A stretch of DNA of 64,000 nt. Source: Rhina ancylostomus. Its lineage: Eukaryota. The stretch is from assembly GCA_030265395.1 (NCBI GenBank), contig JARFYF010000054.1:13707288-13771287 (forward strand). Direction: 5' to 3'. Under the pieces are notes generated by a model, which was not told the origin of the DNA, made no database searches, and was given only the letters and a program-made list of their open reading frames with translations. Of the stretch, positions 1 to 64,000 are shown piece by piece. A program made the translations under genes and the position numbers. Each line of letters begins with the position of its first letter. Position 1 is the stretch's first letter.

Positions 1-669
1 TCTGTCATCCTGTTGTCAATAAACATAAAATGCTTTGGAATTTTCCTTAATGTTGTTGCTAGTGATTTTTCACACACCCCCTTTGTCCTAATTTCTCTAT
101 TTAAGTACCCTCTTCACAGTTCTCCAAACCTGCCATAAGCTTCATCTGGCCCTCGATATCCCTGGACACCTATGGTTACTTGGACTTGCTGTCAGTACCT
201 TTCACCATTATTGTGACATATTCACCCTCAACTCTCATTACTTCAGTTCTGGTTGTCTTCCATAGACACCCTTGATTTTCCTTTCCTAAACAGGAGTGGC
301 ACAGGGCATTGATAATGACATGGTTTTAAAATTAACAGTAATCCCAGCATAAAGGAACTATGAAACACGAAACCAAATTCAACAGAGAAAACCGCAAATA
401 GTGAGATGTGTTAATTGCAAACCACTTGAATCAAATAATCCAGACCCCGGTTTTGAGTTTGTACATAATAAAATTCCAAACTAAAAGCTGCAGTAGATCC
501 CTGAGAATCACAGGAGCCAGTTGGTAGAAAACACTGTTGCTCTGCTGATAGAATGCATTTAGATTGATGCTAATCCTTAAATTGGTTGGCACAGATGGTG
601 GAGCAGGAGGTAGCAAACCATAATATAGAAAGATGCACCAGCTATGGATTTTACCTTCCTCTTGCCTCA

Positions 670-925
670 CCACTCCACACTGTGTGGAATTTGCATCTTC
701 TCCCTACAATTGTGTGGGTTTCCTCCTGCATCCTAAAGATGTGCGGGGTGTAAATTGGCAGCTGTAAATTTTTTCTAGTGTAGGTGGGTGGTTAAATTGG
801 CTGGGGGGGAGCAGTGTTGATGGAATGTGGGGAGAAAAGGTTGCAGGGAAAATTAGGAGGGAATGGGATTGCTTTGTGATTGTTCTGATGGGCTGAAACA
901 GCCTCTGTGTTGTAAGGATGCATGA
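670..925 (+). mobile_element. V-SINE (HE1-like) remnant
   Basis: V-domain-like gtgtggaatttgcatcttctccc..gtgggtttcctcc, followed by a CR1-like tail. Confidence 0.7.
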
Positions 926-1613
926 AAATACGTCTGAACAGAATCCTGTTGTGGTTGTACCAAGCCATGATAGAGTCAGAAAGATGCACACTGTGGATTT
1001 TATCTTTGACTCTCATATACGTCTTTTCCATTACTTTCCTTTCCACACCAGTGTGCCCAAAACTATATCATCAGTAGTTTAATAACAAAACACCTTCATG
1101 TTTTATTATATGTAGACCAGAATCCCAATAGTCTCTTCAGAGTGTTTCAGTCCAGTTAAATGTCAAGTCAAATTTTGTTCACTCATTGTTAATTTTACCA
1201 TTTAAGTTACATTTCCCCTCTCACTTCACACAATAGTTCACATTTACTTACACTGAACTGAATTTGTCAGGTTAATTACACCCATCTCAATGACCTGCCG
1301 CTGATGCCTTGTGAAATATTGACATAATATCCAATGTCACATGGAGGTATTTCACTGTTTTGCCAAATAAGAAATATGAATTTACTTAAGATCTGTTTTT
1401 TAGTCAAAATGCTATTTATTCATTCTTTTTGTTGCAAGATTAGTCCTGTATCTTTAGAAAACTATGTGCCACATCAACTTCCATAGTCAGCAATTTCCTT
1501 GAGTCAAATTAGTTGGTCACAACCTGAGCTTGTAAGTGCACTACTGCTGGACATGCACAAGATGCAAAGCTTTGGATATTTTACACACAAAACTAAACTA
1601 TTTTGTCCTCTAG

Positions 1614-1726
1614 ATATCATAAAGAGAAGAATCATCAGGCTTGGCAAGAAGAGGAAAAAAAGGCCACTATACAAGAAGAAATCTATTCCACCTTATGATG
1701 TCCTTCCAAGTGACAACAGTGACTGA
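1614..1726 (+). CDS. TP53I13: Terminal coding exon of probable TP53I13 (tumor protein p53-inducible protein 13) ortholog
   Basis: Acceptor ttttgtcctctag|AT, then (D)IIKRRIIRLGKKRKKRPLYKKKSIPPYDVLPSDNSD*. This resembles the basic-then-acidic TP53I13 C-terminus (human ..[22 protein letters not shown]..ESSE, recalled). TP53I13 is the tail-to-tail neighbour of GIT1 in human. Upstream exons were not seen in the window. Confidence 0.72.
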
Positions 1727-3040
1727 CTGTAACAAGGCTGTTGATTCGGTTTGCCCAATGAAGTGACTTAAGTGCTCGGACCCAGCTGCCACTAAGTAAC
1801 TGTGAACTGCAGGGAGGGGGAAACCATACCTGGCAAAACAAAATTGCAATCCTGGCGGGGATGGGGGAGTGGAGAAGGGAGAAAGTAGTTTGAAAATTAT
1901 ATCTTGTGTGATACAAGATACTTTGTTCGATTTAAATCATGCATGTCAGGAGGTTTATTCTGGTGGACTCTACAGTTGTGCTTCATAGTTTTCATTCATG
2001 CCTTTAGGACTGGAGTAAAATCCCAACTTTTAAGTAATCAATGTAGAGTTAAAAATACCTATGTGAATATTTTAATAGTGATATAAACCAAAGCCTTTTG
2101 TTGCACGTGGCATACATCAAATTGCACTGTGACAGCGTGATTTTGCAGTTTATTGCCTTGTATGGTTTAAATTATCCATCGTTGAGATTTTAAAACAGGA
2201 GCATTTGGACCATGTCATCAGATGTGGCATTAAATAGTGCACTCATTTATTTGATCTTAAAACTGGTTTGTGTGGGATCAGGTGGGGCAAGGTTTCTTTG
2301 TGGCAGACTATCTAATTATGCAGGCTGTGAATACAGTTGTATCCTCAGGTTATTGCAGAATCACGTCTCATTTGTTCTAGCAAATGACAATCAACAGGAT
2401 AAGGTTTCTCAGTTTAAATAATTCATCAGGAAAATCATTAACTAGGAAAGCAATTGCAGAAGCAATCATTGATACTTGCAGTAATATCAAAGATTTTGTG
2501 AACTAGGCTACAGCTTCAGACTTGAGCCAAATGCACAAGCATTCTTATCCAGGCTTTCAGATGAAAGTCAATCTTCCAGCTCCTTAAATTCATGGTATAA
2601 TTTTAGAAGGAAATGAAATCATCTTTGCCTAAATTACTGCAAGTGACATTAGATTGTTGATCAAAAATTATGGATTTACATTGGTGATCAATCCCATCTC
2701 AGAACTAGTTGTAATGAAAAAAATCAGTTCAAAACTCGTGTGATTTCAGCTCCTCCCCAACATTTTCTGTTACGGTTAGTTTCAAGCCAAAATTTGTAGC
2801 TTGTGAGGTGCATGCAAGGTCGAAGCTCCTTACCATGCACAAGTGGTGTCATCTAATTGATGAGGGTTACTCTGGCTGCAAACTGCATTGTAGATTGTAG
2901 TTTTGAGTTTGTACATTAAAAAAATCCAAACTAAAAGCTGCAGTGTAGCAGAATTTTTACCACAGGGCTATTGAAGTATGATGCAGACCAATAGGGTGAT
3001 ATATTTAAAACAGGATATTTGTTATAATGCAAATGTCAGT

Positions 3041-3046
3041 AATAAA
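3041..3046 (+). terminator. Candidate poly(A) signal for TP53I13
   Basis: AATAAA about 1.3 kb downstream of the stop codon; a variant ATTAAA is at 2915-2920. Confidence 0.4.
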
Positions 3047-3869
3047 AAGTCTTAATTGTAAATAGTGCTTATGAAGCAAATTTAAATGATCAATGATTTT
3101 TCATGTTAATTTGCTTCAGAGATGATCCAGTTTCGGCTGCAGCCAACTTAACCGATCAGTAGTTAAAAGGTTTTAAACAAATCTGCAGGTTGCTGTTATC
3201 TTGAATATAAATTTATCTGAAGTGAGTGGGATTCATCTTCTGCAACAGAAAGCTAGATAGGGAGACAGAGGATGGATCGGGAAAGTGATTCTTCACTCAG
3301 ATCTGTGTAGATAGCAGCTTTACCACTTGGGAACTTTTAATGCTAAACTACGGCACCCCAGGAGTAGTGATTTACAAAACTTGTGCAATTTCTTATCAGA
3401 ACTGATGCTGTTCTTAGTGACCAATGGGGAAAATATGTTCAAATGTTTATGATCATAACTATGATTGTTTATTTCTAAAAATTAAAACTTTAGAATTTAT
3501 TTTTTTCTGGACATCAGATTCTCATTTTCTTAACTATTCTCCCCCAAAATAATAGATGTCCTGTAATATTACACTCATTCTGTATTTTGTGAGCACTTGG
3601 GTTTTCAGAAATTCTTTATTTTTGCTGCAGAATGGTTAAAGGAGAGGCTAAGAAATTTTCTGTTGGAGAAATTAGAAGAGGGAGCAGGTAGAAACAAATT
3701 GAAATGAAGATTGGTTGTAAATATAACCCCATTATTGATGGAGAGGTGGGATTGGGGAAAACGGAGAATTACAACACATTTAACTTGACAACTAACTGGA
3801 AAATGCCTGAATCTATAATTAAGTGGTAACAGGGTTCTTATTATTGGGAGAGTTGTCATAGAACATAAC

Positions 3870-4670
3870 TGCATAAGAACAGGCCCCTTGGTCCATGATA
3901 TCCTGCTGAACTAATTGAACCAGCAATTAAATGCCTAACTAATCCAATCCCTTTTGCCTACAATATCCCTCCATTCTCTGCCTACTCACCTGCCTATACA
4001 AGAGCGTCTTAAACAAATTATTGTATTTGCGTCCACTACCACACCTGGCAGCCTATTCCAGGCACCCACCACTCCATTCAAAAAAAGTTACTCTCTCCCC
4101 CCCCCCCCCAACCTTAAATGCATGCCATCCAGTATTTGACATTTCGACCCTGGGAAAAAGATACCGGCTGTCTATCTCTNNNNNNNNNNNNNNNNNNNNN
4201 NNNNNNNNNNNNNNNGATACCGGCTGTCTATCTCTGCTTCTCATAATCTTATAAACTTCTATCAGGTCTCCCTTCAGCCCCTGCTGCTTCAGAGAAAACA
4301 ACCCAAGTTTGTCCAGTCTCCTTATTGCACATGCCCTCTAATCCAGGCAGTGTCCTGGTAAACCTTTTCTGCACCTTCTCCAAAGCCTCCACATCTTTCC
4401 TATAATGGGGTGACTCCAGATGCAGCCTAACCAGAATTATGTTGCAGCTTTATAAAACTTTGACTCAAACTCAATGCCACAACAAATAAAGGCAAGCATG
4501 CCATATGCCTTCTTTACCACCTGTGCAGTCACTTTCAAGGAGCTATGGATTTGGACCCCTAGATCCCTCTGTAGATCAACATTGTTAAGAGTCCTGCCAA
4601 TAATTGTACTGTCCCTTTACAATGGATCTCCCAAAGTGCAACACTTCACACTTGGCCAGGTTAAACTCCA
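3870..4670 (-). mobile_element. CR1/HER1-like LINE 3' fragment (degenerate ORF2 C-terminus)
   Basis: Peptides MEFNLAKCEVLHFGRS and LKGDLIEVYKIMR..YLFPRVEMSNT, typical of the CR1 ORF2 end. Confidence 0.88.
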
Positions 4671-4723
4671 TGGATTTAGGAAAGGGAATATGAGTTGGAG
4701 CAGCTGGTAGAACNNNNNNNNNN

Positions 4724-5030
4724 AGACCTGGCTTCAATACTGACCTGTGTCTGTGTGGAGTTTGCATGTTCTCCCTGTGACTGCATGGGTTTCCTCCAAG
4801 TGCTCCAGTTTCCTCCCATATCACAGACATGCAGGTTGGTAAGTAAAATGCAGGTTGGCACTGTAAATTTACAGTGATCCTACTTAAATGCAGTTATACT
4901 CAGCCTGGGACTAACCCTGGGGATATGGGTTAGTGCAGCAAAGTAGTACTGGGGTAAAAGATCAGTAACAATGTTGCTGAGTGGCACAGCAGACACAAGG
5001 GGGTCAAATGGTCTACTGCTTTATTTCTTC
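4724..5030 (+). mobile_element. V-SINE (HE1-like) with CR1-like tail
   Basis: gtgtggagtttgcatgttctccctgtgactgcatgggtttcctcc..ctccagtttcctccca. Confidence 0.75.
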
Positions 5031-6099
5031 TGTATTTATATTTACAAGATGTCTCCTACTACAGCATGAAGGACAAGGGCCCTAGAATCAGTAAGTTGGA
5101 TAGTGGGCCAGACACTACACAGCTAGAATCTGGCATAAACTAGTCACAGCTAATAAATGTACTGATGCATCATTTCTACTGCTGGTATTCATGAAACCTC
5201 AAAAGCCTCAAATTTGAATGGGATAAGTGTGTTCTAATGGGAGCAGTGATTCAAGGCACATTGATCTGATGTCAATTCTCCAGCAAGCAGAAATTTGAAC
5301 AATTGATTGCTTTCATCAGTGCTAAAATACAACTAAAATGCAGCNNNNNNNNNNNNNNNNNNNNNNNNNNNNNNNNNNNNNNNNNNNNNNNNNNNNNNNN
5401 NNNNNNNNNNNNNNNNNNNNNNNNNNNNNNNNNNNNNNNNNNNNAAATACAACTAAAATGCAGCTGCATTCAGCCAGGGACCAGCCATTTTACTTTAATA
5501 AAGAGTACACTGACCCAGACCTGGGTCACATGAGGTTACCTACCTTAAAAAAGAAAACAGGAAACAAACCACACACAATTTCACTGTCCAAACAAACCAC
5601 ATCCTGTGTGATTGGAGCTTGTAAATGTCACATGGCACACTTGCCTTTACCCACTTGTATCACCCTTAAGCTTTTCTATTTCTCATATTTTCTTACTACA
5701 CAGGCTATTCATCCTATTGAGTCTATGCTAGCTCTCAGAGCATTCTCATTCCCTCAATTATTTCCCTGTATGTAGGGAAATTGTAAGATTTAAATTAGAG
5801 ATACCAGTCAACTCAATGGATGAAACCTTTGTACAATGCAGTGCTGACATCACATGTTGATGCATCCAGAATCAATTCGTGTCTTCCCACTGTTTCCCCA
5901 TCCAAATAAACCATGCTCTGTCTGATTCGATCTTGCGAACATCACATGATCCACTTATCATTACCCACTTTTTAAAATCAACTTTTAACAAAATTTTGTA
6001 TTTCTTTTATTTCCTTACTACACAGGAAGAAATTAGGAAGGCAAAGATGGGCCATGATTTATGCTTGACAAGAAAGTTGAATATTTGAAAATAAAAAAC

Positions 6100-6700
6100 C
6101 CAGCAATCCTGGAATTCAGAACTAAAAGCAGAAATTATTGGAAATACTCACCAGGTCAGGCCACATCTCTGGGAAGAGAAGCCAAGTTAACTTCAGGTCG
6201 AAGACCCTTCTCAGAACTGGGAAGGAGACAAAAGCGGCTTGTTAAACTGTAGGGAGAGTTGGGGAGGGTGTGGTGGGAGAATGCCTCTGTTAGGGTAAAG
6301 CCAGAATGGTATGGAGATAAGGTACAAACAAGATCACCTGGTCAATGAGTGAATGGGAGCAGTTGGAGAGTGAGAACATAGACTAAAGAATGTGAGAGTT
6401 GCAAAATGCAGAGCAGGAGCAGCAGGTCAGGCCAGACATGTCCTCCACTCCCAGAGGAAAAGGGGGAAAAATTCCAGTAAACTAGTTGAGTCAATATCAC
6501 AAATATTGTATTGGGCCTCATTATAACAGTACAGGAGGCTACAGACCAACAGGTGAGAGGGAGTGCGGTGGAGAATTCAAGTGGCAGGCAATGGGAAGCT
6601 CAAGATTGCTACTAGGCATCAAAAGGTCCCCATGATCCTTCAGGCCATGCTTCACAACGTGGAAGTGGCTTTCCGCCACTTCATCCAGCTCCTCGACCAA
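6100..6700 (-). mobile_element. Penelope-like element 3' remnant
   Basis: Terminal motif ggaaatactcaccaggtcaggccacatct shared with other copies; degraded endonuclease-region sequence. Confidence 0.5.
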
Positions 6701-6729
6701 GCTGTCATTGCAGCTTTTTGCACCGTGAC

Positions 6730-7030
6730 ACAGTAGGTAAAGCTATTGCATTGCACCTACAACAAGCCAGGTTCAATCCCTGATCTGCAGTGCAGTCTGT
6801 TTTGAGTTGCACATTCTCTGCAACTGCCTGCGTTTCTCCAGGATGCTTCAGTTCTCTCCCACATCCCATGCTGGTAGGTTAATTGGTGCTGGTGTAGGGG
6901 GTAGCAAGAGAATGGGAAGCAAGGGGGGGGGGAGATTGATGGGCGTGAGAGGAGAAAGAAAATGGGATGTTGAGGAAATAATGTGAAAGGGACTGATAGG
7001 ATTGTTTTGCTGGGAGTAGGATTGACTCAA
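6730..7030 (+). mobile_element. V-SINE (HE1-like)
   Basis: tRNA B-box-like ggttcaatccc, then a V-domain and purine-rich tail. Confidence 0.7.
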
Positions 7031-7054
7031 AGAATTATCGCCACACCGTAGTTA

Positions 7055-7290
7055 GAAAGACACACTACTGGAGGTACTCAGCAGGTCAGGCAGCATCTTT
7101 GGAGGCAGAGGAATGGGTTGACATTTCAGGTCAAGACCCTGTACCAGGACCTGAAAAATGTCGACCAGTCCTGATGCAGAATCTCAACTTGAATCATCAA
7201 CCATCCCTTTGCATCCAAGGTGCTGCCTGACCCAGAAGTCCTCCAGCACTTTGTTTTCATTTGCTACAAATTACAGCATCTGCAAGTTCA
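7055..7290. mobile_element. Fold-back element made of inverted Penelope-like termini
   Basis: Arms ctggaggtactcagcaggtcaggcagcatc and gtgctgcctgacccagaagtcctccag are reverse complements with mismatches. Confidence 0.65.
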
Positions 7291-9074
7291 TGTCTCTTAG
7301 GGAGTAATTATACTTGCCATATCATAAATGCTGTGGATAGCAATCCAAGCTTAATAGGAAGGATTACGCCATAAGTATTCATTCAGCCTCTGGCTGAAAT
7401 AAAACTCCTATCACCAGGTGCTGTAAAATGTCTGACAAAAGGTAGGATATGATTTTCTTGGCTCTCCAGAAGTCAGAGGTTTGCAGAACTGGATCATCAT
7501 GTTGGAGGGGTCTGTCAATCTCCAGNNNNNNNNNNNNNNNNNNNNNNNNNNNNNNNNNNNNNNNNNNNNNNNNNNNNNNNNNNNNNTTTAACACATATAT
7601 GATGATGGTGTGTTTCTGTTGTTGCTGGTACGTAACCTAAGTTTTTGATTGGTCAAGGACCTCAGATTTATTTGCTGAGGATCCATTCAACGTAACTGTG
7701 CAAATTGCAGGTCTAACTGCACATACTGACTGATGTGAGGAGGTGGGGGAGGCAGACAGAGGGATAGATGTGGAGAATTTGCATTGTTTTCACAGATGGT
7801 TTCAAAACAAGTTCTGATCCAAGCATTGCTGTCAGTTGTGCTGCTCGTGCTGTTAATGTTTTGAAAATGCCATCTCTGCCCATCTCACCAAAGAACTATA
7901 TTGAATGCTTAAATTGCTCTAAATTGCAAAGTAGATACAAACAGAATTCACCACAGAAAGCCATCTTCCTCCATAAATAATCCACCAGCTCAATTAAAAA
8001 CCATTACAAGTATAGATTCTCACTCCTACAGGCATTATTTTTGCAGATACAATCTCTAGTAATTTTATTTCAGAGTTTACTTTCATCATCTGACAACCTA
8101 CTACACTGCTGACAACTGTGTCCAAAAAATATTTTGAGCAGAACATGCACGCGAGAGGAACATTTGGCTCATTGCATTCCATTTTTGTAGTAAAAGACTG
8201 CCCTTAGATCCAAACATTTTTAGAACAGAACAAAGAACAGTACAACACAGGTACAGGCCCTTTGGCCAATGGTGTCTGTGACAACCAAGATGCCAATCAA
8301 AACTAATCCCATCTGCCTGCATATGGTCTATTTATATAGCGAATTTCTAAGCACTAAAGTAGATGTGGTTTATTCCACTGAAATGAGTTAAACTGAAGTT
8401 TTAAATGTAAAGAATTTCAATGAAACAAAATGGTCTTAACCATAGTCCTGATTCTGCCTGTTACATTATATTTCAGATTTTACAACACATTTGCCTTTAC
8501 TGAGTAATATTACTTTTTGATTCAAGCTTGCATCATTTTACTTCATGCAGGAGAGTTTAATGAAAACAAACAATACCACTATTNNNNNNNNNNNNTCATA
8601 CATACCAATTTCAATCCACTACATTTAGAAGTGGTCCAGAAAACTGATATGCAAAAATCCATTACAGCTTTTAAATCATACGATCAAATGTTTATGTATA
8701 TCTTGCTTTAGTGATTAAAAGGTTTACTTTGAACATTCAAAGATCAGTTTAATCTCCAGTAAGGCCAACATTAGAATAGCTAATTTTTTGAAAGGGGGGG
8801 GGAGGGAGGGAGGGAGGAAGGAAGCTACTTATGTATTTACCAAAATTAGAAACCAATACACAAATTCAATTCAAATCGACAACCAAATCCTCAAATAGCT
8901 CTTTACAATTTAGTGTTTTTTTTAATTTTAAGGCATTTAATCAATGTAATGAAAAATTGATCTGAAATTATAAATTCTTAATACTGACCATCAATATTTT
9001 TCTCAACATACTCAGATGAATACAAGATGTATACAATAATTAGTACACTTTGTTTAGTATTTCTTCATATACTT

Positions 9075-12000
9075 AATTCCATATTCTTTGAATATTTTTA
9101 TTCCAAAATAAGAATTGAGTGTAGAGCAAGCATTGTGCACAACTGCATGTATTTATTTCAATACAAATGTACAATAGATGAGTTTACAAGGAAGCTCACC
9201 ACCACCACCACATTTCCACTACCATCTACAATAGAGTGCATTTCTAAATGGCATTAGTTACAATTAGCATTCATTGCACAAAAGAAACAGTAAGCAGGTC
9301 AGTGACTATCTTTGTTAAATATAACTTTTAGCACTCAATTGTTCAAAAGTGCATGCTTAACACCAATTGTTTGAGATAGACATTTGGATTTTCTTTAATA
9401 AAACATTTGTACCACACATTAGGGGTTAGTAATGGAACATATAAAACAATTACAAGGCTGGACCCTAGAGGGATCCCTTCAGAAGGCATTCTAAAACTGT
9501 GTGAAATGTAGTTTATAAACAACATCTGAATCCAGAGGATTGGATAGAAACGTCCCACCTGGAGTACTGGTTCCTTTTAGAATATATACAACTTTTTAAA
9601 TGTAAAATTAAAATATTTCAAACTGCTATTGGTAAAGTTCTAGTGCCTCAAAAGATGTGTTGCAGTGTTACAAGTAGGCATCACTCCCCTCCATGATGTT
9701 CCTGTTGTATCATAACAGATCACTTTTAGAAAATCATTGGTAAAGTTCTACACCTTGGCTTTCATGTGCTTCATACCATTCCCAGGGTGTAATGTTAACC
9801 TTGCAGTAGCTTACTTGTATTGCATGGATGGATGGTAAACATCATAAATGCACACACTCCCTTCAAGTGTACTCTGATATCACAATCAATGGACTCCTAT
9901 AAATACCCCTTTTGACAAGTTGGCTATTACTGTTCTGAGGAATTGTGTTAATTGTGCCGTATTTTCCAATTTTCTTTCAGAATTTAAAAAAATCCAAGAT
10001 CACAATACATTCTTCATTCTCAGAATACAAACACCAAATTTGTGTTCCCCTCTTTATTTCTCTCCACCCTAAAAGGTCAGAAGTTAATGAATGCTGGAAG
10101 GGATTTCCAAGGTAGCAATAAAATGGAGGAGCTCAGCTAATTCAGATTGTAAACTGTGTCTGGTAAGTTAACAGCTACTAACAGACTATAATAATCACAA
10201 TGCCTTTGGTGCCCTTGTTTTACATTAACATTCTGTGAAAATTCCTGCTGACATATTCGGAAGTGCCTCAGATTAGCCTATACATATACAAAATGATTTG
10301 TGTTCCTCAGTGACAATAGGAAGGGGACTGTTATGTTGCACGTGATTCTAGTTTTACACCTGCAATTACTGACAGTTAAAAATGGCTAAATCCACACACT
10401 ACAAGCAGTGTTAAAGAGGCCAAAGGAAATAAATCCATGACACCATCAAATCACATTTTGAATAGAAATATATTTAATCTCTTCCTGGTTTATGTGACAA
10501 TTATTTAGAACTGGATTCTGTAAAATTAAAAACAGACTGAATGAATTTGCAGTTTTGGCCCAAGTATGACCTATCTGTACTGAACCACTGTGCTGGTCTG
10601 GTTGCAGAATTTGCCCCTACTGTAAAGAACACTTTGAACTTGCTGCTTGCTTAGTGCCCCAGTCTGACACTGGAGAAACACAAACCAATCCATGGTACGC
10701 AGAAGGCACTTTACCTAATCTCACCTTTAAAAGTTAAGAGCCTCAGTTCTGAAATGTTTCTGTAAGCAGGGGAGGTGTAATTCTTGCAACAATGGATGCT
10801 TACAAAATTATTTTGTTCTACAATTGTTACATTGGATAATTGCTTCCTAAAGTTCATTTAAAAAAAACAAGTGGTTAAGGCATTCTAATTGGTCATGTTC
10901 TGGAAGAAAATCTATAACTTATATTAACATTTCATGACTTTTGTAAACAAGACTTGATACTTGCAGAATCAAAGAAAAACAGTCTGGAGTGAAGGCAATG
11001 TGGAATAATATCANNNNNNNNNNNNNNNNNNNNNNNNNNNNNNNNNNNNNNNNNNNNNNNNNNNNNNNNNNNNNNNNNNNNNNNNNNNNNNNNNNNNNNN
11101 NNNNNNNNNNNNNCTTGTCCTCAGGATGTTAGCATTACGAAATAAAGAATCTGAATTAGGCAGTAGTGAGTAGTTATCACGAATGTCATACAAGGTCAAA
11201 TTATTTTATCTTTACTCTTGCTGTTTGCAAACATAGCAGCAGCAGCTATTCCATAAAACACAAAGTTGTTGCAACAGGATAAGTCATGCTATTACAGCAT
11301 TTAATACCTCCTCTTGCTTTTCTTGAGCTATTCTTAATAAATGCCTGAGGAGATAGTCTAAATCTAACTAGTGTCAAGTTAAGAAGATATTTGAGACAGT
11401 TCTAAAGAACAAAGTTCAACTGCCCATGTACTGCATGGGCAGTCTGCAATATGCCCTGAACAGCCTTTAATTCTACATCTTCCTCATCCAAATAGCATAC
11501 TGTGGTATTACTGTTTCATAATCTATATAAATAGTTATCGAATTTTATGTTAGTACATTTTTCAGTACCAAACCTTCCTCTGGCTTTGATGAGTGTTTAT
11601 CAAATAAACAAGTAAAGAGATTCACAATAGTTCCACGTTCAGTCAGCACATGTCTTTACCTAGTATCCTTCACCCAAACTGAATTCATCCACTGATTCAT
11701 TCTGGTGTTGCTGATGCAGTGGTTTTGGTTACCCTGGTTACATAATTAAGATTACAGAGTGATGAAAATTTCTAGCATTTAACAATTAAATGACACACAT
11801 TTACTAGTTTGCTTTTATATACTAAATTAGCACCCCAATCTGGAATGCCTGAGGGTTCAATTAGGCCAGGATTTAAAAGAAATGCTGTATGTATGCAAAA
11901 CTCAGTCTGAAGAAAAATCTTATTTATCCGAGCTTCTTCCAATTTATAGATTGAAAAAGTCCTTCCCTAATTACTGTTCCCTTTCAATTACATTAGTTCC

Positions 12001-13784
12001 AGGCATTTGAAGTTGCAATTCTATTATCCCAATTTAATTTCCAAATTGGGAATGCCAAGTGGAGAAACTTTATCAATAGTTACTCAGTTTTTTTTTGTTA
12101 ATTGGGTTTGGCTAACAAAATGAAGATGACTTTAATATTTTGCACTTAGAATTTTCTGATTGATAATAAATTTTCCAAAGCCCTGTTTCTTTGAAATAAA
12201 TTTGTTAACATAAAGGAGTTTGAAAGATTAGGCTACATCAGTTCCAAAACTTGAATCTCCCATTCAAAATTTAAATCTTCTACAGTTATCATATAGCTTT
12301 TCTTTCACTGAACAGCATTAAATGTCAAGTCAATGCACAAATGCTGGAGATGGTCCTTTTTGCCCCCTTGTAAATGCTGTTTGTTTTAATTAAATGTGGC
12401 GATTTTCATAAATAAGAATGAATAAATGGATTATAATTCTAAATTGAGAATGAGCAAAGAGAAAAAAAGACTTTAGTGTTGTATGGCAATAGCCAATTTC
12501 TCAACTCACTTCAATAACATTTACCATCAATATGCTGTACCATGAAGAATACTGGCAACATAATGCCCCCTATGTTCTGTGCCCATGGGCAACATGAAGC
12601 CACATGTCCAAGAGTATTACTGTACTTATCAGTTACTGCAAGGTGGCCCAAGAAAATACTGGTCTTCAAATGTAGTAAGTGATATACTTGTATCAAAAGA
12701 ATAGTGTTCAAACTTTTAAACAATGGTGAACTTTCAGTATAATTGATTGTTATGGTCAAGGAGCATTTTGAACCATTGTACAGTAATTTAGTAAACTAAT
12801 GAACTTACACTCTTATACAGATTCATGACCTTTGGAGTGGTCAATGCAAAAAATAGTGCCACCAAGAAAGCAAAGAGTGGAAACTACACTACTATGGGAT
12901 ACAACTGTTCAACAAGATTCAACTGTTATAAGGCATACAATGCACAAAGATGCAATGGTATTGATGGTTGCCAGTTACAGTTACAGGTTCACAGTATCCT
13001 ACATGAAAAGGCACCCCACTATTTGTATTTTTGACATCTTTTAACAGGGTCCATGGTTCTTCAGCTTCAGGTGATGGAAAAATAAAGCAGCAACCCATTG
13101 ATAGTCCATGTTAAATTTTGATGGTCTCAGATAAAATCTTACAGAAATGTTCAAGGTATGGCTATATGGTCGAAATGACTTGCTTGCAGTTCTGTCATAC
13201 AAGTCATTGGGATGCAAGATGCCTTTGTTGCACTGAAATTTTACAGCGTAGTATCCACCAACAATGTAGCACTTAGTACTTTTTCAAAACAACTTAATTG
13301 AGAAGTCAAGAATTCCAGTGTAACATCACCTGATGGTCAAAAANNNNNNNNNNNNNNNNNNNNNNNNNNNNNNNNNNNNNNNNNNNNNNNNNNNNNNNNN
13401 NNNNNNNNNNNNNNNNNNNNNNNNNNNNNNNNNNNNNNNNNNNGATGGTCAAAAAAGTAAATATTTACATCTTGCCAAAATATCAGAAATTGAAGGTCAT
13501 TGGCCATCACTTCATTGCAACAATTGCTTTGGCCAAGTCATTATATAGTGGTAGCAATTCTGGTTAACTATGACTGGTGCTTTCTACCACAAGATTGGAA
13601 ATTTAACCTTTCCAGAAGCTTTCATCAATGTGAAAGCCAAAACAATCTATCACAGAAAAAAAATCCACAGTATTTGAATCAGCATATGTACAGGGATTTC
13701 AGTTTGCTTTTGAAGAAAGATGCATTTCCTTAGTCTCCCAAATGTACTCCAGAAAAAATGGAATGTAACTGAAGTGCTTTACCG
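9075..13784 (-). promoter_or_regulatory. GIT1: Probable long GIT1 3'UTR (about 4.7 kb)
   Basis: Follows the stop codon, has no recognisable TE, and carries minus-strand AATAAA at 9097-9102 and 9152-9157 with nearby UGUA motifs. The end position is inferred. Confidence 0.55.
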
Positions 13785-13997
13785 TCATTGTTTTTTCTCA
13801 CGGGTTGTTATAGTAACCAGTTGCTTGGCTGCCTTGGCAATGTCATAGGCACACTGGATGACTTGTTGTGTGAGCAACTGAATATCAACTGGTGCACCCG
13901 GCTCTGGTGGAATTGTTTTCCTGCATTCACATTGCAGTCGGAAGGCACTAGCATTTAGCAATTTCAAAGAAGACCGTACTGTGTCCAGAGAAGGTTT
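13785..13997 (-). CDS. GIT1: GIT1 terminal coding exon KPSLDTVRSSL...QLVTITTREKKQ*
   Basis: atcag|AAA, 70 codons plus TGA; nearly identical to the human GIT1 C-terminus. Confidence 0.98.
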   Translation of the reverse strand, partial: KPSLDTVRSSLKLLNASAFRLQCECRKTIPPEPGAPVDIQLLTQQVIQCAYDIAKAAKQLVTITTREKKQ

Positions 13998-14369
13998 CTG
14001 ATCATTAAAACAAAATGTATTAATGAAGGAGAACATCAATGGGAGCTTGAGAACTTCTAGACAGCAACATACCATTTCTTTACTGAATACAAATATGGCA
14101 ACTTACCTTTGCGCTTAAGCTAATACCACCTACTGAAGTTGCCTAGTTCGGCAAATTCAAAATTATTACATAATTAACATAAGACTTCAGAGCAATGGAG
14201 TGCTTGCACTTAACTTTATTAAACCACATTTACTTACTAGCTTTATTGCAATGACTGTTTCAGGCAGGAGTAAAGAATGCTTTTTTTAAAATCCTTACTC
14301 AACACAGCAGACAGTACACTTTTTGCCACGAATGTGCACAGACTTCTTGCCTGCCACAATAAGGCCTTA

Positions 14370-14720
14370 ATAGAATACAGCACAAGAACAGGCCCTTCTT
14401 TATGCCCACGATGTCTATGCCAAACACGATGCCAATTTAAACCAATCCCGNNNNNNNNNNNNNNNNNNNNNNNNNNNNNNNNNNNNNNNNNNNNNNNNNN
14501 NNNNNNNNNNNNNNNNNNNNNNNNNNNNNNNNNNNNNNNNNNNNNNNNNNTTGCCTGCACAAGGTCCTTATATCCTTCTGTTCCCTGCCTGTTCATGTGT
14601 CTGTCTAAATGCCTCTTAAACGTTGCTATCATATCTGCTTTTACCTCTTTCCTCAACAGTCCATTCAAGGTACCTACGGCCTTCTATGTGAATGAACTTA
14701 GCTTGTAAATCTCCTTTAGT
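14370..14720 (-). mobile_element. CR1-like LINE 3' tail
   Basis: atagaatacagcacaagaacaggcccttc start; peptide ADMIATFKRHLDRHMN. Confidence 0.75.
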
Positions 14721-15322
14721 TGGTGTAGCAGCCAACATAAATGTATTACATGCACTAATTCCTAGGCCCAAGTCTCTTCAAGTTGAACTGGGTTGGACAA
14801 TGGGGAAATAGTATTGAAGTTATGAATTTTGTTTTCATTTTTATCCATTGCTTGATCAATATTTATAATGGAAACAGATACATGTTTTAACATTCCACTG
14901 TTGGAAGGGTGCAATTACAGAATATGTCTATAACAGGCAATTTCCACTATATATGCAAGAAATGAAGGCAGACTTTTTTTTATTATTGATGGAGTTGATC
15001 TCTTAATACCAAGTTTAAAATTAGCTTGGCTGAATTATTAGTATTCTGACTCGTCATATGATTATGGGTTTAAGATTTTAGATTTCAGTGTCAAGGCTGA
15101 CTGAGGGAATTGTAAGTTATTAGGTTTTAAATGGGTGTCATGTCAACTTGTTCAGGTAGATGGCTCCATTTCAAGAATATCTCTGGCCTACATCCTCCCT
15201 TAACGCTACCAAAAGCAGGTAAACTGACTATTCATTTCATTTCATTTCTATCACTCCAAAAGTATGTCCTTACTTTATGACATCAATGATAAAGTCAATA
15301 TTACTTTGAAATGAAGACTTAC

Positions 15323-15386
15323 CTTTGGAAAAAGAGAAGCCATTTCAGTGACAGCAGAGTGAATCTTTTCAGAACATGGCACAAAA
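15323..15386 (-). CDS. GIT1: GIT1 exon (S)FVPCSEKIHSAVTEMASLFPK
   Basis: 64 nt, aacag|T...AAG|gtaagt; paxillin-binding (FAT-like) domain. Confidence 0.96.
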
Positions 15387-15924
15387 CTGTTAATGAAATA
15401 CACAATGGATGAAGATTCATTCACTGACCTATACTTGTAAAAGCCTCATAGTAACATTTTTCTTAAGTTTGTCTATATTCTTACATATGCACAAATACAG
15501 GGGTCTCAAAGTGGGACCTCGGAAGACAATATATATTTAGCAAGAAGGCAAGTGAAAATCTGGAGGAGATAGGCTGAAGGAAACCAAGGTCAGCTGAAGT
15601 GACAGATGATACTGGAACTATTCAGCAGGTAGGCAGTATTTGTGGAGAGAGAAAAAGTTAACATTTCAGATCAATCTTTTATCAGGATGTTCATGATCCA
15701 AGACATTAACTATTTCCCTCCCTTACCTACCAAGTATTTTCAGCAATTTTTTAAANNNNNNNNNNNNNNNNNNNNNNNNNNNNNNNNNNNNNNNNNNNNN
15801 NNNNNNNNNNNNNNNNNNNNNNNNNNNNNNNNNNNNNNNTGCAAAGTGAACTGAACAGGTGGGTCCTGAGAGTGATGATTGTATAATAACCAATGCCAGT
15901 AAGGAGTTCAAATAAACATCTGTC

Positions 15925-16550
15925 AGAATAGAGTCAGGAGTTGTACAGCACAGAAACAGGCCTTGTTATCCATCTGGACTAATCCTATCTGTCCACATTA
16001 GGTCCATATCCTTCTATGCCTTGCCTATTTAATTGCCTTTCTAAACGTCTCTTAAAAGTAGTGAGTGAATCTGACTCCACCACCTGTGGCAGCGAGTTCC
16101 AGATATCAACCACTCTAGTGTAAAGAAAAACGTTCCCTCAAATCCCCTTTAAAACTCCTTCCTCTCATCTTAAAGCTATGCACTCTTGTTTTTGACACCC
16201 TTATCATGGAAAAAAGACTTTGACCATCTACCTTATCTATGCCTCTTATTATTTTATACACCTCGAACAGGTCACCCCACAACCCCCTTCACTCCAAGAG
16301 GAAACTAACCCTGCCTATCCAATCTTTTTCCATACCCAAAGTTTTCCATTGCAGATAATATCCTAGTGAATCTCCTCTGCACACTCTCCAGTGTAACTAC
16401 ATCCTTTCTATACTGTGGTGACCAGAACTGTACACAATACTCCAAGTGCAGTCTAACCAGTGTTATGTAAAGTTCCAACAAACATCCAAACTTTTATATT
16501 CTATTCCTGATCTATGAAGATAGGTGTGCCATATGCCTTCATCATCATCC
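15925..16550 (-). mobile_element. CR1-like LINE 3' fragment
   Basis: acagcacagaaacaggcc tail; gaccagaactgtacacaatactccaagtg ORF2 signature. Confidence 0.8.
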
Positions 16551-16899
16551 TATCTCCCTTTATCATCAGAAAAGTATGTCGACAGAAAGCAGAAGAGGAG
16601 CACGGGCAGGGCAGGGCAGGCCAGGGCAGGGCAGAAGAAAAATGTTGCTGGAATCCTTGAAGTCAGGGAAATTTGGAGAGAATGGATAAGTGACGGGAAT
16701 TTAGTGTGCAAAGGAACTGAAGCTATTTGTAGATTGAGGCTAGAAGCACAACTGGGAGAGGATTAGAGGCTAAACATCAAGTTGTACAAGGATTAAGGCT
16801 AAAACATTGAAGAAAGCAAACTTGTTTAATAATGAAATGTCAGAAGATGTTGGGACCCCCTCTCCGGTTCATTCTTCCGTATCTACCAACATCCACTTT

Positions 16900-17670
16900 C
16901 CTTCCCACAGCATCGTTCCATGTAACACCTGCCCTTTTACCTCTCCCCTTCCCACCATCCACAGATCTCAAAACTTTCCAGGTGAAGCAGCAATTCACAT
17001 GAACTTCCATCTCTGGGTGATGCATTTGGTGCTTGTAATGTGGTCTACATTGATTGGGCAACTGCTTTGCAGAACACCTCTGCTCAATCTGCATGGTGAT
17101 CCTGAGCTCCCAGTTGACAAATTTCCCTTCCAACTCGAATCTGTCTCTTTGGTCTTTACACAGTTCCAACAAAGCCCAATACAAGTTTAAGGAACAACAA
17201 CTCATCTGACAATGAGCAGGCCAGTTCCGATGAAAGGTCAGAAATCTGTAAAGTTAACTTCGTTTCTTTCTCTACAGATGTTACCTAACCTATTGATTTC
17301 CATCCCAATATTAGTTCTTTTCTGATCTCCAGCAGCTGTAATGCCATGTATTTCACATTTCCAGTACTGCTTTACTTTCCTCTCAACTCTGTTTGCACTC
17401 ATCTCCTCCTTTGTACATTTCCTCCAGACATATCCTTTGTGCTTAACAAGCTTCTCAGCTGGCACCACTACCATTTGCATCACTGTCTCTCAGATTCCAT
17501 TCCATCAGACATTCCTTCTGCTCTCTCCACCTTCCGCCTTTTCTTTGCAACTCGAAATATCTTCAAATTTCTAATGTTTCCTAATTCTGATGAAACATTA
17601 ACTCAGTTTCTCTCTCCATAGATGCTCCATGCACTGTTGAGTATTTCCATCATTTCCTGTTCTTATTGCA
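16900..17670 (+). mobile_element. Penelope-like element remnant (GIY-YIG endonuclease region and tandem termini)
   Basis: Frameshifted CNTCPFTS..FQVKQQFT..AEHL..DPELPV..KEQQLI peptides; two terminal repeats at about 17221-17340 and 17580-17670. Confidence 0.7.
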
Positions 17671-17985
17671 GCCTAAACACGGCAAGGTTGTTGGAATCAA
17701 TGGTACAGTCATGCCAGCAGTGAAGACAGCAAACAGGATTTGCTTTAGTTTGGCAATATTAAACTAGAATGTTTCTGGCTAAATTGTATTGTGAGAGGAG
17801 TTAGAGTCGTGTAGTTGGACGATGTTTTTAGCAGCTGTAAAGTCTTACAATATTAGGGCAAGGAAAGAATGGACAGAACAGACCATTCAACCAGTCCTGA
17901 GAAAATACACATGATTTGTGTCAGGTTTGATCTCAATAAGATCAGTCCAGTGCCTTTGAGATAGTTATAGAGAAATAATGGTGGA

Positions 17986-18120
17986 GGGTAAAAAGAAAGA
18001 ATTAAAAAGGGTAAAAAGAAAGAATTAAAAAGGGTAAAAAGAAAGAATTAAGAAGGGTAAAAAGAAAGAATTAAGAAGGGTAAAAAGAAAGAATTAAAAA
18101 GGGTAAAAAGAAAGAATTAA
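17986..18120 (+). repeat. 23-bp minisatellite GGGTAAAAAGAAAGAATTAARAA, about 6 visible copies, running into a gap
   Basis: Read directly; period 23 (17986, 18009, ...). Confidence 0.95.
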
Positions 18121-18478
18121 NNNNNNNNNNNNNNNNNNNNNNNNNNNNNNNNNNNNNNNNNNNNNNNNNNNNNNNNNNNNNNNNNNNNNNNNNNNNNNNN
18201 NNNNNNNNNNNNNNNNNNNNNNNNNNNNNNNNNNNNNNNNNNNNNNNNNNNNNNNNNNNNNNNNNNNNNNNNNNNNNNNNNNNNNNNNNNNNNNNNNNNN
18301 NNNNNNNNNNNNNNNNNNNNNNNNNNNNNNNNNNNNNNNNNNNNNNNNNNNNNNNNNNNNNNNNNNNNNNNNNNNNNNNNNNNNNNNNNNNNNNNNNNNN
18401 NNNNNNNNNNNNNNNNNNNNNNNNNNNNNNNNNNNNNNNNNNNNNNNNNNNNNNNNNNNNNNNNNNNNNNNNNNNNNN

Positions 18479-18576
18479 CGTCCTCTGTACTGGGAAGGCT
18501 TGGATCAAGCTCACCCTCATGCTCATCAAACTCTAGATGGAGGTCATCATCCCTTCCCATCTTCCCATCAGCAATA
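18479..18576 (-). CDS. GIT1: GIT1 exon IADGKMGRDDDLHLEFDEHEGELDPSLPSTED.., cut off by an assembly gap
   Basis: ataaaag|T ATT..; LDPxLPSTED is conserved; the remainder runs into Ns at 18121-18478. Confidence 0.9.
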
Positions 18577-19999
18577 CTTTTATGGAAAAAAATGTAAATA
18601 AAAATACAGCTTAATAGCCCAGAAATCAAAATAGTACCTCTAGTAAGTTTTCAGTATATCGTCAGGTGCATATAGAAACCAAATGCCTCAGTGTGTTACA
18701 CGGCTTAACCAGAATCAGGATTCAGATCACACCAAAGTCACACTGAATCACTTGAACTCAAAATGTCGAAACTGCAATACATAACAGGTTGTGTCTGCAA
18801 GCTGTTGGGTGAGCAGATACATAGATGAGCAAATGTGTCAATGACTATATTCTTAATACCTCAGTTCAACTTTCAGAAAGCTTTAAAAGTGTGATTAATT
18901 TTGCACTGCCAAATTTATACCTTCCTTCATCAGTCAGAAACTGGTAGATGCAACAATTTCCAGAAAATAATTACATTCTTATAGTTGTTTACCAAGACAT
19001 CTTGCAGTTCAGTATCAAAGCAGCAGTTACTGTGTAATGGAATTCATGGTATGAGGTTTGCAACACAAATGCATGAATAGTGTGGAGGCAATTATGTCAA
19101 CATGCAAGAATACATGAAATAATAAGAATAATCATATCTTGAGATAATAGGCTGGATGTTTTGATGACTGGCAGGTTGGCAAGCTTGCTGGCCACAGCAC
19201 CAGGAGCACGCTGTCTCTTCCAGTAGGCTCCTGGAGCAACCAAGATGGCTTGGGATGGAAAAGCTCCAATCATCCTTGGTGTACTCATGTTTTGAGAAAG
19301 TTAGAGAGTAATTTAGGAAAAAATGTCAATTTTAATTTCTATTACATAAATCAATGTATACTCATGCAATTATCTAGATCGTAATACATTCCACTCTCAG
19401 TATGGCCACATTCACTGTCTAGGCTTGTATACTAAATAAGACTGGTGCAGATAGGTACTCTTGAAGTTTGGGATAAAACTTTTGCATGATGCACTACCTT
19501 CAGGAAGAGTTGTAGAAAATTGGAGTTAAAAGCAAATGGCGAGTTCCATCTCCAAAAACCAAAATATATAAGTCAATTTTTAAAAGTTTAATATGCATGT
19601 ATGCACAAGGCTTTGGCAACCTGACAGAAACTGAGCATCTAATTATTCTTCCACAATGGATTTCATGATGCAGAAAAGAGCTCCAAACCTCAGTACTGCT
19701 GACCTTCTTTCTATTCTTCGTGATGTTCCATTGTGCTGAATTGAGTTAACACTTATTGCACGCACCTTCCACTTTAAAGCAGAATGACTAACCACACATT
19801 TCTATTATAAAAACAGGAATTATAAAAGGCATACTCGCAATTATGCAATCAAACAAGTTCTTGCAGAGATAGCATGTGGGTGGAACAGAAACAATGCAAC
19901 ACAATCTAGAGAATAAAATCCTGCAGAAATTTTCCTCATTCGAGTACCAATAAACACATTCATTCAAAGTACCACAATCAATAATGAAGCTCTTCTCAC

Positions 20000-20076
20000 C
20001 CTGGTGGCAGTTCAATGGTCTGGGTATTGTCATAATCACTGTCTGTTCCACTGCCACGTTTGTCTAGTTTAGACAC
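20000..20076 (-). CDS. GIT1: GIT1 exon VSKLDKRGSGTDSDYDNTQTIELPP(G)
   Basis: 77 nt, ttgcag|GTG...CAGG|gtgaga; GSGxDSDYxNTQ motif. Confidence 0.93.
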
Positions 20077-23000
20077 CTGCAAGGAAAAACAAAACATGAG
20101 CATAATGCTGCTTTAAGAAGCACAGACAGCACTGCTAGACTAATTGTTTGTTAGTAATTATAAGAACATTGCAGGCAGAATAGTGGGAGAGAATCTCTCA
20201 ATTCCACACAAGAAACAAAAGCTTTGATTATTATAACACAAAAAAAAATTTTCAGCAACTGAAATTTGTTTGTAACCAGTGTTACAGTCATAATAAACAT
20301 CAAATCATTATTTAGCCTAATTAATAATACAAATCACTGGCTCAAGCCCAGAACACAACTAATAAGTGAACTGGATGGTAGTTGGGGCACTGAGAAGTTT
20401 TTGCAGATTCCTTTACCACCAGTAAATTATTAATTTACTTAATTTCAAAAGGAGATAATTTTCAATATATTCTTTTCAAATGGGATTAAAATAGTTATTA
20501 TTTGTGAGGTACAGTTGTATCGCCAATATTTCACAGAATAGATTCCACAATGATGTGACCTGACAGTGTAGTGTTCACAAATATTGCTGTGAAAATCTGG
20601 ACTAGATTTGATTTCACAACATTCTCAACAGCTGTTTGTATTGCAATAGTTCTCACCCAGTAAGAATACCCTAGAGTATTTGTGTAGTTCCAGGATTAGC
20701 AGTTTGACAATGTTGGAAATGCAGGACTCTAACCTTTCTAAATGTTTTGAATCTCAATTTTTTTAGTCAGATCTTTTTGTGGTATACATTTAAGAACAAT
20801 TAAGATATTTTCAAAATATTTAACATCCACCCCTTATCCCGACAGAATCAGTGGTTATGGCTTTAATAGAAAAAGGTAAAAAAAAACATGCATTCTTCTG
20901 AAGCTTTCTTTAAAAAAAGTACTTACATAATGGCAGATGGTTCCAATATATCACTGTTTTCATGTTTCAAAGACATCTTTTTGATACAGCATATCTGCTG
21001 GTACATGGCCTTGAAAGTTTCCCTTTTCCTCATTAATGAATTTTCCAAACAAATTTAAGAAAAAGCACTTTTCACATTAAGGTACCAGAACTTGGCATAG
21101 TAGAATTAAAATCTCAAGTGAACTAAGTTTTTTTTTACCCTCATTGCAGGTCTACAATGAACAGCAGCAATTGTTACATAAAAATATTTAAAAAATCTGA
21201 TGACCACAAAATTTCCCCAATTCTTTTTTGGCATTTGACTTTGGATGCTGTCAGTAGAAGACACAGGAGGCAGATGCTGTTTCCATTATATTGACCTTGG
21301 ATTCTCTTCCCAAAATGTCAATTAGTTTATAAATCTACGTTAACAGGATGTTTAGCTCATTAATGCACTGAATGCAAATTAGATTTTGAATTAGATTGGT
21401 TTAATTAAATGTTTGTGAGATGGCTTCCAAGTAACCTCATCATGTTTAATACCAACTTGCCTACAGCCATTCAACAGTATTCTCGCCTCTTAAAAAAAAT
21501 GTCAGTTTCTTGGGATGATTGTAAACTTGTTTGCATAATTTTTCAGTTCACTACATTTAAATTGCAAGACTTCATTAAACTGATAACTACGGGTCTGTGA
21601 ATATACCAAATGATTACCCTAAATATATTGGCATACAAGCTTGTACCTTCACTCTTTTGGAATGCTGTCAGCTTTAAACACATTTGAAATGAAATACAAG
21701 AAACTGAATAGACCCCATCTTTATTACTCTCATCTGTAAAGTCCATATTACAAGAATTGATAAAAGGACAAGGTACTTCTACAGTTAGATAGTAAAGCTT
21801 TGATTCAAGACAAGCTTGCAAGGATTAACTGTGGTTATCTTGAACAGCAAGATCTTGGAATCATCTGCAATTATACATTACACCCTCTTCATGCAGCTTT
21901 CTAATTATAAGGACTGTTTCTTTATTTTACATGTTAAATATCAGAAACTTTGATTGCAATGTTCTCATTCAGGGGGAAAAAATAAAGCTGTCACAAGAAA
22001 AAACAATTTAACCCTTTGAGGACTGAAGTAGCTTCTGTATTACAGTCAAACAAAATTAGTAAAAAAAACTTGAGGCTTTGCCACTGATTCCACTGCATTT
22101 TGTTTTAGAGGAATTTACAACAAAATCACTAATTAAAACAAAACTGCTTCTGATCATTTCAGCCTTACAAAGTTCTCAGAGGGTTAACTTTGAGGATACA
22201 AAGTTCTGCTATCTCCTTTTAAAAAATCTAATATTTCGACTCAGTTTTTGTAAATCTAAAGTTGGATCCACACAGTTGAGGAAATGACTGCCAGTAATAA
22301 TTGCTGTTAAATCAGTTGAAAAATTGAGGATCAAAATAGGCAACAAAAATTGATCTCCACGTACAGAATAAAGCATTTTTGAACTAAAAAAAACATTTAG
22401 CTTTTATTTGTGGACAAGTGTAACGGTGTTTTTGAATATTTTCCGCTCAAAGAGTTTGGACCACTGCTGATTTTCCTTGCAGAGTTACCATTGATCTCCA
22501 GCTGCACAAAGGCTATTTTGTACATTAAGACCATAAAAAACAGATGCTCAAGTTTTATAATGCACCAGTTAATAGCTTCCATATTCTCCATTAAAACATA
22601 ACACAATTTATTACCTACTTTCATTTAAATTTACAAAACCTGTGTCTCAATACAAGTTAAAAATGAAAGAAATGAAAAGCAGCAAAGGGTTAATATAGAC
22701 ACACAGGGGCTTATCAGGGTGACCCAAGAAAATGGAATGCTTGAATGGCAAATGGACTTGCTTGACAAATTATTGCCACTGAAAGCCCTTGTACTATTCA
22801 AGGCGGCAAGGATGTTAAAACTGTCAAAAGGGAAGCAGTAGTTAGACTGGAAGCATTGGTGGCAACAGCTCAGTTACAGGGGCTCATCTTTTGGAATGCC
22901 TTACTAANNNNNNNNNNNNACCCATTTCAATCTGGTGTATTCTCTACCCAGGTTTCATTGTGTAGCTTTTTTCAGCACAGTTGGAATCAACTCTCGCCTT

Positions 23001-23199
23001 CACGAGATTACTTTCTACCAGATTTACTTTTCAAACAGAAACTAAAGAAAAGTCTCTCACACAGAATAAGCAAATGGATAATAAAAAAATTAACTTCCAT
23101 CTTTGGCTATGAAAGTTCTTCATAATATTTATGAAACTGATTCTATATTCTATTATTTTCAGGTTATAAAAATAATGTAACATGCAGATTGACTTTTTT

Positions 23200-24200
23200 T
23201 AAATTTATTCAGGATGTAGATACCAATTCTTGGCCATCTCTAAAGCCCTGAAAAACATGGTGAGTCACCTTTTCTGACCACTGCATTCCCTGTGATATTA
23301 GTATTATGATTATAATAATGCAGGACTCCATAATGGTCAGGATAGTCTGATGGTGGTGTGTTCCTCTGTGTCTGATACTATAATTACGGTACTCCTCTGA
23401 GCTCACTTCTGTAGAGACAGGCGTCAGTGGTCAAAGAAGCCTTAGGAAGTTGCTGCAGTGCAGATGGTGCACAATGCAGTTATATAGAATGCTGGGAGGA
23501 AGGTGGGATAGACAAGTCTAATCAGGTTGTATGGTCCCAGATAGTTTCTAGCATCCTGAATGTTGAAGCTGCATTCATCCAGGCAAGTGAAATGCATTTC
23601 ATCACACTTCTGACTTGTGCCATGTTGATGGTGGAAAGGCTCTGGGGAGTCAAAAGGCAAGTACTTTGTTTTTGTGCTACTCTCAGTTCTTTAAAGTGCA
23701 TTCAAAATAGAGTACTGATTCAACAGACGGAGGCTGGCAATCAGCAGGAAATTTCCTTGCCATGTTTGATTTGATACCATTATATTTAATGGGGTCTGAA
23801 ATAGATGCTGATGTCTCACTGGGCCATTCCCTCTTGACTGTGCACCACTGTGCCACCTCCTCATCTGTCCTCCTCATGGGTCAGGACATAGACAGGGAGA
23901 TTGAAGAATTATAGACTGGGATGTTGCTCGAAAGTCACTTTTACAGAATTGTACCTGCATCTGGCTGTTGCTTCAAGCAGCTTGTCCAATTTTGGTGACT
24001 GTGGGCAAGAGCAATGAAGTTTGTTTTCCTATACTGGGTGTGCATAGGACAGGTGGTTCACTTTGTTGTTTTCCTTCCTGTTTAACATGAATTGGTCATT
24101 TCAGGGGGCCAGTGAAGAGCCAGATACATTGCTGTGGTCCCAGAGACACACATTGGTTAGATAGAAAAGGAAAGCAGATTTCTTCCACTTAAAGATAGTA
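23200..24200 (-). mobile_element. Old CR1/L2-group LINE fragment
   Basis: Minus-strand peptide AQVRSVMKCISLAWMNAAS resembles the Y.AQVRS.MEY...W ORF2 motif. Confidence 0.6.
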
Positions 24201-24259
24201 ATGAGCCTTAAGCATAACCATTCTGCTATCATACCAACCAGTTTACAGATATCTGCTGA

Positions 24260-24490
24260 GGTGAGAGGGGGTAGGTTCAGAAGAGATGAGGGGCAAGTTT
24301 TTTTTTACTGAGAGTGGTGGGAATGCGTTGCCTGACAGGGTGGTGGAGGCATTGGGTGCTTTTAAGCACATGAATGAGAGGAAAATGGAGGGATATGGGC
24401 ATTCTGTAGGAAGGAGGGATTAGCTATGTTGGCACAACATTATGGGCTGAAGGGCCTGTTCAGTGCTGTACCATTCTATGTTCTCGAAAT
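24260..24490 (+). mobile_element. CR1-like 3' tail
   Basis: gagagtggtgggaatgcgttgcc..gggctgaagggcctgttcagtgctgtac. Confidence 0.7.
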
Positions 24491-25622
24491 AGAGGGATAT
24501 GTAGTTGTAGGTACGTCTATTCAGTCTCTCAGTCTATTTTCCCATTCTTTTAGATTTCAACAGATCTGTACCTCAATTTTATTACTCACCTTTGCTCTAT
24601 CTCTTAGGAGCCTTGCTGAACAAAATTTGTCAAACGGTCTTGAAACAAATTAGTTGAACTCTCGTAGTTTTTCAGTTCTAAATTAACGCTTTTGGATTAA
24701 AAATGCTTCCCCATCCCCACCCGATTTCACTCTCAAAAGGCTTACATCTACTTTAAAGATTGCACTTCCTTGCTCTGTCTTCCTTTCCCAAATTAGTTTG
24801 GCCTCTGTCTAAAACTGAATTAAGGCTGTTGGGTAATAATGAGTAATTCTGAAGACAAAACAATTTCCTTGGTTTCTTTACCATAAATTAGTCAGGTTAT
24901 AAGAGAAATATGAATCTAAGAAATTGGCTTGAATTGGGAGAAACACCTTTTGGGAGCAGGAACACATCAATTCTTGTTTCCTTTTATATGTGGCCCTGCA
25001 TACTATATACAGAGGAGGCGTCAGGACTGCATTTTCAGCACCAGTGTTACTGGAAAATGCAGCAAGTATAAAAAAGTTTCTCTGGGTTCTCTTAGAAGTG
25101 ACCAAGTTTGATTTCTTTTTAAACTGTACCATTACTGGATTATTCTCTTTCAAAATTGTTACTGTAATGTTACAAATTATGTTCAGGCCAAGCAGACAAA
25201 ATTGTGTATCTGTGACAAATTACAGATTATATAAATTGTTGTGATACACTAGAGGACATGTGGTGGATTTCCATAGGTCCTTTGGTTAGGAAGATAACAC
25301 AAGTCTAACTGATCCTTTCTTATCAACAAAATGGTAAATTATAACAGAGACTAAATAAAAGCAGACCATGTTTGTGTACAATGTAATGAAACTTATCTGA
25401 AATGTAGAATTATATAATTAATTAAAAATATGATCTGAAATTTCTTTGATATTTATCATAGGCATTCCAAAAAAAGAACCTCCCATCTTTGAAGGGAAAA
25501 GAGAAGCCAAGGTTATAGAAGGAACCAAATCCATGCAAAAGGCATGGATACATGAGCCTAGGACACTTGCTGGAATCCTTTCTGCCCCTTCTTACTTGAG
25601 CCCAACTGAGATGGTACTTAAC

Positions 25623-25706
25623 CACGGATCTGCCGCAGTCCTGTGAACAGGAGTGCTGCGGAGAGAAGGGGAAGGGTACAGAGGTCACGGAGACACCCCT
25701 GCGAAT
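25623..25706 (-). CDS. GIT1: GIT1 exon IRRGVSVTSVPFPFSPQHSCSQDCGRSV
   Basis: 84 nt, ttacag|ATT...GTG|gttaag; similar to human IRKGVSASAVPF..SCSQEGSRHT. The donor is weak, so the 3' boundary is uncertain by one codon. Confidence 0.85.
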
Positions 25707-26874
25707 CTGTAACATGGAAGGGACAGTGTAAACAATGGCATGCACATAGACATTAATGAACTTTCAAAAATAAACCATGCATATAACTTGCTACAGACAA
25801 CTTGCAGTTTGTAGAAAACTATTGGTTAAACAGTTTCATGCTGACAGTGTCAAACAGTTATCTCATGTAAGACCTACTGGCAGAATGTGAATTCTGTTAA
25901 TGCACATGCATATTGAATTAATAGAACAAAATAGCACAAATGAAGCAACATTAACACAAAGCCTTAAAATGAATCCCTTGTTGAAGTAAATCTCAAAAAC
26001 AGTATTCACATAATTGTATACGATATGATTTAATTGTTCTCTTGTCTTAATTTTCTTGGTCTCAATTTTCTTGGAGGCTTTACTGCATCACCAACAAGAG
26101 AGAAATCAAAGAGTTTCCCAACAAATGTTTCATCTGCATAAAAGTGTTAGTACATGTAGAGAACCTAGAGTGCATAGTTTACATTTGTAGTTCGAGGATT
26201 CGAACATTTTCTAAAGATAAAGCAATTTGACTCTTTTCCTGCCACCCACCTCATCACCCACTACAAATATTTGTGTGCTTACAGTATCCAGCTGCTTTAG
26301 TGCAAATTTTGTTCTCTCTTCTCACTGACAGGACCAGAACTGCCAATGACCAACTCTCACATCTACTCCTTTGGACTCCATTAGATTTCATTCCAGTTTC
26401 CAAATGGAATAGAAACAATATAGATTTCCACGTTAAGCCCACAATGAAGCTTTATAGCAACTGGATTTTGCCCATTTCCCAACTTTAGCGCATTTATTCT
26501 TCTCCTAGCTGATCCAGGAAAAAGGGGGAGTTAATTCAAGGATTAGTTGGAACCTATAATTACATTCATCTCTATCTCAATGGGCCAACCCAGCATTAGG
26601 CAATCTTAAATTTGATAAAGTAGCTAAACTTACTTAACTGAAAAATAATTTAATTTTATCTGTTAATCTATCATTTAGCCAAGTTGAGACATTTAAATAT
26701 ATAGTTAAGTTGATTTAGAGGGGAAGGGAGTTGCTGCCTTCCTGTTTTTACAAGATATTATCCATAAACTAAACAAATCTTAGCTTAGTTGGCAATGATT
26801 AAGCACTGGTAAGTTAGTAAAGGTCAATATGCTTTAAATATGAAATTAAATCCATTTTGCAAGCATAAACTCAC

Positions 26875-27093
26875 ACTGCAGTCCAAAGGCTGAAGTCTTG
26901 TGACAATATCATCGGTAGTTTGTCCAAAAGATTTCTGCCCAGATCTGGTTTCATACATGGAAACAGCTTGCCGATCACGTCTATTTGTGCTTGTATGGGG
27001 GGCAAGCTCCTGGCGGTCACTGGCAGCTGATGATGGATGCAGACTAGGAGTTTGTTGCTTCATTTGTGCATTCTCTGTCTGCAGTTTGTTAAT
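26875..27093 (-). CDS. GIT1: GIT1 exon INKLQTEN...RRDRQAVSMYE...TRLQPLDCS
   Basis: 219 nt, gtcag|ATT...AGT|gtgagt; RRDRQAxSMYE and TRLQP are conserved. Confidence 0.94.
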
Positions 27094-30000
27094 CTGACAT
27101 GTAATGAAAGAGATCCACAACATCTTAAAAATAGTAATTTAGTATCTATTCAGGCCCCACCTTCATTCAGTTATTGCATAATTTAAACATTTCTTTTGTT
27201 AAAAATTTGACAGTGATGTGTAATATATTAAAGTGCAGAGGAATAAGATTCAGTTGCCATGACTATAGTATGTTATATTCTCACAGTTAGAAATCAGTGT
27301 TTATTAAATATTAGTATGGTTGTGTACAAAAATGTATTTCATAACCATTTATATTTTTCCAGTTCAATAGCCAAGCAGGCTAGGGTTGCCCAAAACCACA
27401 CGAAGCACTGGGTAAAGCAGAAATGTCAAAAGGTGCCAGTGCAAACTCATGGGAGTTTGGACACATTTATATCCTTAGTTTCTCTCAATGGCAATTTGAT
27501 CAGGATAGCCAATCACTGTAGACAAACAATTAAATAAAATTGGTCATTGTTGCCAACTTTAATATTTGCTGATTCCAGAGTAATTTTGAGAGATGACATC
27601 AAGGAAAACCTACGTTAATACACAGATGTTGACCATTAGTCCACATCTCTATAGTTATAAACTTAATATTCAGTCCCCAACTCTTGTGCACTGTATTTTA
27701 CATCTTCCTCTTTTCCCCCCATTTAGGTACCCTTTTAGAAAGGATTTTTATTCTGTTCTATCATGATTATTTTGGATGTATAAACTAAAAATAAAATTGC
27801 AACTCTGTGGACAGGAAAGGAATAAGTTCTTAGAACTGAAATCTGAGAGAGACTTAATATTCAAATCTATTTATAACGGGTAGTTACAGGAGGAGTCATA
27901 CTCGGGTTAAATGTTCATGGTGTCTGCTTATTTGCAAGTTACTCATTTTCTGCTGACTCTCCAACTATTGAGAAAAAAAGACAGTAAACCTGTCCGCAGT
28001 GGTGGAAATCTGGATGGTGAATAAAATGGATGGCCTAACAGAAACAAATAAGTGCAAGGGCAAACTTAATCCCAGGTTACTAACACAAGTAGCGTAAGAT
28101 TTCCTGCCTTCTGTAATTCTTGACCGCAGAGATAGGACAAATATTTTGTTGAACCTGGAGGTTATGTAACCTTCTTCAAAGTCAACGTTAATTGTGAGGA
28201 ATGCTTCAAAAGTCCATGTACCACAGCAATCCACTTCTTCAACAAAAGCTTTTGTCTAATCATTCAGCTCAGATATTGCAGGAAAAAGTCGGCAAAAGGA
28301 TTTAACTCCTTAGGATATATGTGCACACAGAAGCACAGAAATCCCAAAGCTGCAATCAATTGGTAGATGCTATTTTGCTAACTGTGCTGTGTCTTTACAC
28401 CCCTCTTGACAGAAGCTCCTCAATGCTTAGTGAGAAATCTGCTGATGAAGCATCATTTGTCAATGGAGAGGAATGGCTGTGAGGGACAGAGGCGAGTATT
28501 GTGAATTTGGATCTAGTTTTTTTTAATTACTTGAGTGTTTTAAAATTATTTTTAATTGTTTTAGGCTTTTTAACATGTCTTTTAAGATTTTTAAGGATAA
28601 AGCATTTTTAGAAAGTTGAACAGTTTATGCATTTCTGAAACATTAATTTTCAGTCATTGATAGTTCTGGCCTTTGGAGGATGTGGCTTAACTGGCTATCA
28701 GGTTTTTTAAAAATCTTTTCATGGACCTGTTCTCTCCTTGGCCCCCCACAACTAATATCATTCCAAATAGATTTTTTGCTGCACAGGCACCATGCTGGCT
28801 TTCCTTACAAGTTGTCACTATCCTATTGCTAAAGGGCTCACTTTATTTTGGACAAGGATTTCAAGTAAACATAATTAGAATCACGAAGTTTGGTCCATTA
28901 TATCATTACTATTAAAAGAAAAACAAAAAAGTTATTCCATAGTGCAGATGGATACTGTACAAATATTTCAATAAATACTGCAACTAACATTTAAAATGAC
29001 CAACAATGTTCTTGGCAAACATACATGTTTATAAACACAAGTCATATTTAAAATCATATTGCAAGGCAGTGACTAGAATTACAGTTTTATTTATATGGTA
29101 AATAAAATGATGGCCAAAATGCTGGCATTGGGTGATACATGCATCAAACTGCTTTACAATCTCAGTTTGCTTTTAAAAACTATTTATAATGTAGTGAAAA
29201 TAGTAAAGGGGATAGCATTATAATAAAAGGACACAGTATGGTACGTACTCAAAGATCCAGTTAGTTGGCAACTTAAGTTTAACATTGTGTTCCTTCTAAT
29301 CATGGCTGTAAACTACCAACCTATCAGAAAAAAAATACAGGGAACTGCCCATTAATGGATATTAATGGCTTATTATTGCTGTCAAGTTTTAGTGCCTTAT
29401 AGAAAACACAGTGCACTTCAGTCTGTTAAGACCAAGTATACCACCTGGCATTTGTGCAGCTGTGCTTGTTCTTTATAGGGAACAAGAGATGGTAATAGGT
29501 TCTTGCAATTAGATTCTTGCTGATATGAGTGAGGGGGGAGGATTTTAACACTCTTCAATCATAATTAAATAATTGTACCAAAAGCTATTAAACACAGAAG
29601 CTACAACATAAATAGGTTCATATGTTGATATGTGCCCCAAAACTAGTGTATTATGTAAAACTGAAAATGAAAACTTCAAGCAACTTCATCCCTGACACCA
29701 ACTTTCTCAAATCAGAAACGGAGAAAATATTTCACACGCCCTTCACATTTGACCAAACCAATACTGCCCCAAGGATTAACCACTTCTGTAAATCTAGTTT
29801 CCANNNNNNNNNNNNCAATGCAAGTCAATTACAGGCCACACCCAGATTTTAGTTTCAAGCTGGAAGGCCAATTACAAACCAAGACATGCTGTGAATGGGT
29901 TGGAAAATTGGCAGCAAGGCAAAAGAAATCAACTACAACAGTACAGAGCCAATATTCCTGTGACTAATAGGCTACAGCAATGCTGTTATTTTTTTTTACA

Positions 30001-31486
30001 TTTAATGGCAAAGCATAAGTGCCAACGTTTTTCTCCACCATTAACTTGACCTGTGGCAGAGCTCTAAACTTTGTGTACCTGTTTTGCAAAAGTCCTGGCT
30101 CATAGAATGGATTTAATTAAGTAGCTAAGGTTTTCCTACCAATACTCTGACATAACCGAGGACCTTGAGCTATCAAACCATTAATTTTCTCACTTCTTAG
30201 TGAAAAGCAATAATTAAAAAAAAACAATTTTGCAAACTGGCCTCACAGCACAGACTATAATTGTTTATGGTACAGAATGTTCATAACGATGAGGAAGGCT
30301 GACAAAACTGGAAAAGGCCAAACTTTGTTGGCTGTATAATATCTGCTTCAGCTTCACATTAAGCACTGCACGTCAAGATCAAACACTGCAAAAGCTGTAA
30401 ACCAAAATGGACCAAATACTGTCAAAGGGAAGACTTCCTAAGGTCTAACAGCATGCAGCGGCTATGAATTTAAAAGGCTCACCTGCAATTAGCTGACATG
30501 ACCAGATGGCAGAATAAAACCCTAAACAGATGGTATTAACCAGTACAGGGACAGGGAGCGCGCTATTAGGGAAGGATTGATGGGGGGGCTGGGAGTAAAG
30601 AAAGGAATAATCTAGTGAATATTTAAGTAGATTATAGGAATCAAAGACAATAATAATTACAGATGCCTGCAATATCAAGCATCATTTGTTCATGCTCGAA
30701 GTGCTTGCTGCAGTTTTCATTCTCATCAACTCAAGGATGGCAGGAGCTGTGCTTTCTATTTACAAATCCAGCTCATTGGAACACTAACTTGACCAATTAT
30801 GGACCCAGTAGCATTAAGATGCAAATGCATTGCCCAAGGTGGGCATCAAAACCAGAATGGTAGGTCTTGTGACCCAGGCAAAGTGAGCACAAGATACAGA
30901 TACTGCAGCCTGGTCTGGAGGTGGAGATGTAGTGGCCTTGTTTACTGAAACAATCAGCTTTGTGTGGCTTTGATGCAAAACAAGGGAGGGCAATGTAATT
31001 GTAGTAATCAGCCAGGTGAGTAGTTGGATAAAATAAAGCCAAATCAAATTTAATGTGGGCAAGCTGAAACATAGGATGGACAACTAACATACATATACAT
31101 ACTCGATAAAGGATATTGAAATAGACCTTCTGTTTCAGATCTGAGTCATATTTGCTTTGATGCCATATATCTAATTGAGGACCAGAAATCAACTAAACTA
31201 TCAAACAACTGACACACAGTTCTAAATCACATCAATGAACCTGACATATACCTGAAATATTTATTTTTGACATCATTCTTTTTATCCAGATTGCAAATGA
31301 TCTCATGAACTCTTCAAAAATAACAACTTGCCTTTCAATACGTCCAGAAACAATGAAATCAAACATGTTCTTGAGAACAAATTTAACAGTTTTATTGGCC
31401 ATTTTTAAATTTTCTGATATATTTACTCTCAAAATAATAAAAATGCAACCTTTCTGTTACTAGAATCCTAATTAATTTCCACTCAC

Positions 31487-31639
31487 CTGCATCTGAAGTC
31501 TGCGCAGTTCTTCACTTAGGTTATTATTTACTTTCATTAGTTGTTGAACCTTGGCCTCGGATGCAGCCAAAGCTTTCTTCACCTCCAAATACTCTTGCAG
31601 TGTTATGGGACCATCTGACAAGTCAGATGAATCCATGCT
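31487..31639 (-). CDS. GIT1: GIT1 coiled-coil exon SMDSSDLSDGPITLQEYLEVKKALAASEAKVQQLMKVNNNLSEELRRLQMQ
   Basis: 153 nt, tctag|AGC...CAG|gtgagt. Confidence 0.96.
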
Positions 31640-32399
31640 CTAGAGATTAAAAGGAAATTTTTTTTTGTTATAGAAAAAAAATGAACAACCATTTTACCCA
31701 AGTAATGAACCAAGGCTGTAAAAGTACCAAATCCAATGCTATAGGTGCCATTTGCACCACATTAACAATGACTGAAAGAAAAACCACCTGTTCATAACAC
31801 TTCTCCCACTTGTGCTTGTTTTTCTCTTCCTTTCTTTTCAGTCTTCCTTCTAGTCAATGGAAGCATGGTTCCCTCCATTTTCATCCATCAGTTTCATGAA
31901 GGATCTCTTTGTGTTTGATTAATCACACAGGAATAGCTGCATTTTATGNNNNNNNNNNNNNNNNNNNNNNNNNNNNNNNNNNNNNNNNNNNNNNNNNNNN
32001 NNNNNNNNNNNNNNNNNNNNNNNNNNNNNNNNNNNNNNNNNNNNNNNNTTTATGGGTGCAAATTTTTGAACTAACAAATTAAGAGTGATGCAGGGTTGGG
32101 AAGTTGGTCCTTCCTGTAATGGAATTGGAAATATGTGGCCTAGGGTTAATGGCTTACAATTTGTTTGTTGACTAAATGCCACTATTTGAGTTGAACTGTA
32201 GAAAGAGGGCCAAATAGAATTGTGGGGGTGGGTAATAAAAGGCGGCTCATAAAAGATGCTTTTATTTTATAAGGAATAAAGTACAGACAGTCTGAAAGTG
32301 TGACAATGATGGTCAACAGTAGATTGTTGAAGGTTTATTCTCCCCTCACATTTGGATACAATTGCTGTGACAATTCCTCTTCCATATTAAACTCTTTGC

Positions 32400-33590
32400 T
32401 GAAAGAGTGGTGAATCTTTGGAATTCCCTACTCTGGGGGCTGTGGAGGTTCAGTAAAAGATCAATATATTTTTTGGATATTAGACAACTCAAGGAATATG
32501 GGGGATATAATTTAAAAAATGCTAAGGTAGAAGGTCAGCCATGATTTTGTTAGCACAACAGGCAAAAGGGGCAAATGGTACAGTCTTACTCCTATTTTCT
32601 TTGCATCTTTTTCTGAGGTGTTGAAAGAATATGTTGATAATTCTAACAGCTTAAAATTTCAAGCACCCATCAAAACTTGATCTTGAGTTTTTTTCCTTGT
32701 GTTCAACAAAGGTCGACATCACTNNNNNNNNNNNNNNNNNNNNNNNNNNNNNNNNNNNNNNNNNNNNNNNNNNNNNNNNNNNNNNNNNNNNNNNNNNNNN
32801 NNNNNNNNNNNNNNNNNNNNNNNTCCTTGTGTTCAACAAAGGTCGACATCACTATTGACAAAGCTTGGTGCATTTACTTTTTTTGAGTTAAAATTACTTC
32901 TTCCAAATTTCGTCTTCATGAGTTAGGAGGAATCTTAATAGGTCAAAATGTGGTCTCAAGCTGAGAAATGCTAGGGTGAATGAATACAAAAGTAGGAAGG
33001 TTATGCTTGCGTCATATAGGACATTGGTGAGAGCACTTCTGGAATATTATTTTCTCTTCGGTCCCTTTGTTTAAAGAAGCATGTTAATGTTGCATCTGAG
33101 ACAGGTCAGAGAAGATTTACTGGATTAATACCTGGAATGGGTTTGTCTTATGAAAGAAGGTTGGACAGGCTATGCTTGTACCATTGAAGCTTAAAAGAAT
33201 GAGAGGGGTGTAAGTGGAACAGAAAAGAACCTGAAGGATCTTGACAGGGTGAATGTGGCAAGAATCCAGAACCAGGGATCACTTTTCTTTTTTTTAAAAA
33301 AGGTCAACCATTTAAGATAGAAATGAGACAAAATTTTCTCTTCCAAAGACTTGTCACCCCAAGATTCACTTCCTCAAAGGGCAATGAAAGCAGAGCAATG
33401 AGGTGAAAAGTTAGACACAAGAGACTACAGATGCTGGAATCTGGAGCAACACACCAAGGTGAAAAGTTATCCCAGGAAGACAGTATAGCAGGGTTAGGGT
33501 TGCAGTCAGATCAGTAATGATATCATTAAATGGCAGAGAAGGCTTCAGGGGATAGGACGGCTATTCACGCTCCTAATTCTTACATATGTA
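32400..33590 (+). mobile_element. Cluster of CR1-like 3' fragments
   Basis: tggtgaatctttggaattc; cagagaagatttactggattaatacctggaatg; tail ggctattcacgctcctaattct. Confidence 0.7.
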
Positions 33591-35149
33591 TGTTAATAAC
33601 AGTCAAAATTTTTAAAACTCTAATTCCCAATGATTGGGATTGATAATATAATCTTCAAAGCATTAATATTATTTGGACAAGATCAAGAATTCCTTGATAA
33701 AATTACTTAATAAAATAGTTTTAAGTAGCATCACCTGCTCATAGCTTATGCTTGTGACATAACCACCCCACCTCTCCGATCCCTCACAAATAGGATTTTC
33801 AATATTGGTTTATTATATATGGTATTTATCTTGCATATACAAGTTTGGAAAATTGAAACTCTCCCTTTCACTTTTTTTTGCTGATGAGCATGGATCAAAA
33901 ATACTAACAGAACGAATGACAGCATATTAGAACTCTCAAAATCTCTATACAAATTAGCATGCATAAGAGACAAGCTTTCTCTTTTAAGTCATTCATTCAG
34001 AATCATAAAAGAATTGGGGACAATCTCAATTCAGTTCAGTGTCATTGACAACCTAGCAAGCATCTAAATAGCACAACAATAATCTAAAAGCTACCAATAT
34101 CCTTTTATTCTGAATGAAAAAATATCTAAATAGGCATATCTGTGATAGTTAAAATGCAATGAAATAATCTAGGCTCCTGATCATTTGCGGCAAGTGTTAC
34201 CTAAAATGCACCACAACATTTAAAATGGTACATTTACAAAATTCTTGCAAACACAATATAGGGGCAGTGAAAGCTGTTTTGCTTCTGTTCCTTAATTGCC
34301 AACTTAGATCTTGGTTTCATAGATAAGAAAAATAACACCTTTTTAAAAAAATGCTTGGATAAGACTTAAACTACAGTCTTTTGTGACTAGCAAGCTTAAT
34401 GGCATTTCTTGACTTGGAGCAGAAATATGTTGCAATATGTATGCACTCTATTTTGGGATCAAAAAACCCAAGTTCCTGTCATGGCACATTTATATTTCTG
34501 ATCGACTCTATTCGCACTGGAGCACAGAGAAAAGATAGTGAACAGATTGTAGCAGTGCTTAAAGCAGCAACCCTTCTGGCTGACAAGGGTTGTAGGATGA
34601 CAAATGGAATGGGGTGAACATCTTATGGATAAACAAATTATGCTAATGGTTTTCATGTAAAAACAGGATAATTTTTTCCAAAGTATCTGTTAATCAACAA
34701 AACTAATATTTGGAAATTTGAGGCAAGGTAAGAGAAAATAAAGCAAAATATTGCCAATGCTGAAAATCATCAACCTGCTTACTTGCCTTCACCCACTACT
34801 CAAAGTGCAGCAATTTCAGAGGAAGCAGCCAGCAGAACTTGATTGTGTTACTGAAGTAAAAATCTCTAAAATTTAAGCAGTTACGCAAAATATGTGTACT
34901 AATACAAGAGTTTTTTTGAACCCATGCAGGACCAAAACAGACTGAAAATTAAGTCACAGCATGAACTATTTTATTATATCAACATAAAATCATTTAAGCT
35001 GCATTAGTTTACCCTTGTTTAACGCCTACATAAACAAATATGTGGAGTGCCAATACTTCAGTGGTTAGAATATAAACAAAAACAGATGGCCATTCATTTC
35101 CTTAAATACTACTTTCCTGCACGAACCTCAAATATTTATTCACTTTTCA

Positions 35150-35530
35150 GATCTGGGCATCACTCACATATGTTGATTCACTTAACATCTAAAAGTCTAT
35201 TGATCTCTCTTGAATACACTAAGCCATTGCACCACTATGACAGACTTGGGTAGAGAATTCCAAGGATTCATCACCTCTGCGTAAAAAAAGTCTTCTCATC
35301 TTTTCCACAGTGGTCGGCCCTTTATTTTGAGATGGTGAACTTCTGTTATAGATTCCATAGCCAGATGAAACATTATCCTTGCATTCATCTTGTGAAGCCT
35401 TGTAAGAATTTTGTATGTTTCAATAAAATCACCTCTCAATTTTCTAAATTTGGGATCATAGGTTTAGTTACTCTTCACGTCACAAGCCCACCAACCCTGG
35501 ATTCAATCTTTTGACCCTTTACTGCACTCT
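35150..35530 (-). mobile_element. CR1-like fragment
   Basis: gggtagagaattccaaggattcatcacctctg. Confidence 0.6.
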
Positions 35531-36160
35531 GTCACAATTATATCAGTTAGAAAATAACACCATCCAATGTAGTGAAAAAGTACTTCAAGATTTCATAAAA
35601 CTTCTTGATCAATAATAATAAAAATTTAAATTCATGACAAGGAAATGATGAGGCCTCAAAAATTATGAACGAAATCACTTATATCAAGCCTCGACCCATA
35701 AATTCCATAAGGACACAACAGCCATATTTGTTTTACTACTTGATCACCTATCATATTCTCCCAACAATCCAACTAAGTTTTATGTTTCAAGATCACACAG
35801 CGACATGAAACAGAGTGATTTTAGTGAGGTAATTTACACTGGAAAGGCATACATTTACACTGATNNNNNNNNNNTACACTGATTCACTCAATCATGATCT
35901 TCTCTCAACTGTATGGTTGTGGAACAAGAGGAAATATTGAGAGACCTGTTACTTCAAAACAGCTGCATGAGCAAAGGTATCCAATGCTCATCCTACTGGG
36001 AAAAGCCAAACATAGAAAGCCACTTAAGACAGAACCAACATTAAAATGTTACAATTGTTCCAAAATAAACAAATATTTAAAAAGACTATTGTTAAAGTGA
36101 AATTGTCCATCAATTTCTGATTAAAAACCAAACTCCTAACTCCAGATTTTCACTGCTCAC

Positions 36161-36312
36161 CTTAGCTCTGTTGTTTCTGGATGAGGATGCGTTTCGGTGT
36201 AACTCAGCGTCTGTGTCCTCATCCGAAGCTACACTATCATAATCGTGCTGATCATCGCCAAAATCACTGTCAGGACGGTCATTTTGGTTCCGTAGAAGAT
36301 AATCTATAGTTT
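36161..36312 (-). CDS. GIT1: GIT1 exon (E)TIDYLLRNQNDRPDSDFGDDQHDYDSVASDEDTDAELHRNASSSRNNRAK
   Basis: 152 nt, tttag|AA...AAG|gtgagc; conserved DQHDYDSVASDEDTD. Confidence 0.95.
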
Positions 36313-37099
36313 CTAAATGAAAAAAAAAGTTTTGCTTGACATTACAAGTAATTTTACTTGTTTAAAGGGGTAAGATAATAACCACCTACAGGACGCAAAC
36401 ATGAAAAGTTGGCATCATTCTACCAAAAGTGCTGACCCAACACTACCCACGGGGAGAATAAATCCATCAGTATGCCCACTCCAGTCTTGTTCTTCCAAGC
36501 AACCCATTTACACACAGGTTGAACAAAATGACAGTACACCACATCTGACGGATTGTCTTGGTGAGTCTTAAACATAGTGTGCAAGGCACTGATAGTTGCT
36601 CGCAGGCCTCTGAAGAGATTAAATGAAATATCTTAACAGGAGAAAAAACTAAGTCTGGCCAGAACTTACAGCTGTATTTAAACAAAACCATAGACATGTT
36701 AATGTAAAGCTTTTTTGCCAGAAAAAAAAACTTTTCCCCACACAGGGATAACATGTAGTAATTACATTTGAACAGTGTGCAAAAGAGCAAATGTTGGAAA
36801 AGAAGCTATATTAAAATATTTAAATTACAAACACTATTACAAGTTGGCAAAAAGAATCAGAAACCAATGATATTGGATCAAGACCAATAAATCTGTTTTC
36901 ACAGGCATTCAAAAGGTCTTTGATTCATAATCATGCCATCCCATTTCTCTCAAAACCTTTGAATCTCAATAATTTTCAGGCTACAAAATTGAAGGAAGGC
37001 CAACATTTTGCAGTGGTCTGGAGGAAGAGCTATTTTCAGTACAACTATTTTCCTCAGCAGTTAAGAAATCTTCAAAAGCACATTTCTCCATTTTCTTTA

Positions 37100-38500
37100 A
37101 AGGCAGACAGTATTAGCAACATCCTATTCTCAGGGTGTGATAAAGGTGTATTTATTCATATTTGTCTCAAATGATGGATTGCCTTCCTGAACTCCGACAG
37201 TTCTCAAGCCGATGGTGCACCAAAATTGTATCAGGTGAAGCATTGCAGGATTTAGGTCCAGCAAAAGTGAAAGAGCAATGATATGAGTACTTAAGAACAG
37301 TGATAATGGGTACTTAAAAACAACTGAATTAACTTGGAGATGAACAGTAGGTCCTGTGGATTGCACATATTTAAGTCCATGAACTGGTGGTGGAGGGTTG
37401 ACTTTTAAGACTAAAAAGTGGATGGGTGCCATTGATTAAGCATACCACGTGGCCTGGATGATTTTATCTTTTGGAGTGTTCTGCTGCATCTATTGAGACA
37501 ATTTGAGAGCATTTCAACACTCACTTGATTTAAGACATGTGCAGAAGCTTTTGAGGGCTCAAGGTGAAGTCTCAGTTCTGATTTGAGAGTGAACCCTTTA
37601 CCACTGGCTCTTTGTGACATAAATATACAAATTCACAGGGTCTTTTGCAACCTATAACTATCATTCTTTCAAATCATCTCAAAACCCTATTTCCAAGCCC
37701 TGGCTTCTACCAAAGAACAAAAGCAGCAAAGACACAAGTAGCTTGTTCCTCTCCAAATTGCACTCTCTTCTTGGTTGGACATGTATCACTAGTCATGCAC
37801 TTTCACTGGACTCAAATCATGGAATGCTCTTAACAGAGCATTATTGGAAACCTAGGCTCTTCTTTCTGATCTATATCAATTTTCTGTTTAATGCCAACCA
37901 ACTACCACCCAGCTTAACCAACTTCCAAGATGCTGAAGGTGAAGTTTTTCCTCTTTAGAGAAGGATGGATTATTGAGGATAACACCCATCACGGCAGCAA
38001 GGTGGACATCACAAATTGCTCAATAAACTTCAGCTTTAGGAAAGTCAGCTGGAGAGGAGTGGAAAGGTGGCAAGTGTGTCGTGTGATAGGGGAGAAGGAA
38101 ACCCACAAATCAGGATCTCTTACTACACCTTTGCTTACTGACACAATGCATGAGGAGAAAACATTCATAACAGGATGAGTAAAGCAGATTGTGCCAGACA
38201 CCAAATTTCCCGGCTTGCACTTAAAATAGACATCAAACAGAACAGACTGAAGCAATGATATGTGCAGTCATATTAATGTTTGTTGGTCTTGCAGAATCTG
38301 TGAATTTTGCTGGAGAACTAAAAATGCTATGTTCTCTGAATGTTGATTGCGATACAATTAAGAACACTAGCCATTGCTTTATGGGGAGAATAGGATCATC
38401 ATCAGGGTGCTTATACATGCTCCTATACATCTGATTTAAAGCCGAGCTTTCTATGGTCGAGCAAAATACCATCCATTCATTTTGAGGTGGCAGCAAAAAT
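37100..38500 (-). mobile_element. Highly decayed LINE (L2/CR1-group) fragments
   Basis: Weak resemblance to the 23.2-24.2 kb family and L2-like purine-rich segments. Confidence 0.35.
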
Positions 38501-38928
38501 TGAGTAGGACTGAGTGAGAATTAAAAACCCTTAAATTGATAATTTTGCATTAACTTACAAAATCAACTTCATCTTGGCTCATAAATGTAAAATATTTTCA
38601 AAAAATTATCAAACTGTTCCATATTTGTAATCTGAAGCTAAGTTAATTCTACTAGATTGGGATGCGATGAGAATGCTGTGTAACCACTAGGGGGTTCCTG
38701 GGCTGCTCATGCACCACTCTGCCAATGTTCCCTGACATCACCCATAAGTGATATACAAGAGATTGGAATAGTTAAGAGTCTTACTGCACTGCAATGCATT
38801 AAAATATCTGAATTAAAATTATACAGTAGGCAATAAAATCAATAAATTTGAGTAAATATTTCAAAATACCCAAACTGCAGCAGAAATACCAAACTACACA
38901 ACTTGAAAGTACTTAAAAAGCTACTTAC

Positions 38929-39040
38929 CCGTCGGACTACCTAGCGTCTTTCCATGCTGCCTTCTCTTTGCATCACTAAGAATGTCAATAATCAGGGTTG
39001 CAAACTCCCGGGCATTAAACCTAGCAAGTTTTTGTCGTCC
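38929..39040 (-). CDS. GIT1: GIT1 exon, SHD repeat 2: GRQKLARFNAREFATLIIDILSDAKRRQHGKTLGSPT
   Basis: 112 nt, tttag|GGA...ACGG|gtaagt. Confidence 0.97.
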
Positions 39041-40849
39041 CTAAAAAGAATAATGTTGAAAATTATGAATTTAATCAATGGTTAATTGCGAGGTTAACCT
39101 CAGAAGCTTTCTTCAGAAGCTTTCTTCCCTACAAATGTTTTTTCTTGTCCCTTGTCTGGCCGCAGTCTGCTGACCCACTTTCAAATAGTTTTTAAACCAC
39201 ACAGCCAAAGGAACCAATGATCACAGGGATCACTTGAACTCAGCTGGGGAAATATGCAAGGCGTGCCAACAACTGAACCAATCACAAGCCACTGAACTTT
39301 GAGATTTCAAAGCAGGGAAAAAAATATTAAAAATTCGACAGAGACCACAGAACATGCCAAGGAATAAACTGCTCATTGTTAAAAATATCAGACTTTCCCT
39401 CATTTACAGTATACTAGCATAAACAGGGATGCGGTCTGAAAGGGGTATGCAGAGCCACTCTAATCCTTTACAGGTTTTGCCGACCTGCTGCTTTTCATTA
39501 TGTTACTTCAGATCAAAACAGCAATGAGGCTGTTTTTCTCCTTGCATCATTTAAAAAAAATGACCTCAGTTTTAAAACATTTTTGCAGATAAAAATCATT
39601 CTAATGCAATGGCATTTAGTACAATGAACTGCACAGAAGCATGTAAATAAGTGCAGAATCTGGTAGGAACGTTGTTTAAAAGATTGAGCACGCACATGCA
39701 CACATGCACGTCAATAGGCAAGAGGGAGTACCAATCCCAACCCAATGCAGTCAAATATGCATGGATCATTATAATTTGAGTTACAGTTATACAATGCAAT
39801 AAAAAAAATCAATTTCCTCCGCATTTTGGGATCACAATTTTCATTCTTGTGTACTCAGGAGGTTGCAGTTTTTGAAATCTGAAGTTGCATGACCACTTTC
39901 AGATGGTGAGCAGCTGGAACCACTCCAGTTTAACAACATACTTGAGTGGAAACTTTAATGTACATAAGTCCTCTTATACGCTACCTTGAGAAATAATCAG
40001 AAAATATTGGGCAATGAGGTAGAAACAGTGCAAGGAATGACCAGACGTATTGAGAAGGTGGATTCTAAGATGGGTGTCGGAGGAAGCAGCAAGAGAAATA
40101 CGGAGACAGAATGANNNNNNNNNNNNNNNNNNNNNNNNNNNNNNNNNNNNNNNNNNNNNNNNNNNNNNNNNNNNNNNNNNNNNNNNNNNNNNNNNNNNNN
40201 NNNNNNNNNNNNNNNNNNNNNNNNNNNNNNNNNNNNNNNNNNNNNNNNNNNNNNNNNNNNNNNNNNNNNNNNNNNNNNNNNNNNNNNNNNNNNNNNNNNN
40301 NNNNNNNNNNNNNNNNNNNNNNNNNNNNNNNNNNNNNNNNNNNNNNNNNNNNNNNNNNNNNNNNNNNNNNNNNNNNNNNNNNNNNNNNNNNNNNNNNNNN
40401 NNNNNNNNNNNNNNNNNNNNNNNNNNNNNNNNNNNNNNNNNNNNNNNNNNNNNNNNNNNNNNNNNNNNNNNNNNNNNNNNNNNNNNNNNNNNNNNNNNNN
40501 NNNNNNNNNNNNNNNNNNNNNNNNNNNNNNNNNNNNNNNNNNNNNNNNNNNNNNNNNNNNNNNNNNNNNNNNNNNNNNNNNNNNNNNNNNNNNNNNNNNN
40601 NNNGAGAGGAGGGGTTAGTTCAGATAAGGTTGGTGCCATCAGATGGTGAATGTTTTGAATGCCAGGTATTGTTGGCAATGAACTAAAAGAGAATAGTGTT
40701 CCTGGAATGGAAAGAAGCTGAAATAGGAAGGAAGGTGAGAGACAGTGTGGTTGACCAAGTGGAGAAGCATATTACATTATGTGTCATAAATCACCCTTGC
40801 AGAAAATGTAATATGCTACTTTATGGTCAGCATCAGAATTTCAGATATC

Positions 40850-41095
40850 CTTGTGACACAGGAGGCATTCACTCCCTTCACTCTATGCTGGCACTGGGAG
40901 CAATTCATCAATTCCATTCTCCCGCTAATAACCAACACATCTATGGAATATGGGAGGAAACCAGAGCACCAGGGGAAATCAGTGTAGTCACAAGGAGAAT
41001 GCTGTCTGTGTGGCATTTGCACAATGAGGTCAAATTCAAACCCTGCCTAATGGAGCTGCAAGACAACCGCAATACCTGAAGCTCCTCTGTGCTAC
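40850..41095 (-). mobile_element. V-SINE (HE1-like)
   Basis: Reverse-complement V-domain tgggaggaaaccagagcaccaggggaaatc. Confidence 0.75.
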
Positions 41096-44000
41096 CAGTA
41101 TCATTACTGTTGAAATGGACTGGAGAGATTCAAACACTGATGCAAATTTGGGAGACACCAACAAAATTTAAAACATTGAAGAAAGGCTAATGTGTAAAGT
41201 AACGAGTTTTTTTTTGAAGAGGGTGATAATTGTGATTTTGAAAGGATGTGGGGAGGGAAGAAACACTTTAAGGTGAGGTACAATTTACATCCTTCATTAG
41301 CATGGGAGTCTGAGAAGAGANNNNNNNNNNNNNNNNNNNNNNNNNNNNNNNNNNNNNNNNNNNNNNNNNNNNNNNNNNNNNNNNNNNNNNNNNNNNNNNN
41401 NNNNNNNNNNNNNNNNNNNNNNNNNNNNNNAGTTTAAAAATAAACCAAAATTAGAATGGTTTCACCTGATTGCATTTACCCTGTAATCTTGGATAAATGT
41501 AGTGAATCACCCAGTTAGCCATTGATCTCCATTTTAAACCTTGTAGCATCTGTTTAAAAGACTTGAACCAATCTGGAATTCTATTATTTTAAGGAAACAG
41601 ATGTATGCAAAAAAGACCTGGAGGTGCTGTTATTGCTTTTCTCTCTCCTGAACCTAATCTGTTCATTAGATCTCATTAAAATAGGCCGGTGGTTATTCAC
41701 TATAGAAAGTTGAACATTTGAAATTTCTGTTGACAACTGTTTTTGTATTCACTATTAATTAAAATTTTCTCTCATCAATAAGATGCCATAAAACTAAACA
41801 GCTGATATTTATTAAAAATACACTAAGAACCATGCTTCATCAGACTTTATTTTCAGAGGATTTTTTTTTAGTCACAGCATTTGGATGCTAAAATGAAATA
41901 CTTTGTCAAGAATTATTTTCGGAATCATAGAAAAAAATGTGCATTTTGACAGCCATAAAGTCACTCAATATGCCAAGGATTGAAGAAAAATAATGAAAAT
42001 AATGAAAGCATAAAACTGGAAGAAGAGTATTAGAGATTCATAAGAACTTGCTTTTCAAAAGCACTGATTTATAACTTTCATTTTGAAGCTAATTATAAGC
42101 AGGATTTAGAAAAAAACTACTGCATTTGATGCACTTCACTGTTTATCCTTGCAAGATGCTGCAGCTTCCATTGAGAAATCATTTCCTGAGAGTCATTTAT
42201 AAATGTTTAATCTTCACTAGCATTTTATTTGGAAGGAAGGATGATTTTGGAGGAAGGCATTCAGGTGAGAAACGTTAAACTGATACACTGTGCTGTCGAT
42301 AACAATACACTTAAATACCTAACAGACCAACTATGGTACCTTCTCCTCAGACCACATCAACACCTCACTCCAATGGATAAATGCCGAGTGAGTTATTTAC
42401 CTACTCAAAGTCATCCCTAATGTTCTCAGAGATACTGTTATACATCCTACTCCAAAATAATCACTTCCATTAAGGCTGTGAATTCGTTTAATGCACAGGC
42501 ATGGCACTTCCAATGGCTGGATGAGATAGTGGTTCTTATATGAAGAAAACAACTTCCATTGATATTCTCAACTTCTGAATAGCGTTTTTATCTTCTTTGA
42601 AGGATAGTGTATCATATTGCTGCACTGCTCAACAGACAGTTGAGGCCCCCAAGCAAACATTTATCCTTCATAGGTAAGCATTAGCCCATTTGATCAGGGT
42701 GGGTTGTCTTAGCTGGACAGTTTTTGTAATAGGCACCAAAACAACCGGAGACAACTGGATTTTCACCTCAGCCTACTTCCTAACTTTTGTTTACTGAGGC
42801 CACTTCTGCATGACCAAATGAAATCATAGTTTAGGTATCAAACCCATGATCTTGCCCTAAATATCTAAGCTACTGGTGTATTTATCCATGAAGCCAGTTA
42901 AATTCCATAGGCTGATGCATTTATTACAACTTGGCAGCAGTAGTGTTTGTGACTAGTGCTTACGTGAGTGACAAATTACAATTAATCCGTCAGATATGAA
43001 TTACCATGAATGAGTTGTCTTTCCACACTTCCCTTGCTTACACGTGAACTAAACAGAAAAGTTGTGGAGCAGTCAGTAAGACTCAGCCACTTCAAAAAAG
43101 GATTTTAAACAATGATAACAGCTACAATGCATAATTGATATTTACATCATGTCCCATCACTCTCCCTGAGAAATGAGGTCTGTTAGAGTCTTAACTCTCA
43201 CCATCCATCCAAAGTTCCTGATTTTTTCCATCCACTCAAAATGCACTGAAGATGAGAAACTTGGAGCAGAAGATGTTACAATAACTAAGGGAACTACTTT
43301 TGGTCTTTAACAACTCACTCAATGTCTTTTGGAATTCTTTTACATTGAAGTGAAATACAAACATGTCCTTACACACTTGTAGGATTTGCAATTCTTCTGA
43401 GAATTAGATTGCCCAAGTTTTGCTTTAAGTGTCCCTGAGCCAAGTCTTTTTTTTTGGAAGGATAATCAAGTTCAAATATCTGCATAGTTTTGCAGTTATG
43501 TGGCAACTGAGGAGACAAGACCTCATGCTTTGAATTTTTGTGGCAAAGGCAAGCAGGCTGTGAATCTGATGAAACATTAATAATTTGTTTCAGTGCATCT
43601 ACAGAAACAAAGATCAAACACACACAAAAGATCTCATAACCTCCTTCCTGCTAAGAATNNNNNNNNNNNNNNNNNNNNNNNNNNNNNNNNNNNNNNNNNN
43701 NNNNNNNNNNNNNNNNNNNNNNNNNNNNNNNNNNNNNNNNNNNNNNNNNNNNNNNNNNTTAGTACATTTAAATACCAGTATAACTTGCACATTTATGTAA
43801 AAATACCAGACAGATGGATGCCAACCTTAGTGAACAGCTAAAAATTACAGCTTCACAGCACATACACTTGAGGTAAATATGATGGGGAAAAGTAAAGACA
43901 CAGCTGGATAATAGGTTTCAACTTTACCAATGAAACTGCCTTGACATACAAAGATTAAGAACATTTTCACTAATAAAGTTTATAACAACTACAACCTAAT

Positions 44001-44457
44001 GATAGTGGCCATTGATCACCTGTAATACAAGCCTGTGCAGCCAGGAAAGTGTCACTACCACCCTCTGTTACTTTAGGAAAGATAAGTAGCAGGAAAGGTG
44101 CTCAATCAAGATGAATTTAATCTGAAGGTGGTGAGCTGGCTGTCAAGATTGCTGTAATTATGTGGCTTTACTCCAGGACATTTAAATACATAAGTATTAC
44201 AGTTTTTTTGGGAGGGGGTGGGGAATTCAATTCCAAATGATCACTTTTACTGTGAGAATGTGCTACAAGAATGAGTGTTTGTGAGTAATGTCCAAGCTAT
44301 AATCTTCCTTTAGTGTAGATTCATTCTTTGTTCCAATGTCTACCTTGTATTCTGGCATACACTATTAACAACAAACAATAAAACACTTTTACATTCATTA
44401 AGTAGGGAAAATACAAGCAAAAACACAGTTAAATGAAGACCATGTATTTCAACATAC

Positions 44458-44555
44458 CTGGTTCCTAGTTGCAGAATATTCGGGATTAACTGGAAGAAAG
44501 GGTACAGCACTACGCTCGGTCACTAAAGTGCTATGGTTCTGGGTGGTCAGCCACA
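44458..44555 (-). CDS. GIT1: GIT1 exon (V)WLTTQNHSTLVTERSAVPFLPVNPEYSATRNQ
   Basis: 98 nt, tgcag|TG...CAG|gtatgt. Confidence 0.97.
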
Positions 44556-47500
44556 CTGCAAATGCACCAAGAAATGTGATAGTGAGCATGACATTATAAA
44601 TAATATTTTGAAAGCTCCTGTGAATAATGTGGACTTAAACAGTTTACCAGAGAAAAATGATATCTGGGCAATTCAGGCTTCCAATGGTGTACATTAAGTA
44701 CATTAATATAGCCCGTCTGAGGGGGTCATTTAGATGTTAACTTTACGACTTAGGATTTTTAAAAAATAACATGACAATAGAACAAGAGGTGTTTTTGGTC
44801 CAACACAAACAAGCATGCATGTTTTATTTAACTTGAAGAGGTTGCTGTAGGCTGGTGCTTGTTAGGATTGTATTAGGTCAACAGTATAATAAATGCAGTT
44901 GACTGCAAGGACTGGAATACAGACTCACTTATTCCAGTTTTGATATCAGGCCTGCTGGTGGGGTGATACAGTGATTCACTGGAGAGGAAAACATGTTGAT
45001 AGGATAATTGACCATATGCAAAACATTCCGATCCCTTCAACATTGTTAGCATCCTCTTGTGGTTAAAAATACACACTGCATCAAGTCAACTTATTCCATA
45101 ATGACTATAAATAGGACCCGCAAAAAATATTCTTTGTGAATAGAAGCCTGTAGCTTGGTTATTTGTCTTTCCTGCAGCAAATGTGACTTATTGCTGCTGA
45201 AATAAATCTTCAATGTTGCAGCCCAGCTATCAAAACCCATCTGAATCTGTAAAACACTATCTGCAATAAAGCAGTGCTAATTAATCTTTTCATAAAGATT
45301 CCACTGCAGCAATCTAAAATTGGATTTTTTCTACTTCCTTAAAGATCCACTTTATGATAAAGTGGAGAAGTGATGAACAACCTAGAAGTATTTAATGAAA
45401 AGACATCACATGGATAGGATTTAATGACTTTTCTTCTTGCATTTTAAATAATGGTACATTAATACAAACTTTAATTTTGATTAAAATTATGAAATCTTTA
45501 AAAGATGTACATTGGCCAGTTCTGAAGGAGTCATCTTTCCTTAATCTTCATAGATGTTTCCTTCTGAATATGTGTCACTCCTACTCCGTATTATGGAAGT
45601 CAATTTTATTACAGTACCTCTTTGTCCTAATGATAATAGAAATTGTTTCTCCTAATCCTCCCGTAACACTCTACTGATGAACATTTTAAATTTATGTACT
45701 CTTAATTACTTCATATTAGTGTCAAATATATTGCAATTGTGCTAATGATTTTTAAATAATGTTTTTGCAATTGCCTCAGAATAGGTGAATTCACAATTAT
45801 GAAATAGTTATCTAGTTGAAAACTTTAGAATGTTTTGGCTCTATGAAAATTGCCTTTGATAACATGCCACTCCTTGCGCCACTCACTAGTACATCATTTA
45901 GCACTCAGGAATGAGCGCATTAATTGAATCAGCTCTAAAAATTGACATCATGTTCTGTGCTCTCACTGGTCAAATACCAATGACTTATGCATTGCCACTG
46001 GCCAAGCAAATGTGAAAAATGGCTGAATTTGGCAATCTGTCTGAATGCATTTAGGAAGCTTATAAACTGGCAAATTTTAACAACATTTATGTTTTTTGTT
46101 TTTTTAGTAAAAATACTTTTCTTCCAAGCAGAGAACACCTTAACGAATCAGTGTGCTGCAGGGTAGCACTAAGCAGGGCACGTGTTTAGGAGAAAAGACA
46201 AGCAGCCTATATACTTTAATGCTTTGGTGCAACGTAATGCTTTAGTATTTTAGTGCAATATGACTTATTTTAAATCTCACTCAATGCAATTTCTCTCATA
46301 ACGCAACGCAACTCAACATACTCTCCTAGAGGCAGTCTAAATTTGGAAAAATAACAAACTGCAGAATTTAGTTTGAGGCCTAAAGATATTCCACTTGGAA
46401 TAGAGATATAACAACTAGAATAATATCAAATAATATACACTTTTATAATTGTATCAGTCTTTAAATTAGTGCAGCACATGATCAGGTCTGAAGCAAAACC
46501 TACTGCAATCCTAACTTTCCAATTCACAACACTGAATAATAATGCGATGTGGTTTACAGTTCCTATGTAGGGAACCATAAAAATGATTTACAACATAGAA
46601 AGACTCAGAATTTCACTAATCTTGCTAATATTTTAAAAACATTTCTTCAGAATCCAGAACAGTTCTCTCATTTTCATATTTTTAAAAAACTGCAGCACTA
46701 CTACTTTCTAACAAATTGTTATTTACAACTAATTAGCATTTCATTATCATTACCTGTGCAGGAGCTTTAAAATAAATATGGTGAGCACACTTTAATTACT
46801 GTTAAAAGGCTATGTTGAAATACTGAGTAATCTGTCATGAGGGGAATGGTCTCAATTAATATACACAATGTGGCAGACAAACTCTAGAGATAAAAGCACA
46901 ATTTTATTTTCTCATATTAGTAGGCTCAGTCATCTCTCCCAAATGAGCTTCCTTTGGATGGTCATTCCATATTTAAAAAAGATGTTTAGGAATGGATGGA
47001 CAAAGTTGAAACAAAAGAAGTGATTTTCTTTTAAATATGATGAGTAGTGGTGCCATGAATGGTTGCAAATTTTCTTCATAACCTAGCCAATCACCAGTAA
47101 AATTCAGTCACAGAATTGCATCCTGCTGCATTAGTAAAATGGTACTTTACATTAAAATTAGTGGAAGATTAAAAACAATCATATCTGCAGTAGCTACTCT
47201 CTTACAAGACAGACATTAGACTACTCTTACACATTATTGGAAAGGTTTCTTTGTTCTGTTGTAATTTCAAGGGGTCAGAGGCTATTTGGGGTACATTTGA
47301 CTTAAAAAATGCACACAGTAAAGCATTTACATTAGTGCCTTCTGAATGTTAAAAGCTCACAACTGTAAACACAGGATAGGTAATGACTATACTTAGTATT
47401 AATCTATCATCCCACAATTATTGCATAACAGACCAAACTAATGACCCTTTTAATCATGAGGAATTTTTAAAAAATCACATCTGGATTTTCAATACAGGTA

Positions 47501-47729
47501 TAATTACGCATTTCTATTCTGTCACAAATAGTTTTAGAATGAAAGATGCTGTGTGAATACATACAAAAGAGCAAGAAAGTAAGTTCTGGGGATGTTAATG
47601 CAGAAATGTTCATTTTCTCAAATTCAGATATAGTTTTGTGTACCATAACTGAAGGAAATGGGGGTTAAAATAAAGGATTTTCATGCCAATCAGTACCCAC
47701 CTGAAGACCAGTAATCACATATATTCTGA

Positions 47730-48170
47730 AATAAAGACGGAAAATGATGCAATTCCTCAGCAGGTCATGAAACATCTGTAGACAGAGAAACAGTAGGCAT
47801 TTTGGCCTTTGACCTTCCATCAGAACTGGTTAACAACCTGAAATGTTACAAATAAATGTTTCTTCTCTCCACAGATGTTGCCCGACCTGCTAAACACTGC
47901 ATCATGTTTTTATTTCAGCAACCCAGATTCAATCCTGACTTCTGGTACTGTGTGGAGTTTGCGTGGGTTTCCCCGGTGCTTTAGTTTCTTCCTACAGCCC
48001 CAAAGATGTGTGGGTTGTCAGGCTAATTAACCACTGTAAGTTGACCCTAGTGTATAGGCAAGTGAGAGGATCTGGTGGCATCAATGGGGGAATTAATGGA
48101 GGACTGGACCGCTCTTTGAAATGACAGAATCAATGGGCTGAAAAAGCCTCCTCTGGTGGCATAAAGTGAT
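47730..48170 (+). mobile_element. Penelope-terminus fold-back followed by a V-SINE
   Basis: ctcagcaggtcatgaaacatctgt ... acagatgttgcccgacctgct; then tgtggagtttgcgtgggtttccccggtg. Confidence 0.65.
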
Positions 48171-48579
48171 ACAGATTTTCAGAATCTAGTTTTCTTTGGT
48201 TTTCAATCATATATATTTGACTCCTCTCTGCTCTAATGTGCCCTAAACCTTCCTATGCAAGGACACTATTCCTTCTGCATCATCACAAATTCCACAACAA
48301 TGACTCAACGGTGCGAATGGCGCTGCACTGTGGGACACTTTGCATCATAAGCCTAAACTCACTAGTGCTCTGGATTGGTAGCTTATTATAGGACCAATAA
48401 ATGATATAAAAATTTATTCCATCAGTTAGGGCTTGACTTGAATCCAGATTGGCAGGTATACTAAACTACAGAACTGATAAGCTCCCAAGAATTAAATTTA
48501 AGACTATTTTAATTCCAACAACAGACATTTGGCTTTGCAATCATCATTCATTCACTTCATGATAAAGTGATACGAGAGT

Positions 48580-49090
48580 CCATAAGATATAGGAGCAGAA
48601 TTAGGCCATTAGCTCAGGTCTGCTCCACCATTCAATCATGGCTGTCTTTATTAAAACCTCTTTTCTCCTGCCTTCTCCCTGTAACCCTTAACCCCATTAC
48701 CAATTAAGAACCTATCAATCTCCATCTTAAATGCATCCAATGACTTGGCCTACCAGCAACCACATCTGTGGCACAAATTCCACAGATTCACCACCTTTTG
48801 GGTGAAGAAATTCCTCATCTCAGTTCTAAAGGGATGTCCCTTTAATCTGAGGCTGTGCCCTCATATCCTAGAATCTCCTACTAATGGAAACATCCTCTCT
48901 AGGTCCCCTCTATCCAGGTCATGCAGCACAGAAACAGACCTTTCAACCCTGTGTCCATGCTGGACATCAAGTACCTACTTATAATAATCTCAGTTTTCAG
49001 CACTCAGTCCGTAGCCTTCTATACCATGGTGTTTTAAGTGCACATCTGAATACCTATAAGAGTTGTAAGAGTACCTGCATCCACAACCCT
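48580..49090 (-). mobile_element. Two CR1-like 3' fragments
   Basis: cataagatataggagcagaattaggccatt (CR1 3' end, reverse) and gcagcacagaaacagacc. Confidence 0.8.
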
Positions 49091-52000
49091 ACAGGTTACA
49101 CACAGGTTTCAATTTTTCCTTTTGCAACTGGGTTTGCCACCTACCTGCATTTTGGCATGGAGAAATCTCTGCAGAAAGCTTCAATGTTTTAAACTTAACT
49201 GCATTTTAACAGACTTCATGAATTAGTTAGTGAAACAATTCCTCACAGGGCACACAGACAAAATAAGTAAGGTGGCTTTGGGTTTGATATGCAGGCTCTG
49301 CTGAGTTAGCCAAGGTTTTCAACTAATATCCACTTCTCCAGGACAAAGAGAATGAAACAGCCTATATTCTCCTGTCTACACACAGAGGCTCCTGCTAGAA
49401 AGAATGAACATCAGGAAAAGACAGACTTGGCCTCTGTCCAGGCTCATTTGGCAATACCCACAAGATGCAGAATATCTGGAAAATTTCACAATTGGATAAG
49501 ATAGCTGAAGCTGAGAAGTGGGTATAATCTGGAAAGTTATGGATCTATTAATTTATACAAATGACATTTTCAATTTCTTTTCTTATCTAGCCAGTGTTCA
49601 GAGTTCACTTCAGTTTTTTTTTATCTCACACCTACATCTGTTAACAGCGCTACAAGATCAGGGTCTCACAACGCAATCAACAGTCATGCTTTGGAACCTA
49701 CCATATTTCAAAGACCTCTGATCCTGAACTAAAACATGTCCCAAACAATTCACAACTTGCACAATTAGCACTTGGAAATTGAATAATCAAGTCAAACAAC
49801 TTTCAGAGAAATTTAAGCCACCCTTAGACTCAAAGCAAGCCAAAACCAGTTCAGGCGAATAATTACAAAAAAAAGTAATTCTTACCTTATTTTGTATCTA
49901 GCTTTTTATCATGTGTTTGCAGTTATGTTAAATCTCCTTTAAAACCAAAATGTACCTTGTTTGAGCTCTGTGCTCCAAAGCATTAAACCCAAATAAGCTT
50001 TGAATTTTAGTTCTCTCTTCCTGTTTAGGTAGCTAGCTAGCTTCTATATTTAGGAAACTGATGAAAAATACCAACAGACTGATGAACACAAATGTTTTGA
50101 ACACTATCCATAATCGAGGCATTAAACTGCCTGAACTCCAGGCAGTTCATTTCCACTCTTGTTCAGCTACCTTCTACACTGTAGTACACACAGAGTTAAA
50201 TACCACATGTTACTTATCCTCATCAGATAATGAGAAAGTGCTGAACCAAAAGCTTTTCCAAAAATGGATAAGTTTTTCCAGTCTCCAAAAAGTCTGTTGG
50301 CAGCAATAACAAGCACTTCCCACAGTAAGCACATTCCTATCACAGTTCCTTACTAAAATTGATTTTTGGTGACCCTTAGACCACTGGTACCACTATTACG
50401 CTACATTATATGCTTCCTTTACAAGAGTTTGATACAAAAAATGATTTTAAAGAATATACAAAATGTTTTAACAAAATGTTTATATTAAAAAAACAAGACT
50501 GAACTCCTGATTCCAAATAACTTAACTGTTTAAAGATGATGATCAGTGTCATAATATTTTAGGCCACCTCTGACAAGAGCTACGATGGCACAAGCTGGTT
50601 GAATGGGGGTATTACTGAACTTCGTGACACAGAATTAGATCATCTGGTCTATGCTGCCTGTAGATAAGAATGCTGCAATTGTCTTCAGCATCTGGGAGCC
50701 AGGAAATAGACAAAATGACCATAGAGTTTCTGTGTACAAGGCCTATCCAAGAATACCTCCTGGAAACCATTGAAATGCAGACATACAGATGTTCTAAGAG
50801 GCTAGGGTCTAATCTTGTCAGATAAGTTGCTTGAGATATTCACACACAAAATGATTTTGGATAGGTTGGGGAACCAGGGAATTTTGCTATGGGAAGAGAA
50901 TAGGAAGAAGAGAAGGGGGGGGGGGGGGGAGGGAAGTCTTCCATGACAGCATCCCTGTTAATACACACAGAAATATTAGACAGGTTTAAAAATCATACAA
51001 TTCAACTTGGATTTCATGCATTCTGCATATTTGGATACCAACAATCAAAATTAATTAAAACATGGGCTAAATCATGTTTTGTTGAGTGGTAGCTCAAGAA
51101 AGTGCTGAGATATTAGGCTGAAACACTGTTTCTTACCTTTATGCTTGGCATTGATGTACCAATAGTAATAATATTCATTTGAACAGTCACCAATCTTCAT
51201 TAAAATGGTAAATTCTTTATTTTGTTGTATTTTTAATGAGCTAATTTTTAAAAAAAAATTTCAAATCCACTTCATAGCTTTTATATGTCTCAGTTAGCAA
51301 TGTGCTGCCAAATGCCATCAGGGTAGAGCTGGCAGTAGGGCTTCTAGTTCTGCTTTGAGGCCTGCTCTGTGTCATGGAAAGTTAGTACAGTCCTCCAGTT
51401 TAGCCCATTTCATGTTGCCACATCTGCTGAATGGGCCATGGGATTAGCCTGGCAGTATCACAGCAGGTCAGATCAAGCATAGTCTAGCCCAAAGATCAAT
51501 AAGGGAGATAAAACTCTACTTATGGCATACAGCAGACCATCCAGAATGATAACATTTCCAATTATGGGCTTTTGGCATAAATATGCATCTCTAGATTCAA
51601 GAAACATTGCGACCCTGAATAACTGTCTTGCAACTTTTTGTCAACAATGACTACAAAAGCTTTTCCGATGGACTCTCACGATTGCTAACTATGCATCACA
51701 CAGCCAAATGTTTAATTTGGCAACTATTGTATTGGTTGAATCAACTCCAGTGTTGATGCATCTGTGAAGTATTTTTCTTTGAGCACATTTGATTAAAGAC
51801 ACAAAGGAAGATTAATATTTGCAGATAGTAAAAATAAGCTTTGATTCTTTATTTTACACGTAGGGAAAACATTTGGTTTAGGTTACCCTTTTTCCTTCAA
51901 TAACTAAGCAGCAAAGTGATGGACACCAATCTGCCAATTTTATATGTGCATCTGCTGTAAAATCTCCATACAGCTTATTCAGGAATTATTTTTCTTTCCT

Positions 52001-52309
52001 CACCAACATTCAGTACACAGTGAAAGTAGACACAAATGCATTTATATCTATAGTGGGATTAAATTGAGATATGAAGAGACATGTTCAAAATCATTAGCAA
52101 AGTTTAATGTAGTTTCTTTCTTTCATGCTCCTCCTAGAGTGCTGGCTAACATGATCAATATGAATAATGCAGAATGGAACACGTCTGACAAAAAGCATCC
52201 GCACAGAGTTCCTGGAGATCACATCTACTCTACTGNNNNNNNNNNNNNNNNNNNNNNNNNNNNNNNNNNNNNNNNNNNNNNNNNNNNNNNNNNNNNNNNN
52301 NNNNNNNNN

Positions 52310-52940
52310 NNNNNNAACACTACTAATTTCTCAATTTTTTTTAAATATCCAAAAATCCATCAACCTGTCATGAATATAGCAGTGACTGAGTTTCTATAGT
52401 CCTCTTGGGTAGAGGATTCTGAAGATTCATATTGTCTGGAAGAAGTTTCTCCTCATCTCAGTCCTGAATGGCCAGCCCCTTATTTTTGGGCTGTGCCTAT
52501 AGCCTTCTCCTGATCTTATTTTATTGTGTTCTAGCCACACCTGGCAGGGGAAACCATCATCCTTCATCTATATAGTCAACCTCTACAAAAGTTTCAAAAT
52601 GTCTCTCAATCTTCTAAACTGGAGGTATAGGTTCAGTATGCATGAGCTTGATACTGTCAGGGCAGAATTTCCTCAAAATGAGGGATTTAAAAGTTAACTA
52701 ACAAAGCATATGTGCCCATGTTCCTTTGATCATCAACATGACCCAATCTCTCACCATTCAACAATTATTGTGTCTTCATTATATGCAAAGTGGATGACCT
52801 CATTTTTCCTCATTATATGCCATTTGGCATGCTCTCTCCCACCGACTTTGATTGCTTATATTCCCTGAAGCGTTTTCATGATTCGCTGTTATCATAATCC
52901 CACCAAGTTTAATGCCATCTAGAAATTGGAAATATAACAT
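52310..52940 (-). mobile_element. CR1-like fragment
   Basis: gaagaagtttctcctcatctcagtcctgaatgg; aagtggatgacctcatttttcc. Confidence 0.65.
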
Positions 52941-54156
52941 TTGGTCCCTTCTTACAAAGAAGCTGACATGCTCTCAATAGAAACAGAGGTGAAGATTTCT
53001 AAAGAGCAAAATACTGTAGGTGCTGGGAATAAATTAAAAACAGAAGATTCTGGAAATACTCAGGTTACATCTAAGAAGTGAAAAACAAAATTAGTGTTTT
53101 GGGTCTAAGATTTGTCAGATCTAGGGAAAGGCTGACAAGCAGATCTTTAATAAAAAATGTAGGAGGAAGTACCTTCCAAGGATTTGGGTTTTCTATTAGA
53201 TTTAATCAAAAGGGAATGAATTTTATTTTTAATTGCTCAGCAAAGCATTGGGGTGAGGCCAAGGGGATTTTCATTCCCAACATCCAGTTTTGCCTCTTTC
53301 AGCTTTGCTCAAAATCTATTACATGCCAAACTTTTCCATATCAGAAATAAGGACAAAGTGAAGTGTTGACATATCCTTCTTGCCAAAGATGCTGCCCAAC
53401 ATTTCCAGAAGAGTGTAAAAATTTCAACTTGATTGCACATAGGTCCCTCACACTAAACAGGTTCCAGTTGAACATTATATCTTTCCAATATTGAAAAGAT
53501 ACGTAGTTTCACATGTATTCCTTGATTTATGAATGCTCTACTTAAAAAGAGATACAGCATGGAAACAGGGCCTTTAGCCCTCAAGTCTGCACCGACAATC
53601 AATCACTCATTTACTCTAACCCTATCTTAATCTCATTCTTATTCTCCCTACATTCTCATCAGCTCCTCCGATTCCACCATATTATGAAATCACAGTAGCC
53701 AATTAATCTACCAACATTTCTTAGTTTCTTTGTGAACTTACCAATTCAACAGTTCTGATTTATATTGTTCATTGTATAGTATGAGTTTAAAAGGAAGGGC
53801 TTCTCCTTGACACTAAGGGAAAGATTTTCCAGTCTACAAATTGCAGAAACAAAAATTATATGGATTCCAAATGCTCATATTCATGGCTTTACTGGAATGC
53901 ATGAGTATAGAAAATCATCCTGCTTAGTTCACAATAATTTTTTAGACACGGGGACCTAGGGAGCCTTTGTTAACAAAGTATAAATCTTTGCCTCAATGCC
54001 ATTGACTCTTTGGGGTATTGTCTCGATTTATGAATCAAACTTTTGCCTCACTAAAGAACATACCTCTCATTGTACCAACATACCTTTTAATGCATTTCAA
54101 CCAAGTTACAAATTTTGCTTAATGAAATACCAAAAATACATGAACTATCGATATAC

Positions 54157-54229
54157 CTGCATCATTCTCACGTCGATCAACTTCATCATAAACATCCATC
54201 GCAAGTTCTTCAAAAAGTCGGTTATTTAG
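54157..54229 (-). CDS. GIT1: GIT1 exon, SHD repeat 1: LNNRLFEELAMDVYDEVDRRENDA
   Basis: 73 nt, tgcag|CTA...GCAG|gtatat; Spa2-homology motif. Confidence 0.97.
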
Positions 54230-55099
54230 CTGCACATAAAGGAAAGAAAATATATAGCAATTTAGAAACTTCAAGCGCTTCTTTTAAAAGGGACTGTCCA
54301 AACTGAAACCAAGCACTTTGGTATTTCACTGATGAGGTTCAAAAGATGGTTTGCCTAAGCTTGCAATAAGCTAACTTATAATTAACAGAGCAAATAGTTG
54401 CAACTTATTTTAAGCCTTTAGAAGTATATCATTCCTGCTTAAGAAAATTAAAACTTACAACTCTTTTGGTCTGTGAACATAGGCCTGCTTTTCAATCATT
54501 TTAATTACTGTCTTTAACTTCACCACAGAAGTCCTTGAGATGATGTTTTCTAGTTTGTAGTTCAAGGACAACTGAAAATATTATATGATGTTTTCCCAAG
54601 GCCAGTTTATTGGCTTCAACAGCTTGAAACAGACATTACTGATCTGCTGATGGCAAAGAAAAACCTGTAGACTCCTGGAGTAGAAGTACACTTACCCACT
54701 GTGAGAACTATGTTTGTGTTATTTTTACTTCTTTCCTACTTCCAAGGATTTGTGCTTTCTTCCAGCTGGTTTATCAAAGGGAATGCATTTTATCTGTATT
54801 TCCACAGCAGGCATTGTGGCAGGGCACAGGGAGGTTATTGACCTGCTGTCCATTAACAGCTTTATACCGTTTCAGATTTCCAGCTTGTGTTACATTTTGC
54901 TTTTAGCTGCTGTGGGCATAATGCACAACAGGCCTTACAAATATTCACGCAGAGCCCGAATCTGGTAGGACTTTGCCTGCCAAACAGTCTGTACCTCCTA
55001 AAAGGGATGCCTGTCCCATTTCCAATTCTGCTGCCATTGCCTGTGTTCCCATGATGCTGCATTGCCTCTTTCTCTCCTCTCTACTGCAAATGCATCCTT

Positions 55100-55395
55100 T
55101 CTTAGGTATATAGGTTAACACTATACACAATACTCTAGATGTGGTCTCACCATGGCCATATACAATAGCAATGAAGTATTTCTGTATTCAAATCCTTTCA
55201 TAGTAAAAGTTAATATACCCATTTGCTTTCCTAATCACTTGTGCAATTGCATGTTAGCCTCAGGTGAACTGTGTACAAGCAAAACTAGATCTCCTTTAAC
55301 ATCAACACTACACAATCTCTCACCCTTTCCAAATAATCTCGTGTGCCCAAAAGTGAGTGTCCCCACATTTTTCCACATGGTGTTCTATCTACTTT
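55100..55395 (-). mobile_element. CR1-like fragment
   Basis: tatacacaatactctagatgtggtctcac..ccccacattttttccaca. Confidence 0.65.
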
Positions 55396-55584
55396 GTTCT
55401 TCTTCCCGTTATTCAAAAAGCATAGAATTAATTGGGATCTGAACATTATCTATTCGCTTCTAGTTATAGCTACAAAATAGAGAGAATTATAGAATGAGAT
55501 TTACAAGAAAATACAATGACCCCACCATCTCATGTTATAGAAATAGATTTATTCAGTCACTGTAAATCAGTGAATGCTTCCCTT

Positions 55585-55830
55585 ATACGATGAGATGGAC
55601 TCTTGACCTCAATCTACCTTGTTATGGCTTTGCACCTTATTGTCTACCTGTAATGCACTTCCCTGTAGCTGTGACACTTTACTCTGTTATTGTTTTTACC
55701 TGTACTACCTCAATGCATTCTGTACTAACTCAATGTATCTGCACTGTGTAATGAATGGACCTGTGTGAACTGTATGCAAGACAAGATTTTCACCGTACCT
55801 CAGCACAAGTGACAATAATAAACCAATACC
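55585..55830 (+). mobile_element. LINE 3'UTR tail (Rex1/Babar-like, tentative)
   Basis: Ends in gtgacaataataaaccaatacc; family assignment is from memory. Confidence 0.45.
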
Positions 55831-56381
55831 AGTGATCTTAAATTAAGATTCTTATTAGGGTCAAAAGACAATTATATGTGGCCCATTTAGATGTTTTAAT
55901 ACATGGATTTCAAAATGCTGGACACCTTAATAGAAAAGTGGTTTTGGTGCACTTAAATTTTATAAAATGAAACTTTTGGTTTGAATAGATTTACAAAAAA
56001 ATGCTACCATTGAGGGCAGGGCATGCACATGTTATTTTCCTTTACATCTTTAGTAACCATCTCAATAGGGAATGTGTCAAAAATGCAGCAGCATGAAAAA
56101 AGGCAAAAAAGTCCCATGGAGAGCCACAGACATTCATAACTCAGACGGCAAGCCTTCAGCTGATACACTGCACTGAGTCTAGGATTAAACCTGCTCTGAG
56201 CACTTGAAATTACCTCGGTTTTCTATATCTACCTCTGATTCAAAGATCTAAATCATTATTTTTTTATATATAAGAAAAGGCAATGATTACCATCTAGCAA
56301 TGGAGAATATTCTATTTAACTCACTCAGCCTATGGTCTATGTACCTAAAATCAAGAGATCACACAAGTTTATTACCATCAC

Positions 56382-56587
56382 AAAGCAAAAAACTGCAGGT
56401 GATGGAAAAAGTCAGCAGATCAGGCAGCATCTGTGGAGAGAAACAGAATTAACATTGCAAGCTGATGATCAGTTCTGATGAAAAGTCATCATCCTGAAAT
56501 ATCAACTCTCCCTACCCTGCTGCCTAGCCTGTTGAGTATTGCCAGAATTTTCTCTCAGATTTCTAGAATCCGCAGTTTTTGCCTTTT
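56382..56587. mobile_element. Penelope-terminus fold-back element containing a minimal hammerhead-like motif
   Basis: Arms aaagcaaaaaactgcag / cgcagtttttgccttt; AGTT-CTGATGA..GAAA-TA-TC-AACT at 56471-56507. Confidence 0.65.
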
Positions 56588-57639
56588 GTTTACAATCATA
56601 GCTTGACATAATCAAATGCTATTTAAAAATCTTTACCGTAAAATTATTGGCCATCTAAGCTCTGAAATAAGATGCCTACAGCAAACAAAAGCAATCACCA
56701 GAAAAAGTACTGACTTTACTCAATGGACCATCCAGTGCGACAATGAAATTGTATTATGCAATCTTCTCTGGTGGCGGTAAGAATTCCTGTGTATCTTACG
56801 GCTTGGCTCTAGGGATCCTGATCACTCCCTGCTGTAGCTCATTAGGAAAGGGGTATGTGCAAATGCTGACAGGATAAGATTAAGCTACAATACTCTTCAC
56901 CCTCTCACTTGCCACAATGACACCCCACTCAATATAAATTCTCATTGGAACAGTGGCTAGTTTGGCACGATACCAAAGGTTACCGGTAAAAGTCGTGAGA
57001 AAAGAAACATACTTAAAATGACAAATGCAGCAATTTTACACATGCCATAATTTCAGCAGATCTTACTGCACGTACAGATAAAAAGTACATCTGGAGTATT
57101 TCAAAATACATTCCCTTTGAACAAAGTGTAGAAACTCTAGAATCATGGAAGGTGGTTTCTAAGCTAGTCCATGACCAACTGAATGGTGAAGATTCTGCAG
57201 TGAAAATAGTTAGATTGAAATTAATACAGAATAGTTCAATGCAGTTACAACCAAAATGGAAAACTATACAATTAGGAAACACTCAAATGCAACACACAAA
57301 AAGATTCAAGAGTAACTGAGTTTCAGCATCTATTAAATTTCATAAGCCAGCAAGGAAGCTTAAAGCCAAGCTACATGTTAATATATTAAAGTACTGGAAA
57401 TGCAATAGCTGCAGCTAAAAAGTATCTAGTTAAATGTTAATCAGTTGTTTCAGATCCCAACTAATAGATTTGTGCAGATATGGCATTTTCTGCTTATTGC
57501 TCCAATTTCAATATTTATGCTATCCATAAAGGAAATTCCAATATACATGGGTAATAATTTGTTAATATTTCCACATGTCCAGCAGTCAAGGATAAAAATA
57601 TTCATAATAATGCACAAGTATTGTTTATTCATAACTTAC

Positions 57640-57691
57640 TGCTTGAAGTTTCTTTTTGGCTGCCTTAGCCAGTTCTGACAAGTCCAAGCTA
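57640..57691 (-). CDS. GIT1: GIT1 exon SLDLSELAKAAKKKLQA (52 nt, or 49 nt through NAGNAG)
   Basis: ttcag|TAG|CTTGGAC...CAAGCA|gtaagt. Confidence 0.96.
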
Positions 57692-58264
57692 CTGAAGAGA
57701 AACATGAAAAACAACTCAGGAACTAGGTCAATAAAGCATACATCTATAACAATATTAACTTTCACTTGGAACCTGGTACAAATGCTCAAGATGAATTAGT
57801 GGCTCTATAAAACTGTTCATTACAGATATGCAGAAATTTAGATTACAAGGGTCTGAAACCAACTGGAGATAAAGCAATGTCACAAAACTTAATTTTGTTA
57901 GGTTTCCTTTGCAAAGTGTGAGACTTAAGAGATGGAGTTATGGTTACCCCTTGGTTCTGAAACTGGAATACTGAGAAATGGTGCAACTCGACAGCCATTT
58001 TATTCAATGACAACCTACAACCTGATATCATGAGAACAGCAGTCACCGTCAGTAGAATCCTGCTAATAACATACTGCTTTGCTGACCAGTTCAATCTGTT
58101 ACCTATACATTTACAATAAATTAGTTTTAAAAGTACCATGCATTGTCTGTGCACTTAGTTAAGGTGAACAAGATTTTAGCTTAAATACTGCCCCAAGGTA
58201 AACAGGACATACATCTTGAAAGTATTTCTTTTCACATATATCCATATAATAATCCATCAGATCA

Positions 58265-58540
58265 GGTGTTTATAATTTTGTGTACAGTTTGCACATTATC
58301 TGCGACCATGTGGGTTTCATTCCACTTCCCAAAGATGTGCGTGTCAATCAGTTAATTGGCCACCGCAAAATGCCGTGTGTGTGTATGTGTTGTGGGGAGA
58401 GGAGAGGGGAGTTGACGAGAACATGGAGAGAATAAAAAATTGAGATTAATTTAGGAAAAAAGTGTAAAGGGGCGACTGATGGTCACCACGGACTTGGTGG
58501 GCTGAAGGGTCTATTTCTGTGCTGTGTGATTCTATGACAC
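58265..58540 (+). mobile_element. V-SINE (HE1-like)
   Basis: tttgcacattatctgcgaccatgtgggtttc..cccaaagatgtgc..gggctgaagggtctatttctgtgctgt. Confidence 0.75.
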
Positions 58541-61500
58541 ATTAATTTGTTGATCCAGAGAGTTCCTTGTGTTAACTATGAATTGTGTAAGGACACACAA
58601 CAAACACATCCCCAAATTATGCATGCTCAATTTCCCAGAAAAGGGATAAAGGAAAGAGAAGATTTTGCATGTCAACTAACTTTTTCAATTGACCAATGTA
58701 GAATAACTCGAGGAAATACGAATAATGATCATTTCAAAAATGAATAAAATGCAATCTGGAAAGTAATCATTTAAAATTAAATACATAGAGAGAAACTATT
58801 AAGCCATTACTTAATTACTGAACTGGTCTGAGTCAAGAATCTATTGAAGTGTCTGTATGGTATCCTTTACACTAGTATAAAATTATAGGGAAGAGGTCGC
58901 TTGAAATATGGGCTCCATGCACATAAGTGCAATGAAAAATCTAAAGAACAATGTATGAAATTAGCATATTTATCCAAATTATACTTCATTTTGTTCTGAA
59001 TTTTGCTTACTTGAATACAAATATCCTTTCTTTTTGAGCAGAGCAAGCAGCATATGTTGTATGTTCCTGAAATCACAAAACTGATGGAAGATCAACAACT
59101 GAGGGAAGATATGGCATTTGGAGATAGCAAGTGAAGGATTATGGAACAGTTCAAACATATTTTGGAGCAAGTCAAAAAGGTGTCATCTAATCTGAAGAAC
59201 TGCTTTAATATTGTTCTTCAACAGTATTGCAATTTTAACATTCAGGATTCTTGCATGCATTTTTGTGGGCTTCACGATAAATTTAGTGAGGTTAAATTAA
59301 GTGCAGTTACATAAATTACTTTTTCCTGTAGTGGCTGATGTATTTAGCAGTATTTATAATACACGTGGATTGCTTGCATAACATTTAAACAAGATTTAAC
59401 ATACAATTTTTTTAAAGTTTGAATGATACTGAAATTTCTCTAGTGATTACTTGAAAGTAGTTCTGATCACAAATAAAAGAACCTTAAGAAATCAACTTCT
59501 CTAGGAAGATCTGCCTTTGAGTTGCCTACTGTCTACTTCAGGGAAATGGTGAATAACTCTAGCTGTAGAGTATTACTTCTGTTATAGTTTTCTGATTCAG
59601 CAATGCTAGCTGGGAGGTGTACCTTCTACAACATACAAATCAGCAAATATTTACAATTCTGAGTTCCATATTGCTCTACCAGCCTCCAAAGGCCAGCCTA
59701 CATATTGGCAGTGGGAGCTGCATCTGGCCTTGGGCAAATATAGCATCAATAAACAGGTTCAGATATTCTACAAAATGACAATATAGTTTCCAAAGTTACA
59801 GCAACAACATTTTGAAGATTCTCGAATCAGGTTTATAAAGGAATTCTCTGGTTTTCAAATTTGAGATTATTCTGGGGGGGGGGNNNNNNNNNNTTTTTTC
59901 GCCCCCCCCCCCCCCCCCAACCCCAAACATTTGGCTTGGTTACAATTTATCCTAATTTTTCCTTACACAATCCATCACTAGTATCTAAAGCGTCTCTTAC
60001 AATCCTCAATCAAAACTGATTGCAATTCAATCACATTTCAACATTAGAGGCACATCTTTCCTCCACTGATCCTGCTCTTGTATAGTTCCTTCCTCACCTC
60101 TAACAATAACAACAAAAAAAAAAAATCGCACAATGAATTAACTATTCCAAATTAAGTTCTCATTACTTTGGTATAACGGGTATAATAAATGGACTGATTT
60201 TGAAGAATTTTCTGTCAAATCAAGGTATTGATTTACAATGACAGCAAGTAAATAGAAAGATCCTTTTCAATTCTGAAGCTTTTGAATCTTCACTCCAAAT
60301 GAAATTGCAGATACTGTAGTACTAATACACAAGATAACAGGCATGTGGCAAAGTATTTTCAATATTATCAAATAATTAAGATTGGTTATAAGCTACATCT
60401 TTAGACCAATTACCCATAGTCAATCACCACCACAACACTAATCACACCGTTTAGGAACTGGAGTGATCTTTTAAATTGTTTCAAGAAGAACACAGGGATG
60501 GAACTTTAGTTCTTTTACACTTAACATAAATTTGGCAGTTTCATGACTTGCAGCATTCAACTATAGCAACATCTCTAATTAAGTGATAACATTTGCAGTT
60601 ATAATCTAACCACCTTATAGTCATACTACATTTATATTAATGCTTCTGACACTTCATTATTTCATGAGATGTCTTCTCCCCCTACCACCAGTAGATGAAA
60701 AGCAAATATTATTTTTCTTGGATATAAGCAATTCATTTTAATACAGTTAGCCTTCAGAGTGTGGAGAGTCTTTGGTGCCAAACCTTGAGAAAACTTAGAA
60801 CATTTGGTAATACTTTTGTCTAAAGAAACAGACTACAGCTAGAACCAATTAAGACATTAAGGATTTTAAAAAAAACAAATTCCTTTCAATTTGGGGGTTT
60901 TCTTGCAGCATGGAAGGATATTAAAAAATGAAAGTAGGAAAAATGGAAAGAAAGAATATCTGAGAATTAGAGAGGAATAAAATGTTCAGTGCAGAAGAAT
61001 ACAGCATCCAGGGGGTCAGATACTGGCACGACCGACCTTTTGCTCTGTACCAAACTTCCCATTAAGTCAAAAGGGTGCTCCACAGGTTACCAAGCTGAGG
61101 TAATGGATATACTTTGTATCTGGCCCCTCATCTTTACACTAGCCAGAGCTACTGCATCAAGTACAAACCCATTAAGATGTTTACCTGTTTTTTTTTAGAT
61201 TTTTCATTACTTCAATGTATATTTATTAACAATTTGGTTTTTAAATTAAAAAATCAAATTAAAATCACTAACTATTTTAAATGTGTCAGATGTTTTGGGG
61301 ACAGCAGCCTTAGGCTTCAATATGTCAGATGTGTTTGGGGACAGGAGCCTTAGGCCTCAATGACAAGAGCCCACTCTAACCAAGGAATACCCATGGAACT
61401 GAGGCCAATGCCTCAAGATTGTGGTGGGCCTTATGACAGCAAAATTTTGATGTAGCAGGGGGCCAGGGTGGGAGTTTCACAGAATCTAGCCCATTGGTGT

Positions 61501-61836
61501 AATATTATCGCATATTGCAGTCATGATAATCTTTAAATATGACAATATGCAGAAGATTTTATAAAACAAATGGCCACATGGTCAGGCAAAATCTGAAGTA
61601 CCCTGGCAAAGTTAGACCATGACAAATTCTATGCAGGTACTTCATTTAGTTAATCAATTTAAAACATCAATTCAAGCACAAGTATTTTAAGTACCTAGTT
61701 ACTGAGGTTAGGGTGGATGTTGTAGTTTGGCAAGAAATAAATCACAGGCAAGTAATACAGAGAAGCAATGTTCTAAGTTTAGGTAATATTGGCATGCTTT
61801 GTAAACAAACGGAAGATCTAAATGAATGAAAAATAC

Positions 61837-61863
61837 CTCTGGGTCATGCATTTTTGCCGTGTT
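61837..61863 (-). CDS. GIT1: GIT1 27-nt alternative microexon (R)TRQKCMTQ(S)
   Basis: aaatag|AACACGGCAAAAATGCATGACCCAGAG|gtattt, phase 2-2; matches the human 9-aa insert RSRQKCMSQ. Confidence 0.93.
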
Positions 61864-62437
61864 CTATTTTCCAAGGAATGCAAAGGAGGAAAAACAGGAA
61901 AATCTGTTAGAATAAGCAACCTGTGAGAACCTAAGAATATTTGTGGGTTATTTGTTACTTTCAGGTCTAAACACATATTCATTCTTTGAGACATGGATAG
62001 ATTAGGGTAAAAAAAAAACCCTCTTCATTCAGTGCTATTCTATTGTTGCATTACTGTTGAAAATAATAAAAAGGTGACACATGGGCAATTTCTTCAACAA
62101 AATACTGGTGTGATTAGTTGCATTACCATTTGTGTTTAAAAAAAATAATGTAATTACAACCAAAGCTCATCATCCATTTCATTTGCACCATAGAGCAACA
62201 AAGTACACTGCAAATTTACTCTATTTTATTCACCCAAACTTTAGTTCATGTGCAATGCAAACATATTTAGTTTGGTAGTGCATTGCCAAAGTGAGACCAT
62301 TAGAATTTTCAAAGCCATTTATACGAATAGAGCTTTAAAAAGTCAGAAAAAGTTAGGATGCTCAGGAAACTGTGGTATCATTAGAAACAATTGAAGTGTG
62401 GCAGGATAATAAATACACCGGACCTTTTTCTCCCTCC

Positions 62438-63500
62438 AATCTTTGTGGGAAGAATATGTTGGAATGCTCATTCTGGGGATTTAAAAAATCCTGTTGTTAA
62501 AACATAACCAAATTATCAGTATGATCACAAGGAATTAATCTAAATTCATGGCCTATCTCCTTGCCCCACCCCACCAGCCCTTCCCCTCCCCAAAAAGGGT
62601 TCAACTAGTTTTAGTTCAAAGAAATTAACTGTGTAAACTGGTCTCTATAAGAAAAAGGTAGCATACATTTAGGAAGCTTTTTTCCAGAGAATAACCTTTT
62701 TCCCTATAACTTGCAAATGTTTTAAACTACACTTGCATTTAGGGATAGTAAATTATTTTGCACAGTGTATTAGTAAGTGTGAAATAAAAGCAAAATAATG
62801 GAAACAGTGAAAGTGAGCTGATTTCAGCTGAGCAAGGAAAATAGGGCATATGGAATTCAAGTAACAGAATAAGCAACTGGATATCTCCTTAACCAATCAG
62901 GAAGATTGAAATATATTTGAAAGATATAACTGTGTGTAAATTCAGAGAAGCTAAATTCAATGTCAAATTAGGTTCAGAACAAGAACAAGGGAAATAAAGA
63001 CTAAATTCAGGAAACAAATGCTAAAATGTTTTTAACATTAAATTTAACACTTTTAATGTCTCCTTACCTATGAGCACCAACTAGGTTGATTATCAGTAAT
63101 TAACAAAAAGCATATCTGGTTTTGAAATTTTAAGATTTAACTTTGTTTAGCTTATGTCCCATATAAATACAGAAACTTCACAGCACTCACAAAGCATTTT
63201 ACCAGTGAGGTGTTTTTGAGAAGCTATTGGCAAATAGATAGCAATTTTAGATATTCATTTTTAATTGCACATCAAGTCACTACACCATTTGTGCATAAAT
63301 AATAATGCACATAAATAACGATGCACCATTAACCTCACTATTATTTTGAGAGAAAAATCTGGCCCATTATTGCACACAGTCATTAAACAATGAAATGCTT
63401 CACATCAACATATGTAATTGCATTAAGGAAAAATTATGCTTCTGGCTTTTTTAAATCCCCCCAGAATGAGCATTCCAAACATATTCTTCCCACAAAGATT
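62438..63500. repeat. Near-perfect inverted repeat pair (62438-62488 and 63447-63500)
   Basis: aatctttgtgggaagaatatgttggaatgctcattctggggatttaaaaaa against its reverse complement; the arms differ only in T-run and G-run length. Confidence 0.93.
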
Positions 63501-64000
63501 GCCTTATTGAAAATTCTGAGAAATTGAAAAAAGCTTTTGTTTGCATACATTCTCAACCACTTACAGCCGTAGGAACATTTTTCAGCTACCGCAAAAGATT
63601 ATTCAGATCACATATCAGACACAAAGTAATTAAAATATACAGTAATACTTGCTAAAATCTTCAACAAAACTTTGATCCAAGTATGTATTTTCAGAGACCA
63701 AAAGCAACCTTTAATCAGGTGTTCAGTTTTAGTCATCTAAAAGTCACCGAGTGAGACAGCAATTTAATGCTGATGCTCAGAATTCCATCTATTTAGAAGA
63801 AAAAATGACCATTGGAATAAAAGATTAAAAATATGACATTTAATGCAAGGTTGAATCTTTGTACAATTATGGTAAAGCTCCATAATCTGCTTTCCATTAT
63901 TCAGAAATCCTGATGGTTCTACATCTGGCTCATTGGGTTTATAAACCCAGTGACCCTGTGTTTATACTCACCTGGGCTCTGTTTCCTGCACTCCCATTAA

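What the first reader, a model, noticed from the sequence alone, without database searches (positions are those of the whole stretch)
61790..61915. 27-nt GIT1 microexon with complete SRRM3/4-type regulatory architecture
Seen: the exon encodes (R)TRQKCMTQ(S) and is absent from the ORF track. The upstream intron reads ttctaac (branch-like, 61906-61912), a displaced pyrimidine tract, TGC 17-19 nt before the exon (61880-61882), then a purine-interrupted weak acceptor ggaaaatag. The donor gtattt is weak; GCATG lies about 40 nt downstream and TGCATG lies inside the exon. Established: human GIT1 has a 9-aa alternative insert RSRQKCMSQ, and neural microexons depend on SRRM3/4 through such UGC motifs. 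Inference: the exon and its regulation predate the shark/bony-fish split, with RQKCM invariant.
Basis: partly seen in the sequence, partly recalled or inferred. Interest (0 to 1): 0.7.

Follow-up and report, generated by a model that had tools for sequence, protein, structure and literature searches.

The report
Known GIT1 microexon, possible GIT2 twin
This is a real 27-base mini-exon in the GIT1 gene of a cartilaginous fish, the same one already catalogued in humans and zebrafish and likely spliced in mainly in nerve cells; it is ordinary, except that the sister gene GIT2 likely carries a 6-base mini-exon in the matching intron, which would point to one ancestral exon.

Summary
Every motif is at the stated coordinates. 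The 27-nt exon (61863-61837, minus strand) is the orthologue of human GIT1 exon 8. It is already in annotated GIT1 isoforms of 16 cartilaginous fish species and is catalogued as a neural microexon in human and zebrafish. Three corrections. RQKCM is not invariant: 61 of 191 insert-bearing records have it. The weak donor and both GCATG sites are not part of the published SRRM3/4 architecture, and a bony-fish orthologue lacks the GCATG sites. SRRM3/4 dependence is not shown to be conserved: human responds to SRRM4 (+88 PSI), zebrafish is unchanged in srrm3/4 mutants (-0.73). No RNA run was available for this species. By-product: a candidate 6-nt microexon sits in the same intron of GIT2, here and in a bony fish, with TGC at the same distance. 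The two exons may share an origin before the GIT1/GIT2 duplication. The scan's notes on this genome held no earlier report of this exon.

The parts
61837..61863 (-). 27-nt frame-preserving cassette microexon of GIT1, phase 2/2; adds 9 residues (254-262 in P0041 numbering)
   Evidence: same peptide in annotated isoforms
61864..61879 (-). 16-nt spacer between TGC and exon, ending in the acceptor TAG; 5 of 11 pyrimidines at -14 to -4, the lowest of 20 GIT1 acceptors
61880..61882 (-). TGC at -19 to -17, predicted SRRM3/4-responsive element; at -18 in a bony-fish GIT1 locus (L053)
61883..61903 (-). Displaced polypyrimidine tract, 19 of 21 pyrimidines
61906..61912 (-). Branch-point-like TTCTAAC, predicted branch A at -44; not mapped experimentally
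61831..61836 (-). Donor GTATTT (GAG|GTATTT, 6 of 9 consensus letters, lacks +4A and +5G); GTAT also in L053
61793..61797 (-). GCATG at +40, possible RBFOX site; not present within 150 nt in L053; may be chance
57640..57691 (-). Next GIT1 exon, with a tandem acceptor (CAG TAG; starts at 57691 or 57688) that adds or omits one serine; both forms are annotated in cartilaginous fish
13785..64000 (-). 3' part of the GIT1 gene (microexon and 12 located downstream coding exons); the 7 located upstream exons lie beyond the window end, the nearest ending 8.2 kb past it (G000:C54:13779484)

Best explanation
This is the cartilaginous-fish copy of the GIT1 27-nt cassette microexon (human exon 8), likely included mainly in neurons and endocrine cells and likely helped in by SRRM3/4 acting at the TGC behind its displaced pyrimidine tract. 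Shown: exon, splice sites, frame, orthology, annotated included and skipped forms in related species, and two SRRM_C (eMIC) domain genes in this genome. Inferred for splicing: the distant tract and branch point leave a weak acceptor, so the exon is skipped by default; SRRM3/4 tips it to inclusion (about 60% that this is the main driver in this fish; about 85% that inclusion is neural-enriched). [quoted passage not shown]
For: Peptide annotated in 16 cartilaginous species, with skipped forms also annotated in at least 6 of them. Human HsaEX0027507: PSI 11 to 99.7 on SRRM4 expression (PMC7935315 supplement); SRRM4 gain, knockdown and RNA-ChIP at the upstream splice site (PMC6317919). Zebrafish DreEX0034900: neural PSI 95, endocrine pancreas 62, zero in testis, ovary, gill and kidney (PMC12626424 supplement). 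Acceptor layout shared with bony-fish locus L053. Shark orthologues of other microexons respond to SRRM4 like human ones in minigenes (10.1101/2024.09.17.613571). SRRM_C domains on C54 and C46. AlphaFold model: residues 250-263 have pLDDT under 50, just before the helix at 268; the solved GIT2 chain 6jmt lacks the insert there. Tyr246 and Tyr293 hold human GIT1 closed (PMC3974724) and keep those numbers in the fish protein. The included isoform stabilises focal adhesions (PMC6317919).
Against: The zebrafish orthologue is unchanged in srrm3/4 mutants (lowest of three comparisons -0.73), while 191 of 243 neural microexons drop by more than 15; it is also included in zebrafish muscle (45) and immune cells (46). 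The donor is not strong, unlike the typical SRRM3/4 target. UGC is neither needed in all targets nor rare by chance. All 9 fetched isoform records of one ray (Pristis pectinata) include the exon. The closed state was shown with the 770-residue, insert-bearing human protein, so the insert does not itself open GIT1. Annotated isoforms are computed models whose read support I did not see.
Confidence: 0.7

Rival explanations
1. The exon is real and neural-enriched, but in fish it is driven mainly by other factors (RBFOX at the downstream GCATG, or loss of PTBP1 repression on the pyrimidine tract); SRRM3/4 is at most a helper, and strict dependence is a tetrapod or mammalian state.
For: Zebrafish value of -0.73 in srrm3/4 mutants and inclusion in muscle and immune cells; GCATG at +40 here; donor unlike typical targets.
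Against: GCATG is absent from the bony-fish locus L053 and has a 9.6% chance per 100 nt; TGC position is kept in both fish lineages; teleost sequences are reported as the least human-like in SRRM4 response, so zebrafish may be the derived case. No paper linking RBFOX to this exon was found.
Confidence: 0.25
2. In this lineage the exon is included broadly or nearly always, so it is not a neural switch.
For: 9 of 9 fetched Pristis isoform records and 34 of the first search's cartilaginous records include it.
Against: Skipped forms are annotated in other rays, sharks and the chimaera; weak acceptor and donor predict default skipping; annotation is not quantitative.
Confidence: 0.05
3. The stretch is a chance intronic pseudo-exon.
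For: Each motif alone is common; no RNA from this species was seen.
Against: Letter-for-letter match to an annotated peptide at the right junction and phase in 16 species, and a homologous exon in mammals, lungfish, birds, reptiles and teleosts.
Confidence: 0.01

Closest known systems
Human GIT1 exon 8 microexon (HsaEX0027507; GIT1-A versus GIT1-C of PMC6317919)
   Same: 27 nt, 9 residues, same junction between ankyrin repeats and Spa2-homology domain; 7 of 9 residues match the mammalian records (RSRQKCMSQ, 21 records including orangutan).
   Different: T for S at positions 2 and 8; followed here by a tandem acceptor that can add a serine, a form seen in none of the bony-vertebrate GIT1 records fetched; SRRM4 response untested here. 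The human sequence itself was not fetched.
Zebrafish git1 microexon DreEX0034900 (PMC12626424 supplements)
   Same: 27 nt, neural-enriched; a bony-fish locus (L053) shows the same TGC position, spacer and GTAT donor.
   Different: Teleost peptide RARPKCPTQ (6 of 9 identical); unchanged in srrm3/4 mutants; L053 lacks both GCATG sites.
Annotated GIT1 isoforms of sharks, rays, skates and chimaera (for example P0041, P0046, P0069)
   Same: Identical 9-residue peptide, with included and skipped, one-serine and two-serine forms.
   Different: None at the protein level; tissue pattern and regulators are not given by these records.
GIT2 6-nt neural microexon (DreEX0034907, HsaEX0027514)
   Same: Likely the same intron of the paralogue; candidate exons in this genome and in bony-fish locus L048 have TGC at -20 and -21 and TGGA at -10 and -8, as the GIT1 exons do.
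   Different: 6 nt instead of 27, strong GTAAGT donor, no recognisable exon sequence likeness, and clearly srrm3/4-dependent in zebrafish (-62). That my candidate is the catalogued exon is inferred from length and a short downstream intron, not shown.

Membership tests
Orthologue of GIT1 exon 8 microexon | Host gene is GIT1, not GIT2 | tested here: met
   An upstream exon is 100% identical to records named GIT1; the other GIT locus on C46 matches GIT2.
Orthologue of GIT1 exon 8 microexon | 27 nt, phase 2/2, at the junction just before the Spa2-homology domain | tested here: met
Orthologue of GIT1 exon 8 microexon | Homologous peptide | tested here: met
R1 and K5 in 191 of 191 insert-bearing records, R3 190, Q9 190, C6 189.
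SRRM3/4-dependent neural microexon | 3-27 nt, frame-preserving cassette | tested here: met
   Sequence; both forms annotated in related species, not read in this species.
SRRM3/4-dependent neural microexon | UGC between pyrimidine tract and AG | tested here: met
   -19 here, -18 in L053; chance 0.29 per 21 nt.
SRRM3/4-dependent neural microexon | Strong pyrimidine tract and branch point placed far from the AG | tested here: met
   Tract ends 16-19 nt before the exon; predicted branch A at -44. Motif match only.
SRRM3/4-dependent neural microexon | Stronger-than-average donor (typical, per 10.1101/2024.09.17.613571) | tested here: inconclusive
   6 of 9 consensus letters, lacking +4A and +5G; 9 of 18 other GIT1 donors score 6 or less. 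Not strong by this crude count; no entropy score was available.
SRRM3/4-dependent neural microexon | Regulators with an eMIC (SRRM_C) domain in the genome | tested here: met
   Two loci over the Pfam cut-off with open frames.
SRRM3/4-dependent neural microexon | Neural-enriched inclusion in this species | not testable with these tools
   No RNA holder listed; true for human and zebrafish orthologues.
SRRM3/4-dependent neural microexon | Inclusion depends on SRRM3/4 | not testable with these tools
   Orthologues disagree: human +88, zebrafish -0.73. It is built like a member; membership in this fish is open.
RBFOX-enhanced cassette exon | Conserved (U)GCAUG in the downstream intron | tested here: not met
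   Present at +40 here, absent within 150 nt in L053, the only orthologous locus seen.

The most novel reading that the evidence does not exclude
The GIT1 27-nt and GIT2 6-nt neural microexons sit in the same intron and descend from one microexon that arose in the single GIT gene before the vertebrate duplication, then diverged in length (27 versus 6 nt), donor strength (GTAT versus GTAAGT) and SRRM3/4 dependence (zebrafish -0.7 versus -62). They would form a natural pair for asking how a microexon keeps neural inclusion while escaping its master regulator.
Probability: 0.55. Interest if true: 0.45.

Novelty: already known. Interest (0 to 1): 0.24.

Why it matters
The exon itself changes little: it is annotated in cartilaginous fish and catalogued in human and zebrafish, and shark-to-human conservation of microexon control is published. 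Two things are worth keeping. A cartilaginous-fish minigene is the outgroup that decides whether zebrafish lost SRRM3/4 dependence or mammals gained it. And if the GIT2 candidate is the catalogued 6-nt exon, the hinge before the Spa2-homology domain has been under neural splicing control since before GIT1 and GIT2 separated.

Tried and rejected
Expression: no RNA holder listed for a 9-kb query; this is no evidence either way. Conservation island: a contig of a related organism (run X2) covers 61794-62036 with 3 other letters in 238, against 141 in 5,764 in eight other pieces nearby; expected 5.8, P = 0.17, so not shown. RNA structure around the exon: z = 0.38, rejected. A copy of the 27-nt peptide in GIT2: none; two stricter filters missed the 6-nt GIT2 candidate (0 hits) because its acceptor is AAG, and a looser 6-nt filter found it among 8 hits in the GIT2 locus and 4 in GIT1. 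Likeness of the GIT2 candidate's acceptor to the GIT1 one is modest: rank 1 of 358 AGs in its intron over 45 nt, but 11 of 3,526 in the locus, and 3 of 358 and 58 of 3,537 over 25 nt. No GIT2 protein record with a 2-residue insert was obtained. No matching insert in 96 of the 149 representative proteins that could be anchored on both sides, including one hagfish record; single representatives cannot show absence. Among 21 other fetched introns at this position, one weak 12-nt candidate (L085); three of these introns were cut about 30 nt short and many loci are close relatives. Papers without a useful hit: PMC7821500 supplements, PMC12626420, PMC12868881 supplement, 10.1101/538223 and PMC6724607 passages. 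Two wanted papers were not held. No complex prediction or fold search was run.

Full report
Observation. All listed motifs are in the sequence at the stated places on the minus strand: TTCTAAC 61912-61906, pyrimidine tract 61903-61883 (19 of 21), TGC 61882-61880, acceptor GGAAAATAG, exon 61863-61837, donor GTATTT, GCATG at +40 and TGCATG in the exon. The exon is 27 nt with phase-2 introns of 10,333 and 4,145 nt, and reads (R)TRQKCMTQ(S). Singly the motifs are common: TGC in 29% of random 21-nt stretches, GCATG in 9.6% of 100-nt stretches, TGC at -7 to -25 in 3 of 19 other GIT1 acceptors. The most distinctive feature is the displaced tract: 5 of 11 pyrimidines next to the AG, the lowest of 20 acceptors. 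A combined filter, written after seeing the candidate, found it and one ordinary acceptor in 79 kb.

Gene. The genome holds two GIT loci with Spa2-homology domains, on C54 (this window) and C46. An upstream exon of the window's gene is 100% identical to records named GIT1 from sharks and rays; the C46 gene matches GIT2. Twenty coding exons were placed against P0041; the first exon and one covering residues 641-670 were not found. The organism is a cartilaginous fish, probably a ray; I did not settle the species.

Orthology and conservation. Of 277 records examined, 32 lacked the anchor, 3 could not be read, 51 lacked the insert and 191 had it. Forms: cartilaginous fish RTRQKCMTQ (40 records, 16 species by the names; two labels are cut to '[C' in a series that is otherwise Callorhinchus milii), mammals RSRQKCMSQ (21), lungfish RTHQKCMSQ (1), teleosts RARPKCPTQ or RARPKCPSQ (86), birds and squamates RVRPKC-type (41), sea turtles RARPKGTAQ (2). 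R1 and K5 are in 191 of 191, R3 and Q9 in 190, C6 in 189; RQKCM is in 61. So the exon predates the split, but the claimed invariance fails. R1 is largely forced by splice geometry (AG from the upstream exon plus a purine; inference). Q4 in cartilaginous fish, lungfish and mammals suggests that P4 arose separately in teleosts and sauropsids; no insert-bearing amphibian, coelacanth or gar record was seen. The records are cluster representatives and listed members from three capped searches (120 listed of 3,576, 1,257 and 405 hits), not a fair sample, and most are computed models.

Regulation. In human cells SRRM4 raises the exon from PSI 11 to 99.7 (PMC7935315, one supplement row, 12 of 19 files searched). 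PMC6317919 (abstract, outline and passages) reports SRRM4 gain, knockdown and binding at the upstream splice site; its correction (PMC12400059, whole text) concerns figure insets. In zebrafish the orthologue has PSI 95 in neural tissue, 62 in endocrine pancreas, 45 in muscle and 46 in immune cells, and its lowest change over three srrm3/4 mutant comparisons is -0.73, whereas 191 of 243 neural microexons fall by more than 15 (PMC12626424, sections 5 and 14, supplement rows). 10.1101/2024.09.17.613571 (passages and section 10; supplements closed) describes targets as having a distant, strong tract and branch point, a UGC in about three quarters, and stronger donors, and finds responses conserved from shark to mammals with teleosts least alike. 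A bony-fish GIT1 locus from metagenome contigs (L053) keeps the tract, TGC at -18, the purine-rich spacer and the GTAT donor, but has no GCATG within 150 nt downstream or in the exon (one search placed this exon one base late, so its offsets for L053 are one too large). Two SRRM_C domain genes are present here. No RNA holder was listed. My reading: neural enrichment about 85%, SRRM3/4 as main driver about 60%.

Protein effect. The insert is residues 254-262, between the ankyrin repeats (137-226) and the first Spa2-homology repeat (273-301). The model from a 42-sequence alignment gives pLDDT under 50 at 250-263, which fits a flexible hinge, though shallow sampling of the insert could also lower it. 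PMC3974724 (abstract and passages) shows Tyr246 and Tyr293 hold human GIT1 closed against paxillin; both keep these numbers here. That work used the insert-bearing 770-residue form, so the insert does not abolish the closed state. Tuning of it is my inference (about 35%), consistent with the focal-adhesion difference in PMC6317919.

GIT2 twin. The catalogue lists a 6-nt neural, srrm3/4-dependent exon in git2a and human GIT2 without saying which intron. A loose scan found a 6-nt candidate with a GTAAGT donor in the matching GIT2 intron here (G000:C46:29209256-29209261), one of 8 hits in the locus. A bony-fish GIT2 locus (L048) has one 6-nt candidate in the same 440-nt intron, about 80 nt before the next exon; the zebrafish exon lies 131 nt before its next exon (from the coordinates). 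All four acceptors have TGC at -18 to -21 and TGGA at -8 to -10; 0.5% of 3,806 AGs in the window have both, a test framed after the fact. Against: the exon sequences are not recognisably alike, acceptor likeness ranks only 11 of 3,526 in the locus, no protein record confirms the insert, and a tolerant hinge could gain exons twice. The host intron is old: 23 non-vertebrate-type loci have it, 22 with a tandem acceptor, and 3 further loci lack the intron (labelled these 3 as tandem acceptors in error; many loci are close relatives). The searches 'GIT1 microexon', 'GIT2 microexon' and 'microexons, elephant shark, SRRM4' listed no title or abstract opening on a shared origin; the two papers were not read for it beyond passages of one, and the main evolutionary microexon papers were not held or not read, so it may be in print.

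Verdict. A real, already annotated microexon with the layout of an SRRM3/4 target; whether it depends on SRRM3/4 in this fish is open. Interest 0.24, nearly all of it from the zebrafish discrepancy and the possible GIT2 twin.

Noticed in passing
L018:9256-9261 (G000:C46:29209256-29209261) and L048:5916-5921: Candidate 6-nt microexon with GTAAGT donor and TGC at -20/-21 in the GIT2 intron that matches the GIT1 microexon's intron; likely the catalogued GIT2 6-nt neural exon.
   Followed up: partly
window 57691/57688; L018 near 9885; loci L048-L104: Tandem acceptor (one serine more or less) at the next exon is shared by GIT1 and GIT2 here, bony-fish GIT2 and 22 of 23 non-vertebrate-type loci, but absent in two bony-fish GIT1 loci (L052, L054) and in the bony-vertebrate GIT1 records fetched.
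   Followed up: partly
L025 (C54) and L026 (C46): One SRRM_C domain gene lies on the contig of GIT1 and one on the contig of GIT2, as expected of duplicated chromosome blocks; which is SRRM3 and which SRRM4 was not tested.
   Followed up: no
window 18121-18478: The GIT1 exon for residues 641-670 was not found; it probably lies in a run of N here or at 15756-15839.
   Followed up: partly
window 27093-26875, 25706-25596, 36312, 25596: Annotated ray isoforms skip residues 475-547, 548-584 or both, or shorten exons by 3 or 9 residues at alternative splice sites.
   Followed up: no
protein records P0427, P0169, P0089, P0132, P0111: Position 4 of the insert is Q in cartilaginous fish, lungfish and mammals and P in teleosts and sauropsids, suggesting two separate changes; sea turtles lost the cysteine.
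   Followed up: partly
window about 55570-55830, 56400-56570, 58420-58540: High-copy interspersed repeats in the introns, seen as very deep cover by run X2 and as repeated matches to the GIT2 locus.
   Followed up: no
L085, intron near 5230: One weak 12-nt exon-like candidate (TGC at -9) in the matching intron of a non-vertebrate-type locus; not seen in the other such loci.
   Followed up: no
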